64,000 nucleotides of DNA from positions 54,547 through 118,546 of the forward strand of contig JAGIBK010000003.1 in the NCBI GenBank assembly GCA_017744355.1, in the 5' to 3' direction. Every line of letters starts with the position of its first letter. Positions within the stretch are counted from its first letter, which is position 1. Below are positions 1 through 64,000 of this stretch, in pieces. The notes beneath the pieces were generated by a model. The model ran no database searches and was not told where the DNA came from. It saw nothing but the letters and a program-made list of their open reading frames with translations. The translations under genes were made by a program, and so were the position numbers. Source of the stretch: a bacterium. Its GTDB lineage: Bacteria; Cyanobacteriota; Sericytochromatia; S15B-MN24; UBA4093.

Positions 1-635
1 TGGCTCGAGCCGGGGCGCATGTACTCGTTGACCATGCTCTCGAGGAAGGCCCCATCGCCGGTGAAGTCTCGCCCCATGGCCTCCTTGGCGATCGCAAGCA
101 CGCTCTGCTCGGCCGAAGCGTGCAGGGCCGCCACGTCCCCTATGAATTGCGACTTGCTCACCTCGCCGTACATGGCCGGATCGTAGAAGCGATGGCGCGT
201 GTTCAGCTCATCTCCCGAGAGCTTCCCATCGTGGTTCATGTCCGCCTCGTCGAACAGGGCCGCGAACTTCTTCGCGCGCTCCGGATCGATGGAGGTTGCA
301 GCCTGAGGCGTCGCGGAGACGGCGCCGAAATCGGAGCCCGGCGCGGCCGCTTGAGGCTTGGCGTTGTCGAGGACCGCAAGCCCGCCCGTGACCTGGCTCT
401 GGTCCTGGGCCATCTCGGGCTTGCCGAAGTCCGCGAGGTTCTCCTTGGTCACCAGGTCCTGCCCGAGCTGCATGAGGCCCTGGGCCATCTCGCCCAGGCC
501 CTCGATGACCTCGCCGGCGGCGTCTATCTGTGCCTTGACGGGGTTCTTGCCCTGGAGCAAGTCCATGGCCATGTGGCCCCCCATCGCCATCGGATCGAAG
601 CGGGCCGCGCTCTTGAGAAAGCCGCCGATATCCAT
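1..635 (-). CDS. EF-hand calcium-binding protein, partial (3' end lies outside the window)
   Basis: Minus-strand frame absent from the ORF track because it runs off the window start. ATG at 635-633 preceded by GGAGGAGGA. GC-biased third positions. Canonical 12-residue EF-hand loop D-M-N-H-D-G-K-L-S-G-D-E in the translation (…FDEADMNHDGKLSGDEL…). The listed ORFs 120..650(+) and 208..717(-) are Arg-rich shadows of it. Confidence 0.7.
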   Translation of the reverse strand, partial: MDIGGFLKSAARFDPMAMGGHMAMDLLQGKNPVKAQIDAAGEVIEGLGEMAQGLMQLGQDLVTKENLADFGKPEMAQDQSQVTGGLAVLDNAKPQAAAPGSDFGAVSATPQAATSIDPERAKKFAALFDEADMNHDGKLSGDELNTRHRFYDPAMYGEVSKSQFIGDVAALHASAEQSVLAIAKEAMGRDFTGDGAFLESMVNEYMRPGSS

Positions 636-877
636 GCATCCTCCTCCTGACCGTCACAGGGCAACGCTTGTTGCCGATCAAATCGACGCACTGACGATAA
701 AATCGTCCTCTATCCAACAGCTATTAACCCCGAATGAAGTGAACTCTATCTTTCTTAATGAAACTAAAACAATACACAAAAAACTGAGATCGTTTCGTTA
801 TCAAAATACCTTTCACGGGAACATGGGATTCGATCGGCTTGCCACGTTTCACGCCTCTCGACCAGCGAGCAACATGC

Positions 878-3037
878 ATGCGTAAAAGCCTTCTCGCCCC
901 TCTTCTGATCGGCCTTCTCGTGAGCGCCGGCTGCACGACCGGGCAGCTCGTCGACACCACCGGGGGCAACGACTCCGGCCTCGCGGCGCGCAACACCGCC
1001 ACCGGCGAGTACACCGGGCAAGTCCTCGGACTGAACGGCAAGCCCGCCGTGAACGTCCAGGTGCAGGGCTATCTGGTCTCCAACAACAGCGCGAGCATCA
1101 TCTCGAACAACAGCGGGGGCCTCATCTCCCACAACGGCTCCAAGTATGCGATTCTCGCCGCCGAGACGCTCTCCACCACCACCGACGCCAAGGGTCGCTT
1201 CAAGCTCGTCAGCCGCAGCGGCTTGCCGATGAACGTCGAGGCCGTCCTCTCGGCGAACGTCAAGGCGATTCAGCTTGGCGTCACCGAAGAGACCAGCGCC
1301 AAGCTCCAGCTCGCCAAGACCGGGCAGATCAGCGGTCGAGTCACGACCCCCAAGGCCCCCTCGGTCACCAACTGGGAAGGGGTGGACGTCTTCATTCCCG
1401 GCACCTCGTACGTGGCCAAGACGGACGCGGCCGGTCGCTACACCCTCTCGAACGTGCCGGTCGGCACCTTCGACCTGGTGGGAACCAAGGCCGGCCTGGG
1501 CCGCGGCAACCAGCCGAGCGTCGGGGTCGCTTCCGAGCAGACGACGCAGGCGCCGGACCTGGCCCTCTCGGTCACCACCCCGGAGATCGCGAGCATCAGC
1601 CAGCCGAACGGTGGTCCCGGCAGCGTCGTCACCCTCACAGGCTCGAACTTCGGGGCCTCCACCGGCGAGAGCCTCGAAGTGACCTTCGGCGGCGCCCAGG
1701 TCGCCGCCCCCCAGCGCGTCGACGACCGGACCCTACGGGTCGAGGTGCCGCCCGCGGCCGACTCGGGGGCCGTCGTGGTCACGGTGAGTGGCATCAAGAG
1801 CAACGCCAAGAACTTCACCGTTCTATCCGAGCTCATCCTCTCGCCCCGCTTTCCGTACCTGCGCAAGGGCCGCCCCCAGCGCTACACCGTCACCGCCCTC
1901 GACCGCGACAAGCACGTCGTTTCCAACCCCTCGGTCACCTGGAGCGTGACGGGCAATACCTTCCAGCTGAACAACGGTCTGGTGACGCCCACGGGCGAGG
2001 GACAGGGAACCCTACGCGTCACCAGCGGCATGCTGCGCGCGCCCCTGGACCTCCAGGCCTTCGATGGCCCGGTCGTCAACACGCTCGCCGGCAGCTACAT
2101 GGGCTTTCGCGACGGGGTAGGCAGCGAGGCGCAGTTCTCCTACCCCAACGGGGTCGCGGTGGACGCGAGCGGCAGCGTCTACGTGGCCGATCGCAACAAC
2201 CACCGCATCCGCATGATCAGCGGCGACGGCCTGGTCAGCACCCTCGCGGGGACCGGCCTTCCCGGGCGCAAGAACACCATCGGGGCCGCTGCGGAATTCT
2301 ACTCCCCCGCCTGCGTCGCCCCGGACGGCAAGGGGAACCTCTTCCTGACCGAAGCGGGCAACCATGATGTCCGGTGCATCTCGCTCACGACCGGCATGGT
2401 CTCGACCGTGGCAGGAGACGGGGTCGCCGGCTACTACGACGCCTGGACCCCTCTAGAGACCGCCCGCTTCAACACCCCCCACGGCCTGGCCGTCGGGAGC
2501 GACGGGACCCTCTACGTCGCCGACTGGGGCAACCAGACCATTCGCTTCATCCTGCCCAACCGGGCCGTGCGCACCATGGCCAACATCATCGTCTACAACG
2601 GGACCCCCGTCCCGGGCTTCGTGGACGGTTCCTACGCGAACGCGCGCTTCAACTATCCCATCGGCGTGGCCGTGGATTCGAGCGGCAAGCTCTACGTCTC
2701 CGACCAGCACAACAACCGCATCCGGCGCATCGACACCGACCTCCAGGTGAGCACCTTCGCCGGCAACGGCGACCCCGCCCTGTTCAACGGCCCCCACGAT
2801 CTGGCGGTCGATGCCGCTGGCAACGTCCTGGTCGCCGATCACGACCACAACCAGATCAAGCAGATCGCCCCCGACGGGACGATCCGCGTGATCGCGGGCT
2901 CGGGGGAGTACGGGCTCGCCGACGGTCGCGGATCGCAGGCGAGCTTCAACGAGCCTTTCGGGGTCGCGGTGGACGCGAGCGGCAGCATCTACGTGGGCGA
3001 TCGCAACAACCACCGCATCCGCCTCATCTGGCCCTAG
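878..3037 (+). CDS. Cell-surface lipoprotein with IPT/TIG-like and Ig-like domains and C-terminal NHL beta-propeller repeats
   Basis: Track ORF 839..3037 begins at TTG; in-frame ATG at 878 gives MRKSLLAPLLIGLLVSAGC (signal peptide then Cys). At least four NHL-type repeats (NNHRIRMISGDG, NNRIRRIDTD, DHNQIKQIAPDG, NNHRIRLIWP). Confidence 0.85.
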   Translation: MRKSLLAPLLIGLLVSAGCTTGQLVDTTGGNDSGLAARNTATGEYTGQVLGLNGKPAVNVQVQGYLVSNNSASIISNNSGGLISHNGSKYAILAAETLSTTTDAKGRFKLVSRSGLPMNVEAVLSANVKAIQLGVTEETSAKLQLAKTGQISGRVTTPKAPSVTNWEGVDVFIPGTSYVAKTDAAGRYTLSNVPVGTFDLVGTKAGLGRGNQPSVGVASEQTTQAPDLALSVTTPEIASISQPNGGPGSVVTLTGSNFGASTGESLEVTFGGAQVAAPQRVDDRTLRVEVPPAADSGAVVVTVSGIKSNAKNFTVLSELILSPRFPYLRKGRPQRYTVTALDRDKHVVSNPSVTWSVTGNTFQLNNGLVTPTGEGQGTLRVTSGMLRAPLDLQAFDGPVVNTLAGSYMGFRDGVGSEAQFSYPNGVAVDASGSVYVADRNNHRIRMISGDGLVSTLAGTGLPGRKNTIGAAAEFYSPACVAPDGKGNLFLTEAGNHDVRCISLTTGMVSTVAGDGVAGYYDAWTPLETARFNTPHGLAVGSDGTLYVADWGNQTIRFILPNRAVRTMANIIVYNGTPVPGFVDGSYANARFNYPIGVAVDSSGKLYVSDQHNNRIRRIDTDLQVSTFAGNGDPALFNGPHDLAVDAAGNVLVADHDHNQIKQIAPDGTIRVIAGSGEYGLADGRGSQASFNEPFGVAVDASGSIYVGDRNNHRIRLIWP

Positions 3038-3041
3038 CCCT

Positions 3042-3083
3042 CAAACGAAACGACCGCCCGGTCTCGGGCGGTCGTTTCGTTTG
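3042..3083. terminator. Long perfect hairpin (18-bp stem, 6-nt loop) between convergent genes; putative bidirectional terminator without U-tract
   Basis: caaacgaaacgaccgccc (3042-3059) pairs exactly with gggcggtcgtttcgtttg (3066-3083). Sits between the NHL gene stop (3037) and the bcp stop (3099). Confidence 0.5.
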
Positions 3084-3098
3084 GGATGGGGGAATGCC

Positions 3099-3569
3099 TT
3101 ACGCCAGCGACTTGTAGATGCGCTCGGCGTGGCCGGTGGCCTTGACGTTGCGGTAGACGGCCTTGAGGACGCCGTCCGCGCCGATCACGAAAGTCGAGCG
3201 GATGACGCCGACGTAGACCTTGCCGTAGTTCTTCTTCTCGCCCCAGGCGCCGAATAGCTCCATCAACTTGTTCTCGGTGTCGCTCAACAGGGTGAAGGGC
3301 AGGCCGTACTTGGTCTGGAACTTGAGGTGCTTCGTGGGGGCATCAGGGCTGACGCCGACCACCACGACCTTCTCGCCGTGGGTGGCCAGGCCGTCGCGGA
3401 AGTCGCAGGCCTCGGTGGTGCAGCCGGGGGTGTCGTCCTTGGGATAGAAGTAGAGGACCAGGTCCTTGCCGGGCACCAGCAGATCGGCAAGGCGATACTC
3501 GCCCTCCTCACCTGCCGGATTGACGCCGCGCAGGGTGATGTCCGGGATGGGGGATCCGACTTCGAGCAT
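3099..3569 (-). CDS. bcp: Peroxiredoxin Bcp (thiol peroxidase, thioredoxin-dependent)
   Basis: LVLYFYPKDDTPGCTTEACDFRD peroxidatic-Cys motif. ATG at 3569 with AAAGGA RBS (track ORF extends to a TTG at 3587). Start is 21 nt downstream of the upstream gene's stop. Confidence 0.88.
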   Translation of the reverse strand: MLEVGSPIPDITLRGVNPAGEEGEYRLADLLVPGKDLVLYFYPKDDTPGCTTEACDFRDGLATHGEKVVVVGVSPDAPTKHLKFQTKYGLPFTLLSDTENKLMELFGAWGEKKNYGKVYVGVIRSTFVIGADGVLKAVYRNVKATGHAERIYKSLA

Positions 3570-3590
3570 GGGATAGGTTCCTTTCAAGAA

Positions 3591-4943
3591 TCAGGCGAGA
3601 ATGGCGCGCAGGGCCTCGCGGAACTCCTGCATCGTCGCGAAGCGCGAGGCGGGCAGGGGATGCATGGCCTTGGCGAGGGCGGTGCCAAGCGCCTCGGGCA
3701 GTTGCGGGTTCAGCTCGTGCGCGGGCGGGTTGGACGTGCGGGAGATGAAGCTCTCGGGCTTCTGGCCCGTCACCAGGTGGTAGAGGGTGGCGCCCAGGCC
3801 GTACACGTCGCTACGCGGATCGGCACCCGAGGCGTTGGTAAAGAGCTCCGGGGCCGAGTAGGCCGGGTCGCGGCCGTGGATCGCCTCGGTGAAGACGATC
3901 GAAGGGTCCCCCTCGATGTGCGCCCCCGAGAAGTTGGTAACCTTCACGATCTCGTCCGAAACGCGGATGCTCGCGGGCGTCACGTTGCGGTGCACGACGG
4001 GGGGCGTGGCGTGGTGGGCCGCGTTCAGACCGGCGGCGGCCTGCGCTGCGTAGCCCACGGCCTCGCGCCACGAGAGCGAGCCGATCCGATCGACCAGGTT
4101 GAAGCCCTCGACCCACTCGGCGATGACGTAGAGGTTGCCCTCGTCCTCGATCACGTCGAGGATGGTGACGAGGTTGGGGTGAGAGAGCTTGGCCGTCGCT
4201 CGGGCCTCGCGCACCGCCCGGTTCTTCCAGAGGGCGAGCTTGTCCGGCGGCAGGTTGACGTCGGAGATGAGCTTCTTGATGAAGACCTGGCGCTCGGTGA
4301 TGGCGTTGAAGGCCTTGAAGGAGACCGAGCGGGGCGAGCGCTTGAGGGTCTCGGCGATCCGGTAGTTCTCGAAGGGCAGGTACTCTTCCTCTTCGAGGTT
4401 GCTGCCGACCAGCACCTGGGCGATCGCCTGGACCTGGGCAGGGGTCGCCTCGTGGCGCATGCGCTCGGCGTCGGCCTGGATGACCGGCAACAGCCGCTCC
4501 AGCGTCACCAGCTCGATGTCGGTCGGGTTCTCCACGTGCATGGGGGTGTGGGGCGGCACGACGATGAGGGCCTTGGTCTTGAGCTTGCCCATCAGCCCCG
4601 AGTTCCAGCGCGAGAGGATGGTGTTGAGGGTCTTGGCCTTCATCTCGCAGCGCTGCAGGGGGTTCTCGATCTGGTGGGGCGGGTTGTTGTCCCGGTGCAC
4701 CCGCCAGGTCTTCTGGTTGACGTGGCCGTGGACCTCGCCCTGCCAGTACTTGGTCTCGATGGCGTAGACCGCGTGGGTCGAGACCAGGATGATGTCGATC
4801 TCGATGTTGCTCTGCTTGTGGTAGAAGCCGGGCAGGATAACGTTCGTCAACGCCACGAAGCCCTCGGGAAGATGGCCGAGCGTGCGCGCGACGGTCTTCT
4901 CGAATTCGTTCACGGGGTTTCCGGCCACGATGATCTGGGCCAT
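3591..4943 (-). CDS. NERD (nuclease-related) domain protein fused to a degenerate Ser/Thr-kinase-like (pseudokinase) domain
   Basis: N-terminal NERD/PD-(D/E)xK-like region (…NIEIDIILVSTHAVYAIETKYW…, D…E-x-K retained). C-terminal kinase fold with APE-like motif (YSAPE) but HRD replaced by HRN (VVHRNVTPAS), DFG replaced by NFS (KVTNFSGA) and no glycine-rich loop. RBS GGAAGGAG upstream of ATG 4943. Confidence 0.85.
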   Translation of the reverse strand: MAQIIVAGNPVNEFEKTVARTLGHLPEGFVALTNVILPGFYHKQSNIEIDIILVSTHAVYAIETKYWQGEVHGHVNQKTWRVHRDNNPPHQIENPLQRCEMKAKTLNTILSRWNSGLMGKLKTKALIVVPPHTPMHVENPTDIELVTLERLLPVIQADAERMRHEATPAQVQAIAQVLVGSNLEEEEYLPFENYRIAETLKRSPRSVSFKAFNAITERQVFIKKLISDVNLPPDKLALWKNRAVREARATAKLSHPNLVTILDVIEDEGNLYVIAEWVEGFNLVDRIGSLSWREAVGYAAQAAAGLNAAHHATPPVVHRNVTPASIRVSDEIVKVTNFSGAHIEGDPSIVFTEAIHGRDPAYSAPELFTNASGADPRSDVYGLGATLYHLVTGQKPESFISRTSNPPAHELNPQLPEALGTALAKAMHPLPASRFATMQEFREALRAILA

Positions 4944-5028
4944 GGGGCGAGGGCTCCTTCCACGTAAGGCATGAGTCTTGCTCTCTTCATCCTACCCGGA
5001 AGAGCGCTTGGCTACGCCTTTTCGTGGC

Positions 5029-6630
5029 TCACGCCAGCGATCGCGCCACCACCCGATGCCAGACCCCCTCCAGGGCGCGCTTGAAGCTGAGGGCGTCCGG
5101 ATAGCGATCGGCGGGGTTCTCTTCGAAGGCCCGGCGGATGATCGCGTCGAGCCCGGCGACCCAGCCCAGGTCCTCCGAGAGGGCCGGGGTGGCCGCGAGG
5201 GTGAGGGCGATCGCCCGGCTCTCGGCCGTCAGGGGCCTGAAGTGCTCGGTGGGGATCAGGCCGAAGGTCCGGGGCCCCAGCCAAGGCTCGGTGGGCATCT
5301 CCCCGGTGATGAGGCGATAGAGGGTGAGCCCCAGCGAGTACAGGTCGGAAGGGGCCTTGGCCTGGTTGGGGGCCGCGAACTGCTCGGGGGGCATGTAGGT
5401 GAAGGTGCCGATCGGCACGTTGGCGTCGAGCGTCAGGTTGGAGGTGCCGAGGGCCGCGTTCTTGGCGATGCCGAAGTCCAGGAGCTTGACGTGGCCCGTG
5501 TGCTGCGTGCGCATGATGTTGCTCGGTTTGATGTCCCGGTGCACGATCCCGCGGGCGTGAGCAAAGGCCAGCACGTCGCAAATGGCGATGCCGACCGAAA
5601 GCACCTGCTCCAGGGGCAGGGGCGCTGCCTCCTCGAGGTTCTCGCCCTCGATCCACTCGGTAACCAGCATGGAGGGCTCCATGTAGTCGTAGACCTTGAC
5701 CACCCCGTCGTGGTGGTTGGAGAGGGCGATGAGGCTCTGGACCTCCTTCTGGAAGCGGGAGATGATGCCGTCGAGGGTCCCGGCCCCGCTCGCCACCTGC
5801 TTGAGGGCGACCTGACGGCCCAGCCGCGTGTCCTCGGCGCAGTAGAGGATCGAGTGCAGGCTGCTGCCCACCACCCGCAGGATGCGGTAGGAGCCCACCA
5901 TCTCACCCGCCTCGCGCATGCGCACGCCCAGCGGGCCGTAGGTGACGGGTCCGGTCTGTTCGGCGCGCTCGCTCACCGGCGCCTGTGGGGGCGCCGGAGG
6001 CACGGGGCGCTTGCGGCGCGAGAAGCCAAACGCGAGCGCGCCGGCGCTGAGCGTCAAGAGCGAGCCCAGGGCCACGTACAAAGAGGTCGGCACCGCAGGG
6101 GCCACGGGGGGCGCGGGCGACGGCGTGGGCGAAGCGGTCGTCTCGGGCTTGAGGGCCCCCGACTGGATCTGGAAGATCAGGTCCTGGGCCGCGAGGCGCA
6201 CCGCCGGGTCGCGCTTGATGGCCTCGGTGCAGAGCGCGATCGCCGCCGCGGGCCGTCCGGCCAAGGCGAGCACCCGCGCGACCGGCAGGTAGTTCCAGCC
6301 GTTCTCGGGCCAGGCCTCGATGGCGTCGTTGCCGTGAGAAATGGCGGCGTCGTAACGCCCCAGCCGCCCGTACAGGCTCGCCAGGCGCAGGTGGGCCTCG
6401 CCGGCGCGCACCTTAGGGGCCGCCTTGAGGAGCGCCTCGAGCTGCGCGATCGCAGCCTCCGGCCTGCCCTGGGCGATCAGATCGTCTACCGCCTGCATGG
6501 CATACACCCAGGCGCGATCGCCCGTGACCTCCTGAGCCGCCCACGCAGGCGCCATCGCCCCGGCGGCCGTCAGGGCGACCGGGGCGATCGAGAGCGTCAT
6601 GGCGAGGATGAGGGCGGCCTTGCCTATCAA
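5029..6630 (-). CDS. Membrane Ser/Thr protein kinase with N-terminal signal peptide and extracytoplasmic TPR-like domain, one TM segment, C-terminal kinase domain
   Basis: VALK lysine, HRDIKPSN catalytic loop, DFG and PPE motifs. N-terminal signal peptide and TPR-like repeats; hydrophobic segment LYVALGSLLTLSAGALAFGF followed by RRKR before the kinase domain. Confidence 0.9.
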   Translation of the reverse strand: MIGKAALILAMTLSIAPVALTAAGAMAPAWAAQEVTGDRAWVYAMQAVDDLIAQGRPEAAIAQLEALLKAAPKVRAGEAHLRLASLYGRLGRYDAAISHGNDAIEAWPENGWNYLPVARVLALAGRPAAAIALCTEAIKRDPAVRLAAQDLIFQIQSGALKPETTASPTPSPAPPVAPAVPTSLYVALGSLLTLSAGALAFGFSRRKRPVPPAPPQAPVSERAEQTGPVTYGPLGVRMREAGEMVGSYRILRVVGSSLHSILYCAEDTRLGRQVALKQVASGAGTLDGIISRFQKEVQSLIALSNHHDGVVKVYDYMEPSMLVTEWIEGENLEEAAPLPLEQVLSVGIAICDVLAFAHARGIVHRDIKPSNIMRTQHTGHVKLLDFGIAKNAALGTSNLTLDANVPIGTFTYMPPEQFAAPNQAKAPSDLYSLGLTLYRLITGEMPTEPWLGPRTFGLIPTEHFRPLTAESRAIALTLAATPALSEDLGWVAGLDAIIRRAFEENPADRYPDALSFKRALEGVWHRVVARSLA

Positions 6631-6788
6631 TCCGGAGTCCTTCTTCGAACAGTGCCTGGGCCCCTTGCCTGAGTCATCATAACAAGCGCGCCGGCCTCTG
6701 CTCCATGTACCCCGGCAGCTGGCGAGCTATCCGGAAGACTGGACGAAAAGCGGCAATCTAAGCCAATCAGGGGCAGTTCAGGGCGCGA

Positions 6789-7541
6789 TCAGGAGCGACG
6801 CGCCAGGTAGGCGATCCGGTAGGTCGAAGCGCTCACGGCGTTCAGGGTCAGGCAGTCGTAGGCGTTCACGAGGTCGAAGCCCGCGCGCTCCAGCGCCTCG
6901 CGGACCTCGAAGAGCGAGTAGCCGCGGTGGTGGTGGGTCTCCCGGATGCGGCGGTACAGGCCGGTGTCGGCCTCCTCGACGAAGTAGTCCACCTTGAGGG
7001 CGCCGATCCGCTTGTGCGGGTCGTAGGAGGCGCGCCAGATGCGGGCGTAGGCGTCCTCGACCTTCACCTCGGTCTCGTTGCCCCAGGCGGTCGAGACCGC
7101 GTACTCGGTGATCGCGTCGAAGAGGAAGAGGCCGCCGGGAGCCAGGTGGGCGGCCACCCGCTCGAAGGCCTTTTCGAGATCCTCGGGAACCAAAAGGTAG
7201 TTGATGGAGTCATAGAAGCAGGTGGCGGCATCGAAGGTGCCACCCAGCGCAAGCTCCCTGATGTCCTGGCAACGCCAGCGCACCTCGGCGCCCCAGCGCG
7301 TGGCCTTGGCCCGCGCGAGCGCCAGCATCGCCTCGGACTGATCCACGGCGGTCACGGCAAGTCCCCGGTTGGCGAAGGCCACCGCGGCCGAGCCGGTCCC
7401 GCAGGCCAGCTCCAGCAGCGATTGAGGTTCATGACCGGACAGCTCCCAGAGCTCGCGGGCGTAGCTGACCATCCGCAAGCTGAAGCGGCTCTGGCCGGTG
7501 CGGTCGTAAACGGAGGCGTAAGCGTCGTAGAGGGCTGACAT
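6789..7541 (-). CDS. Class I SAM-dependent methyltransferase
   Basis: SAM-binding motif LELACGTGSAAVAFA; GC-biased third positions. Confidence 0.85.
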   Translation of the reverse strand: MSALYDAYASVYDRTGQSRFSLRMVSYARELWELSGHEPQSLLELACGTGSAAVAFANRGLAVTAVDQSEAMLALARAKATRWGAEVRWRCQDIRELALGGTFDAATCFYDSINYLLVPEDLEKAFERVAAHLAPGGLFLFDAITEYAVSTAWGNETEVKVEDAYARIWRASYDPHKRIGALKVDYFVEEADTGLYRRIRETHHHRGYSLFEVREALERAGFDLVNAYDCLTLNAVSASTYRIAYLARRS

Positions 7542-7901
7542 GGCAGGTCGCCTGATACAAAAAAGATCGGACGGGTACGATGAAAGACACGTCGCCCCGC
7601 CGGGAAAGCCGGTATTAAATGATTTTTAAAGATTAATAAAGAATACGCTAGAAATCGGTCGGATTTATCTATATACTGAAAAGCTGCCGAGCTCTTCGTG
7701 CGATCGACTGTGACACGCGTCACTTTTCCCGCGGAGCCCGGCGATCCGAGACCAGGGCATTATCCCCTGCGCAGGCGAATTTGGCAAACTGGCCATCCCC
7801 GCCTCGCCCGACCCGGAGCCCGATTCGGATCGCCCCGTCGCCCCGCGACACGCAGAGCGGCCACGCCAGTACGCCTGGCTTTAAATATGAGGAGGTGCTA
7901 G

Positions 7902-8933
7902 TTGCCTAAGCTCGCCGGTGAAATGCTCGTTGAGATCGCCGCTCCGGTCCCCTTCGAAGAAGAGCCCCTCACCCATTCGTCCGACCTCGCCTTCACCAAC
8001 GCCGAGGAAGAGACCGAAGATCTCGACGCCACCGAGACTCCCGAAGAAGAGAGCACTCACACCAAGAAGATCAACGTCGCCACCACGGGGGCTCACCACG
8101 AGCAATCCGACGACTCCATCCGGATGTACCTGCAAGAGATCGGCCGTCGCCGCCTGCTGACCCATCCCGAGGAGCTCGAGCTCGCCCGCCGCGTCGCAAA
8201 CGGCGACGAGAAGGCCAAGCGCATGCTGGTCGCCGCCAACCTCCGTCTGGTGGTTTCCATCGCCCGCAAGCACCTGGGTCGCGGCCTCTCCTTCCTCGAC
8301 CTGATCCAGGAAGGCAACATGGGCCTGATGCGTGCCGCCGAGAAGTACGACTATCGCAAGGGCTTCAAGTTCTCGACCTACGCCACCTGGTGGATCCGTC
8401 AGGCCATCACCCGCGCGATCGCCGACCAGGGCCGCACCATCCGCGTGCCGGTCCACATGGTCGAGACCATCTCGCGCGTCAAGAAGACCATCCGCCTGAT
8501 GAGCCAGAAGCTGGGCCGTGCTCCCAACGAGCACGAGGTCGCCACCGAGCTTGCGATCACCGTCGAGAAGCTCCGCGAGATCACCAAGGCCGACCGCGAG
8601 CCCATCAGCCTCGAAACCCCCATCGGCAAGGACGACGACAGCCGCCTGGGCGACATCATCAAGGACCAGTACACCGCAAGCCCCCCCGCGACCGTCATGA
8701 ACCGGATGCTCTCCGAGGACGTCCAGACCATGCTCGAGACGCACCTGACGGACCGCGAGCTGTACGTGGTGCGCCGCCGCTTCGGCCTCGACGGCGAGAC
8801 CCAGCGCACCCTCGAAGGCATCGGCCACGACATGGGCGTCACCCGCGAGCGGGTCCGCCAGATCGAAGCCAAGGCCCTCCAGAAGCTGCGCAGCTCGGCC
8901 TTCAAGGAGCAGCTGCGGGGCTACCTCAGCTAG
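7902..8933 (+). CDS. RNA polymerase sigma-70 family factor (RpoD-like; resembles cyanobacterial group-2 sigma factors)
   Basis: Regions 2-4 recognisable ([56 protein letters not shown]). TTG start at 7902 with AGGAGG 5 nt upstream. Acidic N-terminal segment. Confidence 0.92.
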
Positions 8934-8952
8934 AAACCTCAACCCCATCTCA

Positions 8953-8983
8953 CCCGGGACCTTTCGGTCCCGGGTTTTTTGTT
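8953..8983 (+). terminator. Rho-independent terminator of the sigma factor gene
   Basis: cccgggacc/ggtcccggg stem with tttc loop, followed by tttttt (8975-8980). Confidence 0.85.
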
Positions 8984-9065
8984 GCAAGGAAGTTCAATTA
9001 TTTTAACTTGTGAAATATCTAGTGAGCGAATATTTTAGTAACTGAAAGTTCAAAGGGAGAGCCCG

Positions 9066-9536
9066 ATGCCGTTTTCCGATCCGAGAGCCGAAGTCCTGAA
9101 TGACCTGTTCGACGGGTTCCGTGGGATGCGCGAGCTGTTCCACGGGCTCATCGCCCTGTACGGCCTGAACATCTCTCACTACGCGGCGCTCAAGCACCTG
9201 CACCGCCAGGGCCCCCGCTCCATGAGCCAGCTGACGAGTTTCCTGAACGTGACCCACGGCGCGAGCACCAGCGTGATCGATCGGCTCGCCGCCATCGGCC
9301 TCGCTGAGCGCCAGGCAGCCCCGCACGATCGCAGGGTCGTGCAGGTCCAAATCACCCTCCAGGGCCAGGAGGTCCTCAAGGCCATCGCCGACGAGTCCAT
9401 CCTGCGCCTGACGACGGTATTCGCCGATCTGTCGAACGACGACCGGCAGCAGCTGGCGCAAGGACTCAAGATCCTCGCCAATTCCATCCGTACCGCCCAC
9501 GCATCCCCGCTTGGAGAGAACCATGCCAACCGCTGA
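9066..9536 (+). CDS. MarR family transcriptional regulator
   Basis: Winged-helix MarR-like sequence (…LNISHYAALKHLHRQGPRSMSQLTSFLNVTHGASTSVIDRLAAIGLAERQ…). AAGGGAGAG RBS before the ATG. First gene of the efflux operon. Confidence 0.85.
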   Translation: MPFSDPRAEVLNDLFDGFRGMRELFHGLIALYGLNISHYAALKHLHRQGPRSMSQLTSFLNVTHGASTSVIDRLAAIGLAERQAAPHDRRVVQVQITLQGQEVLKAIADESILRLTTVFADLSNDDRQQLAQGLKILANSIRTAHASPLGENHANR

Positions 9537-10677
9537 ATCCAGCACCAACGGTCAAGCCCCCGCCCCCGTCGAAGACCTGAAGGTCACCCCGAAGCGCAAG
9601 CCTCCCGTCGTCCTGATGGGCGTGCTCGCCATCGGCCTGGTGATCGGCGGGGTGTACGGCGGCAAGTGGTGGACGCACCGCCAGGCCTTCGTCTCGACCG
9701 AGGACGCCCAGGTCGCAGGCAACCTGATCACCGTCAGCTCGCGCGTGCCGGGCCGCATCGGCCAGCTCCTGGTCGACGAGGGCCAGCAGGTCCAGGCGGG
9801 CCAGGTGGTCGCCGTCCTGGACGAGACCGACTTCAAGGCCCAGCTCGCTCAGGCCGAGGCGGGGCTCGCCGTCGCCAAGACCGGCCTCAAGACCTCCGAG
9901 ACCGGGGTCTCGCTCCAGAGCGCCCAGACCACCTCGCAAATCGCCCAGGCCGAGGCCGGGGTGCGCGCCGCCCGCGCGGCCCTCACCAGTGCCGAAGCCA
10001 GCGCCGAGAAGGCGCACGCCGACCTCTCGCGCGTCGAGCGTCTCTTCGAGGCGGGCGGCATCTCCAAGCAGGCGTACGAAGCCGCCAAGACTGGCGCGAC
10101 CGCGGCCGACTCGGCCCTGACTGCCGCCAAGAGCCAGCTCAGCTCGGCCCAGGAGGGGCTGCGCCTCGCCAACGCCGGCACCCAGGCGGTGAGCATCAAG
10201 CGCGGCGGGGTCGAGACGGTCCAGGCCCAGATCGCCCAGGCCGAGGCCGCGGTCAACCTCGCCAAGCTCCAGCTCGCCCACGCGACCATCACCGCCCCGG
10301 TCTCGGGCGTCATCGCCCGCCGCATGAGCAACCTCGGCGAGCAGGTCGCCCCCGGCCAGGGCCTCTACTCGCTGACCGAGACCGACAAGGTCTGGATCTC
10401 GAGCTACATCGAGGAGACCTACATCCGCCGCGTCCACCAGGGTGCTCCGGTCGACATCCGCATCGACGCCTACCCCGGCAAGACCTTCCACGGCAAGGTC
10501 CAGCAGGTCGGCTCGGTCACCGGCGGCCAGTTCTCGCTCTTGCCCGCCAACAACGCCGCCGGCAACTTCACCAAGGTCGTCCAGCGCATCCCGGTCAAGA
10601 TCGCCGTCGAGGACCAGGGCCACGAGCTGAAGCCCGGCATGTCCGCCGTCATCGACATCGACGCCCGCACGCTGTAA
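9523..10677 (+). CDS. HlyD/EmrA-family membrane fusion protein (efflux periplasmic adaptor)
   Basis: N-terminal TM anchor and long coiled-coil Ala/Gln-rich region typical of EmrA/HlyD adaptors. ATG 9523 preceded by GGAGAG; overlaps the marR stop. Confidence 0.88.
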   Translation: MPTAESSTNGQAPAPVEDLKVTPKRKPPVVLMGVLAIGLVIGGVYGGKWWTHRQAFVSTEDAQVAGNLITVSSRVPGRIGQLLVDEGQQVQAGQVVAVLDETDFKAQLAQAEAGLAVAKTGLKTSETGVSLQSAQTTSQIAQAEAGVRAARAALTSAEASAEKAHADLSRVERLFEAGGISKQAYEAAKTGATAADSALTAAKSQLSSAQEGLRLANAGTQAVSIKRGGVETVQAQIAQAEAAVNLAKLQLAHATITAPVSGVIARRMSNLGEQVAPGQGLYSLTETDKVWISSYIEETYIRRVHQGAPVDIRIDAYPGKTFHGKVQQVGSVTGGQFSLLPANNAAGNFTKVVQRIPVKIAVEDQGHELKPGMSAVIDIDARTL

Positions 10678-10689
10678 CCAGGAGGCCCC

Positions 10690-12285
10690 ATGGCCATCGC
10701 AAGCCCGCGCAAGGGGTTCCAGAACCCGTTCGCCAAGCTGATCACGGATCAGAACTACATGTGGTGGGCGGCCCTGCCGGTCATCATGGGCATGTTCATC
10801 GTCATCATCGACTCGAGCATCGTCAACGTGGCGCTGCCGCACATCATGGCGGCTTTCGGCTCCAACGTCGACGACATCGAGTGGATCTCGACCGGGTACA
10901 TGCTCGCCGCCGCGGCCATGATGCCGACCACCGGCTTCTTGGCCGATCGCTTCGGCCGCAAGAAGCTCTACGCCATCGCCATCTTCCTGTTCACCCTCAC
11001 CTCCATGCTGTGCGGAGCGGCATGGAGCGCCGAGAGCCTCATCTTCTTCCGCATCCTCCAGGGGATCGCGGGCGGCGCCATCCAGCCCGTCGGGCAAGCC
11101 ATCGTCTTCGAGGCGTTCCCGCCCGAAAAGCGCGGCATGTCCATGGCCATCGTGGGCATCGGTGCCATGCTCGCCCCGACCCTGGGCCCCACCCTGGGCG
11201 GGTACCTGGTCGAGTACATCAACTGGCGGTGGATCTTCTACGTCAACCTGGTCCCGGGGCTCATCGCCACCTTCATGGCCGCTGCGGTCCTGCGCGAGAC
11301 GGCCCTCAAGAACGTCAAGATGGACGTCTGGGGCTTCGTCTCCATGGCGATCTTCCTCTCGACCTTCCTGGTGGGCGTCAGCGACGGCCACGCCAAGGGC
11401 TGGGACAGCCCCTACATCTTGGGCCTGTTCGCGGTGGCCGCCGTCAGCTTCGGCCTCTTCCTCGTGATCGAGCTGTGGCGCAAGGAGCCCCTCATCGACC
11501 TACGCCTGTTCAAGAACTTCACCTACAGCGCGGGCACCGTCGCCTCCATCGTCATGGGCATCGGCCTGTTCGGGGGCATGTTCCTGCTGCCGGTCTTCCT
11601 GCAGACCGTCATGGGCTTCGACGCGGTCAAGACCGGCCTCATCATGCTGCCCTCGGGCCTATCGGTCGCCTTCATGATGCCGGTCGCGGGGCTGCTCTCC
11701 AACCGGCTGGACCCGCGGGTGCCGCTGATCGGGGGCCTCAGCCTGATGGGCCTCTCGCTCATCCTCCAGTCCCACATGACCCCCGAGACGCCGCTCTTGA
11801 CCATCTACGGCTGGACCATCCTGCGCGGTATCGGCATGGGGCTCGCCTTCCCCAGCATGAACCAAACGGCCCTGGGGGCGGTCCCCATCCAGAAGATCGG
11901 CCAGGCATCGGGCCTCTTCAACGTCACCCGTCAGATCGGCGGCAGCTTCGGCATCGCGATCCTCGCCACCATCCTGAGCCAGCGCACGGCCTTCCATACA
12001 GCCATTCTGGGCCAGGACGCGGCCCGCACCGGCGTGGCGGGCCACGCCATCGGCGCGCTCAAGGGGCTGATGCTGAGCCACGGCGCAAGCCCTCACGTCG
12101 CTCAGCAACAAGCCGGCGCCGTGATCGGCATGCTCGCGGGCAAGCAGGCCGCCGTCCTCGCCTTCCAGGACACCTTCTGGATCTCGGGGATCATCATGTT
12201 CGCGGGTGCTATCCCCGCCCTCTTCCTGGTCAAGAAGAAACAACAAGGCCAAGCGGGCGCTGCCCACATGGCCGTGATCGAGTAA
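10690..12285 (+). CDS. MFS transporter, DHA2 (EmrB/QacA) drug-efflux family, 14-TMS type
   Basis: MFS signature GFLADRFGRKK and many hydrophobic spans; position between the adaptor and the TolC-like gene. Confidence 0.9.
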   Translation: MAIASPRKGFQNPFAKLITDQNYMWWAALPVIMGMFIVIIDSSIVNVALPHIMAAFGSNVDDIEWISTGYMLAAAAMMPTTGFLADRFGRKKLYAIAIFLFTLTSMLCGAAWSAESLIFFRILQGIAGGAIQPVGQAIVFEAFPPEKRGMSMAIVGIGAMLAPTLGPTLGGYLVEYINWRWIFYVNLVPGLIATFMAAAVLRETALKNVKMDVWGFVSMAIFLSTFLVGVSDGHAKGWDSPYILGLFAVAAVSFGLFLVIELWRKEPLIDLRLFKNFTYSAGTVASIVMGIGLFGGMFLLPVFLQTVMGFDAVKTGLIMLPSGLSVAFMMPVAGLLSNRLDPRVPLIGGLSLMGLSLILQSHMTPETPLLTIYGWTILRGIGMGLAFPSMNQTALGAVPIQKIGQASGLFNVTRQIGGSFGIAILATILSQRTAFHTAILGQDAARTGVAGHAIGALKGLMLSHGASPHVAQQQAGAVIGMLAGKQAAVLAFQDTFWISGIIMFAGAIPALFLVKKKQQGQAGAAHMAVIE

Positions 12286-12325
12286 CCCCTACGACTATCC
12301 CTGACGGCACCGGAGGCCGCTTGCC

Positions 12326-13636
12326 ATGAACCATCCCCTCACCCGGGGCCTTTCGCCCCTCCTCGCCGCCGCGACGCTTGCCGTCGCCACCCTCCCGGCT
12401 CAGGCGGCCGAGCAACCCCTCGACCTGCGCGCGGCGGTATCGGCCGCGCTCGACACCAGCCCCGCCGTCACCGCCGCCGAGGCCAAGATCGGCGCCGCCG
12501 AGGCCCGGCAGGGCGAGGCGAACGCCCGGGTGCTGCCAACCGTGACCCTCAGCGCCATGCCGGTTCACATCGGGATCCTCGACAACAACCTCTCGCGCAT
12601 GCTCAAGGCGATGGCCCCGGGCCTCAGTCTCGATTTCATGCTCAGCGAGACGCTGACCGTCACCCAGCCCCTCTTCACCGGCGGCCGCATCGGGCTCGGC
12701 CGCGAGGCCGCCGAGGCAGGCAAGGCCATGGCCCAAGAGGGCGCGCGCCTCTCGCGCCAGAACGTCGCCTTCGAGACCGCCACCTACTACCTCAACGTGC
12801 TGCGCGCCGAGAGCCTGCTCGAAGCGGTCCTCGAGAACGATCGCCAGGCACAGGCCCACCTCAAGGACGCCCAGGCCCGCGAGAAGAACGGGCTCGGCAC
12901 CCGCTTCGACACCCTCCAGGCCCAGACGGCCCTCGCCAACGTCAAGGGCCGGGTCATCCAGGCCCGCAACGCGGTCAAGCTCGCTCGGCTGAGCCTCTCG
13001 ACGGCGATCCACCAGCCGCTCAACGACCGCCCCCTGGCAGCCCCCAGCCTCCCGATGTTCAAGATCAGCGAGAGCAGCATCGCAAGCGGCATCGAGGCCC
13101 GGCCCGAGGTGAAGGTCGCCCAGGGCCAGCAGAAGATCAATGCCCTCAGCACCGAGATCAGCCGACGCTCCCTGCTGCCCACCGTGGGGGTCCAGGGCAT
13201 CCTCTTGGCCGACAAGCTCAACGTGCCGGGCTACGCCGTCATGGGCTCGGCCAGCTGGGAGCTCTTTGATGGCGGCAAGGTCCACGCCCAGATCCGCGCG
13301 GGCGAGAAGACCGAGGAGGCCGATGTGGCGAACCTCCAAGCCATGCGCGAAGGGCTCCGGCTCGAGGTCGAGAAGGCGATCGCCGATCGCAGCGAGGCCA
13401 AAGAGCGGATTACAGCCGCCGAGCAGGGTCTGAAGGCCGCTCAGGCCGGCTACGACCTGGCTCAGCTACGCTACAGCGAAGGGGCCGGCACCGGCACCGA
13501 GGCCATCGACGCGGCCAGCACCATGTCCCAGGCCCGCGCGACCTACATCCAGGCCACCTACGACGCCTTGGCCGCCGAGCTCAAGATCGCCAAGGCCCTC
13601 GGGCTGGACCTGGCGGGAATGCTGCGCAAGGCATAA
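12326..13636 (+). CDS. TolC-family outer-membrane efflux protein
   Basis: Signal peptide and coiled-coil-rich TolC-like sequence; last gene of the marR-adaptor-MFS-OMP operon. Confidence 0.85.
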   Translation: MNHPLTRGLSPLLAAATLAVATLPAQAAEQPLDLRAAVSAALDTSPAVTAAEAKIGAAEARQGEANARVLPTVTLSAMPVHIGILDNNLSRMLKAMAPGLSLDFMLSETLTVTQPLFTGGRIGLGREAAEAGKAMAQEGARLSRQNVAFETATYYLNVLRAESLLEAVLENDRQAQAHLKDAQAREKNGLGTRFDTLQAQTALANVKGRVIQARNAVKLARLSLSTAIHQPLNDRPLAAPSLPMFKISESSIASGIEARPEVKVAQGQQKINALSTEISRRSLLPTVGVQGILLADKLNVPGYAVMGSASWELFDGGKVHAQIRAGEKTEEADVANLQAMREGLRLEVEKAIADRSEAKERITAAEQGLKAAQAGYDLAQLRYSEGAGTGTEAIDAASTMSQARATYIQATYDALAAELKIAKALGLDLAGMLRKA

Positions 13637-13648
13637 TCCTCGAAGCAG

Positions 13649-13682
13649 ACGAGGCCCGCCATCCTGGGACGGCGGGCCTCGT
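13649..13682. terminator. Hairpin between convergent genes (putative bidirectional terminator)
   Basis: acgaggcccgcc / ggcgggcctcgt 12-bp stem, followed on the plus strand by ttcgtcctgtt. Confidence 0.6.
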
Positions 13683-13704
13683 TTCGTCCTGTTGGGTCCT
13701 GCCG

Positions 13705-14202
13705 TTACCAGCGCTTAGGAGGCGCGCTCTTCTTGCTGCTGCCGCTGCTGAGGTTGTTGCCGTTGCCCGTCTGCTGGCTGGAGCCGCCGACGGCTTGGTT
13801 GTTCTGGTTGATGCGCACCTTCGAGCGATCGCCGGCATAGACGTCGCTGTAGTTGAGCTGCATCGTGTTGCCGCTGTTGCCCCACTCGCCGAAGTTGTCG
13901 CGGTTGTCGCTCGGCCCACCCGAGCCGCTCTTGGAGCCCGACCCACCGCTGCTCGCGTTGTTGCGGTTGCCGACTTGCTGGGCGGCGCCACCGACCGCCT
14001 GGTTGTTTTGATTGACGGAGACGTTCGACTTGGATCCGGCCTTCACCTTGCTCACGTTCGCCTGATAGGTGTTGCCGCTGTCGTCCCAGTCACCGAAGTT
14101 GTTGCGGTTGTCCGAGCCCTGGATCGACCCCACCGGGCTGTGCCCGCAGGCCACCGTGGTGAGGAGCACCGCCACAATCGCGGAAAGATGAACAATACGC
14201 AT
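13705..14202 (-). CDS. Secreted protein / possible lipoprotein with two internally duplicated Asn/Gly/Ser-rich ~60-aa repeats
   Basis: Signal peptide MRIVHLSAIVAVLLTTVAC. Two homologous repeats (DNRNNFGDWDDSGNT…NQNNQAVGG… and DNRDNFGEWGNSGNT…NQNNQAVGG…). RBS AAGGGGGA upstream of ATG 14202. Confidence 0.72.
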   Translation of the reverse strand: MRIVHLSAIVAVLLTTVACGHSPVGSIQGSDNRNNFGDWDDSGNTYQANVSKVKAGSKSNVSVNQNNQAVGGAAQQVGNRNNASSGGSGSKSGSGGPSDNRDNFGEWGNSGNTMQLNYSDVYAGDRSKVRINQNNQAVGGSSQQTGNGNNLSSGSSKKSAPPKRW

Positions 14203-14631
14203 GTTTCAAGTCCCCCTTCTTAATACTGGTCGTACGCTACGCCGTACCTTCTGCACGGGTTGCGGGGCAACTATAGGCTGCCAGCAGTCCGGAAAAATAC
14301 CCCGCCTCGCCGCATCATCTTTGGGCAAGAGCACCCAAGTGGCCGTTGAGCAAGCGGCCTGAAATGCAATAATTGAGCGCATTTGAGAGGGCACGGTCAG
14401 CGACGGGCAAGCAAGCAAAGGATAGGCCTCATTTCTTCTCCCGAACGACGGAAGACTCCGCGCCCCACCTGCGATGGCGCCTCTCAGCGGCACACGCCGG
14501 CGGCGGAGCGAAGGCGGGCTCTCCTTCGGCCCAGAACCGTCACCCCCTTCATTCCGCGCGACGCAGGGCGCAATCCCACAAAGCAAGGTCCGAGACTGGA
14601 CGCGTCCCCGCAGCGACCGTAAGATAAGGGC

Positions 14632-15465
14632 ATGAGCGACATCCAGCACCCTTTGACCCTCAACGCCCCCCTCTGCACCACTTTCCTCGAGAAGTTCCTC
14701 GTCAACGAGGTCACGAAGGTGGGCTTCAAGCGAGTCGTACTCGGCCTCTCCGGCGGCATCGACTCGGCGCTCGTGGTCTACCTGGCGGTGCGGGCGCTCG
14801 GCCCTGAAGCGGTGAGCGTCATCGCCATGCCCTACAAGTCGAGCAATCCCGAGAGCCTCGCCCACGCGCAGCTCATCGCGGACGACCTGGGCCTCTCGCT
14901 CATGACCGAAGAGATCACCCCGATGGTTGACGCCTTCTACGCGCGCCACCCGGAGGCGAGCGCCCACCGGCGCGGCAACTTCATGGCCCGCCAGCGGATG
15001 TGCGTCCTCTACGACCACTCGGCATTGGTCAATGGCCTGGTGCTCGGCACCTCCAACAAGACCGAGCTCCTCCTGGGCTACGGCACCCAGCACGGCGACC
15101 TGGCCTCGGCCTTGAACCCACTGGGCGACCTCTACAAGACCCAGGTCCGCCAACTCTCGCGTTACGTCGGCGTCCCTGCTCCGGTCATCGACAAGCCGCC
15201 TTCGGCGGACCTGTTCGAAGGGCAGAGCGACGAGGCGGATCTCGGCTTCACCTACGACGAAGTCGACCGCTTGCTCTATCACCTGGTGGACCTGCGCAAG
15301 AGCCGCGAGGAGGTCCTGGCCCTGGGCTTCTCGCCCGAGATGCTCAAGACCGTCGAGCGGCGCATCCGCCTGAACCACTTCAAGCGCCGCCCGCCCATCC
15401 TGCCCAAGATCTCGAACCGCACCATGGACAAGGACTTCCACTACCTCAGGGATTGGGGCGTCTAA
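14632..15465 (+). CDS. nadE: NH3-dependent NAD+ synthetase
   Basis: PP-loop motif GLSGGIDS and NadE-like sequence throughout. Confidence 0.9.
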   Translation: MSDIQHPLTLNAPLCTTFLEKFLVNEVTKVGFKRVVLGLSGGIDSALVVYLAVRALGPEAVSVIAMPYKSSNPESLAHAQLIADDLGLSLMTEEITPMVDAFYARHPEASAHRRGNFMARQRMCVLYDHSALVNGLVLGTSNKTELLLGYGTQHGDLASALNPLGDLYKTQVRQLSRYVGVPAPVIDKPPSADLFEGQSDEADLGFTYDEVDRLLYHLVDLRKSREEVLALGFSPEMLKTVERRIRLNHFKRRPPILPKISNRTMDKDFHYLRDWGV

Positions 15466-15479
15466 GCCTCGCTCGAACG

Positions 15480-16283
15480 TTAGTAGGGCGAGTCCTTCGG
15501 TTTCCCCCCCTTGGGCCAGTCGTGGACCTTCGGCCCGAAGTCGGGGCGGGGCTGCGAGAGCAGGTAGGCGGCCACGTCGTACGCCTGCTGGTCGCTGAGG
15601 GTGCCCCCCTGCCCCAGGGGCATGTTCCACTTGATGAAGGCCGCCGCCGTGTCGAGCCGCGCCATGCCGGCTCCGATATTGAAGGAGCGCTCGCCCCAGA
15701 GGGGCGGGAAGGCGGCCGTCCCTTGTCCATCGGGCCCGTGGCACTGCGCGCAGCTCGTCCCGTAGACCTGGCTTCCACGTTTCGCGTCAGGGGGAGCGGA
15801 CGGGCTGATCCGGGAAAAACCTTGGCCTTCGACCTTCATGCCCGTCGGCACTCCCTCCGAGAGCCAGGCCATGTAGGCGACCAGGGCGGTCATCTCTCGG
15901 CTCTCGTAGGGCAGGGCCTTGCCGTTCAGGCTGCGCTGGAAACAGTCGTTGATCCGATCTTCGATCCGATCGACCTTTCCGCTCCGGGCGCGGTACTGGG
16001 GAAAGCTGGCATACACCCCGACGTACGGGGCCGCCTTCGGCTTGCGGCCCGCCTCCAGGTGACAGTTGGTGCAGCTCAGGGCGTTGCCGACGTAGGGCTT
16101 GGCGAAAACGCCCGTCTGGGTGACGATCCGCTGGCCGTATCGGATCGTCTCGCCGCGCACGTCCGAGGGGAGCATCGCCTCGGATGGCGGGTTGAAGGGG
16201 GCGACGGGGGCGGCACCCGAAGATGGCGTCGCCCCGAGCGCCAGGAGCGCCCAGGCGGTGATCGCCACTGCTTGCAAGTTCAT
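15480..16283 (-). CDS. Diheme c-type cytochrome (TsdA/thiosulfate-dehydrogenase-like family)
   Basis: Signal peptide; two CxxCH heme-binding motifs (CTNCH, CAQCH). RBS GAGGAGG 5 nt upstream of ATG 16283. Confidence 0.85.
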   Translation of the reverse strand: MNLQAVAITAWALLALGATPSSGAAPVAPFNPPSEAMLPSDVRGETIRYGQRIVTQTGVFAKPYVGNALSCTNCHLEAGRKPKAAPYVGVYASFPQYRARSGKVDRIEDRINDCFQRSLNGKALPYESREMTALVAYMAWLSEGVPTGMKVEGQGFSRISPSAPPDAKRGSQVYGTSCAQCHGPDGQGTAAFPPLWGERSFNIGAGMARLDTAAAFIKWNMPLGQGGTLSDQQAYDVAAYLLSQPRPDFGPKVHDWPKGGKPKDSPY

Positions 16284-16307
16284 GGCGCCTCCTCGCTTCG
16301 CGGCACG

Positions 16308-16361
16308 CCCTCAAACGAACGGCCGGCCACTCGAATGAGCAGCCGGCCGTTTGTTTGAGGG
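16308..16361 (-). terminator. Long hairpin (19-bp stem with one G-U wobble, 16-nt loop) immediately downstream of the pepA stop
   Basis: ccctcaaacgaacggccgg (16308-16326) pairs with ccggccgtttgtttgaggg (16343-16361). No U-tract; shares the CCCTCAAACGAA start with the hairpin at 3042. Confidence 0.5.
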
Positions 16362-16364
16362 ATG

Positions 16365-18017
16365 TTACTTCTTGGTCGCCTTCTTGGCGGCCGGGGCCTT
16401 CGCAGCCGGCGCCTTGGCGGCAGCCTTCGCGGGGGCCTTGGCGGCGGTGGTCTTGGCCGGAGCCTTGGCCGCAGCCTTCAGGGTCGCGGGCTGGGGAGCC
16501 GAGGCGGCCTCAGCGGCGTACTCGGTGGCCAGCTCGACCAAGAGGCGGACGCCGATGCCGGTCGCGCCCTTGGGCACGTAGGCGGAGCCCTTCTCGTTCC
16601 ACGCGGTGCCCGCGATGTCGAGGTGGGTCCAGGGGTAGTTCTTGGCGAACTTCGACAAGAAGGCGCCGGCGGTGATGGTGCCGCCCGCGCGGCCGCCCGT
16701 GTTCTTGAGGTCGGCCACGTCGCTCTTGATCAGATCGAAGTAGTCGTCCCACATGGGCAGCTTCCAGGCGCGCTCGGCCGAACGCTCGCCAGCCTGGCGG
16801 ACCTTCTCGCCGAAGGCGTCGTCGTTGGTCATCAGGCCGATGGCCTGGGTGCCCAGGGCGATGACGCAGGCGCCGGTCAGGGTCGCGAGGTCGACCACGC
16901 CGCGGGGCTTGTAGCGCTCGGCGTAGGTCAGGGCGTCGGCGAGGATCAGGCGACCCTCGGCGTCGGTGTTGATGACCTCGATGGTCAGGCCGCTCATGGA
17001 GGTGAGCACGTCGCCGGGGTGGATGGCGTCGCCCGAGGGCATGTTCTCGGTGGCGGGCACCAGGGCGACTACGTTGACGGGCAACGCGAGCTTGGCGATC
17101 GCGCGGATGGCGCCGATGACCGCCGCAGCGCCGGCCATGTCGTACTTCATCTTCTCCATGCCCTCGCCGGGCTTGATGGAGATACCGCCCGAGTCGAAGG
17201 TGATGCCCTTACCGACGAAGACCAAGGGAGCTTCCTTGTCGCCGTTGGGCATGTACTCGAGGACGATGAAGCGGGGAGGCTCGGCGTCGATGGAGCCCTG
17301 GGCGACACCCAGGAACGAGCCCATGCCTTCCTTCTTGATCTGCTTCTCGTCGAGGACCTTGCAGGTGATCCCGACTTCGGCGGCCATCTTCTTGGCCATC
17401 TCGGCCATGGTCGAGGGGGTCAGGTCGTTGGGGGGCATGGAGACCATGTCCCGGCTCAGGGCCACCGCATCCGCGATCGCCTCGGCCTCGGCCTGGGCCT
17501 CGCCGATGAGCTCGGCCTGCGCCTTGTCGGCGGCAAGCAGGGTCACGCCGTCGAGATACTTGTGCTTGTCCTTGTTCTCGGTGCGGTAGACGTTGAACTG
17601 GTAGTTACCGAGCAGCATGCCCTCGACGAAGGCGCGAGCGGTCGCATGCGCGTCGATGTCCTCGGCGTCGAGGCCGAAGACCGCGGTCGAAAAGGTCTTG
17701 ATGCCCAGGTCGCGGGCAGTCACGGTCGCCTTGCCGGCGGCCTGGCGCACGCGCTCCACGGTCAGCTCGGCGGGCTTGCCGAGGCCCACGAGCAGCAGGC
17801 GCTTGGCGCCGAGCTTGCCGCCGGTGGGGATCATCATGGTCTGGTTGAGCTTGCCGGCGAAGTCGCCCGACTTGAGCACGTCGGCGACGATACCGCCGAG
17901 GGCCTTGTCCACGGCCTGCGCGTCGGCGCCGAGCTTGCTCTCACCTTCGAACAGGGCGATCGCGATCAGTTCGCCTTTCTCGGCGGCCGGAGCACCGGTC
18001 TTGATGGTTAGCTTCAT
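16365..18017 (-). CDS. pepA: Leucyl aminopeptidase (M17 family) with a C-terminal Ala/Lys/Pro-rich histone-H1-like tail
   Basis: M17 signature NTDAEGRL and VGKGITFDSGG. C-terminal ~45 residues are AKAPAKTTAAKAPAKAAAKAPAAKAPAAKKATKK. RBS GAGGAG upstream of ATG 18017. Confidence 0.92.
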   Translation of the reverse strand: MKLTIKTGAPAAEKGELIAIALFEGESKLGADAQAVDKALGGIVADVLKSGDFAGKLNQTMMIPTGGKLGAKRLLLVGLGKPAELTVERVRQAAGKATVTARDLGIKTFSTAVFGLDAEDIDAHATARAFVEGMLLGNYQFNVYRTENKDKHKYLDGVTLLAADKAQAELIGEAQAEAEAIADAVALSRDMVSMPPNDLTPSTMAEMAKKMAAEVGITCKVLDEKQIKKEGMGSFLGVAQGSIDAEPPRFIVLEYMPNGDKEAPLVFVGKGITFDSGGISIKPGEGMEKMKYDMAGAAAVIGAIRAIAKLALPVNVVALVPATENMPSGDAIHPGDVLTSMSGLTIEVINTDAEGRLILADALTYAERYKPRGVVDLATLTGACVIALGTQAIGLMTNDDAFGEKVRQAGERSAERAWKLPMWDDYFDLIKSDVADLKNTGGRAGGTITAGAFLSKFAKNYPWTHLDIAGTAWNEKGSAYVPKGATGIGVRLLVELATEYAAEAASAPQPATLKAAAKAPAKTTAAKAPAKAAAKAPAAKAPAAKKATKK

Positions 18018-18238
18018 AGAGACTCCTCAATTCGTTCGACGGCCTGAGCGATCCGCTTATTTAAGCCCGTCTAAACCCCATGATAACAGATTTTCGCGCA
18101 TGCTCGCTCGCGCGCAGGAACGTGACGAGCTTGTGAGGTTTCGATAAATCTATCAGGGGACGGGTATAGTCATGTCAGGCGAGGGTCATCCCCCTCGCCC
18201 CTCGCCGGCCTACTTTCAGAAATGGTTGACGGATTCGC

Positions 18239-19453
18239 ATGAGCACGTCGATTCGCACGCCCCTCGAAGCCCTGCAGCCCGGGATGGTCCTGGCAGAGCC
18301 AGTCTTCCATCCCTCGGATCGGCAGCAGTTACTGGGGCCCGGCACCGCCATCACCCCCCAGAACCTCTCGCTGCTCTATCGCGCAGGGGTCGAGGCGGTC
18401 ACGGTGATCAACTTCCAGGCCCAGCCCGTGAAGGCACCCTCCCGCCCCTTGGCGGCTCCCGTGCGGCAGACGGCCAAGACCGGCCCCCTGGGGCGCCTCT
18501 TCGGCGCGAACGAGGCCCCCGCGAAGCCCGCCACCCCCGCTCCGCCTTCCCGCGCCGAGACCGGCGCCCTGTCGCGCTTCACCGAGAGCCGCATCGAGAA
18601 GCTCGCCCGCGACGTGGTCACCCACAACGTCGCCTCGATCCGCGAGATCGCCAACACTTACAAGGAGTCGGCAGCCATCGACTTCGAGAAGGCCGACTCG
18701 TGCGTGCAGACCACGCTCCAAGAGATCGTGATGAACAAGGAGATCCTCAACAGCCTCTGCGATCTGCGGGTCTACGACGAGTACACCTACGCCCACTCCG
18801 CCAACGTCATGAGCCTTAGCCTCCTAATGGGAGTCACCCTGGGCTACCCCATCGACAAGCTGCGCCTCCTGGGGATCGGCGCCCTGTTGCACGACGTGGG
18901 CAAGAACCTCATCCCCGACTTCATCCTCAACAAGCCCGGCAAGCTGACCGAGGCGGAGTTCGCGGTCATGAAGACCCACTCCGAGAAGGGCCTGCGCCTG
19001 ATCCAGAACCACCGCTGGGCCACCCCCGAGATCAAGGGGATCGTCCTGCACCACCACGAGAAATGGGCGGGCGGCGGCTACCCCTACGGCCTCAAGGGCA
19101 ACGACATCCCCGAGATGGCCCGGGCCGTCGCAATCTGCGACGTGTGGGACGCCCTCATCTCCAACCGCGTCTACAAGAAGGGCATGCCCCCCAACCAGGC
19201 CTACCGGATCATCCTGGAGGGCATGGACACCCACTTCGAGCGGCGCATGGTCTGGGCCTTCCAGAACTTCATCGTGCCCTACCCCAAGAACGCGCTGGTG
19301 CTGCTCAACTCGGGCGAGATCGCGAAGGTCGCCCAGGTCAACCGAGAGGACCCGACCCGGCCGGTGGTCGAGATGGACGGCCAGCTCATCGACCTGGGCA
19401 AGCACGGCCGCCTGGTGGTCCAGGACCTGTACCGCCCCGAGGTCAAGGCCTAG
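18239..19453 (+). CDS. HD-GYP domain phosphodiesterase (c-di-GMP-type)
   Basis: HD motif (LHDVGK) and HD-GYP signature HHHEKWAGGGYPYG. Confidence 0.88.
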   Translation: MSTSIRTPLEALQPGMVLAEPVFHPSDRQQLLGPGTAITPQNLSLLYRAGVEAVTVINFQAQPVKAPSRPLAAPVRQTAKTGPLGRLFGANEAPAKPATPAPPSRAETGALSRFTESRIEKLARDVVTHNVASIREIANTYKESAAIDFEKADSCVQTTLQEIVMNKEILNSLCDLRVYDEYTYAHSANVMSLSLLMGVTLGYPIDKLRLLGIGALLHDVGKNLIPDFILNKPGKLTEAEFAVMKTHSEKGLRLIQNHRWATPEIKGIVLHHHEKWAGGGYPYGLKGNDIPEMARAVAICDVWDALISNRVYKKGMPPNQAYRIILEGMDTHFERRMVWAFQNFIVPYPKNALVLLNSGEIAKVAQVNREDPTRPVVEMDGQLIDLGKHGRLVVQDLYRPEVKA

Positions 19454-19516
19454 GCCGGCGCCTGAGGTATAATGGGGCGAAACGTCCCACGATACCTTGA
19501 GGAAGAACCCACCACC

Positions 19517-20395
19517 ATGGCGAGAACGGTCAAGTGCGGCCTGATCCAGGCCGCGAACGTCGAGAAGGACACCTCCAAGCCCATCGAAGCGATCAAGAAG
19601 GCGATGATCGACCACCACGTCGCCATGATCCACGAGGCCGGCAAGCAGGGCGTCCAGATCCTTTGCCTGCAAGAGATCTTCTACGGCCCGTACTTCCCGG
19701 CCGAGCAGGACACCCGCTGGTACCAGGCCGCCGAGCGCATCCCCGACGGCCCCACCGTCAAGCTCATGCAGGAGCTGGCCAAAGAGCACCAGATGGTGCT
19801 GATCGTCCCCATCTACGAAGAGGAAATGGCGGGCGTCTACTACAACACCGCCGCGGTGATCGATGCGGACGGCACCTACCTGGGCAAGTACCGCAAGCAC
19901 CACATCCCGCACCTGCACCCCGGCTTCTGGGAGAAGTTCTACTTCAAGCCCGGCAACCTGGGCTACCCCACCTTCGAGACCCGCTACGCCACCATCGGCG
20001 TCTACCTCTGCTACGACCGGCACTTCCCCGAAGGGGCCCGGGCCCTGGGCCTCAACGGCGCCGAGATCGTCTTCAACCCCTCGGCCACGGTGGCGGGCCT
20101 CTCGGAGTACCTCTGGAAGCTGGAGCAGCCCGCCCATGCGGTCGCCAACGGCTACTACGTCGGCGCCATCAACCGGGTGGGCCACGAGGCCCCCTGGAAC
20201 ATCGGAGAGTTCTACGGCCAGAGCTACTTCTGCGATCCGCGCGGCCAGATGGTCGCGGTCGCGAGCCGTGACCAGGACGAACTGCTCGTCGCCGACCTGG
20301 ACCTGGACATGATCCGCGAAGTGCGCGACACCTGGCAGTTCTTCCGCGATCGCCGGCCCGAAACCTACGACGACCTCACGACCCAGAGCCGGTAA
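19517..20395 (+). CDS. Carbon-nitrogen hydrolase (nitrilase superfamily; beta-ureidopropionase / N-carbamoylputrescine amidase-like)
   Basis: Catalytic Cys context GVYLCYDRHFPE. ATG 19517 with GAGGAAG RBS; TATAAT-like hexamer at 19468-19473 upstream. Confidence 0.88.
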   Translation: MARTVKCGLIQAANVEKDTSKPIEAIKKAMIDHHVAMIHEAGKQGVQILCLQEIFYGPYFPAEQDTRWYQAAERIPDGPTVKLMQELAKEHQMVLIVPIYEEEMAGVYYNTAAVIDADGTYLGKYRKHHIPHLHPGFWEKFYFKPGNLGYPTFETRYATIGVYLCYDRHFPEGARALGLNGAEIVFNPSATVAGLSEYLWKLEQPAHAVANGYYVGAINRVGHEAPWNIGEFYGQSYFCDPRGQMVAVASRDQDELLVADLDLDMIREVRDTWQFFRDRRPETYDDLTTQSR

Positions 20396-20405
20396 CAGCC
20401 AGCAA

Positions 20406-20437
20406 GAGGCCCCGGAACCAAACGGTTCCGGGGCCTC
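20406..20437. terminator. Hairpin between convergent genes (putative bidirectional terminator)
   Basis: gaggccccggaacc / ggttccggggcctc 14-bp stem with aaac loop, followed by aatctttgt. Confidence 0.6.
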
Positions 20438-20450
20438 AATCTTTGTCGGA

Positions 20451-21890
20451 CTACTCGACCATCACCGGGACCATGGTGGAGTCCACCATGCCGTGGATAG
20501 CCTTCTTGTCCGCCGGTGCCACGGTGGCCAGGATCCCGTGCAGGTGCGCCTGTTCGCCGTCCACGAAGTAGTAGGGACAGAGGCGCACGCGGCCATCGAA
20601 CTGGCGGATCTCGCGCCGGTTGAAGTCGTAGTACCGGCTCTGGACCTTGGCGGGCTTGTGGTACTCCTGCAGCAGGTACGGGGTCTCGGGGAAGCTCGCA
20701 AGCGCCGCCTCGACGCGCGTGGCCCACTCCTCGGAAGGGGTGTCGCTGCCGAAGGTGATGCCCCGGCTGCCCCAGGCGAGCTCCGAGAAGCCCGAGGGCT
20801 TGAGCACGAACTCGCGCTGCTTCTTGGTGGTCGGGATCAAGTCGCGGAAGTCGCTGACCGGGCGTCCCTCGACCGTGAGGCCCGGGATCACCCCGTGCGG
20901 CGGCAGGGGGCGCGCATCCACGATCCAGGTGCGGGGCAAGAGCCGCTCCATGGCATGGAAGCTCTCGGCGCCCAGCTCCTGCTCCCAGTAGCCCTGGAGC
21001 ATGGGGTGGTGGAAGAGGGCGAAGAGCATCTTCTCTTCGAGGAAGGTCTTGAAGGGGGGCGTGACGACGACCTGCTGCTTCTTGGCCGCGTACATCATCA
21101 GCTCGGTCTTGGGCACGTTCTTGAGATCGAACAGCTCGAAGAAACGATAGATGACGTCGAGGCGCTCGGCGTCGAGCCAGAAGGCCTCGTCGGCGTAGCG
21201 CAGCTGCTCGGGACGCACGACCTGGACCCGCAAGAGCCCCGCGGCGTTGAGCGCGTCGGCGACGTGGGCCATCTCGTTCCAGTAGTCGTTCGACTCCTGG
21301 GAGATGACGATGGCGACGAAGGGATCGGCCACCTCGGGCACCTGGGCACGGATCATGCGGGCGAAGCCATGCAGCATGCCGTCGGCGCCGCCCACGGTCT
21401 CGAAGCCGAGCTTGGCGTAGGCCGTCGAGAGGCTCGAGACGAAGCCCTGACCGCCGGGCACCGAGTCGAGCTCGCAGGCGATCGCGCGTCCCTCGTCGGT
21501 GAAGATGAGGTCCGGCCGGATGATCGCCGGCACGAGCTTCTTCTGGCGATTCATGCGGGCGTACTCGATCAGGTGCTCGGGCTTGCCCTGCTCCAGGTAC
21601 TCGGCCACCCAGGGCGCGATCTTGCCCTTGACGCTCTCGTAGTAGAGCTTGTTGGCGGCCTGGTAGAACCGCAGCAGGTGGTTACCCAGGCTCTTGACGT
21701 AGAGGTACGTCTCCTTGGAGATGCAGAAGGGCTCCGGCGCGATGCGCCAGGGGATGTGGCTGTCGGGGTGATGGTCGCGGGTGGTCGATTTGAAGATCGC
21801 CTCCCCCTCGGCCATGCGGTTGAGGCTCAGGCAAGCCTCGACCGGATCCACGTGAGAGGGCTTGAGCGCACAGTTTCCGACAATGGTCAT
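20451..21890 (-). CDS. Conserved hypothetical protein, possibly ATP-grasp / glutathionylspermidine-synthase-like ligase (function uncertain)
   Basis: 479-aa ORF with GC-biased third positions; start 9 nt after the upstream zinc-ribbon gene's stop (translational coupling). Family assignment is a guess from overall composition, not a motif match. Confidence 0.75.
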   Translation of the reverse strand: MTIVGNCALKPSHVDPVEACLSLNRMAEGEAIFKSTTRDHHPDSHIPWRIAPEPFCISKETYLYVKSLGNHLLRFYQAANKLYYESVKGKIAPWVAEYLEQGKPEHLIEYARMNRQKKLVPAIIRPDLIFTDEGRAIACELDSVPGGQGFVSSLSTAYAKLGFETVGGADGMLHGFARMIRAQVPEVADPFVAIVISQESNDYWNEMAHVADALNAAGLLRVQVVRPEQLRYADEAFWLDAERLDVIYRFFELFDLKNVPKTELMMYAAKKQQVVVTPPFKTFLEEKMLFALFHHPMLQGYWEQELGAESFHAMERLLPRTWIVDARPLPPHGVIPGLTVEGRPVSDFRDLIPTTKKQREFVLKPSGFSELAWGSRGITFGSDTPSEEWATRVEAALASFPETPYLLQEYHKPAKVQSRYYDFNRREIRQFDGRVRLCPYYFVDGEQAHLHGILATVAPADKKAIHGMVDSTMVPVMVE

Positions 21891-21899
21891 AAGCTCGGC

Positions 21900-22214
21900 C
21901 TAGTTGTTGCCGGTGGCGCGCGAGACGCCCCAGGCGATGAGGATCACCACCAGTACCAGCACCATGCCGATGCCGAACCAGGAGTCCTTGCCCCCCTCGC
22001 CGTGCTCCCCGTCGCCGAAGTCGCGGTCCTCGATGCCCAGGGCATCCAGGTCATCGGCCTTGAAGCCCTCGGTCGCGGTGGGCGGGGGGATGGTGATGCC
22101 CGTGAACTGAGGCGTCTGAAGGTAGCTGGCCTTGGCCTCGGACACCATCAGGGCCCCGCAGTGCTTGCAGAACTTGGTGTCTTCCTTGTAGCCGCAGCTC
22201 GGACAAGTCATCAT
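21900..22214 (-). CDS. Small zinc-ribbon protein with C-terminal transmembrane helix
   Basis: CPSCGY…CKHCG zinc-ribbon Cys pairs; C-terminal hydrophobic helix WFGIGMVLVLVVILIAWGV; GC-biased third positions. Confidence 0.65.
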   Translation of the reverse strand: MMTCPSCGYKEDTKFCKHCGALMVSEAKASYLQTPQFTGITIPPPTATEGFKADDLDALGIEDRDFGDGEHGEGGKDSWFGIGMVLVLVVILIAWGVSRATGNN

Positions 22215-22328
22215 CGCGTCAATACCTCAATGCGTGCGAATGAACCCTGCGAGCCGGCACGACGCGCGGCACGCAAGACCTCCATTATCGTCGATCGCGG
22301 CCCGTCTGAAAAGGGGGCTAACCTTTCG

Positions 22329-22820
22329 TTAGTGACTTTCGCGCCGTTCGAGGATCACGATGCCCGGCGGCCAGGGGATTCCCGCCGGTTGCGGCGACAG
22401 GATCCGGGCCCCGTCCCCGTCCACCTGGAAGCGCGCGACCCGCTGGAAGGTGCCCCCGCCGCCGTCCTTGACGGTGAGAAAGACCTCGTAGATGCCCGGG
22501 GTACGCGGCGGCAGGTAGGCGCTGTAACTGGTGGCCAGCGAGTCCGAGGCGACCGGCACGCTCTCGGAAGCGACCGATAGCCAGCCTGCGCTGGTGCGCC
22601 AGTTGAAGGCCATCATCCCCACCCCGCTCGCAAGGGCCATGAGTTCGAAGGGGCCGCGCTTCTCCAGGGTGGAGGCAGGGCGCGCCTCAAAACGGACGAT
22701 CAAGGGATTTTGCTCGCTGCGCGGGCCGTAGGCCCCGGTCAAGTGGTCGCAGGCGCTCAACGACGCCACGATCATCGCCCCGGCCACAACCCAGCCCATC
22801 CACTCGCCTGCCTGACGCAT
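22329..22820 (-). CDS. Hypothetical lipoprotein (last gene of the pilus-like locus)
   Basis: ATG at 22820 (GGGAGG upstream) gives MRQAGEWMGWVVAGAMIVASLSAC with a canonical LSAC lipobox. Track ORF extends further 5' without support. Confidence 0.6.
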   Translation of the reverse strand: MRQAGEWMGWVVAGAMIVASLSACDHLTGAYGPRSEQNPLIVRFEARPASTLEKRGPFELMALASGVGMMAFNWRTSAGWLSVASESVPVASDSLATSYSAYLPPRTPGIYEVFLTVKDGGGGTFQRVARFQVDGDGARILSPQPAGIPWPPGIVILERRESH

Positions 22821-22938
22821 GGTGCAGACCTCCCGGGCTGCGCTTATGCAGCCAAGGCTTACGATACCTGCCTTCACGCCCATGCCACAGGCCGGGACCG
22901 ACGAAGTTTCACGCATGCCTCGTGCGATATGACCAAAG

Positions 22939-25437
22939 CTAATTTCTGAGCTTGAGCGTCAACACCAGGCGCTTGATGCCGCGCGGCGCGGTCATTTGAA
23001 GCTCCACCCGGCACGAGCCGGCGGGCAGCGTGGCAGGGAGCCGGGTCGTCACTTGCCAGTCACGTTTGTCCACCCGGCGCAAGGGGATGGGTGGCGATCC
23101 CTCGAAGCGCAGCCAGACCTGACGCGCCGTGGCGATCGCCCGGACCCGCACAGTGACGGGCCGCCCGCGCACGGCGGGGTCGGGGGTGAAGACCACGGGC
23201 GGCGGCGAGTTGTGCGGCGCTTGAGGCTCGGCCGCCGTCTCGAAAAACTCAGCGGACAGGGAGCCGTCGAGCTTGAGCAGGGGGGCCTCTTTCTGGCTCA
23301 CGACGAAGTCCAGGTCGTCGCGTGCGGCCTGCTCTTTCAGAGAAATGGCATGGGCCTGCTCTTCCCAGGTATAGTCGCCGTCCATCGAGGAGCTCGCAAG
23401 GCGTACCACGTAATGGCCCGCCGGCAGGGCCTCGAAGGCGTAGCGACCTTCCGCGTCGGTCCATGTCTCGCGCGCCTCCTCGCCTTCGAGCGCCACGGTG
23501 AGCGACGCCACGCCGCGCCCCTGGCGATCGCGCACGCGGCCCGCGAGGCGGCGCGCGAGCTGGACGTCGAAGCGCAGGTCCAGAAGCTGCTGCCCCTTGG
23601 CCAGGGTAACGGCGCGCACGGTCTGAGCAGGCGCGATCGCAAGCGCCAAAGGCAAGCGATTGGCGTCGAGCGACACGAGGTGAGGGCCCGGCGTGACCTC
23701 GTCGAAGGCAAAGCGCCCATCCGGGGCCACCGTCGCAACCTGCACCCGATCCAGCAGGACCCGCAGCTCGCCTGTGACCGTGCCGGGCGGCAAGAAGACG
23801 CGTCCGCCGAGGCGCGCCGGGCGCTCATCAGGCGTCCTCTCGCCCGGTGGCCCGAAGCGGCTCTCGTAGCGAGCGAGCCAGCGGGCACTCGCCGGCCCAC
23901 CGATGCTCTGTTCGAGCGCCCCCGTCGCGCTGAGCTGCTCGCTCTCGGAGAGCAGGGTGCTCAGATCGAGGCTCAGCCCCACGCGGCTGCTCGGATCGAA
24001 GGGTTCGGTCGCCAGGTGTTCGAGAAAGGCGCCGCTACGGACCTGCACCCGTCGATCCAGGAGCGGCCCGCCCCAGGCGAGGCCGTGCAGGAGCCTGGTC
24101 GGGGCATCCGCGCGAAGCGTCACGTTCTCGTTCCAGTCCAGGGCGCTGCCGAACAGGCCGCTCTCCTGCAAGCCCAGCAGGTGCTGCTGAATGGGAGCAC
24201 CTGAGAAGTGGCTCTGCCACCACTCCCAGCGGGCCCGGCTGCGCTGCGCGAACGGCAGCTGAAAGGTCAGCTCGCTCGCGAGGCGGTCGAAGCGCAGCGC
24301 ATAGGACGTAGAAGCGCTGGTCGTGAGCATGTCGCTCTGCGAGTAGCTCACGTTCGTGCCGGGCCCCTGCCGTGGCTGGTAGGCGAGCCCCACCATGGCA
24401 AAGCCCGATTGCTGGCGCGGCAGGGCCGCATCCCCGGCCAGGTTGAGCATCCCACGCCCCATGGTGGCGTTGGCCTGCCATTCCCCCGAGAGCTCCGCTT
24501 TCAGGGACGCGTTCCAGTTCTCGCGCCCCCCCTCGCGCAGGAAGGCCTGGTAGCGAACCGGCTGGAAGTCGGCCCCCTGGCGCAGGTAGGTACCCTGGAA
24601 GCGCAGGCGATCCCATGGCACCTCGGCCGACCAGCGCGTCCCCCAGTCGGGACGCGCGCCTCCGAGCGCGGCGGCGAGGTCCCCTTCGAGACGCGTCCCG
24701 CCCTCCACGTAGGCTGCCCCGACGCTGGTGAGGCCGCCGCGGATCGCAAGGTCCTCGTCGTCCTGGGCGAGCAGCCTCCCGCGCAAGACGAGGCGATCGG
24801 AGAGGGGCGTCTCCGCCTGGGCGCCGGCGAGGGTGCGGCGGCGCTCGGCCGAGGCGATGGCAGGGCGATCGCGTCCGGCGAAGGCCATCCCCTTCCAGTT
24901 GCGGCCCTGCAGGTGGGCTCCCCCACCGCGGATCGCCAGGTCGTCCATCAAGAGCGCGCCCAGCGAGAGCGCCTCGTCGCCGATCGTCAAAAAGCCACGA
25001 TCGCCCAGGTGGCCGACGAGGCTGAACTCACCGAGTTGCCAGGCCTGGTCCTGCCGGTCGGCGACCGAGCGAAAAGACCAGAGCGTGTCTCCCTGGCTCC
25101 CGCGCAGCGACAAGCCCAGGCGCGACGTGCTCATGCCCTGGCCCGCGTCGCCCCCGTAGCGGCTCGCCCCTTGATGAAGCTGCATTTCGCCCGAGGGCAG
25201 CCAGGGCATGAGGCGCAGGGGGTTGAGCACCCCTTCCGGCAAAGGAGTGGTCGGCACCTTGAGAATGGTTCCCTGGGTCGAAGCCGGTGGTGGCGAGGGT
25301 GCGGCCTTCTTGACGCGCTTGACCACGGGCACCTTGGCCTCGGGCAGCAGGAGCTGTTCGCTCGGCACGGCCCCCCACGCCGCGCCGGCGAAGCCGAGCA
25401 CCCCGATTGCGCATGCCCAGCGGCAAAGCGTACGCAA
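22939..25437 (-). CDS. Large outer-membrane protein, putative pilus usher-like assembly platform (atypical; C-terminal CarboxypepD_reg-like domain)
   Basis: 832 aa with signal peptide; TTG start 3 nt after the chaperone-like gene's stop. Assignment rests on size and gene order (pilin, adhesin, chaperone, this gene), not on a recognised usher motif. Confidence 0.6.
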   Translation of the reverse strand: MRTLCRWACAIGVLGFAGAAWGAVPSEQLLLPEAKVPVVKRVKKAAPSPPPASTQGTILKVPTTPLPEGVLNPLRLMPWLPSGEMQLHQGASRYGGDAGQGMSTSRLGLSLRGSQGDTLWSFRSVADRQDQAWQLGEFSLVGHLGDRGFLTIGDEALSLGALLMDDLAIRGGGAHLQGRNWKGMAFAGRDRPAIASAERRRTLAGAQAETPLSDRLVLRGRLLAQDDEDLAIRGGLTSVGAAYVEGGTRLEGDLAAALGGARPDWGTRWSAEVPWDRLRFQGTYLRQGADFQPVRYQAFLREGGRENWNASLKAELSGEWQANATMGRGMLNLAGDAALPRQQSGFAMVGLAYQPRQGPGTNVSYSQSDMLTTSASTSYALRFDRLASELTFQLPFAQRSRARWEWWQSHFSGAPIQQHLLGLQESGLFGSALDWNENVTLRADAPTRLLHGLAWGGPLLDRRVQVRSGAFLEHLATEPFDPSSRVGLSLDLSTLLSESEQLSATGALEQSIGGPASARWLARYESRFGPPGERTPDERPARLGGRVFLPPGTVTGELRVLLDRVQVATVAPDGRFAFDEVTPGPHLVSLDANRLPLALAIAPAQTVRAVTLAKGQQLLDLRFDVQLARRLAGRVRDRQGRGVASLTVALEGEEARETWTDAEGRYAFEALPAGHYVVRLASSSMDGDYTWEEQAHAISLKEQAARDDLDFVVSQKEAPLLKLDGSLSAEFFETAAEPQAPHNSPPPVVFTPDPAVRGRPVTVRVRAIATARQVWLRFEGSPPIPLRRVDKRDWQVTTRLPATLPAGSCRVELQMTAPRGIKRLVLTLKLRN

Positions 25438-25440
25438 AGG

Positions 25441-26250
25441 CTATCGTTCCAGGAAGGTCTCCGCCTCCAGGGCCTCCTCGCCGCCATAGTCGAGGGAGAC
25501 CTGGGCCTGGTAGCGTCCCGGGGCGAGGTCCTTCTCAAGGGGAAGCTGAAGCAGGCGCTTGCTTTCGCGGATGAGGGCCACGTCCTCGATCTTGAGCTCC
25601 GCGACGGTCGTGCCGTCCGGTCGACTCAGCTTGACCACGCCCGAGCACCGCACATGGACCTTGCCGGGATTCTCCAGCACGAGGCCGACCCGCGCAGGGG
25701 CCTTGCCCTTAGGCGGTAGGTAGGCGACGCCCCCGATCGTGGCCTGCCGCTCGAACGGCGGAACCGCCACGTACAGGGTGTCCCCCAGGCGCTGGCTGAA
25801 GAGGATCATGGAGCGACCCTTCTTGGTGGGCACCTGAGGCGGTGTCGTCTCGAAGAAGAGCATGCCCTGGTACTCGCCCGGCTCGACGCCCGCTGGCACC
25901 GCCACGTTGACCCGGACGGCCTGCTGCTGGTTGGGCAGCAGCACGAACTGCGCCGGCGAGAAGGTGACGAAGCGCTGCGCGGAGTACGCAGACTTGCCCG
26001 GCAGCAAGAAGAGCATCTCCCCCGACGGGTGAAGGCCCCAGTCGGAGTAGTAGGCGCGGACCCGCAGGGCGTCTTTACCCGAGTTGGCGACGGTGACCGA
26101 GAAGGCCTGATTCTCGCCAGGCGTCACGACCAGCTCCTGGCGCGCGGGAAAGATCGACAGCGAGGAGAGCCCAGCCTTGGCGGGGGATGCCCAGGCGAGA
26201 CTCAGCAGGCAGAGGGCCAGGAAGAGGAGGGGGCGAGCTTGGTGCTGCAC
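25441..26250 (-). CDS. Periplasmic pilus-assembly chaperone-like protein (PapD-like fold predicted)
   Basis: GTG start at 26250 gives signal peptide (V)QHQARPLLFLALCLLSLAWASPAKA. Beta-rich pattern IFPARQELVVTPGENQAFSVTVANSG…RVRAYYSDW resembles chaperone N-domain signatures. The track's 57 extra N-terminal residues are Arg-rich and unlikely. Confidence 0.65.
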   Translation of the reverse strand: MQHQARPLLFLALCLLSLAWASPAKAGLSSLSIFPARQELVVTPGENQAFSVTVANSGKDALRVRAYYSDWGLHPSGEMLFLLPGKSAYSAQRFVTFSPAQFVLLPNQQQAVRVNVAVPAGVEPGEYQGMLFFETTPPQVPTKKGRSMILFSQRLGDTLYVAVPPFERQATIGGVAYLPPKGKAPARVGLVLENPGKVHVRCSGVVKLSRPDGTTVAELKIEDVALIRESKRLLQLPLEKDLAPGRYQAQVSLDYGGEEALEAETFLER

Positions 26251-26264
26251 GGAAGAGGCGCCTT

Positions 26265-27776
26265 TCAATACCCGGCCGCCGTGTAGGTGACGGTCGAGAC
26301 GTACGTATCGGAGGTGTAGGCCCAGCTGGGCAGGAACCGGTAGTCGAAGGTCAGGATCCCGCCGTCGGTGCGGCCGTCGAGCGTGGCGAGGCTCAAGGCC
26401 TGCTGGCTGAAGGCGTCCCAAACGCCGTTGCCCCGGCTCAGCTGCACCTGCGCCCTCACCGCCTCTCCCCCGACCGGCGGCCGCGAGGGGCTCGCGCGAA
26501 AGAGGAAGCTCGAAAGGGGGAGGGTCTCGCGCTCCGAGGTGGGCGCGGTCGCCGCGACCGAGAGGGTGGTTTGGCCATAGTTGCTCTTGAGCGTGACCAC
26601 CGCCGCGCCATCGGCCTGATCGGTGCCGGGGGCCTCCGGGTCGGAGACCAGCTGGATGGGCCCCGTGTTGACGGTGAGCGTCAAGCGAGGGGGCACCGTC
26701 ACCGCAACGGTCGTGGGGGTCAGGACCGCGGGCGGTGCGGCGCCGCTCGCGAAAGCGGCGGTATAGGTCAACTGCGACGTGTAAGTGGCCGGGGCGTACG
26801 CCCAGTCGCTGTCCACCTGAAAGCTCAGATCGAAGGGCGTCTCGGCGGAAGGCCCCGAGAACGAGGCCACCGTCTGGTCCGTTTCGCTCAGGGCACGGGG
26901 CGCGGCCGAGCCGAGACGGAAGGTATAGGCGCCGAAGGGGATGGTGTTGATGCCGTCCGAGAGGGGCCTTGCCCGGATGGCGAGCGTCGTCGCCTCCCCT
27001 GGCCGGGCGTTGCTCTTGAGCACCGCCCTCACGTTGGAGGTGGCGGGCGAAGCCGCCAGCGGATCGGCCGTCAACGTGAAGTGACTCGGCGGGACCGAGA
27101 GGGCCACGCGAGGCGGCACGGTAAGCGCGATCGCGAGGCTGGTCGGCAACACCGGCCCATCCTCGAGGCGGTATCCGTAGCTGAGGCCTGCCGAATAGGT
27201 GCCCCAGGGCTGCAGCCAGCTGTTCTTCAGCTTGAGCTGCGTGTTGTAATACCGGGCACCCTTCTTGCTCTTGCTCAGCCCGAACTGGCGCGTCGCGGTC
27301 GCAAGGGCCTGGTTATTGGGGTTGCTCCGCGATCGCGTGGCCGTCCAGACGGACTTGGAGTCGGTCCCGGCCCCGTCCCAGACCAGGTTGGCGAGCGGCA
27401 TGCTGCCGAACGAGGATAAAAGGTCGCCCGACGCGCCGAGGAAGGCCCCGACCTCGTCCTTCTTGGGGGTCAGAAACCAGAGCGGATCCTGGAGCAGGCC
27501 GCCGAGATCCAGGTCCAGATCGAGCGAAAGACCATCGTCGGGGCCGTTCTGCGAATAGCTGAGTTCGTACTGGATACCGGGGGAGAGGATCGAGACGGGC
27601 TCCGTATCAGGGTTGGAGGCCTCCATGACCCCTACCAGGGAGACGGCACCGCCAAGGGGCGCCCCCGTGGCGGCGTTTTTCAACGACGTCACGGGCGGCG
27701 CCACCTTGGAATCAGCGATCGCCTCGGTTGCCAGTCCCAGCCATGTCGCCACGACCAGGAGGGACAGCCGACGCAT
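26265..27776 (-). CDS. Secreted multi-domain pilus subunit / tip-adhesin-like protein with two SCPU-like modules
   Basis: Signal peptide. Two modules ending in the motif YTSQLTYTAA / YTSDTYVSTVTYTAA, shared with the adjacent 170-aa pilin. Start 2 nt after the pilin stop. Confidence 0.7.
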   Translation of the reverse strand: MRRLSLLVVATWLGLATEAIADSKVAPPVTSLKNAATGAPLGGAVSLVGVMEASNPDTEPVSILSPGIQYELSYSQNGPDDGLSLDLDLDLGGLLQDPLWFLTPKKDEVGAFLGASGDLLSSFGSMPLANLVWDGAGTDSKSVWTATRSRSNPNNQALATATRQFGLSKSKKGARYYNTQLKLKNSWLQPWGTYSAGLSYGYRLEDGPVLPTSLAIALTVPPRVALSVPPSHFTLTADPLAASPATSNVRAVLKSNARPGEATTLAIRARPLSDGINTIPFGAYTFRLGSAAPRALSETDQTVASFSGPSAETPFDLSFQVDSDWAYAPATYTSQLTYTAAFASGAAPPAVLTPTTVAVTVPPRLTLTVNTGPIQLVSDPEAPGTDQADGAAVVTLKSNYGQTTLSVAATAPTSERETLPLSSFLFRASPSRPPVGGEAVRAQVQLSRGNGVWDAFSQQALSLATLDGRTDGGILTFDYRFLPSWAYTSDTYVSTVTYTAAGY

Positions 27777-27778
27777 GC

Positions 27779-28291
27779 TTAGGGGGCAGCGACGGTGTAG
27801 GTCACGGTCGAGGTGTAGTCGCCCGCGTCATAGTCGAAGCTGTTGCCGAGCAGATAGGTGACGTTGACGTGGGCGCCGTTCTTGCCGGTCTTCGTGTTGA
27901 GGTCCTTCACCGAAGTCGCCGTGGTGTCCGAGAAGGTGACGGCGGTGTTGGAGCTATCCACCCGGTACTTGAAGTTGGAAAGGGGAATCGACGAGCCGGC
28001 CGCGGTGCCCGCGCCCTGCGGGGCGGTGGCGGTCACGCTGACCTTGGCGCCGCCCTTGTAGTTGCTGAACACGGTGAGGCCCGAGGCGAGGCTCGAAGCG
28101 GTGCCGTCGGCCGCGTCCGGATCGACGGTCAGGGTGCCGGCGAGGTTGTCCATCACGATGGAGAGACGCGCCGGAACGCTGATGTTGACGGTGTGGGTGC
28201 CGTTGGTGGCAGCCTGCGCCACGGGGGCCATGGCAACGAAAAGGCCGAGCGCGAGGGCGCCGGCGCTAAACTGGGTGATTGACTTCATCAT
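27779..28291 (-). CDS. SCPU (spore coat protein U)/Csu-type pilin-like secreted subunit
   Basis: Signal peptide MMKSITQFSAGALALGLFVAMAPVAQA; ~145-aa Thr/Ser/Val-rich mature part ending YTSTVTYTVAAP. First gene after an AT-richer promoter region. Confidence 0.72.
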   Translation of the reverse strand: MMKSITQFSAGALALGLFVAMAPVAQAATNGTHTVNISVPARLSIVMDNLAGTLTVDPDAADGTASSLASGLTVFSNYKGGAKVSVTATAPQGAGTAAGSSIPLSNFKYRVDSSNTAVTFSDTTATSVKDLNTKTGKNGAHVNVTYLLGNSFDYDAGDYTSTVTYTVAAP

Positions 28292-28478
28292 TCGAAGGGG
28301 GCCTTTCTGAACAAGAGGGCTTCGCCACGATGCAACATGGCAACGCGCGAGCGGAAAAACTTCAGCTATCGGAGTTATTCCCTTCGCCTAATGCATTCTT
28401 ACGAAAGACTTCATATAGAAATAATAAAGACTTAGTGAAGGTCAAGCACCACGCGCCTTATCGCTTCACGTCCGTCTT

Positions 28479-28850
28479 CTAACGCAAGGGCCACCAGCGT
28501 CTGGGGATCGCGCTACGGTGCTCGGCCACCCATCGATAGAGCCGATCTTCCCCCCACCGCACGGGAGGCACGTGATAGAGCAGGGCCAGGCAGCCCCAGA
28601 CGCCGCCGAGGGCGCGGAAAGTTCGATTGATCGCCGCTGCCCCTGCGTAGCGTCGTCCCTGAGGCTCGATCGCCCACGCCTCGCGCGCGGCTTGCTCACG
28701 CGTCAAGCCCAGCTCCTCGAGCAGGCCAGGTTCCTGAAAGGGAACGGCCTGGATGCGGCCCGCGCGATCGCGGGCCCTCACCCAGGCCACGGTATCCCGG
28801 CACAAGCCGCATTCCCCATCGTAGACGAGGATCAAGCGCTGCGCGTCCAC
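28479..28850 (-). CDS. Thiol-disulfide oxidoreductase, DCC family (DUF393)
   Basis: Motif VYDGECGLC near the N-terminus; GTG start at 28850 closely following the upstream gene's stop. Confidence 0.82.
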   Translation of the reverse strand: MDAQRLILVYDGECGLCRDTVAWVRARDRAGRIQAVPFQEPGLLEELGLTREQAAREAWAIEPQGRRYAGAAAINRTFRALGGVWGCLALLYHVPPVRWGEDRLYRWVAEHRSAIPRRWWPLR

Positions 28851-28858
28851 CTCGGGGC

Positions 28859-29332
28859 TCAGTACATGCCGAACCGGTCGGGAGTCTGGACCAAGTTGCG
28901 ATCGCGCTCCATGGCCCCCGCCTGCATCTGCTGCGCGAGCTGGGCCTGTTGCTGCTGAGCTTGAAGCGACCCCGCCTCGAGGCCGGTGGTCTGGGCGATC
29001 GCCTCGAGTTGCTTCTTGATATCGTCCAGCTTGCGCGCCACGTCGAGAGCGGCCGCCCCGCCGCCTCCTTGGCCGCCGCCAGCGTCGAGGCCCCCGTCAC
29101 CCTTGCCCGGGGCGGCGTCCGCCATTTGCTGGAGCTGGGCGAGCTGGGCCATGAGGGCCTTCATCGCCTCGGGATTGGCCCCGCTCGCCAGGGCATTCTT
29201 GATCAGCTCGCCGAGCTGCTTGATCTCCTGATCCAGCTTGGCGCCGACCTCTTGGAGCTGTTTGAAGTCAGGAGCACCCTGCGCGCGCTGCAGCGCCTGG
29301 AACCCACCGCCCCCGATCCCGTCGATGCCCAT
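28859..29332 (-). CDS. Hypothetical Gln/Ala/Gly-rich protein (predicted coiled-coil / disordered)
   Basis: AAGGAGG RBS 5 nt upstream of ATG 29332; GC-biased third positions; low-complexity but in-frame throughout. Confidence 0.68.
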   Translation of the reverse strand: MGIDGIGGGGFQALQRAQGAPDFKQLQEVGAKLDQEIKQLGELIKNALASGANPEAMKALMAQLAQLQQMADAAPGKGDGGLDAGGGQGGGGAAALDVARKLDDIKKQLEAIAQTTGLEAGSLQAQQQQAQLAQQMQAGAMERDRNLVQTPDRFGMY

Positions 29333-29449
29333 GGCGTTCCTCCTTGATGAATCACGCGACTCGTCAAGTTATCCCGCCAGGGATCCTCGAAGTGACCTTC
29401 CAGGAAATAAAGGAGCGTTTGGCTTGCGTTAAATCTTCGTTCGAGTGGC

Positions 29450-31114
29450 TCAGATGTGATAGCCGCGGAAGCGCTCGGTCTTGGCCTGCGGGCGCAGCAC
29501 GGCCGCGTCCTGGACCCGGGCGGCCTCCTGGGCCACGCCGAAGTAGTCGAGCCACTCTTGCGGGGCGTCGATGGTCTCGCCGCCGTGGCTCGTCAGGCGC
29601 GATCGCACCTGGCACAGCACCGGAGTATTGATCGCAACCCCCGCCACCACCACTTGCCCCTTGGTCAGGGCCGGCAGCTCGTCCAGCAGGTCGCGCCCCG
29701 CGCCCTCGACCGAGCTTGCGATGGTCTGCTGGTCGATGGGGTTCACGATCTTCATGATGAACTGGGTCATGCACTGGGAGAGCACGTCGCTGTCCAGCTT
29801 GCCCGGTCGCTGGGTGATGAGGCCGACCCCCACGCCGAACTTGCGGCCCTCGGCGAGGATCGTCTTGAGGATCGGGGTGCTGACGACTGTGGCCCCGGCC
29901 GGTGCGAAGCGGTGGGCCTCTTCGAGCAGCACGAAGACCGGGTAAGGCACGTAGGTCTCGCCGTCGTGGACCTTGCCGTTCTTGGTGTCCATCCGCGCGC
30001 GGTTGATGCGCCTGAGCAGGGTCGAGACGATCACCTGCTGCATGTCCTGGTCGATCTCGTTGAGCTGGATGACCGTGACCTGGCCGGGGGCGAACAGCTC
30101 GGGCAAAGGCAGGTGGTCCCGGTCGTGGAAGATCCGCGATCGCGCGAAGCGGTCCTCGAGGCGCCAGCGGATGCCCTCGATGGTGCTCGCGTTGGAGGAC
30201 GGATCGTCCTCGGCCCCCTCGGTGCGCATGGCATCCAGCGCGTTGAAGAGGTCCTGGAGGCCCCACAGGTGGCCGTCACCCTTGCGGCCCCGGACCCGGT
30301 CGAAGGCCTTGCCGAGGAAGGCGTTCATCTTCTCGCTCATCATGGGCAGCAGCGATCGCACGTCAGTCTCGGTGAGGCTCGAGAAGCGGATCCGCACCTG
30401 ATCGTGCGGGATGATCCGCACCCGAGGCCGGTAGCCGCCCTGCGAGAAGGCCGGATGGTTCTCGAACTCGCGGAAGGTGTGGTACTCGCCGTGGGGGTCG
30501 ATGACGAGCACCGCCGCGCGGTTGTAGGGGCGCAGCAGCTCCTCGATGAGCACACCCGCCGTGTAGCTCTTGCCGGAGCCGGTGGAGGCCAGAATGGCCA
30601 GGTGGGTCGAGACCAGGTTCTTGACGTCCAGCACCACGGGCACCTCGCCGGCCGCTCGGGTCAAGAGCGAGCCGAGGTGGGCCGAGCCTGGCGCCCCTTC
30701 GGTCTTGGGGCTCAAGACCTCGGTCAAGAAGGCGCTACTGGCCAGGTGGACCCGCGCACCCGGATCGGGCATCATCCGCGGATTGACGAAGCCCTTGAAG
30801 CGCGGATCGAAGTAGCCCGCGATCGAGACCGTCACCTCGTAGAGCTCAGGGGTGGCCGCGTCGAAGCCGATCAGCTCGGCCACCTCGGAAGGCGGGATGT
30901 GGGGATCCGCGAGGAAGGCGTCGGGCAGGGTGCGAACGATGGCCTTCTCGGTGATCTTGCCGAGGATCAGGCGCTCGGTGCCGTCCACCGACACCGGGTA
31001 GTAGACGAACTCGCCCACCTTGGTGCGGGCGTTGTCCGGGGTGATGAAGCGGTACTCGTGGGCGCTCTCGCCCGGGCCCTTGACGGTGCCGATCAACAGG
31101 TCTTGGCTCATCAC
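29450..31114 (-). CDS. herA: HerA-like ATPase/helicase (FtsK-HerA superfamily, DUF87-type)
   Basis: Walker A ILASTGSGKSYT, Walker B VFVLLEEAHRF, LITQRP motif, N-terminal barrel-like region. GTG/ATG start overlaps the upstream gene's TGA (GTGATGA). Confidence 0.88.
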   Translation of the reverse strand: MMSQDLLIGTVKGPGESAHEYRFITPDNARTKVGEFVYYPVSVDGTERLILGKITEKAIVRTLPDAFLADPHIPPSEVAELIGFDAATPELYEVTVSIAGYFDPRFKGFVNPRMMPDPGARVHLASSAFLTEVLSPKTEGAPGSAHLGSLLTRAAGEVPVVLDVKNLVSTHLAILASTGSGKSYTAGVLIEELLRPYNRAAVLVIDPHGEYHTFREFENHPAFSQGGYRPRVRIIPHDQVRIRFSSLTETDVRSLLPMMSEKMNAFLGKAFDRVRGRKGDGHLWGLQDLFNALDAMRTEGAEDDPSSNASTIEGIRWRLEDRFARSRIFHDRDHLPLPELFAPGQVTVIQLNEIDQDMQQVIVSTLLRRINRARMDTKNGKVHDGETYVPYPVFVLLEEAHRFAPAGATVVSTPILKTILAEGRKFGVGVGLITQRPGKLDSDVLSQCMTQFIMKIVNPIDQQTIASSVEGAGRDLLDELPALTKGQVVVAGVAINTPVLCQVRSRLTSHGGETIDAPQEWLDYFGVAQEAARVQDAAVLRPQAKTERFRGYHI

Positions 31115-31686
31115 TTCACCGCCTGGATGGTTCGCTGCCAGTTGAGCGCGTTGCGCAGCACCCCGAGCCGTGCGCGATCCTCAGGGCAGAGGGAGTTGAG
31201 GCGATCGAGGACCGCAAGGAGCAAGCTAAGGCTCGCAGGGCCTCCGTTCGCCTGCACCAGGGGCAGGTAGCGCAGCTGGAGGCGCCCCGTCTCGTCCCGG
31301 TGAAAGCGAACAAAGTCCTCGTCCGGCAGGGTCTCGACCTCGGAGTGGACCGGGATCACCTCGCCCGGCACCTCGTGGACCCCGTGCAGAGCGCCCAGGC
31401 GCCCGAGCAACAGGACGCTCACGAGCGTTGCCTGCTCGTCGATGAGGTCCGGCGTGAAGACCCGGATCTCTTGGGGCGAGTTGCTCAGGCGGGGACCGAA
31501 GTGGCCGAAGTCGGGGTTCTGGAGCTGGGAGTCGAAGACGATGCCGATCGCATCCCCCGCCAGGCGCACGAAGCGGCCGAAGGCGTAAGCGCCAGGCTCG
31601 GGAGGCTCGGGGATCTCACCCGGATGGTAGATCTGGCAGACGTAGTCCAGGTGCGATCGCGACGAGACGATCTTTCCGATGCGCAA
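31111..31686 (-). CDS. Hypothetical protein encoded between nurA and herA
   Basis: TTG start at 31686 with GGAGGGAAGG RBS; stop overlaps herA start; GC-biased third positions; no recognisable motif. Confidence 0.6.
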   Translation of the reverse strand: MRIGKIVSSRSHLDYVCQIYHPGEIPEPPEPGAYAFGRFVRLAGDAIGIVFDSQLQNPDFGHFGPRLSNSPQEIRVFTPDLIDEQATLVSVLLLGRLGALHGVHEVPGEVIPVHSEVETLPDEDFVRFHRDETGRLQLRYLPLVQANGGPASLSLLLAVLDRLNSLCPEDRARLGVLRNALNWQRTIQAVK

Positions 31687-31743
31687 GGCCTTCCCTCCAG
31701 TCGAAGCAACCTTTCGATTCTAGAACAAACGATTGATGTCCGG

Positions 31744-32901
31744 CTAGCGGCGCCGGAGCTTGGAGAGGGCCTTCTTCGAGAAGCGCAGCGGCACGCCGCG
31801 CACGTCGAGGAACTCCTGGACGGTGCGGTAGAAGCCGTCGCGATCGGCCGCCGAGAGCACCGCCGTCGCATCCGCCGCCGCCAGCGTGTAGGGGTAGCCG
31901 CCGCCTGCGATCGCATCGGCGCGCACCACGTCCAGCACCTCGTCCAAGAGGCCCGCCTCCTGGATCCAGAGGGGGTACTCCAGGCGCGCGGGCGGCGCGT
32001 CGGCATTGGTCTGCAGGTAGCAGAAGCCGATGCGGCGGGCCCAGTCTCCATAGTTGTCGAGGATCCCCTCGCGCGCGCAGATGGCGGTCGGGGTGCGATC
32101 GCCCCACTCCAGGCGACCCGCAAGCAGCGCGGCGTCGCTGACCCCGCCGGTCCCCGAGAGGCCCCGCCAGCTGGCGAGCATGGTCGCGAGGTCGTGGGCG
32201 TAAGAGGTGTCCACGTAAGCGATGAGCGGCACCCGCGCGGCCTCGGCGTCAGCCAAGAGCCCTCTCACGAGCTCCACGTACCGAAGTGAATAGGCGTCCT
32301 GCTTGCGCTTCTCAGCAAAGGAGACCACCAGGCTGCCGTCCAGGTAGACGATGCGCCCGGGCTCACCCGGCGCGGCCAGGTAGCGCCTGAGGGCGGCCAC
32401 CTCCAGCTCGAAGCGCGCGAGGTCCACCTTGCGCTTGGGCGGGCCCACCTCGTCCTCCTTGAGGTCGTCGGGGCCCAGCACTCGCACGTCCACGTCCTTG
32501 CGGTAGCCTGGGGCCTCGGCGGCATGCAGGTTCTCGAACCACCCCACCTGGACCAGGGCCACCGGCAGCGAAAAGCGCCGATCGGGCTCGATCTGGCTGC
32601 CGTCCGCCGCGAAGGTCGGCCGGCCCGCGAGCTTATTGAAAGCCCAGGCCCTCGCCGCGGAGTGGTCGTTCCATGAAAGGCCGAAAGGGATCCGCGCACC
32701 CCGGTCCCACTCTTCGGTGGGCAGAGCGCCGGGCGCATCGAAAGTGGCAAGGGCCGCCCCGAGCGACGCGGCATCGGCCTCGGAAAGCGCATCGAGGGCC
32801 GCGACGAGCGCTTCGAGCCGTCCGGTCAGGGCGGCGTCGTAGGCGTCGAACGCGCTCGCGCAGGCTTCCAGGGCCCCCAAGAGGCGATCGCGGTAGAGCA
32901 T
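31744..32901 (-). CDS. nurA: NurA-domain 5'-3' nuclease
   Basis: NurA-like N-terminal catalytic motif (…FAADGSQIEPD…); ATG 32901 lies 2 nt after the patatin stop (TGAgcATG); position upstream of herA as in known nurA-herA pairs. Confidence 0.8.
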   Translation of the reverse strand: MLYRDRLLGALEACASAFDAYDAALTGRLEALVAALDALSEADAASLGAALATFDAPGALPTEEWDRGARIPFGLSWNDHSAARAWAFNKLAGRPTFAADGSQIEPDRRFSLPVALVQVGWFENLHAAEAPGYRKDVDVRVLGPDDLKEDEVGPPKRKVDLARFELEVAALRRYLAAPGEPGRIVYLDGSLVVSFAEKRKQDAYSLRYVELVRGLLADAEAARVPLIAYVDTSYAHDLATMLASWRGLSGTGGVSDAALLAGRLEWGDRTPTAICAREGILDNYGDWARRIGFCYLQTNADAPPARLEYPLWIQEAGLLDEVLDVVRADAIAGGGYPYTLAAADATAVLSAADRDGFYRTVQEFLDVRGVPLRFSKKALSKLRRR

Positions 32902-32903
32902 GC

Positions 32904-34172
32904 TCAGGCGTCGAGGGCGTGGTCGAACTCGCGCGCCATGATGAGAGCCTCCTCGGGGATGTCGGCGACACCCAGGTCGGTGGTGACCCAGGCCTCGCGC
33001 CCCAGGGCGAGGTTGGCGTCGTGATAGCCCTGCTGAATGTAGGTCTCGCGCAGCTCAGGGTGGAAGAACCCCTCGAAGACGTCACCCGGCAAGGACGGCC
33101 GGGGGAAGATGGGGATCAAGCGCACGATCCGCCGCCCCAACAGATCGTCGAGGCTCTTGTAGCCTGCCGCCAGGGCCAGGGTCTCGTTGAAGGTGTTGGC
33201 GAGGACATTGCCGTTCTTGCCGCGCTTGAGCAGCTGGTGAAGGCGAGCGAGCTTGTCGTTCTCCTTGCGGACCTTGCGGTAGTTCTGGACGACGAAGCGG
33301 CCCGCGAGCATCGAGAAGACCCGGCCCAGGACCCCGTAGAGCGTGTCGGGCTCGTGCTCGGGTCGATCGACCACCGTCACGCCCGACACCACCAGCACCG
33401 TGTCGATGTCAGGATCCATGCTGATCACGCGGCCGATGGGCGCGTTGTCCATCAGGCCGCCGTCGAACAGCATCGCGCCGCTCGCCGCGTCGCGGGTGGG
33501 CGGGAAGAGGAAGGGAAAGGAGCTCGACGCCTCGATCATCCGCGTCAGGCGGGGCTGGACGTTCGCCTCCCATTCCTCGTGGGTGGTGTCGGCGCTCCAG
33601 ACGTAGTCCTCGTAGACCGAGTAGCGCGCAGCAAGCTCCATGGCGTCGCTCAAGGAGGTGGAGCCCATCAGGTCGGTGGCGACCAGGCTCAGCTTGACGG
33701 GCCGCTTGATGACCTGCGGAAGGCGGACGTAGTCCTCCATGATCTGCCGGACGAAGTGGTGGGAGATGAGCGAGGCGAAGTCGCCACGGATCAACTGCTC
33801 GAAGGCGAAGAGGGAGTCGAAGCCGATGCGGGGGCGGTACTGCCGGCGCAGGGGGTCGACCCCGATGCGGTTGAAGAGGGTGCGCAGGTTGCGGCGCTCC
33901 AATTCGTCGCCGTCCATCCGGCCGAAGCCGTGGTAGAGGTTCTGCGCGTTGACCGTCTCGCGCCAGTGGTACACCAGCTCCGACTCGACCGCCTGGCCCG
34001 TGAACTGACCGGCGGCAATGAGCTGGGCCGCGAAGGTCCCGTTGATGGCCCCCGCCGAGATGCCCACGATGGCGTCGGGGTAGATCTGGTGCTCAGCGAT
34101 GGCCTTGAGGACGCCCGCTTCGTACGCCCCCTTGGCGACCCCGCCGCACAGTACCAAGCCTACCTTGCCCAT
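32904..34172 (-). CDS. Patatin-like phospholipase
   Basis: Oxyanion-hole motif GGVAKGAYEAG, lipase serine motif GISAG, catalytic Asp motif DGGLMDN. RBS GGAGGG before ATG 34172; first gene of the operon. Confidence 0.88.
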   Translation of the reverse strand: MGKVGLVLCGGVAKGAYEAGVLKAIAEHQIYPDAIVGISAGAINGTFAAQLIAAGQFTGQAVESELVYHWRETVNAQNLYHGFGRMDGDELERRNLRTLFNRIGVDPLRRQYRPRIGFDSLFAFEQLIRGDFASLISHHFVRQIMEDYVRLPQVIKRPVKLSLVATDLMGSTSLSDAMELAARYSVYEDYVWSADTTHEEWEANVQPRLTRMIEASSSFPFLFPPTRDAASGAMLFDGGLMDNAPIGRVISMDPDIDTVLVVSGVTVVDRPEHEPDTLYGVLGRVFSMLAGRFVVQNYRKVRKENDKLARLHQLLKRGKNGNVLANTFNETLALAAGYKSLDDLLGRRIVRLIPIFPRPSLPGDVFEGFFHPELRETYIQQGYHDANLALGREAWVTTDLGVADIPEEALIMAREFDHALDA

Positions 34173-34262
34173 ATCGTGTCCCTCCGCGCGAGCGCCATCG
34201 CTTGCACCCTCCTTGTACCCAGCAGGCGCCGGATCGTCGCGCTTACAGCAAAGCGGGCCTTA

Positions 34263-34490
34263 TCCGAAAAAATGGCCAAAATGCTGAGGGCAAGTAGCCA
34301 AATATCAGGATGACAAGGTCACCACCTGGCTTTCAGGCCCAAGCTCGCCCCCCGAAAAAGCGCGAGAGCACGCGTTGTAGAAGGATGGACCAGCCCCTAG
34401 CATCGACGTCGGCGCACAGGGGGACGAGCTTCATTGCTCGGGGCTCCCCAACACCGCCGGATGGCCCTCGGGGCCGGGAGGTTGCGAACG
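34263..34490 (+). repeat. Conserved 5' leader, copy A, upstream of the first RGG/aromatic-rich secreted protein gene
   Basis: Shares long near-identical blocks with 35209..35424 (CCG(A/G)AAAAATGGCCAAA(A/G)TGCTGAGGG…, a ~90-nt core …AGAGCACGCGTTGT…CAGCCCCTAGCATCGAC(G/C)TCGGCGCACA…GGGGG…CGAG, and GGAGGTTGCGAACGATGAAACGGGT). Confidence 0.8.
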
Positions 34491-35114
34491 ATGAAACGGG
34501 TGAAGATGTCGACTTGGATCATCGGCGGCTTAGCCGTTACGGCGACAGCAGCTTGCTCGACCGTGGTTCCGAACACCCCCACGGTCAGCGAAGCTCCGAA
34601 GCCCTTGGCGCAAGTCGCCCCCGATCGCACGATCCTCGCTGAGATCCAGATGCCCAACGAGGATATCTTGAAGTCGCTGCCCAAGGAGATCAGCGAAGCC
34701 GATGCCAAGAAACTGCTCGTTACGCTCCCCATAGATAAGGTTGAGGCTCCTCTGACGATGGGCGACGAGCCGTCGCGCACCACCCTGCAACGGGGCTTCC
34801 GCGGTGGCTTCCGTGGCGGCTTCGGCCGGGGCTTCGGGTTCGGCCGCGGCTTTGGTCGCGGATTCGGCTTCGGCCGCGGCTTCGGCCTCGGCTTCGGCGG
34901 CCTCGGCTTCAGCGGCCTCGGTTGGGGCGGCTGGGGCGGCTGGGGGCCACTCTGGTACCCCTACCAAAACTGGTGGTTCCCCTACACTTGGTCCGGCGCC
35001 GCCTGGACGCCCTACTACTGGCCGACCACCTGGGGCGGCTACAACTACCCCTTCGCGTGGGGCGCGCGCGGACGTTGGTGGCCCTCCGTCTGGCGTTCCC
35101 GCTGGATGTGGTAA
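34491..35114 (+). CDS. Secreted protein (possible lipoprotein) with RGG/FG glycine-arginine repeats and Trp/Tyr-rich C-terminal tail, paralog 1
   Basis: ATG 34491 with GGGAGG RBS; signal peptide MKRVKMSTWIIGGLAVTATAAC; GFRGGFRGGFGRGFGFGRGFG… then WYPYQNWWFPYTW…; GC-biased third positions. Confidence 0.72.
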   Translation: MKRVKMSTWIIGGLAVTATAACSTVVPNTPTVSEAPKPLAQVAPDRTILAEIQMPNEDILKSLPKEISEADAKKLLVTLPIDKVEAPLTMGDEPSRTTLQRGFRGGFRGGFGRGFGFGRGFGRGFGFGRGFGLGFGGLGFSGLGWGGWGGWGPLWYPYQNWWFPYTWSGAAWTPYYWPTTWGGYNYPFAWGARGRWWPSVWRSRWMW

Positions 35115-35126
35115 GCGACACCTAGC

Positions 35127-35173
35127 GCGCGCATGGCGCGGGATCCGCTCGGATCCCGCGCCATGCGCTTTTT
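35127..35173 (+). terminator. Rho-independent terminator of RGG paralog 1
   Basis: gcgcgcatggcgcgggatcc / ggatcccgcgccatgcgc stem with gctc loop, followed by ttttt. Confidence 0.8.
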
Positions 35174-35208
35174 GAGGCGCTGAAACACACCAACCCCTTG
35201 GTGGCCCA

Positions 35209-35424
35209 TCCGGAAAAATGGCCAAAGTGCTGAGGGTAAGTCGAACGATCTCGCTGCAAGAGGGGTGGGGACCTCGATCAGGGCCGAAGCCCGCCCCCTG
35301 CGAAAGCGCCAGAGCACGCGTTGTGGGATTGATGGCCAGCCCCTAGCATCGACCTCGGCGCACAAGGGGGCGAGTTGCTCCTCGGTGTCGCCGAACGGCC
35401 CCAAGGGCCAGGAGGTTGCGAACG
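35209..35424 (+). repeat. Conserved 5' leader, copy B, upstream of the second RGG/aromatic-rich secreted protein gene
   Basis: See copy A; tandem duplication of leader plus gene plus terminator. Confidence 0.8.
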
Positions 35425-36072
35425 ATGAAACGGGTAAACATGTCAACCTGGATCGTCACGGGTCTCGCCCTCACGGCAGCCGGTTGCTCGACTGCGGCTC
35501 CGAGCGTCCCGCCCGTCAGCGACACGCAGAACCCGACCCCTCAAGTCGCCCCTGAGCGCGGCGTTCTCGCGGAAGGCCAAGAGCCCAACGCAGAAGTATT
35601 GAACGCGCTGCCCAAGCGGATCAGCGAAGCCGATGCCAGGAAGATCCTCGTCAACCTGCCCGCTGACAAGGTCCAGGGCTCTTTGACGGGCGACGACGAC
35701 CGTAGCATCATGCAGCGTGGTCGCGGCGGTGGGTTCCGGGGCGGTGGGTTCCGGGGCGGTGGGTTCCGGGGCGGCGGGTTCCGGGGCCGTGGCTTCACGG
35801 GTCGCGGGTTCCGGGGCCGTGGCTTTACGGGTCGTGGCTTCCGGCGATTTACGGGCCGCGGCTTCCGTAACAACATCTTCGTTGGCGGCCTCGGGTTTGA
35901 TACTTTCGCCTACTATCCCTACGCCAACTACTACTATCCGTACTATCTGTACGACGGCTACTACTATCCGTACTCCTACCCCTACTACGGCAATTACTAC
36001 TATCCGTACTACTACGGCGCTGGCTCGTACTACTATCCGAGTTACTGGCGCTACGGCCGCCGGTGGTGGTAG
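35425..36072 (+). CDS. Secreted protein (possible lipoprotein) with RGG repeats and Tyr/Pro-rich C-terminal tail, paralog 2
   Basis: ATG 35425 with identical RBS context; signal peptide MKRVNMSTWIVTGLALTAAGC; GGGFRGGGFRGGGFRGGGFRGRGF… then YYPYANYYYPYYLYDGYYYPYSYPYYG…. Confidence 0.72.
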   Translation: MKRVNMSTWIVTGLALTAAGCSTAAPSVPPVSDTQNPTPQVAPERGVLAEGQEPNAEVLNALPKRISEADARKILVNLPADKVQGSLTGDDDRSIMQRGRGGGFRGGGFRGGGFRGGGFRGRGFTGRGFRGRGFTGRGFRRFTGRGFRNNIFVGGLGFDTFAYYPYANYYYPYYLYDGYYYPYSYPYYGNYYYPYYYGAGSYYYPSYWRYGRRWW

Positions 36073-36092
36073 GCAAGGAGCATCTTGCCGAT

Positions 36093-36135
36093 GGCGCGGG
36101 ATCCCGGCGGATCCCGCGCCGCTTCTTGTTTTGCG
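36093..36135 (+). terminator. Rho-independent terminator of RGG paralog 2
   Basis: ggcgcgggatcc / ggatcccgcgcc stem with cggc loop, followed by gcttcttgttttg. Confidence 0.7.
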
Positions 36136-36213
36136 CGTGATTCATTCGTGATTTGGCCGCAACACGCCGCCCTTACCATCGAAGCCGTCAGCCACATCCC
36201 GAGGAGGATCCCG

Positions 36214-36435
36214 ATGGAGAGCCAATCGCCCGAACTGGAGCAACTCTTTCGCACCATCTCCCTGGCCACCGTCGTCATGGCCGTGGTCTGGCTCGGGCTC
36301 TTCCTCACGGATCCCCCGAGCGTCCTCGGCCCGGCCAGCTTTGCCCAACCCCGCCCCGAGGCCAGAGTGCTCGACGCCTACGACACGAGCGAGCGAGCCG
36401 AGACCTTCCGCGCGATGGTCAAGGATCTGAACTAG
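36214..36435 (+). CDS. Small hypothetical membrane protein (73 aa)
   Basis: GAGGAGG RBS 6 nt upstream of ATG 36214; one hydrophobic helix (ISLATVVMAVVWLGLFL); GC-biased third positions. The track's longer ORF from 36085 has an implausible Arg-rich N-terminus. Confidence 0.55.
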   Translation: MESQSPELEQLFRTISLATVVMAVVWLGLFLTDPPSVLGPASFAQPRPEARVLDAYDTSERAETFRAMVKDLN

Positions 36436-36445
36436 AAGGCGGTGC

Positions 36446-36451
36446 TATAAT
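36446..36451 (+). promoter_or_regulatory. Consensus -10 hexamer TATAAT 6 nt upstream of the mnmA ATG (leaderless-type arrangement)
   Basis: TATAAT at 36446-36451; ATG at 36458; no SD sequence in between. Confidence 0.35.
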
Positions 36452-36457
36452 GGCCGC

Positions 36458-37510
36458 ATGGCAAAGAAAGTCGCAATCGGACTCAGCGGCGGGGTCGACA
36501 GTGCCGTCGCCGCCTACCTCCTCCAGCAAGCGGGACACGAGCTGGTCGGGGTCACCTCGCTCAACTACGCCGAGTCTCGCTGCTGCGACGCACGCTCCGT
36601 CTTCGAGGCCAAGCGCGTCGCCGAGTTCTTGGGCTTCCCGTACCACACCATCGACCTGATCCTGCCCTTCAAGCAGCGGGTGGTGGACGCCTTCACCGAA
36701 GGCTACCAGGCGGGCCTCACCCCCAACCCCTGCACCATCTGCAACGCCGAGGTCCGCTTCGAGGAGCTCTTCGACGAGGCCGAGTGGCGCTTCGAGGCCG
36801 AAGCGATCGCGACCGGCCACTACGCCCGGGTGCGCTACAGCGAGGAGCACGGTCGTCACCAGCTCTTGCGCGGGGTGGATGCGAGCAAGGACCAGTCCTA
36901 CATGCTCTACCGCCTCGACCAGCGCCAGCTCGCGCGTGCCATCTTCCCGCTCGGCGAGCTCCACAAGACCGAGACCCGCGCCATCGCCGAGAAGATCGGC
37001 CTCGAAGTCGCCAAGAAGGCCGATAGCCAAGACGTATGCTTCGTCATGGGCGACACCCTGGGCTTTATCAAGCGCGAGATCGGCGATCGCCTCTCGCCGG
37101 GCCCCATCGTGGACACCGAGGGCAAGCGCCTCGGCACCCACGAGGGCATCGCCTACTACACCGTCGGCCAGCGTAAGGGCCTGGGCATCACCAGCGCCCA
37201 GCCCATGTACGTGGTGCGGCTCGAGCCTGCGACCAACACCGTGGTGGTGGGCCCCCGTGAGGCGGTCCTGGTCGATTCGCTCGTCTCGCGCGAGGTCAAC
37301 TGGGTCTCGTGGGCCCGACCCGACGCCCCCTTCCGGGCCGAGGTCCAGATCCGCTACAAGACGACACCCGCCCCCTCGACCGTCACCCCCACCGAGGACG
37401 GCTTCCGGATCGACTTCGACGAGGGCCAGTTCGCGGCCTCTCCCGGCCAGGTGGCTGCGGTCTACGTGGGGGACGTGCTGGTAGCAGGCGGCGTGATCGC
37501 TGTTTCCTGA
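36458..37510 (+). CDS. mnmA: tRNA 2-thiouridine(34) synthase (tRNA-specific 2-thiouridylase)
   Basis: PP-loop motif GLSGGVDSAVAAYLL and catalytic Cys region NPCTICNAEVRF. Confidence 0.92.
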   Translation: MAKKVAIGLSGGVDSAVAAYLLQQAGHELVGVTSLNYAESRCCDARSVFEAKRVAEFLGFPYHTIDLILPFKQRVVDAFTEGYQAGLTPNPCTICNAEVRFEELFDEAEWRFEAEAIATGHYARVRYSEEHGRHQLLRGVDASKDQSYMLYRLDQRQLARAIFPLGELHKTETRAIAEKIGLEVAKKADSQDVCFVMGDTLGFIKREIGDRLSPGPIVDTEGKRLGTHEGIAYYTVGQRKGLGITSAQPMYVVRLEPATNTVVVGPREAVLVDSLVSREVNWVSWARPDAPFRAEVQIRYKTTPAPSTVTPTEDGFRIDFDEGQFAASPGQVAAVYVGDVLVAGGVIAVS

Positions 37511-37523
37511 CCCCTCGGCAAAG

Positions 37524-37552
37524 CGGGTGCCCAACGGCACCCGTTCTTTTTT
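37524..37552 (+). terminator. Rho-independent terminator of mnmA
   Basis: cgggtgcc / ggcacccg stem with caac loop, followed by ttctttttt. Confidence 0.85.
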
Positions 37553-37554
37553 GC

Positions 37555-37597
37555 TTGACAACTGACCAGCGGTCATTTATTAATTGACCATCGGTCA
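37555..37597 (+). promoter_or_regulatory. Predicted sigma-70-type promoter (TTGACA-N17-TATTAA) overlapped by two 13-bp palindromes TGACCnnnGGTCA; putative TetR operator
   Basis: TTGACA 37555-37560; TATTAA 37578-37583; palindromes TGACCAGCGGTCA (37563-37575) and TGACCATCGGTCA (37585-37597); AAAGGAG RBS then ATG 37615. Confidence 0.6.
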
Positions 37598-37614
37598 GTT
37601 AAAGGAGCCCCCCC

Positions 37615-38295
37615 ATGCGTCGCGCCCGCCACAGCGAACAGAAGCTCGAACGACGTTCGTGCATCCTCGAAGCCGCGCTCGCCCTGTTCGTCGAGACATC
37701 CTTCCAGGCCATCACCATGGCCCAGGTCGCCGAGCGGGCTGGCGTCGCCAAGGGCACGCTCTACCTCTACTTCACGAGCAAGGAGGCTGTCTTCCTCGCG
37801 ATCCTGCAGGAGCAGCTCTTGCCCGCCTACTTCGACGGGGTCGAGCGCGCCCTTGGCGCGCTCAGCCCGCCCACGGGGCCGCACAGCCTCGCGCGCCTCA
37901 TCTGCGAGCCGTTCCGCGAACGACCCGAGATCGCGCGCCTGCTCGGCATCCTGCCGGGGATTCTCGAACAGAACCTCTCGCTCGAAGCGGCGATTTCCTT
38001 CAAGCGTTTTCTGCTCGCGCGCACCGCGCAGGCAGGCGCCACCCTCGAGCGAACGCTCCCCGTGCTCGCACCCGGGGATGGCCTGCGGCTCATCCTCCGC
38101 AGCCACGCCTTGATCATCGGCCTCCAGCAACTCGCGGACCCCAGCCCCCTCGTTCGCACCGCCTACGAGGCCCCCGGCCTCGACGTGTTCAAGCTGGATT
38201 TCACCCAGGAGCTCGAAGCCACCCTCGGCATGCTCTTCGCCGGGCACGCCCTCGTGACAGGAGAATCCAATGAATCTCACCAGCCTCAAGGGTAG
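37615..38295 (+). CDS. TetR family transcriptional regulator
   Basis: N-terminal HTH (…FQAITMAQVAERAGVAKGTLYLYFTSKEAVF…). Confidence 0.85.
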   Translation: MRRARHSEQKLERRSCILEAALALFVETSFQAITMAQVAERAGVAKGTLYLYFTSKEAVFLAILQEQLLPAYFDGVERALGALSPPTGPHSLARLICEPFRERPEIARLLGILPGILEQNLSLEAAISFKRFLLARTAQAGATLERTLPVLAPGDGLRLILRSHALIIGLQQLADPSPLVRTAYEAPGLDVFKLDFTQELEATLGMLFAGHALVTGESNESHQPQG

Positions 38296-39058
38296 GACCG
38301 CGCTCGTGACGGGCGCCTCGAGCGGGCTCGGCAGCGACTTCGCGCGCCACCTGGCCGAGGCGGGCTGCCACCTGGTCCTCACGGCCCGACGCGAAGAGCT
38401 GCTCAAGGCCTTACAGCAAGAGCTCAGCGAGCGCCACGGCGTCAGGGTCGAGGTCGTCGCGCTCGACCTCGGCGCGCCGGGCGCCCCGGACCAGCTCTAC
38501 GAGCGCCTCGCAGCGGACGGCATCGAAATCGACGTGCTCGTCAACAACGCGGGCTTCGGACTCTACGGCGACTTCCTGGACATCCCCTGGGAGCGCGAGC
38601 GCGCCATGCTGGAGCTCGACATCCTCGCCCTGGTGCATCTCACCAAGCGATTCGCCAAGGACATGGTCGCGCGCAAGTTCGGCTATATCCTCCAGGTGAG
38701 CTCGATCGGGGCCTACCAGCCCACTCCGACCTACGCCAGCTACTCGGCGGCCAAGAGCTTCGTGCTCAGCTTCGGCGAGGCGCTCAACCACGAGCTCAAG
38801 GGCACCGGCGTCTCCTGCACCGTCCTCTCGCCAGGCGTCACGGCCACCGCCTTCCTCGAGGTCTCGGGCCAGGCCCCCACCTTCTACCAGCGCCTGGCCA
38901 TGATGCGGAGCCCCGAGGTCACGCGCATCGGCCTGCAAGCGCTGCTGCGCCGCCAGTCCAGCGTCGTGCCCGGCCTCTTGAACGCCGTGACGGCGTGGTC
39001 CACCCGCCTGATGCCCCGACCGTTCGCCGCCGCCGTCGCCCACCGCCTGATGCGCTAG
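38270..39058 (+). CDS. Short-chain dehydrogenase/reductase (SDR) family oxidoreductase
   Basis: TGASSGLG cofactor motif and YSAAK catalytic motif; overlaps the tetR 3' end. Confidence 0.88.
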   Translation: MNLTSLKGRTALVTGASSGLGSDFARHLAEAGCHLVLTARREELLKALQQELSERHGVRVEVVALDLGAPGAPDQLYERLAADGIEIDVLVNNAGFGLYGDFLDIPWERERAMLELDILALVHLTKRFAKDMVARKFGYILQVSSIGAYQPTPTYASYSAAKSFVLSFGEALNHELKGTGVSCTVLSPGVTATAFLEVSGQAPTFYQRLAMMRSPEVTRIGLQALLRRQSSVVPGLLNAVTAWSTRLMPRPFAAAVAHRLMR

Positions 39059-39086
39059 GCGCAAGGCCCCGACCAAGGAGGTCCCC

Positions 39087-40463
39087 GTGAGCCCCGATGC
39101 CCTCCCTGCCACCATGGACGCCCAGCGCGCCTTCTTCCGGAGCGGCAAGCCGCACGAGCCGGAATTTCGCATGGAGAGCTTGCGCCGGCTGCAAGGCGCC
39201 CTCCAGCGCCACGAAAAGGCGCTCCTCGACGCGCTGCGCGCGGACCTCGGCAAGTCCGAAGCCGAGGGCTACCTGACCGAGGTGGGCTTCGTCCTGCAAG
39301 AGGTCCGGCATACCCTCAAGCACCTGCCCCGCTGGGTCCGCCCCCGCCGGGTGCCGACGCCCCTCGTGTTCCAACCGGCCAGGCAGCGTCTTTACTATGA
39401 GCCCCTGGGCGCGACGCTCATCATGGCCCCCTGGAACTACCCGGTCGGCCTCACCCTCTCGCCGCTGGTCGGTGCGATCGCCGCGGGCAACACCGTCGTC
39501 CTGAAGCCCTCGGAGCTCGCGCCGGCCTCCTCGCGGGCGATCGCCGAGCTGGTGCGCGACGCCTTCGACCCCGCGCACGTGTCAGTCGTGGAAGGCGGCA
39601 AGGAAGTCTCCCAGGCCCTCTTGGCCGAGACCTGGGACCACATCTTCTTCACGGGGGGCACGGGCATCGGCCGGATCGTGGCCAAGGCCGCAGCCGAGCA
39701 CCTCACCAAGGTGACCCTCGAGCTGGGCGGCAAGAGCCCTGCGATCGTCACGGCTCAGGCCCGCCTCGACGTGGCGGCCCGCCGCATCGCCTGGGGCAAG
39801 TTCACCAACGCGGGCCAGACCTGCGTGGCTCCTGACTACCTGCTCGTCGAAGCGCGCGTCTACGCGCCCTTCCTCGCCGAACTCAAGGCGGCCATCCGCG
39901 CCATGTACGGCGAGAATCCCGCCACGAGCCCCGACTACGGGCGCATCATCAACGGGGCGCACTTCGAGCGCCTGAAGGGCCTCATCACCCCGGAGGCGCT
40001 CATCCTGGGCGGGGAGCACGACGCCCAAGCGCGCTACATCGCTCCGACCCTCCTCGGCGACGTGCCTGCGACGCACCCGGCCATGCAGGACGAAATCTTC
40101 GGGCCCATCCTGCCGGTGCTCAAGGTTCCGGACCTGGAGGCTGCGATCGCGCGGATCTCCGAGCACCCCAACCCGCTCGCGCTCTACGTGTTCTCAGAGG
40201 ATCGCCGCGAGCAGCAGCGGGTGATCGCGAGGGTGCCCTTCGGGGGCGGCTGCGTCAACCACACCATCGTTCACCTGGCGGATCCGAACCTGCCGTTCGG
40301 TGGGCGCAATCAGAGCGGACTCGGGGCCTACCACGGGGAGCACTCGTTCGAGGTGTTCTCCCACCGCAAGGCCGTCCACGAGGCGGCGACCTGGCTCGAC
40401 CCGACCCTCAAGTACCCGCCCTATGCGCGCCAGCTGCCCCTGTTGCGCAAGCTGCTCCGCTAG
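39087..40463 (+). CDS. Aldehyde dehydrogenase family protein (class-3-like)
   Basis: ELGGKSP and catalytic Cys in GQTCVAPDY; GTG start with AAGGAGG 5 nt upstream. Confidence 0.9.
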   Translation: MSPDALPATMDAQRAFFRSGKPHEPEFRMESLRRLQGALQRHEKALLDALRADLGKSEAEGYLTEVGFVLQEVRHTLKHLPRWVRPRRVPTPLVFQPARQRLYYEPLGATLIMAPWNYPVGLTLSPLVGAIAAGNTVVLKPSELAPASSRAIAELVRDAFDPAHVSVVEGGKEVSQALLAETWDHIFFTGGTGIGRIVAKAAAEHLTKVTLELGGKSPAIVTAQARLDVAARRIAWGKFTNAGQTCVAPDYLLVEARVYAPFLAELKAAIRAMYGENPATSPDYGRIINGAHFERLKGLITPEALILGGEHDAQARYIAPTLLGDVPATHPAMQDEIFGPILPVLKVPDLEAAIARISEHPNPLALYVFSEDRREQQRVIARVPFGGGCVNHTIVHLADPNLPFGGRNQSGLGAYHGEHSFEVFSHRKAVHEAATWLDPTLKYPPYARQLPLLRKLLR

Positions 40464-40921
40464 ATCCGGAAGCCCTGGGCGGGCAGCTCGCCACGCTCGC
40501 GCAGGCGGGCGATCGCCTTCTCGACGGTCTCACGCTCGCTCTTGTAGGTGAGGATGGGCAAGGTCTCTTCGAGCGACCACCAGCGAGCCTCGTCTACCTC
40601 TTCGCAGGCATCGGTCGCCTCGCCGCTCACGTAGCGCAACAGGTAGAAGTGAACGGTCTTGTGGACCTTGACCTCTTCCTCCTTGGCGTAGAACCAGTAG
40701 GAGATGGTGGAAAGGCGGTCGATGACCTCGCCCTCGATGCCGGTTTCCTCGAAGATCTCGCGCCGGGCGGTCTGCTCGAGCGTTTCGCCGGCTTCGACGC
40801 GTCCCTTGGGCAGCGCCCAGACGCGCCCGCCGCGGATGGCGATGAGCGCGATCTCGATGCGATCCTCGTGCCGGCGAAAAACCACGCCGCCAGAGGATAC
40901 CTGGTGCTTGACCTTGGCCAA
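40460..40921 (-). CDS. NUDIX hydrolase
   Basis: NUDIX box GRVEAGETLEQTARREIFEETGIEGEV. No in-frame ATG in the NUDIX region; TTG at 40921 with AGGAAG-like RBS chosen (alternative GTG at 40972 lacks an RBS). Stop overlaps the convergent aldehyde dehydrogenase stop. Confidence 0.7.
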   Translation of the reverse strand: MAKVKHQVSSGGVVFRRHEDRIEIALIAIRGGRVWALPKGRVEAGETLEQTARREIFEETGIEGEVIDRLSTISYWFYAKEEEVKVHKTVHFYLLRYVSGEATDACEEVDEARWWSLEETLPILTYKSERETVEKAIARLRERGELPAQGFRI

Positions 40922-41005
40922 GAGGGCTTCCTGTCCTTTCCAATGCCGTAAGGGCGTCTGATATTCTAACACGCAAGGGACCCAAGAGGCGCTAGAATTA
41001 CTCCC

Positions 41006-41617
41006 ATGGCCGCATTCCGCTACCTCATGCTCAACAAGCCCTATGACGTCCAGAGCCAATTCTCGGGCGACGACCCCGTCCAGACCCTCAGGGGCTACGT
41101 CCAGGTCCCGGGCGTCTACCCGGTCGGCCGTCTCGACAAGGACTCGGAAGGCCTCCTGCTCTTGACCGACGACGGGGGGCTTTCGCACCGGCTCACCGAC
41201 CCGCGCTACGAGCATCCCAAGACCTACCTGGTCCAGGTCGAGCGCATTCCCGACGAGGCCGCGCTCCACGCGCTGCGCACCGGGGTCGTCTTCGAGGGCA
41301 AGCAAAGCCGCCCGGCGGAGTTCGAGCTGCTGGACGCGCCGCCGGATCTTCCCGAACGGCCGGTGCCGGTGCGTTTCCGCAAGAACGTGCCCACCGCCTG
41401 GCTCAAGGTAGTGCTGCGCGAAGGACGCAACCGCCAGATTCGCAAGATGACCGCCGCGGTGGGGTTTCCGACCCTGCGCATCTACCGGGTGGGGCTCGGG
41501 GGCCTCAGTCTCGGGGCGCTGCCCCCCGGCGCCTGGCGCGAGCTGAGCTCCGAGGAGGTCGCCGCCCTCCGCGCCCTCTCGCGCCCCCCGTCAGGTGGCC
41601 GGCGGCGTCGCCGGTAG
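41006..41617 (+). CDS. rRNA pseudouridine synthase (RsuA/RluE family, no S4 domain)
   Basis: Catalytic Asp motif GRLDKDSEGLLLLTDDG and RNRQIRKM motif. Confidence 0.85.
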   Translation: MAAFRYLMLNKPYDVQSQFSGDDPVQTLRGYVQVPGVYPVGRLDKDSEGLLLLTDDGGLSHRLTDPRYEHPKTYLVQVERIPDEAALHALRTGVVFEGKQSRPAEFELLDAPPDLPERPVPVRFRKNVPTAWLKVVLREGRNRQIRKMTAAVGFPTLRIYRVGLGGLSLGALPPGAWRELSSEEVAALRALSRPPSGGRRRRR

Positions 41618-43597
41618 GGTGAACCAGAAAGAGCTGCCCTTGCCCGGCGCGCTGTCGACGCCGACCTCGCCGCCGTGGGCCTCCACGATGGTCCGGACGA
41701 TGGGCAGACCGAGGCCCGTGCCGCCGGCCTTCTTGCCGGCCTCGGTCTGGAAGAACTGGTCGAAGAGGTGGGGGACAGCCTCGGGGGGGATGCCGAGGCC
41801 CGTGTCGTTTACCTCGGTCCGGGTCCGACCGTCGGCCTCCTTGCAGGCCTTCACCGTGATCCGCCCGCCCGTGGGCGTGAACTTGATGGCGTTGGAGAGC
41901 AGGTTGTTGAGCACCTGGATCAGGCGGTCCGGATCCGCCACGAGGGTGATGGGCGCGCTCGGCGGCTCGACCGAGAGCGTCAAGCCCTTGCGCTCGGCCT
42001 CGTACTCGAACTTGGCGCACGTCTCTTGCAGGAAGGGCCCGTAATCGAACTCGGTCGGCTCGATCTTGAAGCGGCCGGCTTCGAGGCGGGCGAAGTCCAG
42101 CAGCTCGTTGAGCAGCCGGGTCATGTAGTCGCTGGACTTCAGGATCTGGTCGACGAATTGCAGCTGCTCGTCGCCGAGCTTGCCGCCCATTCCCTCTTGC
42201 AGGAACTCCGCGTAGCCCACGATCGAGGTGAGCGGGATGCGCAGGTCGTGGCTGACGGCGTTGAGGAAGGTCCACTTCACCTTGTCGAGCTCGGTGAGCC
42301 GGGCCATGGCGCGCTGGAGCTTCTCGTTGGCCTCCTGAAGGGCGTGGACGTTCTCCTCTAGGCGCGAAGTGGTGGCATTGAAGCTCTGCCCCAGGTCGTC
42401 GATCTCGACAAGCTCCTCGCGCCCCGCCCGGGTCGAGAGGTCCCCGTCCGCCACGGCGTGGAGGGCCTGGCGCAGGCGGCCCAAAGGTCGAGTGAGCAAG
42501 GGGGTCATGAGCCTGGCGAGCACGAGCGCGCAGGCCAGGAGGACCGCAAGCACGATGAGCGCGTTACTCAAGCGGCGCGTGACTTCTTGGAGCAGCACCT
42601 GGTGGTCGATCACGGCGACGACCTGCCACGGCCCCCGCACGAGGGTGACGTAGGCGCCCCGCACCACGTCCAGCTCCTGCAAGAAAACCGGCTGGTTCTT
42701 TGTTCCGGCCGCGATCGAGACGGTCCCCTGCGGGCCGGCGAAGGGCAGCCGGCGGACCAAGGCCTCGGGCAAGGGGTTCCCGACGGTCACAAGCACGCGC
42801 CCATCCCCCGCCACGAGGGCAAAGGATGCGACCGAATGCGTGGGATCCTCCGCGAGGCGCGCTTCGAGCTCCGCCTTCAAGTCTTCCGGCTGCGAGGCCG
42901 CCCCGTCGTTCGCGAAGCGGCGCTGGATCGCAAGCGCCGCCTCGCTCGCCGTGTTCTGCGCGATCGCCTCGGCCCGCTGCCCCCAGAGCTCGCCGAACTC
43001 GCGCGAGCCGGTCGCCGTCAGTACCAGGATCGGGATGCTCGCGGCGAGCATCGCGAGGATCAAGACCAGCTTGCGCAGGGTCATCGCCGGCAGGTAGGCA
43101 CCGCTGATGGCGCCACGGAGCCAGCGGCGCACCGGCGGAACGAGCAGGAGGGTCTCGGCGAGTGTCGCGCAGATCAGGGCGTTGAGCAGTTGCTTGAAGC
43201 CCACCGCGAACAGCGCGAAGCGGACGGTGTCCGAGAGGGGCCACCCGTCGGTGAGCGCCACCTCGGAGGGAATCCCGAACACGAGCCAGAAGAGCGGCGC
43301 CGAGACCAGCGGCGACCAGCGGCGCGCCAGGGCGCCGACGAAGAAGCCCTCGAAGCCATAGCGCAACAGGGCGGGCGGATCCGCCCAGTAGACGAGCGTC
43401 GGAAGGGCCGAGGCCATGCCCGCGACCAGCCCCCACCAGGGCCCACCCACGATAGCTGCCACCATGACCACCGCGCTGCCGAGCACGAAGTGGATACCGG
43501 GCAAAAGCGGGACGGGAAAGAGGTTGACCAGGCAGGCGAGACCGGCGAAGGCGGCCAAAACGAGGAGGCGCTTTCCTTTCGAGTCCGGCGTTTGCAT
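41591..43597 (-). CDS. Sensor histidine kinase with multi-pass membrane sensor domain
   Basis: N-terminal hydrophobic region; H-box SHDLRIPLTSI; HATPase region with N, G1 and G2 motifs (NLLSNAIKFT, DTGLGI, GGTGLGL). Confidence 0.88.
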   Translation of the reverse strand: MQTPDSKGKRLLVLAAFAGLACLVNLFPVPLLPGIHFVLGSAVVMVAAIVGGPWWGLVAGMASALPTLVYWADPPALLRYGFEGFFVGALARRWSPLVSAPLFWLVFGIPSEVALTDGWPLSDTVRFALFAVGFKQLLNALICATLAETLLLVPPVRRWLRGAISGAYLPAMTLRKLVLILAMLAASIPILVLTATGSREFGELWGQRAEAIAQNTASEAALAIQRRFANDGAASQPEDLKAELEARLAEDPTHSVASFALVAGDGRVLVTVGNPLPEALVRRLPFAGPQGTVSIAAGTKNQPVFLQELDVVRGAYVTLVRGPWQVVAVIDHQVLLQEVTRRLSNALIVLAVLLACALVLARLMTPLLTRPLGRLRQALHAVADGDLSTRAGREELVEIDDLGQSFNATTSRLEENVHALQEANEKLQRAMARLTELDKVKWTFLNAVSHDLRIPLTSIVGYAEFLQEGMGGKLGDEQLQFVDQILKSSDYMTRLLNELLDFARLEAGRFKIEPTEFDYGPFLQETCAKFEYEAERKGLTLSVEPPSAPITLVADPDRLIQVLNNLLSNAIKFTPTGGRITVKACKEADGRTRTEVNDTGLGIPPEAVPHLFDQFFQTEAGKKAGGTGLGLPIVRTIVEAHGGEVGVDSAPGKGSSFWFTLPATPPAT

Positions 43598-43618
43598 CGT
43601 GCCTACCTCGCTGCGGCC

Positions 43619-44062
43619 TCAGGCCTGCGGGCTGATGATCGCATCGCCCCGAAACGAAGCCTCGCCCTGAATCCGCTCGCGCAGATCGGCAGGGAGCTGG
43701 ATGGGGCGCCCCTCCCGGTTGACCACCACGTGCGCCGTCCAGCCCTCGGTGACGAGGCGATCGCCCTTGTAGATCCGGTAGACGAAGCGGAAGGACCGGC
43801 TGCGCAACTCGGCGATCCGGCTGACGATCGTCAGCTCGTCGTCGTAGCGGACCGGCGCCAGGTACTTGGCCGAGAGCTCGGCGACCACCACGAAGGCCCC
43901 CGAGGCTTCCATGGCGTTGTAGTCGAGGCCGATGGCCCGCAGGTAATCGCCACGCGCCACCTCGAACCAGACGATGTAGTTGGCGTGATAGGCGACCTGC
44001 TGGGCGTCGGTCTCGGCGTAGCGAACGCGCAGCGACGTCTTGACTTCGCGCGACAGGCTCAT
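43619..44062 (-). CDS. Acyl-CoA thioesterase, YbgC/FadM-like (hotdog fold)
   Basis: …DAQQVAYHANYIVWFEVARGDYL… typical 4HBT region. Confidence 0.82.
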   Translation of the reverse strand: MSLSREVKTSLRVRYAETDAQQVAYHANYIVWFEVARGDYLRAIGLDYNAMEASGAFVVVAELSAKYLAPVRYDDELTIVSRIAELRSRSFRFVYRIYKGDRLVTEGWTAHVVVNREGRPIQLPADLRERIQGEASFRGDAIISPQA

Positions 44063-44089
44063 GGCGTCAGGGGCTCCTCTCTGGCGCCA

Positions 44090-44287
44090 TTATACTGCGG
44101 CGGCGTCATAGCCTTCTTCGCGCACCGCCGCAACGAGCGCCTCGAGGCTCGCGTCGCCCTCGATCCGGGCGACGCCCGATTCGAGCTCGACCGTGGCCGC
44201 GGTGACCCCCGGGACCGCTTCGAGGGCGTGGGTGACGTGCTTGACGCAGTTGTTGCAGGTCATCCCCGAGACCTTGAGCGAACGCAT
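44090..44287 (-). CDS. copZ: Heavy-metal-associated (HMA) domain metallochaperone, CopZ-like
   Basis: GMTCNNC metal-binding motif in a 65-aa protein. Confidence 0.85.
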   Translation of the reverse strand: MRSLKVSGMTCNNCVKHVTHALEAVPGVTAATVELESGVARIEGDASLEALVAAVREEGYDAAAV

Positions 44288-44355
44288 GTGGTTTCTCCTT
44301 CAAAAACGAAGCGGGAGGCGGCCCCGCCACCTCCCGCTTGCAGCCGTTCAGGCGG

Positions 44356-44634
44356 CTAGCGAACCTCCTGGCCCCCCTCCGCGTCCCGGCGCAGGAGCAG
44401 CTCGAGCTTCTCGCGGTTGCGATCGATCGAGGAGGTGGTGATCCCGATCAGCAGTTGCAGGGGCATCAGATTGTGAGCCACGACGTTCTCTTCCTCGTCG
44501 CAGGCGTCGAACTCGATGTAGTCCTGGCCGACCCGGGTGATCCGAGCGAGGTAGTAGTTGTTGGTCGGCGCGAAGAAGAGTTCGACCAGGTCGCCTTCAT
44601 CCATGATCTTCCGCAGGCGATCGCGCAGTGTCAT
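44356..44634 (-). CDS. Hypothetical protein (92 aa)
   Basis: AAGGAGG RBS 8 nt upstream of the ATG; GC-biased third positions; no recognisable motif. Confidence 0.6.
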   Translation of the reverse strand: MTLRDRLRKIMDEGDLVELFFAPTNNYYLARITRVGQDYIEFDACDEEENVVAHNLMPLQLLIGITTSSIDRNREKLELLLRRDAEGGQEVR

Positions 44635-44828
44635 GACGTGGACCTCCTTGACGTTCGACGGCAGAGCGGGGCAAAGCGCCCGCAGCGCACGCTCGTAAGC
44701 TTCTTATTCCCGAAACATGGCCCGAATATCGACCCTCTCATGCCCGGGCGATGGAGCGAACGAACATTGTAGCGCATGGGGGCCGGGAGCATAATCGGCG
44801 TGCCGACTCTGTCCGTAGGGAGGTGTCT

Positions 44829-45083
44829 ATGCGCCGCCGTGAGTACGATCTAGAGAACCGCCTCGTCGAAATGCTCGGCCCCGGCCCCGGCCCCGAGAAA
44901 TTCGTGCTCGACCAACTGGACGATAGCCAGTTCGCCTGGCATCTGGAGCACGACGGGCGCCTGGTACCGCCCGACGCGATCAGCCCCGAATGGCGCCAGT
45001 ACGCCGAAGAGGCCCTCTGCCGCCTCGGCCGTACCAAAGGCATGGGGGTGGGGCTCGCCGCCGGCCAGAAGCACCGGGCCTGA
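44829..45083 (+). CDS. Hypothetical protein (84 aa)
   Basis: GGGAGG RBS 5 nt upstream of ATG 44829; GC-biased third positions. The track's longer ORF from 44751 has an Arg-rich N-terminus. Confidence 0.55.
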   Translation: MRRREYDLENRLVEMLGPGPGPEKFVLDQLDDSQFAWHLEHDGRLVPPDAISPEWRQYAEEALCRLGRTKGMGVGLAAGQKHRA

Positions 45084-45161
45084 GCGCCATTCTTTAACAC
45101 AACTTTTCCTCCGATTTCACGATAAGATCGAAAGGTCCTGCGATCTCCGGAGGAAGCCTCG

Positions 45162-46490
45162 TTGTCCCGACGCACCCGCACCGTTCTAGCGCTCGTCCTC
45201 TCGGCCCTCACGGCCGCGACGGCGGGCTGCGGGCTGGGCGGGGCTTCGGGCGTGAGCCCCACCGCCCATCAGCTCTCGAGCGCAGGCAAGATGCCGGCCG
45301 GCACCTACTCGACCCGACGCGTTCTCGTCTCCTTCAAGGCGGGCCAGGAGGCCGCCGGCAAAGAGAGCCTGAAGGCACGCCTCGGCATGCGCGTGGTCCA
45401 GGACATGCCCCAGCTGGGCATGAGCGTGCTCGCCCTCCCCGCCGCTGCCCAGCGCGAGAGCGCCATGGCCGCCATCGCCGCCCAGCCTGCCGTCACCTCG
45501 GTCGAGGCCGACGTCCGGATGCGCGCGGGCTACCGCCCCCAGGATCCCCAGTCGAGCCTCGGCAGCTTCAGCGGCCTGTACGTGGGCTTCCGCTCGGCAC
45601 TGTTCCGGGCGTGGGATGCGACCCTCGGCGACCCCAGGGTGGTGGTCGCGGTGGTCGACACCGGGGTGGACATCACCCACCCCGACCTGCGCGATCGCGT
45701 CGTGACGGGCAGGAACTTCGTCACCCAGATCGAGGAGGACCAGGACGACGGCACCACCAAGCTGGTGGACCTACCGGATAAGGGCCCCCTGGACGACAAC
45801 GGCCACGGCACCCACGTGGCGGGCATCATCGCGGCCGCCGAGAACCTGCAGGGCATCACCGGCATGGCCCCGCGCTGCAAGATCATGCCGATCAAGAGCC
45901 TCGCCTACAACGAGAGCGGCTTCTCCAGCGACGTGGCGATGGGCGTGGTGTGGGCGGTGGACCACGGCGCCCACGTGATCAACATGAGCCTCGGGGCCTA
46001 CGGCGGCTCGAAGGCCCTCGAGAAGGCCGTGGCCTACGCCCTCTCGAAGAACGTGACGGTGGTCGCCGCCATGGGCAACGACCGCGCCGACGCCGATGCC
46101 GGCTTCGGCCTGAGCCCGAGCTACCCCGCCGCCCTGCCCGGGGTGATCGCGGTGGGGGCGACCGACGGCGACGACAAGAGCGCCTACTTCTCCAACGCGG
46201 GGCGCTGGATCTCGGTCTCAGCGCCCGGCGACGGGATCCTCTCGACCACCCCGACCTACCCGGTCCATGGCTTCGTCGCCCAGGACTACGACGAGATGAG
46301 CGGCACCTCCATGGCAACCCCGTTCGTCGCGGGCCTCACGGCCCTCATGCTCAGCCTCACGCCGAACCTCACCCCCCAGCAGCTCAAGGGCCGCCTCGAG
46401 GCGAGCGCCGACGACGTGGGGACGCCGGGCTTCGACACCGCCACCGGCCACGGCCGCATCAACCCGATGCGCGCCCTGGGCATGAAGTAG
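45162..46490 (+). CDS. Subtilisin-like serine protease (peptidase S8), secreted / possible lipoprotein
   Basis: Catalytic triad motifs VVDTGVD, HGTHVAG, GTSMATP; signal peptide ending TAATAGC; TTG start with GGAGGAAG RBS. Confidence 0.9.
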   Translation: MSRRTRTVLALVLSALTAATAGCGLGGASGVSPTAHQLSSAGKMPAGTYSTRRVLVSFKAGQEAAGKESLKARLGMRVVQDMPQLGMSVLALPAAAQRESAMAAIAAQPAVTSVEADVRMRAGYRPQDPQSSLGSFSGLYVGFRSALFRAWDATLGDPRVVVAVVDTGVDITHPDLRDRVVTGRNFVTQIEEDQDDGTTKLVDLPDKGPLDDNGHGTHVAGIIAAAENLQGITGMAPRCKIMPIKSLAYNESGFSSDVAMGVVWAVDHGAHVINMSLGAYGGSKALEKAVAYALSKNVTVVAAMGNDRADADAGFGLSPSYPAALPGVIAVGATDGDDKSAYFSNAGRWISVSAPGDGILSTTPTYPVHGFVAQDYDEMSGTSMATPFVAGLTALMLSLTPNLTPQQLKGRLEASADDVGTPGFDTATGHGRINPMRALGMK

Positions 46491-46663
46491 CGACCACCCC
46501 TTGCCTTGGGCGCCCCAGCGCCTATGATGGCCCCGGCTCCCCTCGACGGGGAGCAGCGCCTGCGGCTTTTCCGTAGGGCAGCGAGAGATAGGGGCAGCGC
46601 AGGCAAGGAGACCTCGAACGACATCTCTCGCTGTCCCGAAGGAAAGACTTTGGGGAGGCTCGC

Positions 46664-46990
46664 ATGCGCATCCGCTCGCTTACTCCGTTCGCCCTCGCCG
46701 CGATCGTAGCACTCGCAGGCTGCCAGCAGGGGAAGCCCGCCCCGAAGGGCGGCGGCGGTGGCGGTCCCGGGGCCGCCTACAACCCTGCCGACCAGCCCGC
46801 CGCCAACCCGCTCAGCTCACAGGGGCCCGTGGTCTCGGGTGGACGCCTGCAACGCTCGGAGGGCGGGATCAACGCGGGGGCCTACGGCCCCACCCCGCCC
46901 GAAGGGGTGAGAGGCTCGGGCAGCGCCTACAACCCCAACCCGGTGGCCCGTAGCAAGCGGCAACAGTACAACCAGCAGCAAAAGCACTAG
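46664..46990 (+). CDS. Small hypothetical lipoprotein, Gly/Pro/Gln-rich
   Basis: GGGGAGG RBS; signal peptide with canonical LAGC lipobox (…AAIVALAGC). Confidence 0.58.
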   Translation: MRIRSLTPFALAAIVALAGCQQGKPAPKGGGGGGPGAAYNPADQPAANPLSSQGPVVSGGRLQRSEGGINAGAYGPTPPEGVRGSGSAYNPNPVARSKRQQYNQQQKH

Positions 46991-47089
46991 CCGCCGGCTT
47001 TGCCGCCCGGTAAGGCTCGCTACCCTCCTGCGGGATGATAAGATGGGACGGCACCGTACCGCCCCGGTGGCATCCCGACAGGAGCGGCC

Positions 47090-48703
47090 ATGCTGACCCC
47101 CGCCTATCCCGCGCTCTCGGGCAAGATCTTCGGCTTCAACGCGGAGCGCGACGCCATCGTCGCGGACGTGGTCGCACGCGAGTACGCGCGCAAGGCCTCC
47201 TCCGAGAGTGCCCTCGAACTTGCGATCAACGACGCCGCCGTGCAAGAGATCGCCCGGCTCGAAGGCTCGCGCAAGTCGAGCTCCCTCGAGCGCTGGCGCG
47301 AGCTCTACCGCACGCTGGGGCGCCGGCCCCTCGCCGACAAGCAGGCCCTTTACCGGCGCCTGCTCGATGACTCGGCCCGCGACATCGTGGGCAACTTCAA
47401 CCCGAGGGTGTACGACTTCGCCACCAAGGCCGTCCCCTACGGGCTCACCTGGCTCTTCAAGAAGCAGAGCCACTTGCCCGCGCTCTCGCCGTCGCTCGCC
47501 GACCGGATCCATGTCGAGGGCCACGTGGACACCCTGCGCGCGCTCGCCCAGCGCGGTACGGTGATCCTGGTGCCCACCCACTCGAGCAACCTGGACTCGC
47601 TGGTCATCGGCTACGCCCTGTACCACATGGGCCTACCTCCCTTCACCTACGGCGCCGGCAAGAACCTCTTCACCAACGCCCTGCTTTCCTTCTTCATGCA
47701 CAACCTGGGCGCCTACAAGGTCGATCGCAGGCTCACCTACACCCTCTACAAGGACGTCCTCAAGACCTACTCGACGGTCTTGCTGGAGCGGGGCTATCAC
47801 TCGCTGTTCTTCCCGGGCGGGGGGCGATCGCGCTCGAACGCCCTCGAGTCCAAGCTCAAGCTCGGCCTCGTGGGCACGGGGCTTGCCGCCTACATCAACA
47901 ACCTGCAGGCAGGCAAGGCCAACCCCGAGGTCTTCGTGGTGCCCGCCACCCTCAACTACCACCTGGTGCTCGAAGCCGAGACCCTCATCGACGACCAGTT
48001 GCAGCGGGTGGGCAAGTCCCGCTACATCATCGAGGATGACGAATCGGCCCAGGCCCGCCGGGTCGCGAGCTTCGTCAACCAGATGCTCAAGCTGGACACC
48101 AGCATGGTGCTCCGCTTCGGCGAGCCGCTCGACCCCTTCGGCAACACGGTCGGGCCGGACGGCGTCAGCCGCGATCTGCGCGGACGCGCCATCGACCTGC
48201 GCAAGTACGTCGAGGTGGACGGCGTGCCCCAGCACCGAGCACAGCGCGACGCCGAGTACACCCGCGAGCTGGGGACGGCCATCGCTTCGAGCTACCGCAA
48301 GAACGCGGTGGTCCTTTCGACCCACCTGGTGGCCTTCGCCCTGTTCACCCTCGCCAAGGAGCTGCACCCCCACCTGGACCTGTTCCAGCTCCTGCGCCTG
48401 CCCGACGACACGGCCTACCCCCTCGCCATGGTCTGCGAGCGGATCGATCGCCTACGCGATCGCCTGGTCGCGCTCGCCGAGGCGGGCGAGGTCGTGCTCG
48501 GCGATCACGTCCGGGACGACGGGACCGAGGCCCTGGTGGACCAGGCCCTCAAGATCTTCGGGGTCTACCACACCCGGCCGCTCGCCACCCGCCAGGGCGA
48601 CGAGGTGCGCCTGGTAGACCTCAAGCTCCTGCTCTACTACCACAACCGCCTGACGGGCTACGGCCTGGAAGCGGCGCTCTCGCCCCAGGAGGCCCACGCA
48701 TGA
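47090..48703 (+). CDS. Glycerol-3-phosphate acyltransferase, PlsB-like (LPLAT superfamily)
   Basis: Acyltransferase HxxxxD motif (PTHSSNLDSLV) and FFPGGGRSRS motif; immediately followed by, and overlapping, gpsA. Confidence 0.82.
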   Translation: MLTPAYPALSGKIFGFNAERDAIVADVVAREYARKASSESALELAINDAAVQEIARLEGSRKSSSLERWRELYRTLGRRPLADKQALYRRLLDDSARDIVGNFNPRVYDFATKAVPYGLTWLFKKQSHLPALSPSLADRIHVEGHVDTLRALAQRGTVILVPTHSSNLDSLVIGYALYHMGLPPFTYGAGKNLFTNALLSFFMHNLGAYKVDRRLTYTLYKDVLKTYSTVLLERGYHSLFFPGGGRSRSNALESKLKLGLVGTGLAAYINNLQAGKANPEVFVVPATLNYHLVLEAETLIDDQLQRVGKSRYIIEDDESAQARRVASFVNQMLKLDTSMVLRFGEPLDPFGNTVGPDGVSRDLRGRAIDLRKYVEVDGVPQHRAQRDAEYTRELGTAIASSYRKNAVVLSTHLVAFALFTLAKELHPHLDLFQLLRLPDDTAYPLAMVCERIDRLRDRLVALAEAGEVVLGDHVRDDGTEALVDQALKIFGVYHTRPLATRQGDEVRLVDLKLLLYYHNRLTGYGLEAALSPQEAHA

Positions 48704-49734
48704 CGACCCCCCACGGCGTTTCGGTCATCGGGGGCGGCTCGTGGGGCACGACCATCGCCCACCTCATCGCCGAGAACGGACATCCGGTCAAGCTCTGGAT
48801 GCGCGACCCCGAGCAGGTGGCAGAGCTCAACCGCACCCACCGCAACGCGCGCTACCTGGGGGATCTGCCCCTCAGCCCGCGCCTGCTCGCCGTCAGCTCG
48901 CTCGAAGAGGCCGCCCGCGACGCGGCCACCCTCTTCATCGTGACGCCCAGCCACTCGCTCAGGACCATCGCCCGGGAGCTTGGCGACCACTTGGACGGCT
49001 CCCGGATCCTGATCCACGGGGTCAAGGGGCTCGAACCCGGCAGCTTCAAGCGCATGAGCCAGCTCTTGCGCGAGGAGACCTGCTGCCGCAAGATCGGCGT
49101 GCTCTCGGGCCCCAACCTCGCCAAGGAGGTCGCCCAGGGCCAGCCCAGCGCCACCGTCGTCGCCTCGGCGTTCCAGGAGGTCATCGAGGCCGGGGTCTCC
49201 ATGCTCAAGAGCAAGACCTTCAGGGTCTACGGCAACGACGACGTGGTCGGCACCGAGCTGGGCGGCACCCTCAAGAACATCTTTGCGATCGCAGCAGGCC
49301 TCGCTCACGGTCTGGGCTTCGGCGACAACACCAAGGCTCTCTTGCTGACCCGCGGGCTGACGGAGATGACCCGCCTCGGCGCCCACATGGGGGCCTCGGC
49401 CGCGACCTTCTCGGGCCTCTCCGGGATCGGCGACCTGATGGCCACCTGCTTCAGCCCCCTCTCGCGCAACTACCAGGTGGGCTTCCGCCTCTCGAAGGGC
49501 GAGAGCCTGGAGGCCATCACCGCCGATCTGCGCCAGGTGGCCGAGGGCGTCCGCACCACCAAGACGGTCGCGGACTACGCCCGCTCCAAGGGCCTGTACC
49601 TGCCGATCACCCAAGGCGTGGCCCGGGTTCTGTTCGAGGGCGCGACCCCTCAGCAGGCCCTTTCGGGCCTGCTCGAAGTGGGCCGAAACCCGTTCGAGAC
49701 GGACGCCCCCGACCGGGAGATCTCGATCCTGTGA
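48700..49734 (+). CDS. gpsA: NAD(P)H-dependent glycerol-3-phosphate dehydrogenase
   Basis: N-terminal Rossmann motif VIGGGSWGTT and GpsA-like sequence throughout (…GTLKNIFAIAAG…). Confidence 0.92.
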   Translation: MTTPHGVSVIGGGSWGTTIAHLIAENGHPVKLWMRDPEQVAELNRTHRNARYLGDLPLSPRLLAVSSLEEAARDAATLFIVTPSHSLRTIARELGDHLDGSRILIHGVKGLEPGSFKRMSQLLREETCCRKIGVLSGPNLAKEVAQGQPSATVVASAFQEVIEAGVSMLKSKTFRVYGNDDVVGTELGGTLKNIFAIAAGLAHGLGFGDNTKALLLTRGLTEMTRLGAHMGASAATFSGLSGIGDLMATCFSPLSRNYQVGFRLSKGESLEAITADLRQVAEGVRTTKTVADYARSKGLYLPITQGVARVLFEGATPQQALSGLLEVGRNPFETDAPDREISIL

Positions 49735-49750
49735 TCTTACGGTCGATACC

Positions 49751-49779
49751 TTGCCATGTCGTACAACAGGTGTTATCAT
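49751..49779 (+). promoter_or_regulatory. Predicted promoter (TTGCCA-N17-TATCAT with TGn extension) upstream of a ~140-nt 5' UTR
   Basis: TTGCCA 49751-49756; TGtTATCAT 49771-49779; downstream ATG at 49923. Confidence 0.4.
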
Positions 49780-49922
49780 GCGTTGTATATAGGCTGTCCA
49801 GGATTCACCAGCCGTCTATCGCATCTTTTCGAGTTGGGGGCCTTCGCGGTGACCGCGGGGGCCCTGGTGATTGAAGGGGCGCGTGAAACCGCAAGTCCGT
49901 TCCGTTAGGGAGAATTAAGTCA

Positions 49923-50222
49923 ATGGCCATGTTTACTGAGCAAACGATCACCTGCGTTGATTGCGGAGCGCAGTTCCCCTTCACCGTTTCCGAGCAAGAG
50001 TTCTACGCCGAGAAGGGTTTCAGCAACCCTCCCCGTCGCTGCAAGCCCTGCCGCACTGCGGCCAAGGCCTCCCGTGAGGGTGGCGCCGGCGGCTTCGGTG
50101 CCGCCCGTCCCCAGCGCGAGCTGTTCGACGTGACCTGCAGCGCCTGCGGCGTCGCCACCAAGGTGCCCTTCAAGCCCAACGGTGCCAAGCCCGTCTACTG
50201 CCGCGACTGCTTCCGCAAGTAA
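49923..50222 (+). CDS. Small duplicated zinc-ribbon protein (two CxxC…CxxC modules)
   Basis: CVDCG…CKPC and CSACG…CRDC Cys pairs; GGGAG RBS region; GC-biased third positions. Confidence 0.7.
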   Translation: MAMFTEQTITCVDCGAQFPFTVSEQEFYAEKGFSNPPRRCKPCRTAAKASREGGAGGFGAARPQRELFDVTCSACGVATKVPFKPNGAKPVYCRDCFRK

Positions 50223-50240
50223 GCATCAGCGCCTAGGCTT

Positions 50241-50274
50241 CGAGGCCCCTTCCACTACGGTGGAAGGGGCCTCG
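50241..50274. terminator. Hairpin between convergent genes (putative bidirectional terminator)
   Basis: cgaggccccttccac / gtggaaggggcctcg 15-bp stem with tacg loop, followed by tcttatcg. Confidence 0.6.
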
Positions 50275-50301
50275 TCTTATCGCTCCCTACAGCTTGGTGG
50301 C

Positions 50302-50799
50302 TTAGCGCCGCGAGCCGGCGAAGTTGAAGCGCAGGCCGAAGGTGGCTCCGGAGAAGGCGGTATCCTCGGGCATGTAGAGGTAGCCCGCCGTGAGGCTCAC
50401 GCGGCTCTTCTCGTCGAGCTTCAGGCCGAGGGCGAGAGAGGGCTCGAGCACGAGGCCCGCCGCCTTGTCGGCGCCGATGGCACCGCCGCCACCGCCCACG
50501 AGCAGGCGCAGATCGTAGGTCGAACGGCCGAAGAGGGTATCGGTCGCCCCGAGCATCACGCCGCCGTAGCCGAAGGCCGAGCGCGGCTCCGAGAGGACGG
50601 GTCCACCGCTGCCCGCGCCGCCCAGGTAGAAGGGACCACTCGTATAGAAGGTCCCTTCGCCGCCGAACAGCACGGCCGTCTTGCCGGCGGAGTTCGCGAA
50701 GCCCCGGATCCCCACGCCGTCAAAACCCTCGGCGGCGCTGGCAGGAGCCGCCCCCAGGGCGACGGCGAACAGGGCGGCTGCGATAACACGCTTCTTCAT
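50302..50799 (-). CDS. Secreted Gly-rich protein, possible small outer-membrane beta-barrel
   Basis: Signal peptide MKKRVIAAALFAVALGAAPASA; alternating hydrophobic pattern; AAGGAG RBS 6 nt upstream of the ATG. Confidence 0.65.
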   Translation of the reverse strand: MKKRVIAAALFAVALGAAPASAAEGFDGVGIRGFANSAGKTAVLFGGEGTFYTSGPFYLGGAGSGGPVLSEPRSAFGYGGVMLGATDTLFGRSTYDLRLLVGGGGGAIGADKAAGLVLEPSLALGLKLDEKSRVSLTAGYLYMPEDTAFSGATFGLRFNFAGSRR

Positions 50800-50910
50800 G
50801 GTGGACTCCTTGTCGTGGTGCGAAGTGGCTGAGAGAAAAGCGCCGAATGGCGCGTCATACCTTCAAGATAGCCCCTCGCGATCACGCGGCCGATCACCGC
50901 AGCGATCACG

Positions 50911-50974
50911 CCAAAAAAATCATCCAGACACCGCGAGCGCCGAGGACTTCATTGTCCTCGGCGCTCGCGGTGTC
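50911..50974 (-). terminator. Strong Rho-independent terminator downstream of czcA (21-bp perfect stem, then U7 on the minus strand)
   Basis: gacaccgcgagcgccgaggac (50927-50947) / gtcctcggcgctcgcggtgtc (50954-50974), loop ttcatt. Plus-strand A7 at 50913-50919 is a T-tract on the minus strand; plus-strand side also followed by ttttg. Confidence 0.75.
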
Positions 50975-50988
50975 TTTTGCGGTCGGGG

Positions 50989-53900
50989 CTAGGCCACCGG
51001 CACCCGCTCGGGCTCGGGCACCGGGTGCTTCACGCGCCAGCGAATCAACCAGCGGTAGAGCACCGGCAGCAAGAAGAGGGTCAGTGCCGTCGAGGTGAAG
51101 AGCCCCCCGATGACGACCCACGCGAGCGGCCGCTGGATCTCGGAGCCGATGCCCTGCGACAGGGCCAGGGGCACCAGGCCGAGGCTTGCGACCATGGCGG
51201 TCATCAGGACCGGCCGCAGACGGACCGCGGCCGCCTCGCGCACGGCCTCCTCCAAGGGCATCCCCTCGTGCCGTAGCTTGTTGAAGGTGCTGACGAGGAT
51301 CACCCCGTTCTGCACCGCCACCCCGAAGAGGGCGATGAAGCCCACCGAGGCGCTCACGCTCAGGTGCTGGCGCGTCAGGAACAGGGCGACGATGCCCCCG
51401 ATCAGGGCGAACGGGATGTTCAAGAGGATCAGCGCCGACTGGGTCACGGACCCGAAGGTCCCGAACAGGAGGGCGAAGATCAGGCCGATGACGAGGGGCA
51501 CGACGACCGCGAGGGTCGCCATGGCGCGCTGCTGGCTCTCGAACTGGCCGCCCCAGGTGACCCAGTAGCCGCTCGGGATCGTGACCTCGCGCGCAAGGGC
51601 TTCCTTGGCGTCGGCCACGAACGAGCCGATGTCCCGGCCCCGCACATTCGCCTCGATGACGATGCGGCGCTGGCCGTTCTCACGGCTGATCATCGCGGGG
51701 CCGCTCTCGACGGTGATCCGCGAGAGGTGCGCGAGCGGCACCCGGGCCCCGGTGGGGGTGGGCACCAGAATGGCGCCCAGCTTATCGGGATCGTTGCGGT
51801 CCTGCTCGCTCAGGCGGACCGCAACGCCGACCCGGCGCTGGCCCTCCTGGATCTCGGTGACGACCCGACCGCCGATGGCCGCCGCGACCACCTCGCCGAG
51901 ATCGTCGATCGCAAGGCCATAGCGGGCGATCGCCTGCCGGTCGTAGCGGATCTGGACCTGGGCGAGACCCGCGGTCTGCTCGGTCTTGACGTTGATGGCG
52001 CCGGGCACCTTCTGGAGGGCCTCCTGGACCTGAGCGGCCTTCTCGGCGAGCACCGTCATGTCCTCGCCGAAGATCTTGACGGCCACCTGGCTCTTGACCC
52101 CCGAGACCATCTCGTCGACGCGCACGGCGATGGGCTCGCCGAACGACAGACCGATGCCGGGGACGTGGGCCACGGCCTCCTGCATCTTCTCGACGAGGGC
52201 CTCCTTGTCCTTGGCCGTCACCCACGCTTCACGCGGCTTGAGCTTGATGAAGATGTCGGACTGGCTGACGTCCATGGGGTCCGAGGCGACCTCGGCGCGG
52301 CCGGTGCGGGTGACGACCGCCTCGACCTCGGGGAACTGCTTGAGGATGTTCTCGACCGCGTTGGACTGGGCGTTGGCCTTGGCCAGAGAGACGCTCGGCA
52401 GGCGCGAGGCGGTGATGACGCTCGAACCTTCGTCCATCTTGGGCAGGAACTCGGAGCCGAGGCTCGGCACCAGGGCGAAGGAGGCCACGAGGGCCGCGAC
52501 CGCGCCACCCAGGAGCCAGCCGCCGTGGCGCAGGGACCAATCGAGCGAGCGGGCGTAGGCCCGGCGCACGGGGGTGAAGAGGGGGTTCTCCTTCTCGCTC
52601 AGGGGGCCCTTGAGCCAGAACGAGGCGAGGACCGGCACCAGGGTCAGGGCGAGGACCAGCGAGCCCAGCATCGCGAAGGAGATGGTGAAGGCCATGGGGC
52701 TGAACATCTTGCCCTCCATCCCCTGGAGGGTGAAGAGGGGCAGGAACACCACGATGATGATCGCGATGGCGAAGACCACCGGCCGACCCACCTCGATGGC
52801 CGAATGGTAGATGGTCTCGACCAAAGGCTTCTCGCCGTGCTCCTCGCTCAGGTGGCGGAAGATGTTCTCGACCATGACGATGGCCGCGTCGACCATCATG
52901 CCGAGGCCGATGGCGAGGCCCCCCAGGCTCATGAGGTTGCCCGGCAGGTTGAAGAGCTTCATCATCGCAAAGGCAAAGAGCATCGCGAGCGGGATCGTCA
53001 CGGCGACGATCAGGCTGGAGCGCAGGTTCCACAAGAAGAACAGCAGAACCCCCACCACCATGACGCCGCCTTCGAGCAGGGCCTTCTCGACGGTGTGGAC
53101 CGCCTTCTCCACCAGCTCGAGCTGGTCGTAGAAGGGCTTGAGCTTCACGCCGGGAGGCATGATCGCGTTGGCTTCGGCGAGCTTCTCCTTGACGCGGCCG
53201 ATCACCTCGCGCGAGTTCTCGCCCTTGAGCTTCATGACGATGCCGATGACGGTCTCGTGGCCGTCGCGGGTGGCGGCCCCCTGGCGAGGAGCGGCGCCCT
53301 CGACGACCCGGGCCACGTCGCGCAGGTAGACGGGGTGACCCTGGCGGGTGGCCACCACGGCCCCCTCGAGTTCCTCGGGCCGATCCACCAGGCCCAGCCC
53401 GCGGATCAGGTACTGCTCGTCACCGTGCTCGAGGTAGTTGCCGGCAGCGTTGGCGTTGTTGCGCGCCACCGCGCTCATGACGTCGTGGAGGGTCAAGCCG
53501 TAGGCCGCCAGGCGATCCGGCCTGACTTCGACCTGGTACTGCTTGAGCAGGCCGCCCAGGCTGTTGACCTCGGTCACCCCGGGCACCCCACGCAGGAAGG
53601 GCCGGACGATCCAGTCCTGGATCGAGCGGCGCTCGGCCAACGACAGGGGGCCTTCGACCGAGTACTGGAAGACCTCGCCCATGCCGGTGGCGACCGGGCC
53701 CATGGCGGGCCTCACCCCTTCGGGCATCTGGCTCTGGACGTTGTTGAGGCGCTCGGCGATGAGCTGGCGCGCGAAGTAGATGTCCACCCCGTCGTGGAAG
53801 ACGACGGTGATGACCGAGAGGCCGAACTTGGAAGCCGAACGGACCTGATCCACCTTGGGCAGGCCGTTCATCTCGATCTCGATGGGGTAGGTGACCAGGC

Positions 53901-54087
53901 GCTCGACCTCGGCGGGGGCGAGCCCCTCGGCCTCGGTCAGGATCTGGACCTGGACGTTGGTCACGTCCGGGAAGGCGTCGATGGGCAGGCGCTGGAACGA
54001 GAAGAGCCCCACCCCGACCAGCATGAAGCACAGGATCAGGGTCAAGAGGCGCTGGCGCAGCGCAAAGCGGATGAGGCGATCGATCAT
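50989..54087 (-). CDS. czcA: Heavy-metal efflux RND transporter, CzcA/CusA family
   Basis: 1032-aa RND permease with N-terminal MIDRLIRFALRQRLLTLILCF… and 12-TMS architecture typical of the HME-RND family. Confidence 0.93.
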   Translation of the reverse strand: MIDRLIRFALRQRLLTLILCFMLVGVGLFSFQRLPIDAFPDVTNVQVQILTEAEGLAPAEVERLVTYPIEIEMNGLPKVDQVRSASKFGLSVITVVFHDGVDIYFARQLIAERLNNVQSQMPEGVRPAMGPVATGMGEVFQYSVEGPLSLAERRSIQDWIVRPFLRGVPGVTEVNSLGGLLKQYQVEVRPDRLAAYGLTLHDVMSAVARNNANAAGNYLEHGDEQYLIRGLGLVDRPEELEGAVVATRQGHPVYLRDVARVVEGAAPRQGAATRDGHETVIGIVMKLKGENSREVIGRVKEKLAEANAIMPPGVKLKPFYDQLELVEKAVHTVEKALLEGGVMVVGVLLFFLWNLRSSLIVAVTIPLAMLFAFAMMKLFNLPGNLMSLGGLAIGLGMMVDAAIVMVENIFRHLSEEHGEKPLVETIYHSAIEVGRPVVFAIAIIIVVFLPLFTLQGMEGKMFSPMAFTISFAMLGSLVLALTLVPVLASFWLKGPLSEKENPLFTPVRRAYARSLDWSLRHGGWLLGGAVAALVASFALVPSLGSEFLPKMDEGSSVITASRLPSVSLAKANAQSNAVENILKQFPEVEAVVTRTGRAEVASDPMDVSQSDIFIKLKPREAWVTAKDKEALVEKMQEAVAHVPGIGLSFGEPIAVRVDEMVSGVKSQVAVKIFGEDMTVLAEKAAQVQEALQKVPGAINVKTEQTAGLAQVQIRYDRQAIARYGLAIDDLGEVVAAAIGGRVVTEIQEGQRRVGVAVRLSEQDRNDPDKLGAILVPTPTGARVPLAHLSRITVESGPAMISRENGQRRIVIEANVRGRDIGSFVADAKEALAREVTIPSGYWVTWGGQFESQQRAMATLAVVVPLVIGLIFALLFGTFGSVTQSALILLNIPFALIGGIVALFLTRQHLSVSASVGFIALFGVAVQNGVILVSTFNKLRHEGMPLEEAVREAAAVRLRPVLMTAMVASLGLVPLALSQGIGSEIQRPLAWVVIGGLFTSTALTLFLLPVLYRWLIRWRVKHPVPEPERVPVA

Positions 54088-54088
54088 G

Positions 54089-55249
54089 CTAGTCCTCGCC
54101 TCCGAACAGGTCCTTGCGGGCCTGGGCGCGCAGGTCGAAGCTGCCGCGGCCGATGACCGTCATCCCCTCGGCAAGGCCGCTCTTGATCTCCAGGTAGTCA
54201 CCGAAGCGATCACCCACCTGAACGCTCACCTCCCGGTAGCGATCGCCGCCCAGAGGGGCGTAGGCGAAAGAGCGGGCGTCCTCGCGCTGTACGGCCGCAA
54301 GCGGCACGCTGAGCACGCCCGCTCGGGGCAGGGCGATGGCGACCTTGACCGACATGCCGGGGCGCAGGCTGCCGTCGGGGTTGGGAAGGTCGATGAGGGC
54401 CTCGCCCGTGCGGCTCTCGGCATCCAGGACCGGCGAGAGGCGCACGACCTTGCCCTGATAGGGCTTGCCGGGGACGGCCACGAGCGAGACCGACGCGACC
54501 TGGCCGGGGCGAATCGAGAGGAAGTCCCGCTCGGCGAGATCCGCCCGGACCCGGACGATCGAAAGGTCCATGAGCGAGAAGAGGGGCGAAGCGGCGTCGG
54601 GGGACACGTACTGACCGACGGTCGCCGCCCGCTCCACCACGGTGCCGGCGAGCGGCGCTCGGACCACGACCATGGGGTCGATGCGGCCCCGGGCCTCGAG
54701 CGAGGCGAGCCCGCCGTCGGTGAGGCCCAACAGGCGCAGGTGCTCGCGGGCCTGGGTCCGGGTGACGGTCGCGGCCTCCAGGCGCTGCTTGGCCGCCTCC
54801 AGGTCCTTGGTCGCAGCCACCTCGGCGGCGATCAGCTTCTTGATCCGCGCAACCTCGCGCTCGGCCAGTTCAGCCTCGCTCCGGGCCTTGAGGAAGGCCG
54901 CCTGGGCCTCGCCGAGCTCCGCGCTCTTGAGGGTCGCAAGGGCAGCACCGGCCGCGACGCGATCGCCCGCCTTGGCGTGGAGGGCGACCAGGTGGCCCGC
55001 GATGGGGGGCAGGACCACGCTCTGACCTTCGGGACGCGGCACGATCTGGCCCATGGCCTCCTGCGTCGCGGTAAGCGACCGGCGCACGACGCTCGCGCTC
55101 TCAAGGGTGATGAGGCGGCGGGCGCTTTCGGGCAGAACCACCACGTCCGAGGCCGTCGCTTCGGCGGTTTCCGAGGCGGGGGCGGGCTCGTGCTTGCTGC
55201 AGCCCAGGAGGCAAGAGAGCGTGACGAGGCCCAAGAGAAGGGGCTTCAT
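54089..55249 (-). CDS. czcB: RND efflux periplasmic adaptor (membrane fusion protein), CzcB/CusB-like
   Basis: Lipoprotein-type signal (LLGC), coiled-coil hairpin region and beta-barrel domain pattern; stop 2 nt before czcA start. Confidence 0.88.
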   Translation of the reverse strand: MKPLLLGLVTLSCLLGCSKHEPAPASETAEATASDVVVLPESARRLITLESASVVRRSLTATQEAMGQIVPRPEGQSVVLPPIAGHLVALHAKAGDRVAAGAALATLKSAELGEAQAAFLKARSEAELAEREVARIKKLIAAEVAATKDLEAAKQRLEAATVTRTQAREHLRLLGLTDGGLASLEARGRIDPMVVVRAPLAGTVVERAATVGQYVSPDAASPLFSLMDLSIVRVRADLAERDFLSIRPGQVASVSLVAVPGKPYQGKVVRLSPVLDAESRTGEALIDLPNPDGSLRPGMSVKVAIALPRAGVLSVPLAAVQREDARSFAYAPLGGDRYREVSVQVGDRFGDYLEIKSGLAEGMTVIGRGSFDLRAQARKDLFGGED

Positions 55250-55273
55250 TGAAATATCTCCTTCGCGCGTGAT

Positions 55274-56491
55274 CTAACGTCCGGCGGCGCTTTCGAGCCG
55301 CAGGTAGGAAAGTTGGTAAGCCAAGAGGGCCTGGAGACGATCGGAGGCCACGTCCGAGAGGGCGTGCCGCGCGGCGGCGAGCTCGGCGATCGGACCGACA
55401 CCGGCCTTGCGGCGCGCCGTGGCCTTCTCGAGCATGTGCTCGGCGAAGGGCAGGCTGCGCGTGTCGATTTCCGCAAGGCGGGTCTTGGCCTCGAGGGCCG
55501 CGTAGTAAGCGGCGAGGACCTCCTGGGCGATCTCTTGATCCTTGACCAGGCGCTCGGCTTCGAGGCGCGCGGCCTCGGCCGTGGCCGCGGCACGTTCGCC
55601 CGCCTGGTTATAGCGCACGGGCAGGGGCAGGTCGAAGCCCCCGACCACCACCGGCTCGGTGTTGGCCGCCGTACCCAGCTGCGCCTCGATTTCGCCGTTG
55701 CCGAAGCGCAGCGAATCCGCCAGGCGCACGCCGCGCTCCTCGCGGCGGCGGGCGATCGCGATCTCTTGAGGTTCAAGGCGCTCTCGGCGCGCCTCGGCGA
55801 GCCAGGCATCCAGGGGCTGAAGCGAGATCGGCTGCGGAGCGACGAGCTCGGCGAGGGCGAGCGGCTCGCCCAAAGGACGTCCGAGCAGGAAGGCAAGATG
55901 GGCCTCCTGGCCGACGACCTGCTGCTCGGCGCCGCGGCGCGCAAGCTGGAGCTTCAGCAGCTCGAAGTCGGCGTCCAGGCGCTCGTGGGGGGCGAGCTCG
56001 CCTGCGGCGATCTGCTTGTTCACCCGGCCCACCTCGGCCTGTTGCCATGAGATGTCCCGGTCGTGGACCTTGAGGGCCTCGCGGACGCTCCAGAGGCGGT
56101 AGTAGGCCTCCTTGGCCTGGAGGGCCACCTGCTTCTCGAGGCGCTTCCGCGAGAGCTTCAGGATGGCCACGTCCTCGGCCGCCTGCTCTTTGCGCTGGCC
56201 GGCGAGGCCGCGAAAGTCGAGGGGCTGGCGCAGGCCCAGGGTGACCATGTTGTTGGCCGCCTGGGGTGAGAGCTGAAGCTGGCCGACGAGGCTCGGGTTG
56301 GCGGGGGCTCCGACCGCCGTCGCTCGGGCATCGGCGGCGGCGATGGCTTGATCCATCGCCTTGAGAGCGGGGCTGTGGGCCACCGCCGCGTCCACCACTC
56401 CGGCAAGCGAGGCGGCGGGCTGAGCCCAGACGGCGGCGGGTAGCAGGGCAAGTGCGCAGAAGGCAGCGAGCATGGTACGAGGCTGGATCAC
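55274..56491 (-). CDS. czcC: TolC-family outer-membrane factor of the metal efflux system, CzcC/CusC-like
   Basis: GTG at 56491 (GGAG 8 nt upstream) gives MIQPRTMLAAFCALALLPAAVWAQ signal peptide; alternatives are ATG 56473 or the track's TTG 56539. Confidence 0.78.
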   Translation of the reverse strand: MIQPRTMLAAFCALALLPAAVWAQPAASLAGVVDAAVAHSPALKAMDQAIAAADARATAVGAPANPSLVGQLQLSPQAANNMVTLGLRQPLDFRGLAGQRKEQAAEDVAILKLSRKRLEKQVALQAKEAYYRLWSVREALKVHDRDISWQQAEVGRVNKQIAAGELAPHERLDADFELLKLQLARRGAEQQVVGQEAHLAFLLGRPLGEPLALAELVAPQPISLQPLDAWLAEARRERLEPQEIAIARRREERGVRLADSLRFGNGEIEAQLGTAANTEPVVVGGFDLPLPVRYNQAGERAAATAEAARLEAERLVKDQEIAQEVLAAYYAALEAKTRLAEIDTRSLPFAEHMLEKATARRKAGVGPIAELAAARHALSDVASDRLQALLAYQLSYLRLESAAGR

Positions 56492-56687
56492 TGGGTGCTC
56501 CGTGTCGAAGGGGGAGGTCGCCTCCCTCCATGGTAGCAACGGTTCGTGAAAAAAACGGGAACCCCTCGATCGATGAATGCCCGTGCCAAACTCTGCCCGG
56601 GATCGAATTTCAAAAAAAACCCCTTCGGTCTATTTTTGCCTCGTGGCGGCACGACGAGCCGCCGTCCTCATAAAGGAGTGCGAACCT

Positions 56688-57521
56688 ATGAAGCATTTGA
56701 GCGCGACGATGCTGGTGGCGGCCATGGCGGCCTCGATCCAGCTGAGCGGCTGCGGCCGCATCGCCCCCGGCCCGGTGCAGGCGCCCCAGGCGACGGTCCA
56801 GACGGAGCGCACGACCAACTTCTTCGTGCTCGACGCCGCCGCCAGCAGCAACGCCCAGGCCCTTTCGACCGAAAGCACCCACGCCCGGATCCTGAGCCAG
56901 CTCGACCTCAGCGACACCCAGAAGACCCAGCTCAAGCTCATCCGCGCCAAGGCCCGAGCCCTCTACAACCGCGAAGAGATGAAGGCCAGATGGCAAACCC
57001 TCGAGGCCCTCATGAACGCCCCGACCCTCGATACGGCCGCCCTCAAGGCCTACGTTGCATCCATGGAAGCCGAGCACAAGGGCAAGATCGACGCCTTGGC
57101 GGCCTTGGCAGGTGAGATGCGCGACGTGCTGACCTCCGAGCAGCGCGATAAGCTGGTTTCGCTGGTGAGCGAGCAGCAGCCCGGCCGCATGGCCGCCCGG
57201 GCCCGCAGCGCCATCCGCACCAACGTGATCAACGCCCTGAACCTGAGCAGCAATCAGCAGAACACCCTCTCGGCCCTGCAGAACCAGATGGAAGCCCAGC
57301 ATGAGGTCAAGCGCGACGCCAAGCGCAAGGCCTTCATCGAGTTCATCGTGGACGGCAACCAGCTCGCCCTCGCCGAGAACCTCAAGCGCAGCATGGGGCA
57401 CGAGAACATCGACGAAGCGATCCAGTGGGTCGGCAGCCTGAGCCAGGATCAGCGCAAGGTCCTCGTCGAGAAGCTCGGCGAGATCAAGCAGCGGCACATG
57501 GCCCGCATGATGGCGGACTAA
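56688..57521 (+). CDS. Spy/CpxP/ZraP-family periplasmic protein with repeated LTxxQ motifs (lipoprotein)
   Basis: AAAGGAG RBS; signal peptide with LSGC lipobox; four LTxxQ-like motifs (LSDTQKTQL, LTSEQRDKL, LSSNQQNTL, LSQDQRKVL). Confidence 0.75.
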   Translation: MKHLSATMLVAAMAASIQLSGCGRIAPGPVQAPQATVQTERTTNFFVLDAAASSNAQALSTESTHARILSQLDLSDTQKTQLKLIRAKARALYNREEMKARWQTLEALMNAPTLDTAALKAYVASMEAEHKGKIDALAALAGEMRDVLTSEQRDKLVSLVSEQQPGRMAARARSAIRTNVINALNLSSNQQNTLSALQNQMEAQHEVKRDAKRKAFIEFIVDGNQLALAENLKRSMGHENIDEAIQWVGSLSQDQRKVLVEKLGEIKQRHMARMMAD

Positions 57522-57530
57522 GCATCCGGC

Positions 57531-57560
57531 AGGCCCCGGGGCGGCGCCGCCCCGGGGCCT
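57531..57560 (+). terminator. 30-nt perfect palindromic hairpin between the Spy-like gene and the response regulator (terminator/attenuator)
   Basis: aggccccggggcggc / gccgccccggggcct, followed by cttctctg (weak U-tract). Confidence 0.5.
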
Positions 57561-57581
57561 CTTCTCTGCTATGCTGGGGAT

Positions 57582-58265
57582 ATGCGCATCCTGGTCATCG
57601 AGGACGAGCCCCATCTCGCCAACGCCCTGCACGAGGCCCTCTGTGCCCAGGGGCACGCCGTGGACGTGGCACACGACGGCCTCGAGGGCCTCGACCTGCT
57701 GCGCGGTGCGCCCTTCGACCTGGCGGTGCTCGACGTGATGCTGCCGCGCCGCTCCGGTCTCGAGGTCTGCCGCGAGGCCCGGGCGCACGGGGTCGAGACC
57801 CCCATCCTGATGCTGACCGCCCGCGACACCCTCCAGGACAAGGTCCAGGGGCTCGATGCGGGCGCCGACGACTACCTGGTGAAGCCCTTCGAGCTGGCCG
57901 AGCTGCTCGCCCGGGTCCGAGCGCTCTTGCGGCGCAACGCGACGCAGAAGGAAGCGGTGCTGGTCGTGGGCGACCTCTCGCTGGATCCCGCCACGGGCGA
58001 GGTGCGGCGGGCGGGCCAAGAGATCAAGCTGGGGCGCAAGGAGCGCGCCCTGCTCGAGGCCCTGATGCGCAACGCGGGACGTACCCTCAGCCACGACCAG
58101 ATCATCGCCCACCTGTGGGATCTCTCCGCCGAGCCGAGCCCCGAGGTCGTCCGTGCCCACGTCAAGGGGCTGCGCCGTGCCATCGGCGATCAGGCGCCCT
58201 CGCGCCTCATCGAGACCGTCCACGGCCTCGGATACCGAATGAGCGCCCATGCTCCAGGCCCTTAG
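57582..58265 (+). CDS. OmpR/PhoB-family response regulator
   Basis: Receiver domain (…LAVLDVMLPRRSGL…KPFELAELLAR…) and winged-helix output domain. Confidence 0.92.
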   Translation: MRILVIEDEPHLANALHEALCAQGHAVDVAHDGLEGLDLLRGAPFDLAVLDVMLPRRSGLEVCREARAHGVETPILMLTARDTLQDKVQGLDAGADDYLVKPFELAELLARVRALLRRNATQKEAVLVVGDLSLDPATGEVRRAGQEIKLGRKERALLEALMRNAGRTLSHDQIIAHLWDLSAEPSPEVVRAHVKGLRRAIGDQAPSRLIETVHGLGYRMSAHAPGP

Positions 58266-59490
58266 GCGTCGCCTCAGCACCTATTACCTCAGCGTCCTCG
58301 CCTTGATCCTGATCGGGTACGGGCTCGGGGTGTACAGCTCCACTCGGGCGGTACTGCTGCGGGGCTTCGACGAGGTGAACCGCCACGCGCTCGCCAACTC
58401 GATCGGCGCTTTCCAGGTCCCCGGGGCCACCCTCGAGACCGTGAAGCACGAGCTCACCGAGATCGGCCTCGAAACAGACGAGCACCTGGCGCTGCTCAGC
58501 CCCGAGGGGCGGCTCCTGTACGCCCGCGGCGAGCACCTGGAAGCCGAGGCGCCCCTGAAGCCGGGGGCGACCACCTACCATCATCCGGACGGGGCGCTGC
58601 GCATGTACGTCGTCCCCCTCGAGAAAGATGGCAAGCTCCACGGTTACTTGCGGATTTGCCAGTCCCTGACCGAGACGGAGCGGACCCTGCGCACCCTGGG
58701 ACTGACCCTCGCAGGCCTGGTGCCCTTGGGCCTCCTGATCGCCTGGCTCGGCGGACGCTGGCTGGTCGGGCTCGCCGCCAAGCCGATCGAGGAGGCCCTG
58801 GAGCGAGAGCGGCAGTTCACCCGCGATGCGTCCCACGAGCTGCGGACCCCCCTCTCGGTCGTCCTCGCCCATTCCCAGCTGGCGCTCACCCAGGACCTGC
58901 CCCAGGCCGCCCGCGACAAGCTGGAGCTGATCGTCGCGACCACCCGCAAGATGAACGCCCTGGTCGCCGACCTGCTCGCCCTGGGACGGATCGACGCGGG
59001 CGGCGGGGGCGCGCCCTTGCGCTTCTCGCTCGCCGAGCTGCTCGACGAGGAGAGCGAGGCCCTTTCCCCCTTGGCGCAAGCGCGAGGCGTGGCGCTGGCC
59101 GTCACGCCCCAGCCGGACGGCGCCTGGGTGCACGGCGATCCTGCCCGCATCGGCCAGGTGGTCCGCAACCTGCTCGATAACGCCATCCGCTACACGCCAC
59201 AGGGCGGCTCGGTGAGGGCGGGCATCCAGGTCGAGCCCGGGGCGATCGTGCTCGAGGTGAGCAACACCGGCCCGTGGATCCCGCCCGAGCAGCAGCGGCT
59301 GATCTTCGAGCGGTTCTACCGGCTCGACACGGGACGCGCCGCCAACCCGGACGGCTCGGGGCTGGGGCTTGCGATCGCCCGGGCGATCGCAAAGGCGCAC
59401 GGCGGCGAGCTCTCGCTCGCGGCATCCAGCGCGCGCGAGACGACCTTTCGGCTGCGCCTTCCCCGACGCCAAAGCCCCCCGCCAAGCTAG
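58249..59490 (+). CDS. Sensor histidine kinase (cognate to the upstream response regulator)
   Basis: Two TM segments, H-box SHELRTPLSVV, HATPase_c with NLLDNAIRYT and GSGLGLAIA motifs; overlaps the regulator 3' end. Confidence 0.88.
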   Translation: MLQALRRRLSTYYLSVLALILIGYGLGVYSSTRAVLLRGFDEVNRHALANSIGAFQVPGATLETVKHELTEIGLETDEHLALLSPEGRLLYARGEHLEAEAPLKPGATTYHHPDGALRMYVVPLEKDGKLHGYLRICQSLTETERTLRTLGLTLAGLVPLGLLIAWLGGRWLVGLAAKPIEEALERERQFTRDASHELRTPLSVVLAHSQLALTQDLPQAARDKLELIVATTRKMNALVADLLALGRIDAGGGGAPLRFSLAELLDEESEALSPLAQARGVALAVTPQPDGAWVHGDPARIGQVVRNLLDNAIRYTPQGGSVRAGIQVEPGAIVLEVSNTGPWIPPEQQRLIFERFYRLDTGRAANPDGSGLGLAIARAIAKAHGGELSLAASSARETTFRLRLPRRQSPPPS

Positions 59491-59518
59491 GCGAGGGGCT
59501 TCGGGCCACAAGGGGCAG

Positions 59519-61552
59519 TTAGCGGCTGGCGGCGCTCAGGCGCGGCGGCTCGTGGGCGGCGATCGCAACGCGCCCCTCGCGGGAGAAATCGCTCGCCTGC
59601 TGCTCGTCCTGGAAGAAGGCGATGGCCTGCAGCAAGCCTTCGGCCTGCCCCCGCAGCTCGTGGACCGAGCCGGCGATGCCTTGGGTTGCGGCCAGGGACT
59701 CGCGGATGCCGTGGTTGATGTCCCCGATGGCCTTCAGGACCTGATCGCCCTCGAGCTTCTGCTCGCCGGTCGCCAGGGCCACTTCGCGGGTCATGCGGGC
59801 CATGACCCCGACGGCCGCGATGATCTGATCGCTGCCGAGGGCCTGCTCCTTGGTGGCCTCGGAGACCTGCCGGGTCATCAGACGCATGTTCTCGATGGCC
59901 CGGGTGATGTGGCCCGAAGCGGCAGTCTGCTCCTCGGTGGCGTGGGCGATCTGGCCCATCAGGCCCGAGGCCTCCGAGACCGCCGTGACGATCTCGGCGA
60001 GCGAAGCGCCCGCCCCCTGGGCGAGGCCCGTGCCCTCTTGGATCGCGACCTCTCCGTGGCGGGTGGAGGCAACCGCCTGCTGGGTCTCCTGCTGGATGCC
60101 CTTGATGAGGCTTGCGATCTCGCCGGTGGCGCGGGCCGAGCGCTCGGCGAGCTTGCGGACCTCGTCGGCGACCACCGCGAAGCCGCGGCCGTGTTCACCC
60201 GCCCTTGCCGCCTCGATGGCCGCGTTGAGCGCCAGGAGGTTGGTCTGCTCGGCGATGTCGTCGATCACCTCGATGATGTTGCCGATCTCGGCCGAGCTCT
60301 TGCCGAGGCCCTCGATGACGCCGACCACCTCGTCCATGACCTGGTGGATCCGCTGCATGCCCTCGATGGTCTGCGCGACGGCCTTGCTGCCGTCGTCCGC
60401 GACGCGCGAGGCCCGGGCCGCGGCCATGTTGGCACGCTGGACGTTCTCGGCGACCTGGGCGATGCTCGCGGTCATCTGCTCGATGCTGGCCGAGGTCTCG
60501 CCGACCACGGTCGCAAGCGAGTCGGCGTTGCCCGCGACCTGGGTGATCGAGGCGGCCATCTGGCCGATCGCGCTCGAGGTGGTCTGGACGTTGTCCTCGA
60601 GGGCCTCGGTGTTGCCCGCCACTTGCTGGATGCTGGCAGCCATCTCGCCCATGGTGCCGGTGGTCTGGTCGGCAGCGGCGGCCTGGATCTCCGAGGACTT
60701 GCCCAGGGCGACGGTTCGCGTGTCGATGAGCTCGGCGCTCGCGGCCACTGTGCGAGCGGTCCCCCGGACTTCGGCGACGATCCCGCGCAGCTGGGGCAGC
60801 ATCACGTTGAAGGCGTCCGTCAGATCCCCCACGCAGTCCTGGTAGCGCTTCTCCACCCGCTCCGGCAGCACGCCCCGGGCCATGCCCTCGGCGATCGCGA
60901 TCAGGCGCTTGAGGGGAACGGTGATGCTGCGGGCGATCCGCGTGGCGAGCAGGGTGCTCAGCACGAGGCTGAAGGCGCCGAGCACGCTCAGGCCCACGAT
61001 CAGGCGGTTGGCGAGCTCGCGGGTGGCTGCGGCCGAGGCGGCGCTCTCCTTGCCTACCGCCGCCTTCAAGTCATTGATGGCGGTGTTGAAGTCGCCGAGC
61101 AACTGGGGCATGACGGTCTGCTCGATGCGGATGATCGCCGCGACGTCGCCCTGCTCGCGAAGGCGGCGCTTCTCTTCGAGCTTGCTCTCGGCCGCCCCGC
61201 GGGCCCGGTCGATCGTGGCGAGGGCGGCGGCGTGGGGGGTGCCCGCCAGAAGCCGCTCGCTCACGCTCAGGGCCTCATGGTAGGCCGCGCGCGCCGGCTC
61301 GAGATCGGCGAGGCCCGTCGCGCTCCCCGAGATGATGTAGCCGCGCATGGCGATGATCTCGCGGTAGACGCCCAGCTGCATCCGGCGCAGCGAATCCTGG
61401 GCTTCGGAGAGGCGATACGTCTGCTCCTGGCTCGCCTGGAAACTCTGCGTCCCCCAGACGGCCACGATCAGGATGGCCAGCATGAAGGCGAGCGACACCC
61501 CTTGCGACACCATCATCTTGGGGCCGATCTTGAGGTCATATAGACGCTTCAT
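59519..61552 (-). CDS. Methyl-accepting chemotaxis protein
   Basis: N-terminal TM and sensor region, HAMP, and MCP signalling domain with highly conserved region (…[39 protein letters not shown]…); GGAGG RBS 5 nt upstream. Confidence 0.9.
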
Positions 61553-61737
61553 GGTTCCTCCAAAAATCTAATACAGCTAGGCTTCAAGGCATCATAATTC
61601 ATCGGTGCTTAACGAACCATAAAAAACGGCTCGCGTAACACTTCTTCTCCAAATCTCCGGAATCAACCACGGACATAGATCCCATGGCACTTCAGTCAAC
61701 TCGCAAGTGACTCGAATTATGAAAAATCCCCGTCCAA

Positions 61738-61765
61738 GCGTCATCATCCCCGGGGATGATGACGC
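61738..61765. promoter_or_regulatory. 28-bp perfect palindrome in the divergent promoter region (candidate operator)
   Basis: gcgtcatcatcccc / ggggatgatgacgc; located about 110 nt upstream of the acyl-CoA synthetase ATG and about 190 nt upstream of the MCP start. Confidence 0.5.
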
Positions 61766-61872
61766 GGAGTGATGACAAGCAATCGCCTATTCGCTTGATT
61801 AACAGCCGTTTGCCTGCATTCAAATCCTGACTTGGCGGGTATGTGCTCCATGCCCGTCCAAAGGAGGATGCC

Positions 61873-63561
61873 ATGGTCACACCCGCCGCCGCCTTCATCC
61901 GAGCACGCGACTTCCTGCTCGCCCACCGCACGGACTACGAGACCGCCTACCGAGGCTTCGAGCCGCCGTCGCTTGCGCACTTCAACTGGGCGCTCGACTA
62001 CTTCGACCCCTACGCCCAGGGCAACGACCGCCCTGCCCTCATCGTCCTCGACGACGACGGGCGCGAGGAGCGCCTGAGCTTCGCGGCCCTTTCGGCGCGC
62101 TCGAACCAGGTCGCCAACTGGCTGCGCGCGCAGGGGGTCGAGCGGGGCGATCGCGTGCTGGTGATGCTGCCGAACGTGGTGCCGCTCTGGGAGACCATGC
62201 TCGCGGCCATCAAGCTGGGGGCCGTCCTCATCCCCGCGACCACCTTGCTCTCGCCCGAGGATCTCGCGGATCGCTTCGAGCGCGGCGGGGTCAAGCACGT
62301 GGTCACCGACCCCTCGGGGGCCGCCAAGTTCGAGGGGCTGCCCAACGCCTTCACCCGGATCGTGGTCGGGGGCGCTGCCGCGGGCTGGCGATCCTACGCC
62401 GAGAGCGCGGAGGCCTCGGCGACCTTCGTGCCGGACGGCCCGACCTCCGCCGATGATCCTTTGCTCATCTACTTCACCTCGGGGACCACGGCCAAGCCCA
62501 AGCTCGTCACGCACACCCACCAGAGTTACCCGGTGGGCCACCTCTCGACCATGTACTGGATCGGCTTGCAGGAGGGGGACGTCCACTACAACATCAGCTC
62601 GCCGGGCTGGGCCAAGCACGCCTGGAGCAACTTCTTCGCCCCCTGGAACGCCGGAGCCACGGTCTTCGTCTTCAACTACCAGCGCTTCGATGCCAAGCGC
62701 ACCCTCTCATACATGGTCCAGTACGGGGTCACCACCCTCTGCGCGCCGCCCACCGTCTGGCGCATGCTCATGCTGGAGGATTTGGCCTCCTACCCGGTCA
62801 AGCTCCGCGAGATCGTGGGGGCGGGCGAGCCCCTCAACCCCGAGGTGATCCGGCAGGTGGAGGAGGCCTGGGGCATCACCATCCGGGATGGCTACGGCCA
62901 AACCGAGACCTGCGCCCAGATCGGCAACACTCCGGGCCAGCCCCTCCGCCCGGGCTCCATGGGGCGGCCGCTGCCCGGCTATCGGGTGACGCTGTGCGAC
63001 CCGGACGGGCAGGAGGGGCACGAAGGCGAGCTCTCGCTGCGGCTCCAGCCCTCCCCTATCGGCCTGATGAAGGGCTACCTGGACGATCCCGAGAAGAGCG
63101 CGCGCCTCTTGGGCGGCGCCTACTACCCCACCGGCGACGTGGCGAGCCGTGACTCCGAGGGCTACTACTGGTACGTGGGCCGCGCCGACGACGTGTTCAA
63201 GAGCTCCGACTACCGGATCAGCCCCTTCGAGCTGGAGAGCGTGCTCATCGAGCACGAAGCGGTGCTCGAAGCCGCCGTCATCCCGAGCCCCGATCCCCTA
63301 CGCCTGAGCGTGCCCAAGGCCATCGTCACCCTCAAGCCCGGCCATTCGCCCTCGGGCGAGCTGGCACAGGCCATCCTGAGCTTCGCCAAGTCGCACCTCG
63401 CCCCTTACAAGCGGATCCGCCGGCTGGAGTTCGCCGAGTTGCCCAAGACCATCTCGGGCAAGATCCGCCGGGTGCAGTTGCGCAAGGAGGAGCTGGAGCG
63501 CCGCAAGCACGACGCGCGGGGCGCCCACGAGTACTGGGAAGAGGACTTCGCTACCCGCTAG
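61873..63561 (+). CDS. AMP-forming acyl-CoA synthetase (medium-chain fatty-acid-CoA ligase-like)
   Basis: AMP-binding motif YFTSGTTAKPK, TGD motif and C-terminal SGKIRR; AAGGAGG RBS 5 nt upstream of ATG 61873 (track ORF begins 10 codons earlier without RBS). Confidence 0.9.
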   Translation: MVTPAAAFIRARDFLLAHRTDYETAYRGFEPPSLAHFNWALDYFDPYAQGNDRPALIVLDDDGREERLSFAALSARSNQVANWLRAQGVERGDRVLVMLPNVVPLWETMLAAIKLGAVLIPATTLLSPEDLADRFERGGVKHVVTDPSGAAKFEGLPNAFTRIVVGGAAAGWRSYAESAEASATFVPDGPTSADDPLLIYFTSGTTAKPKLVTHTHQSYPVGHLSTMYWIGLQEGDVHYNISSPGWAKHAWSNFFAPWNAGATVFVFNYQRFDAKRTLSYMVQYGVTTLCAPPTVWRMLMLEDLASYPVKLREIVGAGEPLNPEVIRQVEEAWGITIRDGYGQTETCAQIGNTPGQPLRPGSMGRPLPGYRVTLCDPDGQEGHEGELSLRLQPSPIGLMKGYLDDPEKSARLLGGAYYPTGDVASRDSEGYYWYVGRADDVFKSSDYRISPFELESVLIEHEAVLEAAVIPSPDPLRLSVPKAIVTLKPGHSPSGELAQAILSFAKSHLAPYKRIRRLEFAELPKTISGKIRRVQLRKEELERRKHDARGAHEYWEEDFATR

Positions 63562-63581
63562 CCCTCGCTTCGAGACGCACG

Positions 63582-63616
63582 ACTCCCCCGGCCATCAAAT
63601 GGCCGGGGGAGTTTGC
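63582..63616 (+). terminator. Rho-independent-type hairpin downstream of the acyl-CoA synthetase gene
   Basis: actcccccggcc / ggccgggggagt stem with atcaaat loop, followed by ttgc. Confidence 0.65.
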
Positions 63617-63706
63617 ATGCGCAGGGGCCTCAGGCTCTCCGATCCGGCCGACGACCCGCGCGCCTCGGAGTGTTAGAACCGAGACGAAACGGCGAAGGAG
63701 GAAGCG

Positions 63707-64000
63707 ATGAAGCGCTCATTGGCGATCGCCTGCATCCTGACCCTGTCCTGCCTCGGGATGGCCCTGACCTGGCAGAGCTGGCTCGTCTATCCAGTCTTGC
63801 TCGGGGGGCTCGTCGCCATGCTCGCCGTGAGCCGCGAGAAGCTGGACGTGGCGTTCTACCTGCTCGGCCTGACCCTGGGGGCTGCGATCGACGTGGGCCA
63901 GACGGCCTCGGGCGTCACGGTCTACGCGGCTCCGGCCTGGCTGTTGTTCTTGCCGGGCTTCGTCTTCTTGTACTGGGCACTCGCGGGCATCGCCCTGCGC
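63707..64000 (+). CDS. Hypothetical integral membrane protein, partial (continues past the window end)
   Basis: AGGAGG RBS 7 nt upstream of ATG 63707; translation MKRSLAIACILTLSCLGMALTWQSWLVYPVLLGGLVAM… is strongly hydrophobic with GC-biased third positions. Confidence 0.5.
   Translation, partial: MKRSLAIACILTLSCLGMALTWQSWLVYPVLLGGLVAMLAVSREKLDVAFYLLGLTLGAAIDVGQTASGVTVYAAPAWLLFLPGFVFLYWALAGIALR

Follow-up and report, generated by a model that had tools for sequence, protein, structure and literature searches.

In Gram-positive bacteria, the surface proteins called WxL are encoded in clusters, each with a small and a large WxL protein, a WxL-interacting protein (WxLIP) and a further small protein that is anchored (PMC10599100). 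In AlphaFold2 predictions, the WxL sandwich is completed by a strand of WxLIP that inserts in parallel (PMC10599100), which is the geometry of donor-strand complementation; in the literature, WxLIP figures as a partner that stays with WxL at the surface, rather than as a chaperone that binds it transiently. The clusters taken for comparison in this work have WxL together with WxLIP (DUF916/PF06030 plus DUF3324/PF11797), and comprise csc of Lactiplantibacillus and loci A-C of Enterococcus. Here we analyse an operon within a stretch of 64,000 nucleotides (the window) which on balance we are inclined to read as a non-canonical chaperone-usher-like assembly system, the diderm counterpart of these Gram-positive clusters. 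Its most likely product is a surface fibre or adhesin, assembled much as chaperone-usher pili are, though from other protein families.

The operon and its upstream region

All five open reading frames proposed by the first-pass annotation are present on the minus strand, from 28291 to 22329. A 170-aa single-module secreted subunit (27779..28291), the candidate major fibre subunit, is followed by a 503-aa secreted multi-module subunit (26265..27776), a candidate tip or adhesin subunit, then by a 269-aa periplasmic protein of two beta-sandwiches (25441..26250) with the WxLIP architecture, DUF916+DUF3324, which is the candidate chaperone, and by an 832-aa secreted protein in usher position (22939..25437), a candidate platform for assembly and export at the outer membrane. 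The fifth gene encodes a 163-aa lipoprotein (22329..22820). Gaps of 2-3 nt had been claimed among the first four genes, and this holds for the two subunit genes (2 nt) and for the chaperone-like and 832-aa genes (3 nt), whereas 14 nt separate the 503-aa gene from the chaperone-like gene because we set the start of the latter at GTG 26250, most likely the true one, which yields 269 aa and matches the NCBI record. The lipoprotein gene most likely starts at ATG 22820, a codon accompanied by a GGGAGG ribosome-binding site; this gives 163 aa and a distance of 118 nt from the end of the 832-aa gene.

Signal sequences, read by eye, are present in all five proteins: the cleavage sites (marked by a slash) are APVAQA/ATNG in the 170-aa subunit, TEAIA/DSK in the 503-aa subunit, ASPAKA/GLSS in the chaperone-like protein and AAWGA/VPSE in the 832-aa protein, and the fifth protein carries the lipobox LSA/C. 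The lipoprotein has an Ig/PKD-like domain in its C-terminal part, again read by eye, and matched no family in profile searches; no counterpart of its gene follows the homologous gene in locus L004 or in the other loci, and it is uncertain whether the lipoprotein belongs to the system. The host, an uncultured bacterium, encodes TolC-like proteins and AcrB, and therefore has an outer membrane.

The AT-richer region of 187 bp noticed upstream of the operon (28292..28478, minus strand) has a GC content of 48.1% versus 67.3% for the window, which places it within the lowest 0.75% of the window's 187-bp windows. Its direct repeat is also real: AAAGACTT is found at both 28404-28411 and 28426-28433, and this 8-mer has three copies in the window versus 0.41 expected, a count of three being reached in 2 of 100 shuffles. 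A related 11-mer, GAAAAACTTCA, forms a third upstream copy at 28354-28364, and the three related copies fit TGAAG(T/C)(C/T)TTTC on the minus strand. A scan of 28292-28478 for the sigma-70 consensus found no promoter. The region and its repeats may have a regulatory role, as a candidate promoter or regulator-binding region.

Subunits, chaperone-like protein and large protein

A C-terminal motif shared by all three pilin-like modules had been reported, and we confirm it as Y-T-S-x-V/L-T-Y-T. It appears as YTSTVTYTVAAP at the end of the 170-aa subunit (27817-27782), as YTSQLTYTAA in the first clear module of the 503-aa subunit (26783-26754) and as YVSTVTYTAAGY at the end of the same protein (26303-26268). 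With HMM domain E-values between 1e-63 and 1e-67, the three modules are clearly paralogous, and the motif is C-terminal also in subunits from seven other loci, the alignment containing 21 modules in all; judged from these sequences, its recurrence is not due to chance. After signal cleavage, the 170-aa subunit opens with the alternating strand THTVNISVPARLSIV. The 503-aa subunit, which shares 91% identity with a relative from a compost metagenome where the gene order is the same, has two clear modules, at aa 206-341 and 346-503 (HMM domain E-values of 1e-64 and 1e-66), while its N-terminal domain (aa 22-200) ends in the related motif YSAGLSYGY and contains a region, 124-200, that weakly and collinearly matches the C-terminal half of a 12-sequence subunit profile (i-E 5e-4).

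The assignment of these subunits to the SCPU/Csu type of pilins is not supported by profile searches, since none matches SCPU (PF05229) or DUF4402. Their low-confidence structure model is Ig-like (pLDDT 59.8) and closest to CsuA/B, the pilin domain of FimH, CfaB, CS17 and CupE, a ranking to be read with the knowledge that Ig-like folds readily match one another. The sole Pfam match of any subunit is to WxL, below threshold and in one relative (E=0.047); in hhalign comparisons with WxL, three motif blocks are collinear, with E=0.048 and a probability of about 1%. WxL-like motifs are visible as nW-x-L-t in loci L001, L003 and L007 and as a C-terminal Y-x-x-x-L-T-W-T-I in subunit L007a, and the C-terminal strand of the subunits, Y-x-x-x-V/L-T-Y/W/F-T-V/I/L, aligns in register with the second WxL motif.

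The earlier proposal of a periplasmic chaperone needs to be qualified: the protein is a periplasmic one with two Ig-like domains and a remote PapD-like link, but by itself it does not match PapD_N or PapD_C. Its family profile aligns over both domains (profile positions 33-263) with EfmWxLIP1, the solved WxL-interacting protein (DUF916+DUF3324) of Enterococcus (9i25_C and 9i1y_A), at E=5e-13, and with the fimbrial chaperones EcpB (5dfk_A) and FaeE at E=2.2e-5 and 0.17, respectively. Among 71 family members, Pfam matches include WxLIP_PGBD in 33 and PapD_N in 7, besides the Cep192, ASH and MSP domains, and the family also weakly matches generic Ig-like domains, for example fn3_5 and NPCBM_assoc. 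The single window protein reaches E=0.027 against PF06030, the gathering score of which is exceeded by its homologues in loci L001 and L003. On profile comparison, then, the chaperone-like protein belongs with the Gram-positive WxL-interacting proteins (DUF916+DUF3324), and its family is remotely linked to PapD-like chaperones; JGI annotates one homologue, P0005, as 'P pilus assembly chaperone PapD'. An exhaustive search at E<=1e-3 returned 15,770 cluster representatives of this family. The C-terminal anchor typical of WxLIP is absent from the window protein and occurs in only 8 of the 149 top representatives, so most of these are soluble. Of the 71 members, 56 have arginine in the alignment column of R154 of the 269-aa protein (position 158), and 43 carry a basic residue in that of R37 (position 41). 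Weak alignment to FimC by hhalign (E=0.01) brings R37 together with the R8-equivalent arginine, and places R154 in a strand aligned to the SRIKLYY strand of FimC that bears K112.

The 832-aa protein has, as had been noted, a beta-sandwich of the CarboxypepD_reg type (PF13620 at residues 631-683, E=2.9e-15), to which we add a match to SdrD_B (E=3.2e-7). Its assignment to the usher family is not supported: it matches neither Usher nor PapC_N nor PapC_C, even at E<=1, and comparisons with FimD and with PDB chains gave no similarity. Its signal peptide and a Pro-rich linker precede a central region some 465 residues long (aa 76-540). Two CarboxypepD_reg-like sandwiches (aa 541-627 and 630-715) come next, and a second Pro-rich linker joins them to the last beta-sandwich, at the C-terminus (aa 746-832). 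In the AF2 model, pLDDT is about 75-85 for the C-terminal domains and below 50 for aa 1-538. Beyond the signal peptide there is no hydrophobic helix (maximum KD19 1.38). The central region may form an outer-membrane barrel: its beta-type amphipathic periodicity (0.64, z=4.3) resembles that of the FimD barrel (0.66, z=3.8), in a test that does not separate barrel from sandwich and is positive for the window and Deinococcus proteins, not for those of L001, L002 and L003 or for P0159. No match to ushers or outer-membrane barrels was found for this region in Pfam, NCBIfam or PDB sequences, and the central regions of usher-position proteins have no detectable mutual homology across lineages. P0159, a homologue 40% identical to the 832-aa protein, carries an extra C-terminal extension with faint Pfam LysM matches, which would put that end in the periplasm.

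Distribution of the gene trio and competing readings

Subunit gene(s), a WxLIP-like gene and a gene for a large CarboxypepD_reg protein form a trio found in no fewer than five named phyla. Plasmids carry it as well as chromosomal contigs, its gene order differs in some cases, and we found no description of it in the literature searched. Its hosts are Acidobacteriota (Aminicenantes, L001), Eremiobacterota (Baltobacteraceae, L002), Deferrimicrobium (L003), two Deinococcus, on plasmids (plasmid 2 of Deinococcus deserti, and D. psychrotolerans), and a metagenome contig (L007). Several tandem, near-identical subunit genes are present in L001 and L003, and five tandem subunits in L007, a locus which was retrieved via the large protein alone and has a chaperone gene directly upstream (E=4.8e-50). 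In all related loci with readable neighbours, the chaperone homologue adjoins a large protein of the same architecture, of 750 to 1,058 aa and with CarboxypepD_reg/SdrD_B domains. Six related loci were scanned for SCPU, DUF4402, PapD_N, PapD_C, Usher, PapC_N and PapC_C, without matches at E<=0.1-1.

The functional logic of a chaperone-usher-like locus, as first proposed, is supported by its secreted subunits, shared C-terminal strand, two-Ig-domain protein, large secreted protein in usher position and tight linkage, while the family assignments are not supported. These results do not refute the earlier reading on its own terms: the chaperone's family is related to the expected one, the 832-aa protein has been placed in no unrelated one, and the subunits are modelled with an Ig-like fold. 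In the system that we favour, Sec would export the 170-aa and 503-aa subunits to the periplasm, where each would be an incomplete Ig-like sandwich, open in a groove that flanks its conserved last strand (Y-T-x-x-V-T-Y-T). This groove would be filled by a strand from the WxLIP/PapD-like protein, which is soluble and has two domains, with R37 and R154 probably gripping the subunit's C-terminus. Loaded complexes could then dock at the 832-aa protein, on beta-sandwich domains that would lie in the periplasm, and the central region of this protein would be the outer-membrane barrel; here the next subunit's alternating N-terminal strand may replace that of the chaperone, and the chain would grow out of the cell with the multi-module protein as tip or adhesin.

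How could the same genes work without a polymer? They might encode a diderm counterpart of the WxL cell-surface complex, with the WxLIP-like protein as permanent partner completing the subunit fold and the 832-aa protein holding the complex in the envelope as an outer-membrane or peptidoglycan-bound scaffold, the whole serving adhesion or polysaccharide binding, a reading that we consider rather unlikely yet worth weighing. The homology to WxLIP is the strongest that we found, the window has the small and large subunit, WxLIP-like protein and small lipoprotein of WxL clusters, the subunit motifs resemble both WxL motifs, with the Pfam match and collinear blocks mentioned above, and the P0159 extension would suit a peptidoglycan-bound scaffold. 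Yet the similarity of subunits to WxL is non-significant, the WxLIP membrane anchor is absent here and in most close family members, and the lipoprotein is not conserved; moreover, tandem near-identical subunit genes are typical of fibres, and the best matches of the subunit model are polymerising pilins.

It is improbable, in our judgement, that these are loosely related or unrelated secreted beta-sandwich proteins of the envelope, S-layer or glycan-binding kind, with pilus traits generic to Ig-like folds. Most of the evidence is indeed remote or from low-confidence models, the chaperone family's weak matches extend to generic Ig-like domains, and the Deinococcus large proteins weakly match choice-of-anchor and S-layer models; however, the three-gene content is kept across the phyla and replicons listed above, the window genes are spaced by 2-14 nt and the C-terminal strand motif is conserved in the 21 aligned modules. 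Very improbable is a true archaic (sigma-clade, Csu/SCPU-type) chaperone-usher system diverged beyond sequence profiles, for which the order of subunit, chaperone and usher position and the remote EcpB and PapD_N signals speak, since the window and six related loci lack matches to SCPU, DUF4402, PapD, Usher and PapC, the chaperone scores far better against WxLIP (5e-13) than against the best-matching fimbrial chaperone (2e-5), and the protein in usher position has different domains and no similarity to FimD or PDB chains.

Comparison with known systems

The type V pili of Bacteroidia (FimA/Mfa) come to mind because PGAP calls the D. deserti chaperone homologue a 'FimB/Mfa2 family fimbrial subunit'. 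We rejected this filing, given that the Mfa2 Pfam match is marginal and short (21.7 bits versus a cut-off of 21.2, over 58 residues), that the subunits have AXA signal peptides, not lipoboxes, and that none matches a FimA or Mfa profile. TasA of Bacillus, archaeal bundling pili and Pyrodictium cannulae, which are donor-strand fibres made without a chaperone, are not known to have a dedicated periplasmic chaperone gene or an outer-membrane partner, whereas both partner genes are conserved beside the subunits here.

With WxL clusters the operon shares a chaperone-like protein homologous to WxLIP over both Ig-like domains, a parallel gene content and the register of the subunit C-terminal strand with the second WxL motif. 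It differs from them in its host, which has an outer membrane, in a WxLIP-like protein without C-terminal membrane helix, in subunits below the WxL Pfam threshold, in having no LPXTG protein and in the always adjacent large CarboxypepD_reg protein, which is present in none of the six annotated clusters from Gram-positive bacteria that we inspected.

From chaperone-usher pili, of which the archaic (Csu, CupE; SCPU subunits) and alternative (CFA/I, ECP) classes come closest, it is set apart by the lack of sequence membership in Usher, PapC_N, PapC_C, PapD_N, PapD_C, Fimbrial and SCPU, and from ushers by an 832-aa protein without recognisable N-terminal domain, with CarboxypepD_reg/SdrD_B sandwiches in place of the usher C-terminal domains and with at best a putative barrel and plug. 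The likeness resides in the whole: an order in which subunit(s) precede a periplasmic protein of two Ig domains and a large secreted one of ~830 aa; a chaperone family remotely linked to EcpB, FaeE and PapD_N, with candidate equivalents of the anchoring residues R8 and K112; a multi-domain second subunit in the position of a tip adhesin; and a subunit model that most resembles CsuA/B, the pilin domain of FimH, CfaB, CS17 and CupE.

Operon layout and genomic surroundings

Five co-oriented genes occupy the minus strand from 28291 to 22329, as the first-pass annotation had proposed, with two of its start codons corrected here. The operon begins with a 170-aa subunit (28291-27779) and a 503-aa subunit protein (27776-26265), continues with a chaperone-like protein of 269 aa, for which the likely start is the GTG at 26250 (end 25441), the same as in NCBI record J7643_09225, and with an 832-aa protein in the usher position (25437-22939), and finishes with a 163-aa lipoprotein that likely starts from the ATG at 22820, with GGGAGG ahead of this start and the lipobox LSA/C. 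Signal sequences are present at the N-terminus of all five products. None of the five matches a pilus family in Pfam or NCBIfam scans, and PDB searches with single sequences gave no match. The intergenic gaps, taken in order, measure 2, 14, 3 and 118 nt; the spacing of 2-3 nt previously read among the first four genes holds for two of the gaps and not for the remaining one, of 14 nt. The organism has an outer membrane, since genes for an AcrB pump and two TolC-like outer-membrane factors (OEPs) are also found in the window.

The 187 bp upstream of the operon have a GC content of 48% vs 67% in the window, among the lowest 0.75% of windows, and contain two copies of AAAGACTT spaced by 22 bp, together with a third related copy; the AT-richer region with an 8-mer direct repeat that had been described there is thus real. 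A consensus scan found no sigma-70 consensus in these 187 bp. The 8-mer of the promoter region, AAGTCTTT, recurs a third time in exact form at 46643-46650, close upstream of an ORF that starts at 46664; this copy and the ORF are on opposite strands. On its upstream side, the AT-rich region directly adjoins the end of a gene for a DCC1-like thiol-disulfide oxidoreductase (28479-28850, minus; PF04134, 1.1e-23). Downstream of the lipoprotein gene, at 20451-22214 on the minus strand, lie the genes for a 479-aa protein without Pfam match and for a 104-aa protein combining an N-terminal zinc ribbon with a hydrophobic C-terminal segment; they probably form a transcription unit separate from the operon, since a sigma-70-like site precedes them (22312-22284). 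On the other side, a co-oriented run of four minus-strand genes (29450-34172) encodes a HerA/DUF87 ATPase (Pfam 5.8e-45; PADLOC HerA 8e-49), two proteins without family assignment (191 and 385 aa) and a product, patatin-like in its N-terminal sequence, that weakly matches PADLOC phospholipase effector models (E=1e-5); the run is a possible HerA-associated defence module. Next come, on the plus strand (34434-35114 and 35416-36072), two small paralogous ORFs in tandem, with nearly identical N-termini (LRTMKRV(K/N)MSTWI...); they look like duplicated lipoproteins, given the lipobox-like AAGC of the second.

The chaperone-like protein and the subunits

Against the PapD-like chaperone profiles suggested at first, PapD_N (PF00345) and PapD_C (PF02753), the 269-aa protein gives no match at E<=1. 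Taken alone, it gives weak matches only, such as that to WxLIP_PGBD (DUF916, PF06030) at E=0.027 over nearly the whole profile, which is sub-threshold (15 bits vs 27.3); the gathering score of PF06030 is exceeded by homologues from the Aminicenantes and Deferrimicrobium loci L001 and L003. An exhaustive profile search built on seven relatives revealed a large family: 15,770 cluster representatives pass E<=1e-3, of which 5,976 remain at E<=1e-10 and 327 at E<=1e-30. A profile made from 71 members matches EfmWxLIP1 (9i25_C, 9i1y_A), the solved Enterococcus faecium example of the WxL-interacting proteins (WxLIPs) of Gram-positive bacteria, with E=5e-13 over positions 33-263, spanning both domains, as against E=2.2e-5 for the fimbrial chaperone EcpB (5dfk_A) and 0.17 for FaeE. 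When members are scanned singly, WxLIP_PGBD is matched by 33 of the 71, PapD_N by seven (best 1.5e-4) and the DUF3324 profile PF11797 by only one, while several match Cep192, ASH or MSP domains, which we take to belong to the PapD-like superfamily. Through its profile, the chaperone-like family therefore displays the two-domain architecture of WxLIPs (DUF916 + DUF3324).

The window protein ends in ...EAETFLER with the hydrophobic tail absent, and among the best 149 family representatives a signal-like N-terminal segment occurs in 133 and a C-terminal hydrophobic segment in only eight, so that the protein falls into a branch of the WxLIP family that is soluble and presumably periplasmic. Its hhalign alignment with FimC is weak (E=0.01, probability 4%) but topologically sensible: R37 (family position 41, basic in 43/71) falls opposite the FimC R8-equivalent arginine, and R154 (position 158, conserved in 56/71) lies within a strand opposite the SRIKLYY strand that bears K112 of FimC. 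About 40 of the best 149 representatives are 450-620 aa long, most of them with two matched stretches corresponding to tandem-duplicated units, and the 4,832-aa protein P0015 contains 30 stretches matched by the family profile; the family is thus also found as repeats within giant proteins. A 74.6%-identical copy of Enterococcus faecium WxLIP1 lies at 101758-102474 of plasmid CP069367.1, labelled Klebsiella pneumoniae (H5/H17). For a surface protein of Gram-positive bacteria such a location is surprising, and mislabelling or contamination of the record may explain it, as may a transfer.

The mature 170-aa subunit and the modules at aa 206-341 and 346-503 of the 503-aa protein are clear paralogues, having in common a pair of alternating strands at the N-terminus, around V-P-(P/A)-R, a turn of the form L-x-x-D-P, a strand P-L-x-x-F-x-(F/Y)-R and a C-terminal strand Y-T-S-x-(V/L)-T-Y-T, placed 2-5 residues before the end of each; the shared terminal motif was already recognised by the first-pass annotation. 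In the 503-aa protein, the first 180 residues close with a related motif, YSAGLSYGY, and show a weak collinear match (i-E 5e-4) to the second half of the subunit profile, on which grounds this region may be a third, diverged subunit module. The window subunits have no match in Pfam, NCBIfam or PDB sequences. Their initial assignment to the SCPU type finds no support in profiles: Fimbrial (PF00419), SCPU (PF05229) and DUF4402 match neither the two window subunit proteins nor 16 subunits of related loci at E<=0.1-1, and the subunit profile matches none of the pilin chains among PDB sequences. The mature 170-aa protein was modelled with template-free AlphaFold2 from an alignment of the three window paralogues only. 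The model is all-beta and of low confidence (pLDDT 59.8, pTM 0.53, residues 1-16 being the least confident), and its best Foldseek matches are almost all chaperone-usher pilins: CfaB (E=4.6e-4, TM 0.55) and CS17 (TM 0.60), besides FimA, the PapG pilin domain, FimG, PapE and PapH. The model thus lends moderate support to a pilin-like Ig fold of the subunit, the incompleteness of the fold being beyond what it can prove.

How do these subunits compare with those of the WxL clusters in which WxLIPs reside? We considered WxL clusters from Enterococcus, Bacillus, Lactiplantibacillus, Lactococcus and Melissococcus plasmids. The C-terminal WxL motif (YTTTIVWNLSEGP, YSTTITWNLVEGP) is in register with the subunit motif (YTSTVTYTVAAP), and the first WxL motif, GNWTLTAK, resembles AWTLTC, NWQLIV and RTWTLTVG of several diderm subunits; such nW-x-L-t motifs are found in the subunits of L001, L003 and the metagenome contig L007 and are absent from the window subunits, which also fail to match the WxL family (PF13731). 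The only Pfam match of any subunit at E<=1 is to WxL, sub-threshold at E=0.047 over the C-terminal 59 residues of L007 subunit a (L007a). An hhalign comparison of 21 subunits vs eight WxL domains is collinear through both motifs and weak (E=0.048, probability 1.1%), and significance was reached with neither four nor eight WxL sequences; a real WxL protein used as query found no WxL chain in the PDB. The subunit-WxL relation is therefore a lead from motif alignment and not a demonstrated homology.

The usher-position protein and the conserved gene trio

In the 832-aa protein, a signal peptide, with no hydrophobic helix after it, and a Pro-rich linker lead into a central region of ~465 residues (aa 76-540); two CarboxypepD_reg/SdrD_B-like sandwiches (PF13620 E=2.9e-15) come next, and another Pro-rich linker connects them to a C-terminal sandwich. 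The profiles of canonical ushers, Usher (PF00577), PapC_N (PF13954) and PapC_C (PF13953), are unmatched by hmmscan at E<=0.01-1; at the same thresholds, the homologues in L001, L002, L003, L007, L009 and L010 match only CarboxypepD_reg, SdrD_B and similar sandwiches, and none of the large proteins matches another barrel family. Hhalign and phmmer gave no significant similarity for the central regions, either between lineages or with FimD, and a profile of seven central regions had zero matches at E<=10 among all PDB sequences. In the AlphaFold2 model, made from a three-sequence alignment, the central region has pLDDT <50, and Foldseek returned generic tandem-Ig matches only.

The beta-type hydrophobic periodicity of the central region (0.64, z=4.3) is close to that of the FimD barrel (0.66, z=3.8) in a test that leaves barrels and sandwiches indistinguishable; this periodicity, expressed as the beta/alpha hydrophobic-moment ratio, is present in the window and Deinococcus proteins and absent in four other homologues. 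A counter of strands with alternating hydrophobicity was dropped, as it did not separate FimD from shuffled sequence. Read by eye, the low-GC homologues of L001, L003 and L007 have outer-membrane-barrel-like sequence with ~24-26 strands, and the central region ends in an aromatic-terminated strand just ahead of the linker in L002, L003, the window protein and P0159, its 40%-identical homologue. P0159 (1,149 aa) carries a C-terminal extension with faint Pfam LysM matches; if these are real peptidoglycan-binding repeats, the C-terminal end would be periplasmic. The only other homologue found comes from compost, is 91% identical and has the same upstream genes. That the 832-aa protein forms an outer-membrane barrel we infer from its topology, size and position and from the requirement for an exit route.

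Subunit, chaperone-like and usher-position genes are adjacent and co-oriented in the window and in six further three-component loci. Three subunits precede a 401-aa chaperone-like protein and a 750-aa large protein in L001, from an Aminicenantes MAG, an arrangement repeated in the Deferrimicrobium MAG (L003); in the Baltobacteraceae MAG (L002), a 1,029-aa protein and then one subunit come before the chaperone-like protein, and two subunits after it. The JGI metagenome contig L007 has five tandem subunits, then the chaperone-like protein and an 835-aa protein. Under locus tags DEIDE_RS15110-15125, plasmid 2 of Deinococcus deserti VCD115 (L009) encodes a 164-aa subunit, a 256-aa chaperone-like protein, the 839-aa WP_083764299.1, named 'carboxypeptidase regulatory-like domain-containing protein', and a 118-aa subunit, and the same three components occur together on a D. 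psychrotolerans plasmid. The Deinococcus large proteins have two extra N-terminal Ig-like domains (NPCBM_assoc, Cep192_D3, HYDIN/VesB) and share with ushers a sandwich-central-sandwich layout. In the partial relatives L004 and L005 the chaperone-like gene adjoins that of the large protein. L007 confirms the linkage independently, because it was retrieved via the CarboxypepD_reg domain of the large protein alone and carries a chaperone-like gene directly upstream (E=4.8e-50). A related C-terminal strand closes the 21 aligned subunit modules, for example YTWTVTYTITTT, SWLVTYTLTAN, AVITYTVATN, KVITVTYVLADE, YSATLTWTISAS and YNATVTFTISAS. The lipoprotein, not conserved in related loci, was rejected as a core component.

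The lineage itself is poorly sampled: word-index homologue searches gave only 7, 1 and 2 relatives, and a metagenome scan with the 832-aa alignment gave the compost relative and L007, wider chaperone alignments being too diverse for locus scans. The five tandem subunit paralogues of L007 lie at 1473-4719, upstream of its chaperone-like gene, and three of them have a (F/W)TISAS end preceded by variable residues; downstream of that gene, a 2,339-aa Ig-repeat protein (8429-15445) lacks the subunit domain.

A probable chaperone-usher-like assembly system and its alternatives

In mechanistic terms, the operon poses a question: What would a soluble WxLIP-like protein do beside pilin-like subunits in a bacterium with an outer membrane? 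On balance we think it probable that the operon encodes a chaperone-usher-like assembly system, made up of a WxLIP-type chaperone, subunits of pilin-like and perhaps WxL-like character, and an outer-membrane partner of a novel type. In WxL clusters, a strand of the WxLIP is predicted to insert parallel to a WxL strand, completing the WxL sandwich (PMC10599100). Such a predicted insertion has the geometry in which PapD-type chaperones complement subunits with a donor strand, a comparison that the authors of that work did not draw. In the proposed mechanism, the chaperone strand around SMILFSQRLGDTLYVAV would lie parallel to the C-terminal strand of the subunit, R37 and R154 would sit at the carboxylate of the latter, and one subunit would fill the groove of the next with its N-terminal THTVNISV strand.

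The main competitor is a non-polymeric envelope complex in which the WxLIP-like protein acts as a permanent partner, as currently proposed for WxL clusters; we regard it as unlikely, if still worth weighing. The WxLIPs of those clusters have a C-terminal transmembrane helix, whereas the window protein is without such a helix. WxL clusters belong to monoderm hosts and include a small LPXTG-anchored protein; the window, in contrast, belongs to a host with an outer membrane, and its operon has a non-conserved lipoprotein in the stead of any LPXTG protein. That the locus is a loose collection of unrelated beta-sandwich proteins is hard to square with the conserved trio, and we consider it improbable. 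Membership of the true archaic Csu/SCPU chaperone-usher family, supported by no profile, seems very improbable. A type V pilus (FimA/Mfa) reading was rejected, since the chaperone homologue of D. deserti matches Mfa2 only marginally and over a short stretch, and FimA/Mfa profiles match no subunit of the window or related loci; type V pili are built from lipoprotein subunits with a cleaved prosequence, whereas the window subunits have AXA-type signal peptides. That homologue, WP_012695199.1 (L009 8019-8789), is a WxLIP-like protein that RefSeq names 'FimB/Mfa2 family fimbrial subunit', and its Pfam Mfa2 match covers 58 residues at 0.5 bit over threshold; the name is probably a misannotation.

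The assembly-system reading extends, tentatively and somewhat short of an even expectation, to a widespread and undescribed third kind of donor-strand pathway in outer-membrane bacteria, among them Deinococcota, Acidobacteriota, Eremiobacterota, Deferrimicrobium and this uncultured lineage. In it, soluble WxLIP-type chaperones would deliver subunits, WxL-like or pilin-like, to an outer-membrane protein that has no relation to the PapC/FimD ushers. A single ancient family would in that case have the WxL clusters of Gram-positive bacteria at one end and the chaperone-usher pili of Gram-negative bacteria at the other, WxLIP would be a chaperone homologue and more than a wall anchor, and the origin of chaperone-usher systems could be studied across the monoderm-diderm divide. 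The WxL/WxLIP virulence and colonisation clusters of enterococci, listeriae and lactobacilli are enigmatic, and strand complementation by a PapD-like partner would offer a mechanistic model for them. Because chaperone-usher pili are both defined and catalogued by their usher and PapD families, systems carrying neither sequence signature escape every census; surface fibres or adhesins could then be encoded by thousands of unannotated operons of environmental and extremophile bacteria, the chaperone-like family having ~15,800 representatives at E<=1e-3. The hypothesis is directly testable, since a cultured and genetically tractable organism, D. deserti VCD115, carries the system on its plasmid 2.

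Full-text searches of the literature gave no account of a system of this kind and, beyond PMC10599100, nothing that links DUF916 or WxLIP with ushers, outer membranes or donor strands, and databases annotate these proteins as hypothetical or, in D. deserti, after the marginal Mfa2 match. The class of mechanism is already known, namely strand complementation with a periplasmic chaperone and an outer-membrane platform; what is new are the component families and their link to the WxL clusters of Gram-positive bacteria.

Follow-up and report, generated by a model that had tools for sequence, protein, structure and literature searches.

A patatin-like phospholipase, a NurA nuclease, a 191-aa protein and a HerA ATPase are encoded side by side within the 64-kb stretch of DNA analysed here (the window), which raises the question of whether the four act together. 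The preliminary description proposed that they form an undescribed multi-effector system. Our analysis favours another division of the locus: the conserved functional unit is probably a three-gene nurA-DUF8166-herA module for DNA-end processing that lies beside a resident lipase gene, rather than a four-gene patatin system. The earlier proposal thus holds in part. The 191-aa protein is a conserved partner, neither PADLOC nor NCBIfam has a named system that matches the locus, and no combination of patatin, NurA and HerA is described in the literature searched; patatin as a component of the system is not upheld.

Organization of the locus

All four co-oriented minus-strand ORFs are present at the expected positions (Table 1), and their products have exact counterparts in NCBI (MBO9540762-65, NurA being MBO9540764.1) on a 443,936-bp contig, where the 191-aa protein is labelled 'hypothetical protein'. 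The two tight junctions reported before are confirmed in the sequence: the patatin TGA is separated from the nurA ATG by 'gc' (TGAgcATG), and the stop codon of the 191-aa gene overlaps the start of herA (GTGATGA). The herA start itself is placed at ATG 31111 by NCBI (553 aa) and at GTG 31114 in the ORF list (554 aa). The description of one tightly packed unit applies to these two junctions and not to the one between nurA and the 191-aa gene, where a 57-nt spacer intervenes and a GGAGGG ribosome-binding site precedes the TTG start; this loose junction is interrupted by other genes in close relatives. No intrinsic-terminator-like sites were seen on the minus strand between the four genes, and the module is best read as placed next to, and co-transcribed with, the resident patatin gene.

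Table 1. Genes of the locus and its downstream neighbours (window coordinates)
Gene or product	Position	Strand	Basis and remarks
Patatin-like phospholipase, 422 aa	32904-34172	-	ORF list and PF01734
nurA, NurA-family nuclease, 385 aa	31744-32901	-	ORF list and PF09376; opens the conserved three-gene core
DUF8166 gene, 191 aa, TTG start	31111-31686	-	ORF list; PF26500 via homologues
herA, HerA/FtsK-superfamily hexameric ATPase	29450-31111/31114	-	ORF list and DUF87
Q/A-rich gene, 157 aa	28859-29332	-	Own ribosome-binding site, 117 nt past herA
DCC1-like thiol-disulfide oxidoreductase gene, 123 aa	28479-28850	-	PF04134, E 1.1e-23

NurA and HerA

The motifs of patatin, NurA and HerA that had been reported as intact are all confirmed, and the catalytic columns of patatin and NurA are invariant among relatives. 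In NurA (PF09376, E 2.4e-36) these columns include D100-G101-S102 (the DGS motif), D188 and further acidic and His positions across 12 diverse relatives from Sericytochromatia, Cyanobacteria, Acidobacteria, Chloroflexota and haloarchaeal plasmids; full-length relatives with 43-48% identity occur in several phyla. Its assignment as a 5'-3' nuclease with an intact catalytic motif is strongly supported at the sequence level. HerA carries a central DUF87/HerA domain (E 5.8e-45) with Walker A (TGSGKS) and Walker B (VLLEEAH) motifs in its translation, its N-terminal 140 residues align with the N-termini of other HerAs, and it has its own N-terminal HAS barrel; a hexameric dsDNA-translocating ATPase with intact catalytic motifs is likewise strongly supported.

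The closest solved relatives of the window HerA are archaeal repair enzymes, Thermococcus kodakarensis HerA (9x1l, E 6.9e-49) and Sulfolobus solfataricus HerA (4d2i, E 2e-36), and defence HerA structures rank behind them in a sequence search of solved structures. Deinococcus radiodurans HerA gives no sequence match at E 1e-5. The NCBIfam models show the same order: the window HerA scores 202 bits (cutoff 970) and 150 bits (cutoff 800) with the repair models NF040819 and NF040937, as against 91 bits (cutoff 800) and 87 bits (cutoff 850) with the anti-phage equivalogs NF042943 and NF042944, and it reaches none of these cutoffs. By these measures it forms a distinct HerA clade, with archaeal repair HerAs closer to it than the anti-phage ones.

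The locus shares with the NurA-HerA end-resection complexes (S. solfataricus 4D2I, T. kodakarensis 9X1L and D. radiodurans 7F6D) a DGS NurA nuclease, a HerA with HAS barrel, RecA-like ATPase and Walker A/B motifs, and the clustering of nurA with herA. It differs from them in its third conserved gene, which stands between nurA and herA, and its HerA differs from characterised repair HerAs in falling below the equivalog cutoff. No third subunit of two-gene NurA-HerA systems was found in the literature searched (PMC9960219, PMC7776575). The three-part NurA-DUF8166-HerA set appears to be an undescribed variant of this machine. What NurA-HerA does physiologically in bacteria is itself unsettled (PMC7776575), which is a point against a firm end-processing reading.

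DUF8166, a predicted free-standing HAS barrel

The 191-aa ORF has no match in NCBIfam, in PADLOC or in a Pfam set without PF26500; precomputed annotation, however, assigns DUF8166 (PF26500) to all 31 of its homologues (31-90% identity, full length), and the family profile finds 341 representative clusters. Structure prediction and Foldseek, suggested earlier for this protein, point to the HAS-barrel fold of HerA: the AF2 model (pLDDT 85) has HerA chains as all of its best 50 matches. The predicted parts are a HAS barrel (residues ~1-120) and a C-terminal helical bundle (~141-190), which forms a tail of three helices behind the barrel. DUF8166 is small and acidic, and has no evident catalytic motif; its barrel has a pI of 5.2, and that of the HerA HAS domain, also acidic, is 5.0. 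There is no sequence-level similarity to the N-terminus of the cognate HerA (hhalign probability 0.2%) or to any PDB chain, so the assignment rests on predicted structure. According to the model, DUF8166 is predicted to be a free-standing copy of the HerA N-terminal HAS barrel with a helical tail.

In the D. radiodurans and S. solfataricus complexes NurA docks on the HAS barrel of HerA (PMC9960219). We propose that DUF8166 serves the NurA-HerA machine as a third subunit or as an adaptor, a role that appears to be undescribed. Through translational coupling it would be made in near-equimolar amounts with HerA, would join the HerA ring at its HAS-barrel face, either on it or as part of it, and would there form or modulate the platform on which the NurA dimer docks; the resulting complex would then unwind and resect DNA ends like the classical NurA-HerA machine.

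Distribution of the nurA-DUF8166-herA module

The comparison of loci bears out the 191-aa gene as a conserved neighbour of nurA and herA. The herA gene lies immediately downstream of the DUF8166 gene in 78 of 80 species-representative genome loci from Sericytochromatia and Ktedonobacteria. A contig resembling Synechococcus PCC 7336 (L089) encodes NurA, DUF8166 and HerA in this order with all genes overlapping, and NurA is followed by DUF8166 in an acidobacterial MAG (L090) and an unclassified metagenome contig (L091), in both of which HerA is not adjacent to the pair. Among 72,556 plasmids searched, the NurA and DUF8166 queries match the same four haloarchaeal megaplasmids, and in the three of these whose annotation was examined the order is Mre11-like, Rad50-like, NurA, DUF8166, HerA, the first two being metallophosphoesterase and SMC-ATPase genes that directly precede the trio. 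This arrangement on the three megaplasmids is that of a canonical archaeal end-resection operon. Unlike the archaeal mre11-rad50 operons, the window has no detected Mre11 or Rad50 homologue among its ORFs.

Within Sericytochromatia the module is patchy and slot-like, being present or absent among close relatives. The host is a Sericytochromatia-type, non-photosynthetic relative of cyanobacteria, with the module sitting in a variable slot directly behind the patatin gene. In L001, L005, L007 and L008 other genes stand between nurA and the DUF8166 gene, and L006 has a gap there similar in size to those of L001 and L005. Because the intervening genes of L001 and L005 lie on the opposite strand, patatin-nurA and DUF8166-herA cannot share one transcript there. 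One relative, L095, has lost NurA; it retains 63% identity to its sister L007 in DUF8166, 92% in HerA, 92% in AIM24 and 82% in patatin, and L007 and L008, both with NurA, share 84% identity in DUF8166. We regard L095 as a natural experiment and count it in favour of the three-gene unit. In Ktedonobacteria the DUF8166-HerA pair occurs in 76 species-representative loci, and no NurA was found within 10 kb in about 76 of them, a point against the three-gene reading. In about 40 of 75 loci the pair has conserved flanking synteny, a sign that it is inherited vertically and is not part of a mobile island.

These data bear on whether DUF8166 restrains the machine instead of completing it. As a HAS-barrel mimic it might draw NurA away from HerA by competition, or close off the HerA pore, keeping the dangerous nuclease-helicase inactive until needed. 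Its predicted fold is that of the NurA-docking domain with a similarly acidic barrel, and the NurA-DUF8166 pairs without adjacent HerA would suit such a decoy; moreover, deletion of nurA-herA raises UV resistance in Thermus (PMC7776575), and regulation would therefore be useful. We nevertheless consider an inhibitor doubtful, since the overlap of its stop with the herA start suggests that it assembles with HerA and does not titrate NurA, and DUF8166 is kept with HerA in Ktedonobacteria with no NurA nearby. Decoy and adaptor roles are not told apart by the data here.

An anti-phage or anti-plasmid function of the trio was also weighed, in which NurA would be the DNA-degrading effector and DUF8166 a sensor or regulator, in the manner of Sir2-HerA (Nezha) or DUF4297-HerA. 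HerA is the scaffold of such proven defence systems (PMC11291478, PMC11472057), the module comes and goes in a variable slot, the haloarchaeal copies lie beside helicase, PLD-family and transposase genes, the NurA-DUF8166 pair of L091 adjoins Pkinase-TIR-AAA_35 genes, and a distant DUF8166 (P0029) has an N6/N4 methyltransferase and also an exonuclease as neighbours. Both the patchy Sericytochromatia distribution and the haloarchaeal plasmid location would fit an accessory or defence role. We still judge this function unlikely. The window HerA scores far better against repair than against anti-phage models and structures, neither NurA nor DUF8166 has a PADLOC match, the haloarchaeal copies continue an mre11-rad50-like operon in the classical repair arrangement, the pair is present in 76 Ktedonobacteria loci, with conserved flanks in about 40 of 75, and the module was not found in the phage genomes and viral contigs searched. 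Unlike the two defence systems, the locus has no Sir2 or DUF4297 effector among the neighbours scanned with PADLOC (NurA, DUF8166, patatin and the Q/A-rich protein), which detects no system here; the partners of HerA are NurA and a protein without a catalytic motif.

NurA-HerA pairs can also serve a role other than classical repair. In Thermus thermophilus, DNA donation ('transjugation') requires NurA-like and HerA-like genes of ICEth1, where a four-gene operon encodes a restriction enzyme, a NurA-like nuclease, TdtA and a methylase, the NurA-family nuclease lying directly upstream of the HerA-family hexameric ATPase (PMC5365140). Small membrane proteins follow HerA in L089 and in 68 of 75 Ktedonobacteria loci, the latter with four helices, and the N6/N4 methylase of the P0029 context recalls the tdtA operon. 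That the window module exports or transfers DNA as a membrane-associated device is, however, far-fetched. The Thermus operon has no DUF8166-like gene between nuclease and TdtA (PMC5365140), and the window has neither restriction enzyme nor methylase neighbours nor any tRNA gene in its 64 kb; the nearest flanks of the module are patatin and the Q/A-rich gene, and no integrase or restriction enzyme stands beside it among the Pfam-annotated relatives. What follows HerA in the window is the soluble Q/A-rich protein and no membrane protein, and the haloarchaeal mre11-rad50 link points to end processing. The DNA-end-processing module is the reading we retain as the more probable.

The patatin gene

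The patatin domain (PF01734, E 7.9e-22) has the patatin fold and Ser-Asp dyad with catalytically intact motifs, and G10-G11-x-x-K14-G15, G37-x-S39-x-G41 and D237-G238 are invariant across its clade. In fold it resembles the CBASS effectors CapE and CapV and the housekeeping patatins equally closely, and the Ser-Asp dyad is common to both CBASS effectors and the window patatin. Unlike CBASS, there is no cyclase or other CBASS gene near it: no cyclase domain was found in the scanned neighbouring genes or in the Pfam-annotated genes of related loci. It also differs from CapV/CapE and from the patatin-like lipases PlpD and RssA in belonging to a clade of 400-422 aa proteins. All named members of this clade are from Sericytochromatia-type genomes, and most of the clade lies away from NurA and HerA.

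That patatin, NurA, DUF8166 and HerA form a single defence or stress system in the Sericytochromatia lineage, coupling nucleic-acid sensing or processing to membrane lipid hydrolysis, is very unlikely in our view. Such a system would account for the intact catalytic motifs, the CapE/CapV-like fold, the lack of a terminator inside the unit and above all the patatin/nurA junction, which has a 0-2 nt gap or an overlap wherever both genes are present (the window, L001, L005-L008) and survived in L001, L005, L007 and L008 where the nurA/DUF8166 junction is broken. A constant junction of this kind is also expected of a real functional pair. Against this, patatin abuts NurA in only one Sericytochromatia sub-lineage, and orthologues with 36-68% identity have no NurA, DUF8166 or HerA within 9 kb. 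In L094 (68%) and L088 (51%) patatin keeps its position in the syntenic block of the window, the slot being occupied by MotA/MotB or unrelated genes, and the orthologues of L085-L087 are found elsewhere, again without the module. Conversely, no patatin occurs in the sampled modules of other lineages (L089, L090, L091 and the haloarchaeal plasmids). Loss of NurA has left no mark on the divergence of patatin (82% between L095 and L007, 79% between L007 and L008), patatin has no extra domain relative to the NurA-less orthologues, all of which share its invariant columns at a length of about 400-422 aa, and the PADLOC phospholipase-effector models match it over a 55-residue stretch only (residues 192-246, E 1e-5). 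The neighbouring genes look housekeeping or secreted, with no appearance of a defence island.

Patatin is not a conserved neighbour of nurA-herA, an outcome that the preliminary description had itself named as refuting its proposal. From synteny, it is read as a resident gene of the local block and not as a conserved module member, and its adjacency to nurA is inherited within one sub-lineage and most likely no sign of functional coupling. A broader scenario would combine both ideas: as a free-standing ring of HAS barrels, DUF8166 would mediate or gate the docking of NurA on HerA in a distinct three-component machine that bacteria and haloarchaeal plasmids exchange, and in one Sericytochromatia lineage this machine would be wired to patatin via its translational coupling to nurA so that processing of DNA ends or foreign DNA and membrane lipid hydrolysis become one defence or stress response. 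We consider this combination most improbable.

Flanking genes

The Q/A-rich and DCC1-like genes, earlier thought possibly to share the transcript, do not appear to belong to the module. No homologue of the DCC1 gene was found by phmmer in any related locus, and the Q/A-rich gene is absent from the modules of other phyla. Q/A-rich homologues lie downstream of HerA in L001-3, L005, L008 and L095, and a weak match is present in L088, which is without the module; by its distribution, this gene is a local backbone neighbour rather than a module component. The flanks of the module as a whole are syntenic backbone genes common to relatives without it.

Four-gene locus and its junctions

Genes for a patatin-like phospholipase, NurA, a 191-aa protein and HerA follow one another in this order on one strand (see the table below). 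A preliminary description had given four ORFs with their domains, junctions and motifs, all of which were confirmed by Pfam and by reading of the sequence. The catalytic motifs of patatin, NurA and HerA are intact, and they are conserved in relatives. The patatin/nurA junction reads TGAgcATG and the junction between the 191-aa gene and herA reads GTGATGA, while the start codon of the 191-aa gene is preceded by a 57-nt spacer with a GGAGGG site. A terminator scan revealed no terminator-like site between the four genes, and a promoter scan no sigma-70-type promoter in the region. Identical proteins in NCBI are MBO9540762-65, with the 191-aa one labelled "hypothetical protein"; the nearest relatives are Candidatus Sericytochromatia MAGs.

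Positions of the features in the window and in compared loci
Feature	Sequence	Position	Strand	Remarks
patatin	window	32904-34172	-	Pfam PF01734, 7.9e-22
nurA	window	31744-32901	-	Pfam PF09376, 2.4e-36
191-aa ORF (DUF8166)	window	31111-31686	-	TTG start
herA	window	29450-31114	-	Pfam HerA central domain DUF87, 5.8e-45
antisense ORF, 604 aa	window	29456-31270	+	opposite herA
antisense ORF, 546 aa	window	32673-34313	+	opposite patatin/nurA
two tandem paralogous genes	window	34434-35114, 35416-36072	+	N-terminal hydrophobic, signal-like segment; no meaningful Pfam match
five-gene run (170, 503, 326, 832, 195 aa)	window	22329-28291	-	several signal-like N-termini; Pfam near-empty
AIM24-family gene between nurA and DUF8166	L007	6524-7264		PF01987, E 4.8e-71
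AIM24-family gene between nurA and DUF8166	L008	6702-7469		PF01987, E 4.8e-71
AIM24-family gene in nurA's place	L095	10369-11061
~125-aa protein gene after DUF8166-HerA (example)	L060	12465-12836
Pkinase-TIR-AAA_35 and two more AAA_35 genes	L091	10248-16464		after NurA-DUF8166
complete mre11-rad50-nurA-DUF8166-herA cluster	L092, NZ_CP119991.1			haloarchaeal megaplasmid
complete mre11-rad50-nurA-DUF8166-herA cluster	L093, NZ_CP084885.1			haloarchaeal megaplasmid
complete mre11-rad50-nurA-DUF8166-herA cluster	L096, CP002989.1			haloarchaeal megaplasmid

The patatin and nurA genes are 0-2 nt apart or overlap in every locus that has both, and the nurA/DUF8166 junction is broken repeatedly in the Sericytochromatia relatives. 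In L001 a GGDEF response regulator and a PAS kinase lie there on the opposite strand; L005 carries an opposite-strand lipoprotein gene at this junction, the two genes are similarly far apart in L006, and L007 and L008 hold an AIM24-family gene. Therefore, the compact four-gene unit of the window is really two coupled pairs. NurA has been lost altogether from L095, where the order is patatin-AIM24-DUF8166-HerA. Compared with its sister L007, L095 is 92% identical in HerA, 92% in AIM24, 82% in patatin and 63% in DUF8166; L007 and L008, both with NurA, share 84% identity in DUF8166. Such divergence, seen in this single case, would be expected if DUF8166, but not patatin, were functionally tied to NurA.

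The 191-aa protein is a predicted HAS barrel

Scans of the 191-aa protein against NCBIfam, PADLOC and a copy of Pfam without PF26500 were all empty, even at E 10; PF26500 (DUF8166) is present in the precomputed Pfam annotation of all 31 homologues found. Searching 1.84 billion representatives with a DUF8166 profile gave 341 clusters, which makes the family diverse but of modest size. In the AlphaFold2 model (pLDDT 85, pTM 0.80), residues ~1-120 form a six-stranded barrel, after which come three helices. As the best 50 Foldseek matches of this model are all HerA chains, the predicted structure of DUF8166 is that of a free-standing HAS (HerA-ATP-synthase) barrel, the kind of domain found at the N-terminus of HerA. 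Profile-profile comparison with the cognate HerA N-termini (hhalign) detected no sequence signal, and the DUF8166 HMM found only chance-level matches among PDB sequences. The barrel is acidic, with a pI of 5.2 as against 5.0 for the HerA HAS domain. Residues V40, G48, G95, F128-H129, Y140 and W183 are invariant across the diverse family and bear no resemblance to a catalytic site. No match was found in viral contigs (pattern scan, alignment A1) or in phage genomes (tblastn). Two apparent fusions, P0151 and P0159, were dropped since they look like chimeric gene calls with isochorismatase/RapZ and tRNA-synthetase fragments.

Linkage of DUF8166 to HerA and NurA

Scanning a single genome for each GTDB species with two peptide patterns, an approach that under-samples the family, yielded 80 DUF8166 loci, 4 from Sericytochromatia and 76 from Ktedonobacteria. 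HerA is encoded directly downstream in 78 of them, and the match in the remaining two is near a contig end. Among the 80 loci, patatin and NurA are found upstream only in those from Sericytochromatia; in Ktedonobacteria, single-sequence phmmer (E <= 1e-3) detected no NurA within 10 kb of DUF8166-HerA.

Acidobacteria, Chloroflexota and true Cyanobacteria have full-length NurA relatives with 43-48% identity, and DUF8166 follows NurA in all three contexts sampled (L089-L091). The genes overlap as NurA-DUF8166-HerA in L089, a Synechococcus PCC 7336-like contig; in L090 (Acidobacteria) and L091, NurA is followed by DUF8166 and HerA is not adjacent. When 72,556 plasmids were searched, the NurA and DUF8166 queries matched the same four haloarchaeal megaplasmids. 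Three of these, read in detail, encode a metallophosphoesterase (Mre11-like), an SMC ATPase (Rad50-like), NurA, a hypothetical protein (DUF8166) and a DUF87/ATP-binding protein (HerA). The model haloarchaeon H. volcanii reportedly lacks HerA and NurA (PMC7776575). The proposal that the 191-aa gene is a conserved partner is thus borne out by its conserved adjacency to nurA and herA: DUF8166 is genetically locked to NurA and HerA, and translationally coupled to HerA.

Several neighbours were recorded in these loci. In 68 of 75 Ktedonobacteria loci, DUF8166-HerA is followed by a gene for a conserved protein of ~125 aa, predicted to be a four-helix membrane protein with hydrophobic helices, and GT9, MoxR and DUF58 genes flank the pair in about 40 of 75. 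Linkage of DUF8166-HerA to Mre11/Rad50-like genes in Ktedonobacteria was rejected as a pattern, as only 2 of 76 loci have such genes within 10 kb. Upstream of the megaplasmid clusters there is either a DEAD/DEAH helicase gene or one of the phospholipase D family. The gene for P0029, a distant DUF8166 homologue (37% identity), has a DNA_pol_B_exo2-type exonuclease gene on one side and an N6/N4 DNA methyltransferase gene on the other, and no HerA was seen there; its context and that of L091 have a conflict-system flavour.

Patatin is probably a resident gene beside a variable slot

The patatin of the window belongs to a clade of about 400-422-aa proteins that is sharply bounded, scores falling from E 1e-53 to E 1e-9 once generic patatins are reached, and whose named members are all from Sericytochromatia-type genomes. 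NurA, DUF8166 and HerA are absent within 9 kb of its relatives at 36, 38, 42, 51 and 68% identity. Two such loci, L088 and L094, share the window's syntenic block, in which patatin is accompanied by ~101-110-aa and ~479-482-aa genes, an HD hydrolase and an M17 peptidase (in L094 with MnmA upstream of patatin); MotA/MotB or unrelated genes fill the slot that in the window holds the nurA-DUF8166-herA module. Since patatin is kept in this synteny without the module, it appears from gene order to be a resident anchor gene beside a variable slot. No patatin is present in L089-L091 or in the three haloarchaeal plasmid loci read, and a structure search with patatin gave no additional nucleic-acid-related domain. 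Its suggested membership of a multi-effector system is consequently not supported, with orthologues lacking the module and modules elsewhere lacking patatin, and the tempting "patatin-NurA-HerA defence system" leaves the candidate list. A lineage-specific functional coupling of patatin to nurA, to which the tight and conserved junction would point, is possible but unlikely.

A proposed three-component NurA-DUF8166-HerA variant

From Sericytochromatia to haloarchaeal plasmids, members of the module's HerA clade share 42-53% identity. The window HerA matches archaeal repair HerAs best (9x1l, 6.9e-49; 4d2i, 2e-36), defence HerAs scoring 1e-25 or weaker; D. radiodurans HerA gave no match at all. 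By domain content the locus is a NurA-HerA system, but it is not an equivalog of the characterised ones, as its HerA falls below the NCBIfam cutoffs, and it has an extra third gene. It does not belong to Sir2-HerA or DUF4297-HerA, whose effectors are missing and whose anti-phage HerA models its HerA does not reach; nor to CBASS, as it lacks a cyclase and its patatin matches effector models only in fragments; nor to the ICEth1-type transfer elements, as there is no tRNA gene in the window. The finding is a three-component NurA-DUF8166-HerA variant. Our literature search returned no relevant mention of DUF8166, of a third NurA-HerA subunit, or of patatin with NurA and HerA.

HerA is a hexameric dsDNA translocase whose ring of HAS barrels serves as the docking site for the NurA dimer (PMC9960219; PMC3326311). 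We propose that DUF8166 would assemble on HerA, at its HAS face, and there act towards NurA as an adaptor or a gate. The assembled complex would process DNA ends, working together with Mre11-Rad50-type proteins in the clusters that also encode them. Deinococcus and Thermus can do without NurA-HerA, and Thermus even becomes more resistant to UV when it is lost (PMC7776575). The module may instead have a defence or other accessory role, consistent with its patchy, slot-like and plasmid-borne distribution. Caveats to the three-component reading are the Ktedonobacteria loci, in which no NurA was detected within 10 kb, and L090 and L091, in which HerA is not adjacent. The conserved third gene marks a clade spanning cyanobacteria and their non-photosynthetic relatives, Acidobacteria, Ktedonobacteria and haloarchaeal megaplasmids, and gives DUF8166, an uncharacterised family, its first functional context. 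If DUF8166 mimics the HerA domain that docks NurA, as its model predicts, it would offer a testable handle on the control of helicase-nuclease assembly or activity.

Other observations in the window

The 604- and 546-aa antisense ORFs are rich in Arg, Gly and Ala and look like the stop-poor frames typical of high-GC DNA, not genes. One of the two tandem paralogues has a C-terminal half of GGFRGG/GFGRGF repeats, and the other has RGG followed by Tyr/Pro/Trp-rich repeats. The five-gene run occupies a portion of the variable slot that separates patatin from the conserved 104-aa/479-aa/HD/M17 block. Its sole Pfam signal is a CarboxypepD_reg domain in the 832-aa protein, and it resembles a cluster for the assembly of surface structures or fibres. 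Positions 1-64000 contain 56 copies of the octamer GCGATCGC, the HIP1 palindrome of cyanobacteria, about 2.5 copies being expected from base composition, an abundance worth noting in a genome of 67% GC whose nearest relatives are non-photosynthetic Sericytochromatia.

Follow-up and report, generated by a model that had tools for sequence, protein, structure and literature searches.

A conserved region upstream of two tandem lipoprotein genes in a Sericytochromatia genome, read as a shared promoter with upstream elements and a short 5' UTR

We found that the regions upstream of two tandem paralogous lipoprotein genes are conserved in blocks at a fixed spacing and carry a promoter signature that runs through the whole gene family. 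From these sequence comparisons we conclude that the conserved region is probably a shared promoter with upstream sites and a short structured 5' untranslated region (UTR) that both paralogues have retained. As such it adds one more case to a known kind and does not define a new RNA class. The first-pass annotation of this DNA had proposed that roughly 220 nt upstream of each gene act as one cis-regulatory leader, possibly a riboswitch. That proposal is not supported: its 'core' carries a -35/-10 signature that also stands before 12 related genes, there is no Rfam match, the orthologues share no conserved fold, and the long folds of the two copies differ. The genes, their terminators and their upstream regions are arranged as follows in the 64,000-nucleotide stretch of DNA that was analysed (the window):

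34264-34490, forward strand: upstream region of copy 1, preceding the ATG at 34491
34491-35114, forward strand: paralogue 1 (p1), an RGG/aromatic-rich lipoprotein gene with its ATG at 34491
35129-35173, forward strand: intrinsic terminator of p1, an 18-bp stem followed by TTTTT
35210-35424, forward strand: upstream region of copy 2, preceding the ATG at 35425
35425-36072, forward strand: paralogue 2 (p2), an RGG/aromatic-rich lipoprotein gene with its ATG at 35425, identical with P0001 (NCBI J7643_09275)
36092-36125, forward strand: intrinsic terminator of p2, with a stem sequence nearly identical to that of the p1 terminator

Each of the two products has a signal peptide with its Cys, an LPxxISEADA motif, RGG/FG repeats and a W/Y-rich tail, and a Pfam search of both proteins gave a sub-threshold low-complexity match to the keratin head domain and nothing else. 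The NCBI annotation of p2 (J7643_09275) begins at an internal Met. Because a strong hairpin terminator follows each gene, p1 and p2 are separate transcription units, and each paralogue would be transcribed on its own, from a separate promoter through a 5' UTR and the coding sequence to its terminator. The host is an uncultured non-photosynthetic relative of cyanobacteria, in which this regulatory region is cleanly conserved.

Over about 230 bp upstream of both genes, the two copies align without a gap up to the -10 box, at a fixed offset of 946 nt. The range 34263-35424 given in the first pass does contain both regions, but it also covers the entire first coding sequence. Identity between the copies is distributed as follows, with coordinates on copy 1:

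34264-34295: 5' block, 29 of 32 positions identical
34296-34334: variable stretch, 11 of 39 positions identical (28%; base-composition expectation 0.27)
34335-34371: mid block, 30 of 37 positions identical
GCGTTG: 6 of 6 positions identical
Rest of the promoter spacer: 12 of 20 positions identical
TAGCAT: 6 of 6 positions identical
The 27 nt after TAGCAT: 23 of 27 positions identical
Shine-Dalgarno sequence (SD) to ATG+12, beyond a 12-nt indel: 25 of 27 positions identical

The conserved blocks are 81-100% identical and are parted by a 39-nt stretch at random-level identity. A 28-mer of the 5' block and a 28-mer around TAGCAT each occur at two places only in the 64 kb, in both cases the two upstream regions, with 0 occurrences expected by chance for either. 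In the aligned N-terminal coding part of p1 and p2, 18 of 32 fourfold-degenerate sites are identical, and since this figure is so low, the non-coding blocks exceed near-neutral sites in conservation. The random identity of the 39-nt stretch indicates that free sequence is saturated, and therefore that the blocks and their spacing are under selection; together with the fourfold sites, it also implies that the duplication is old enough for free sequence to have been randomised. The block-wise conservation described in the first pass is thus confirmed for both regions, with the flanking 39 nt at 28%, and its suggestion that the blocks are functionally constrained holds against both the variable stretch and the fourfold sites. 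It is highly unlikely that the similarity is a functionless, neutral remnant of a recent tandem duplication or gene conversion. The entire unit was indeed duplicated, terminator stems included, but the random-level identity of the intervening non-coding sequence and the strong divergence of synonymous sites largely refute this explanation. Moreover, the GCGTTG, TAG..T and ATGGCCAAR positions are conserved in other genomes in which mnmA is only 62% identical, so gene conversion within one genome cannot account for the conservation.

To place the window among its relatives, we collected 12 orthologous loci from the contigs of protein matches and from genome and metagenome collections scanned with the motif LPx[RQE]ISEADA. 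The family as a whole proved too variable for its full alignment to be used as a search query. A protein search with p1 had returned seven relatives only, one of them P0001, which is p2 itself. No relative was found among the GTDB representatives scanned with the two window N-termini, which indicates that close kin of the window genome are not among these representatives, and neither search yielded a closer relative of this genome. Two of the loci (L006 and L007) are from metagenome-assembled genomes of Candidatus Sericytochromatia and have three and two tandem family genes, respectively, directly upstream of mnmA, as in the window; the mnmA product of the window is 62% identical to that of an orthologous Candidatus Sericytochromatia locus. 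Tandem family copies also occur at L011 (three) and L008 (two). On the basis of these four arrays, we regard tandem copies that each have a control region of their own as an old and conserved arrangement of the lineage. The leader sequence as such is not shared with other genomes; what they have in common with the window is the promoter signature and, from the 5' block, ATGGCCAAR.TGC.GAGG.

The promoter signature accounts for the segment that had been described as the core of the leader, and its two predicted instances in the window are:

34372-34403, forward strand: predicted promoter of copy 1, GCGTTG with the -35 element TTGTAG at 34375-34380, a 17-nt spacer and the -10 element TAGCAT at 34398-34403
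35318-35349, forward strand: predicted promoter of copy 2, GCGTTG with the -35 element TTGTGG at 35321-35326, a 17-nt spacer and the -10 element TAGCAT at 35344-35349

An exact search for GCGTTG-N20-TAGNNT matched the window twice, at the two predicted promoters, and the 12 fetched loci at eight sites, all of them directly upstream of family genes. For 14 family genes of Sericytochromatia, the 400 nt preceding each gene were aligned with G[CT][GA]TTG as the anchor. The pattern of GCGTTG, 20 nt and TAGnnT was present in all 14 copies (two from the window and 12 from other genomes or metagenomes), with slight deviations in four orthologous copies: two of them differ by one base in the GCGTTG box, and in three the TAGnnT box is replaced by TTAGCT, TTACCT or TAAGTT. 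Across copies the -10 box is mostly TAGCCT, with TAGCTT, TAGTTT, TAGAGT, TAAGTT, TTACCT and TTAGCT as further forms, at a distance of 65-101 nt from the ATG. Only TTG and TA...T are invariant, and the 17-nt spacer is variable in sequence and constant in length. These invariant positions are the ones most important for sigma-70-type recognition, and a spacer of fixed length and free sequence would not be expected of an RNA motif.

Both window copies thus have a -35 TTGnnn and a -10 TAnnnT within 17±1 bp of each other, and the orthologues keep the hexamers and their spacing while the spacer sequence varies. We therefore read the 'core' as a predicted sigma-70-family promoter, with its -35 element (TTGTAG or TTGTGG) set in the invariant GCGTTG, a 17-bp spacer and the -10 element TAGCAT. 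The window hexamers score 7 of 12 against the E. coli consensus, and it is because of this low score that a promoter scan with the E. coli consensus did not report the promoters of the RGG genes. Since the hexamers are weak by that measure, the promoter call rests on the comparative footprint. Other genes of the lineage fit the same picture: mnmA in the window has the layout TGCTATAAT-N6-ATG, and the gene divergent from the first array copy at L006, L008, L011 and L007, which we take to be nfi-like from its N-terminus alone, has TAGACT, TAATCT or TAGGAT followed by N6 and ATG, a leaderless-type layout. From these sequences, this Sericytochromatia lineage clearly appears to use TAnnnT -10 boxes. 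A sigma-54 promoter was also considered and rejected by inspection, as TGGCAC-N5-TTGC calls for a GG/GC spacing that neither the 5' block nor the core has. The complementarity between CCCCT and AGGGG pointed out in the first pass is present in the sequence, but its CCCCT lies in the predicted promoter spacer.

Upstream of the promoter, two further blocks are conserved in each copy:

34264-34295, forward strand: far-upstream 5' block of copy 1, CCGAAAAAATGGCCAAAATGCTGAGGGCAAGT, at about -146 to -115 from the predicted start
34335-34371, forward strand: mid block of copy 1, at about -75 to -39, ending in GAGAGCAC, which adjoins the -35 element
35210-35241, forward strand: far-upstream 5' block of copy 2, CCGGAAAAATGGCCAAAGTGCTGAGGGTAAGT, containing GGGTAAGT at 35234-35241
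35281-35317, forward strand: mid block of copy 2, at an offset of 946 from copy 1

The part ATGGCCAAAATGCTGAGGG of the 5' block is identical at 16 of 19 positions to ATGGCCAAGATGCCGAGGA, which stands just before the T-tract of copy C at L006; the window element is 45 nt closer to its promoter than this counterpart, and GCAAGT/GTAAGT replaces the T-tract. The purine-rich CAGCAGAGGGA is conserved in the orthologues directly before GCGTTG, in the same place as the end of the mid block. In general, the alignment of three paralogue classes from several genomes has no gap over the 160 nt that precede the -10 box, and in 10 of 11 full-length copies a T-tract, with GG(C/T)C after it, has its start at a distance of 126-128 nt from GCGTTG; in the window, the related ATGGCCAAA element lies 100 bp before the GCGTTG box. 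For 11 gapless orthologous upstream regions, RNAalifold gave -0.49 kcal/mol, hardly unlike column shuffles, and no consensus RNA fold, and there was no codon-phase bias in the orthologues' upstream region, where substitutions numbered 1431, 1492 and 1471 across the three phases. Given this lack of both a fold and a codon periodicity, we conclude that the orthologues' upstream region behaves like DNA under a spacing constraint, and unlike either RNA or coding sequence. Most likely, then, both the 5' block and the mid block are upstream DNA control elements, probably protein-binding sites. A shared regulator probably binds them at their constant distance from the promoter, and would keep the paralogues co-regulated. 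Three other ideas about these elements were dropped. The 5' block matches the orthologous T-tract motif of L008_B (CAGCATTTTTGGCC) in reverse orientation, but the same-orientation match to copy C of L006 is better, so an inversion is not needed. A helical-phase relation (105 and 126 bp) is weakened by the homologous element lying 45 nt closer to the window promoter, and the only other TGGCCAAAR site in the window falls inside a coding sequence, so we do not regard this sequence as enriched.

The lack of codon periodicity also bears on whether the blocks encode small upstream peptides, either MAKMLR... from the 5' block or an upstream open reading frame (uORF) right after TAGnnT. In favour of this are the conservation of ATGGCCAAR, an NTG directly after the -10 hexamer in 10 of 12 orthologous copies, and differences between L010_C and L011_C that are mostly at third positions in the frame after the -10 box. 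However, the equal numbers of substitutions in the three phases are joined by a stop after 13 codons in the copy 1 reading frame of the 5' block, by uORF start codons that vary among ATG, GTG, CTG, TTG and none, with no NTG directly after the -10 box in the window, by peptides that are not conserved between paralogue classes, and by class B differences that are compensatory in a hairpin and non-synonymous. We thus rejected both reading frames and give encoded peptides next to no probability. The short peptides sharing QPLASTSAH, which the first pass had put down to nucleotide conservation, are indeed best read as its by-products, as the equivalent region of the orthologues has no codon periodicity.

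Repressor-type DNA looping between copies of an operator is well known from lac, gal and ara, and the 5' block and the -10 region could likewise be inverted copies of one operator, with a repressor bound at the two sites and a DNA loop of about 105 bp between them. We consider this decidedly improbable. The sequence ATGCTGAGGGCAAGT matches the reverse complement of the -10 region, ATGCTAGGGGCTGGT, at 11 of 15 positions, and the spacing is fixed and gapless despite the randomised 39-nt segment, but a match this short could be due to chance, the inverted match is absent from the orthologues, and the neighbouring genes include no evident regulator. The modestly unusual part of the locus is the fixed-length upstream module itself, which is shared across Sericytochromatia and specific to the family. 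There is a small chance that this module (about 160 bp gapless in the orthologues, with a T-tract and TGGCC element) uses a dedicated regulator or an alternative sigma factor together with looping or, alternatively, that the 5' block serves as a SigF-like second promoter and yields a long transcript, which alters expression by pairing with the sequence of the -10 region.

A SigF-type reading draws on Synechocystis PCC 6803, where the promoters of SigF, a group 3 sigma factor, have an AG-rich tract, TAGGC at -32 and GGGTAAG at -12, and where SigF controls surface and secreted proteins (PMC2532724). Copy 2 of the 5' block contains GGGTAAGT, which occurs in the window at 35234-35241 only and matches the -12 box of these promoters (PMC2532724). 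Measured against the SigF-type pattern of GGGTA[AG] at -12, [CT]AGGC 10-30 nt upstream and an AG-rich context (PMC2532724), however, copy 2 has this box without an AGGC upstream, and copy 1 has GGGCAAGT, in which the key T is C. The box is also missing from the counterpart at L006, which has only ATGGCCAAR.TGC.GAGG in common with the window element.

The same box is one of three points in favour of a promoter that coincides with the 5' block or shortly precedes it, from which a structured leader of about 220 nt (a riboswitch, an attenuator or an sRNA target) would control the gene. In addition, each copy allows AUGCUGAGGGC of the 5' block to pair with GCCCCUAGCAU of the -10 region, with both block substitutions kept as pairs through G-U, and G- and C-runs in a long leader could form alternative pairings with the SD. 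We nevertheless judge such a leader quite unlikely. The comparison with Rfam that the first pass had suggested gave no match at gathering score in the whole window, and a permissive scan of 34100-36200 gave chance-level matches only (E > 5). Neither leader has a terminator-like site on the forward strand, and no expression platform of a riboswitch or attenuator, be it a leader terminator or an SD-sequestering helix that alternates with another pairing, was found. The upstream 140 nt have folding z-scores of -0.25 and -1.53, the long-leader folds differ between the copies, and SD accessibility is inconsistent between them. The covariance that the first pass had looked to as evidence was likewise not found, as the 11 orthologous upstream regions lack a consensus fold and the two window copies show no double compensatory change. 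Finally, the 'core' has the pattern of a promoter and not that of an RNA motif.

With the predicted promoter as the point of origin, the transcript would carry a short leader in each copy:

34410-34490, forward strand: predicted 5' UTR of copy 1, about 81 nt, with the SD GGGAGG at 34476-34481; predicted stems are an outer stem (34409-34414/34455-34460), an inner stem (34420-34425/34443-34449) and a small hairpin (34463-34467/34471-34475)
35356-35424, forward strand: predicted 5' UTR of copy 2, about 69 nt, with the SD AGGAGG at 35410-35415; predicted stems are an outer stem (35355-35360/35389-35394), an inner stem (35366-35371/35377-35383) and a small hairpin (35397-35401/35405-35409)

The transcription start was predicted at 6-8 nt downstream of the -10 box, and would thus lie near 34410 and 35356, which means that about two thirds of the conserved region is upstream of the likely start. 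The first pass had named promoter duplication as an outcome that would speak against a leader, and the blocks do lie mostly upstream of the likely start, but the duplication is not recent, as the intervening sequence has been randomised. On the two UTR copies, RNAalifold predicts a consensus fold of 17 pairs, in which UCGGCG/CGCCGR form the outer stem, GGGGRC/GCUCCY form the inner stem, and GGCCC-NNN-GGGCC makes a 5-bp hairpin that ends at the SD. The apical loop takes up the 12-nt indel between the copies, the small hairpin has identical stems but a loop changed at each of its three bases, and the three differences within stems are one-sided and keep the pairing; a double compensatory change between the two window UTRs was not found. 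The minimum free energies are not clearly better than those of shuffled sequences (z-scores of -0.42 for copy 1 and -1.95 for copy 2). In the orthologues, the UTR sequence differs by paralogue class, each class has its own stable hairpin, and the hairpins of classes A and C contain two compensatory pairs each. A short structured leader is therefore plausible as a prediction from folding. The UTR would begin with a conserved stem-loop that may protect the 5' end of the mRNA, and the 5-bp hairpin ending at the SD may keep the ribosome-binding site accessible. Taken together, the family-wide promoter signature, the predicted UTR stems shared by both copies and the conservation from SD to ATG (25 of 27) agree with the part of the first-pass suggestion in which the blocks include a promoter, a structured leader and an RBS-start block. 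Against the promoter model as a whole we count the 7 of 12 hexamer score, the weak UTR z-scores, the complementarity between the 5' block and the -10 region, and GGGTAAGT in copy 2.

As a result, a candidate riboswitch is removed from the list and an ordinary regulatory region takes its place. What has been gained is a comparative promoter footprint, GCGTTG-N20-TAGnnT with upstream elements at a fixed distance, which would mark a co-regulated, lineage-specific family of low-complexity surface lipoproteins.

Compared with known systems, the region resembles the riboswitches and attenuators of Rfam in having conserved non-coding sequence with pairing potential upstream of a gene, but it differs from them in lacking a model match, an expression platform and a fold conserved in relatives, and in that the greater part of its conserved sequence lies upstream of the likely start. 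The predicted UTRs are closer to the 5'-terminal stem-loops that stabilise mRNAs, of which the 5' UTR of E. coli ompA is an example: here, too, a stem-loop is predicted within a few nt of the likely 5' end of a gene of the abundant envelope-protein type, and a second small hairpin adjoins the SD. They differ in that the 5' end is a predicted one and the folding energy of copy 1 is not better than that of shuffled sequence. As to the SigF promoters, the orthologous promoters have GGGTAGCCT, in one case ATAAGTT, after the purine-rich CAGCAGAGGGAG, and with their GGGTAG and purine tract these orthologous proximal promoters resemble the SigF type more than the window promoter does; in the window, the proximal -10 box is preceded by CCCC and not GGG (CCCTAG), and there is no TAGGC at the right distance. 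The likeness is to sigma-70-family promoters with upstream sites, with which the region shares the invariant TTG and TA...T, a 17-bp spacer of free sequence, a position 65-101 nt before the start codon, and conserved DNA both adjoining the -35 element on its upstream side and farther upstream. It differs from them in that the -35 element is set inside a longer invariant GCGTTG with a purine-rich tract upstream, and the family hexamers, TTGyCn and TAGCCT/TAGCAT, are far from the E. coli sigma-70 consensus.

The lipoprotein paralogues form a lineage-specific family of Candidatus Sericytochromatia, in which they occur two to three per tandem array. Every member has the same protein layout, in which a signal peptide and Cys are combined with an LPxxISEADA motif, with RGG/FG repeats and with a tail rich in Tyr and Trp. 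No Pfam domain match was found for the family, and a search of 5.8 billion proteins returned only about seven relatives. The arrays adjoin mnmA, and in the fetched loci L006, L007, L008 and L011 they are divergent from a gene that we read as nfi-like, judging from its N-terminus only. The tandem arrays are as follows:

Window 34491-36072, forward strand: tandem array of paralogues 1 and 2
L006 1974-4556: tandem array
L007 2049-3543: tandem array
L011 581-3085: tandem array
L008 559-1823: tandem array

Paralogue 1 (window 34491-35114) appears to be unannotated in the source MAG, because no identical entry was found for it in the protein collection. Paralogue 2 is P0001 (J7643_09275), whose annotated start is an internal Met (MSTW...); the ATG supported by a Shine-Dalgarno sequence (SD) lies at 35425, five codons upstream of it (35425-35439). 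When the window terminator hairpins at 35137-35162 and 36095-36120 were compared, their stem sequences were almost identical (GGCGCGGGATCC...GGATCCCGCGCC), unlike the neighbouring non-coding sequence, which is randomised. Between paralogue 2 and mnmA lies a small ORF (36215-36435; 71 aa from the ATG at 36215), for which a single hydrophobic helix is predicted. It has no Pfam match, and no counterpart was seen at the equivalent place in L006 and L007.

Upstream of the orthologous promoters (L006, L007, L008, L010 and L011), we observed a T-tract with GG(C/T)C after it, 126-128 nt before the GCGTTG box that holds the predicted -35 TTG. This distance is almost invariant in 10 of the 11 full-length copies, and the upstream 160 bp align without gaps throughout, although conservation is poor over much of the stretch. 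Short dyads often flank the T-tract element, with differing sequences (GGCC/GGCC, GACCA/TGGTC and CCGA/TCGG).

In 10 of the 12 orthologous copies, the -10 hexamer is immediately followed by an NTG that opens a short frame (ATG in six, CTG in two, GTG and TTG in one each); this NTG is absent from the window. The following positions and their equivalents carry it:

L006 3920: NTG after the -10 hexamer
L007 2917: NTG after the -10 hexamer
L010 362: NTG after the -10 hexamer
L011 2415: NTG after the -10 hexamer

Such short frames are exemplified by MNHIRKRVTKAEP, MPHRRQLVKT. In paralogue class A and in copy C of L011, the TGA that closes the frame overlaps the main ATG. Provided that the promoter call holds, the short frame is probably not translated.

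A more distant family branch adjoins fliD in L001, L003 and L004. Its genes also form tandem pairs, each gene having its own upstream region, with a different, AT-richer pattern: TTTCCCT...TTGAT(G/A) and, after 19-20 nt, one of TAGAAT, TAGTAT and TAACAT, which lies about 70-78 nt 5' of the ATG. These regions include:

L001 3840-3975 and 4640-4781: distant-branch upstream regions
L004: distant-branch upstream region
L005 3880-4000: distant-branch upstream region

Finally, mnmA in the window apparently lacks an SD, and what appears to be its extended -10 promoter (36441-36460, TGCTATAAT) lies only 6 nt 5' of the ATG. In L006, L008, L011 and L007, the nfi-like gene that precedes the arrays is arranged in the same way, with TAGACT, TAATCT or TAGGAT followed by N6-ATG. 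This promoter-to-ATG arrangement is of the leaderless type.
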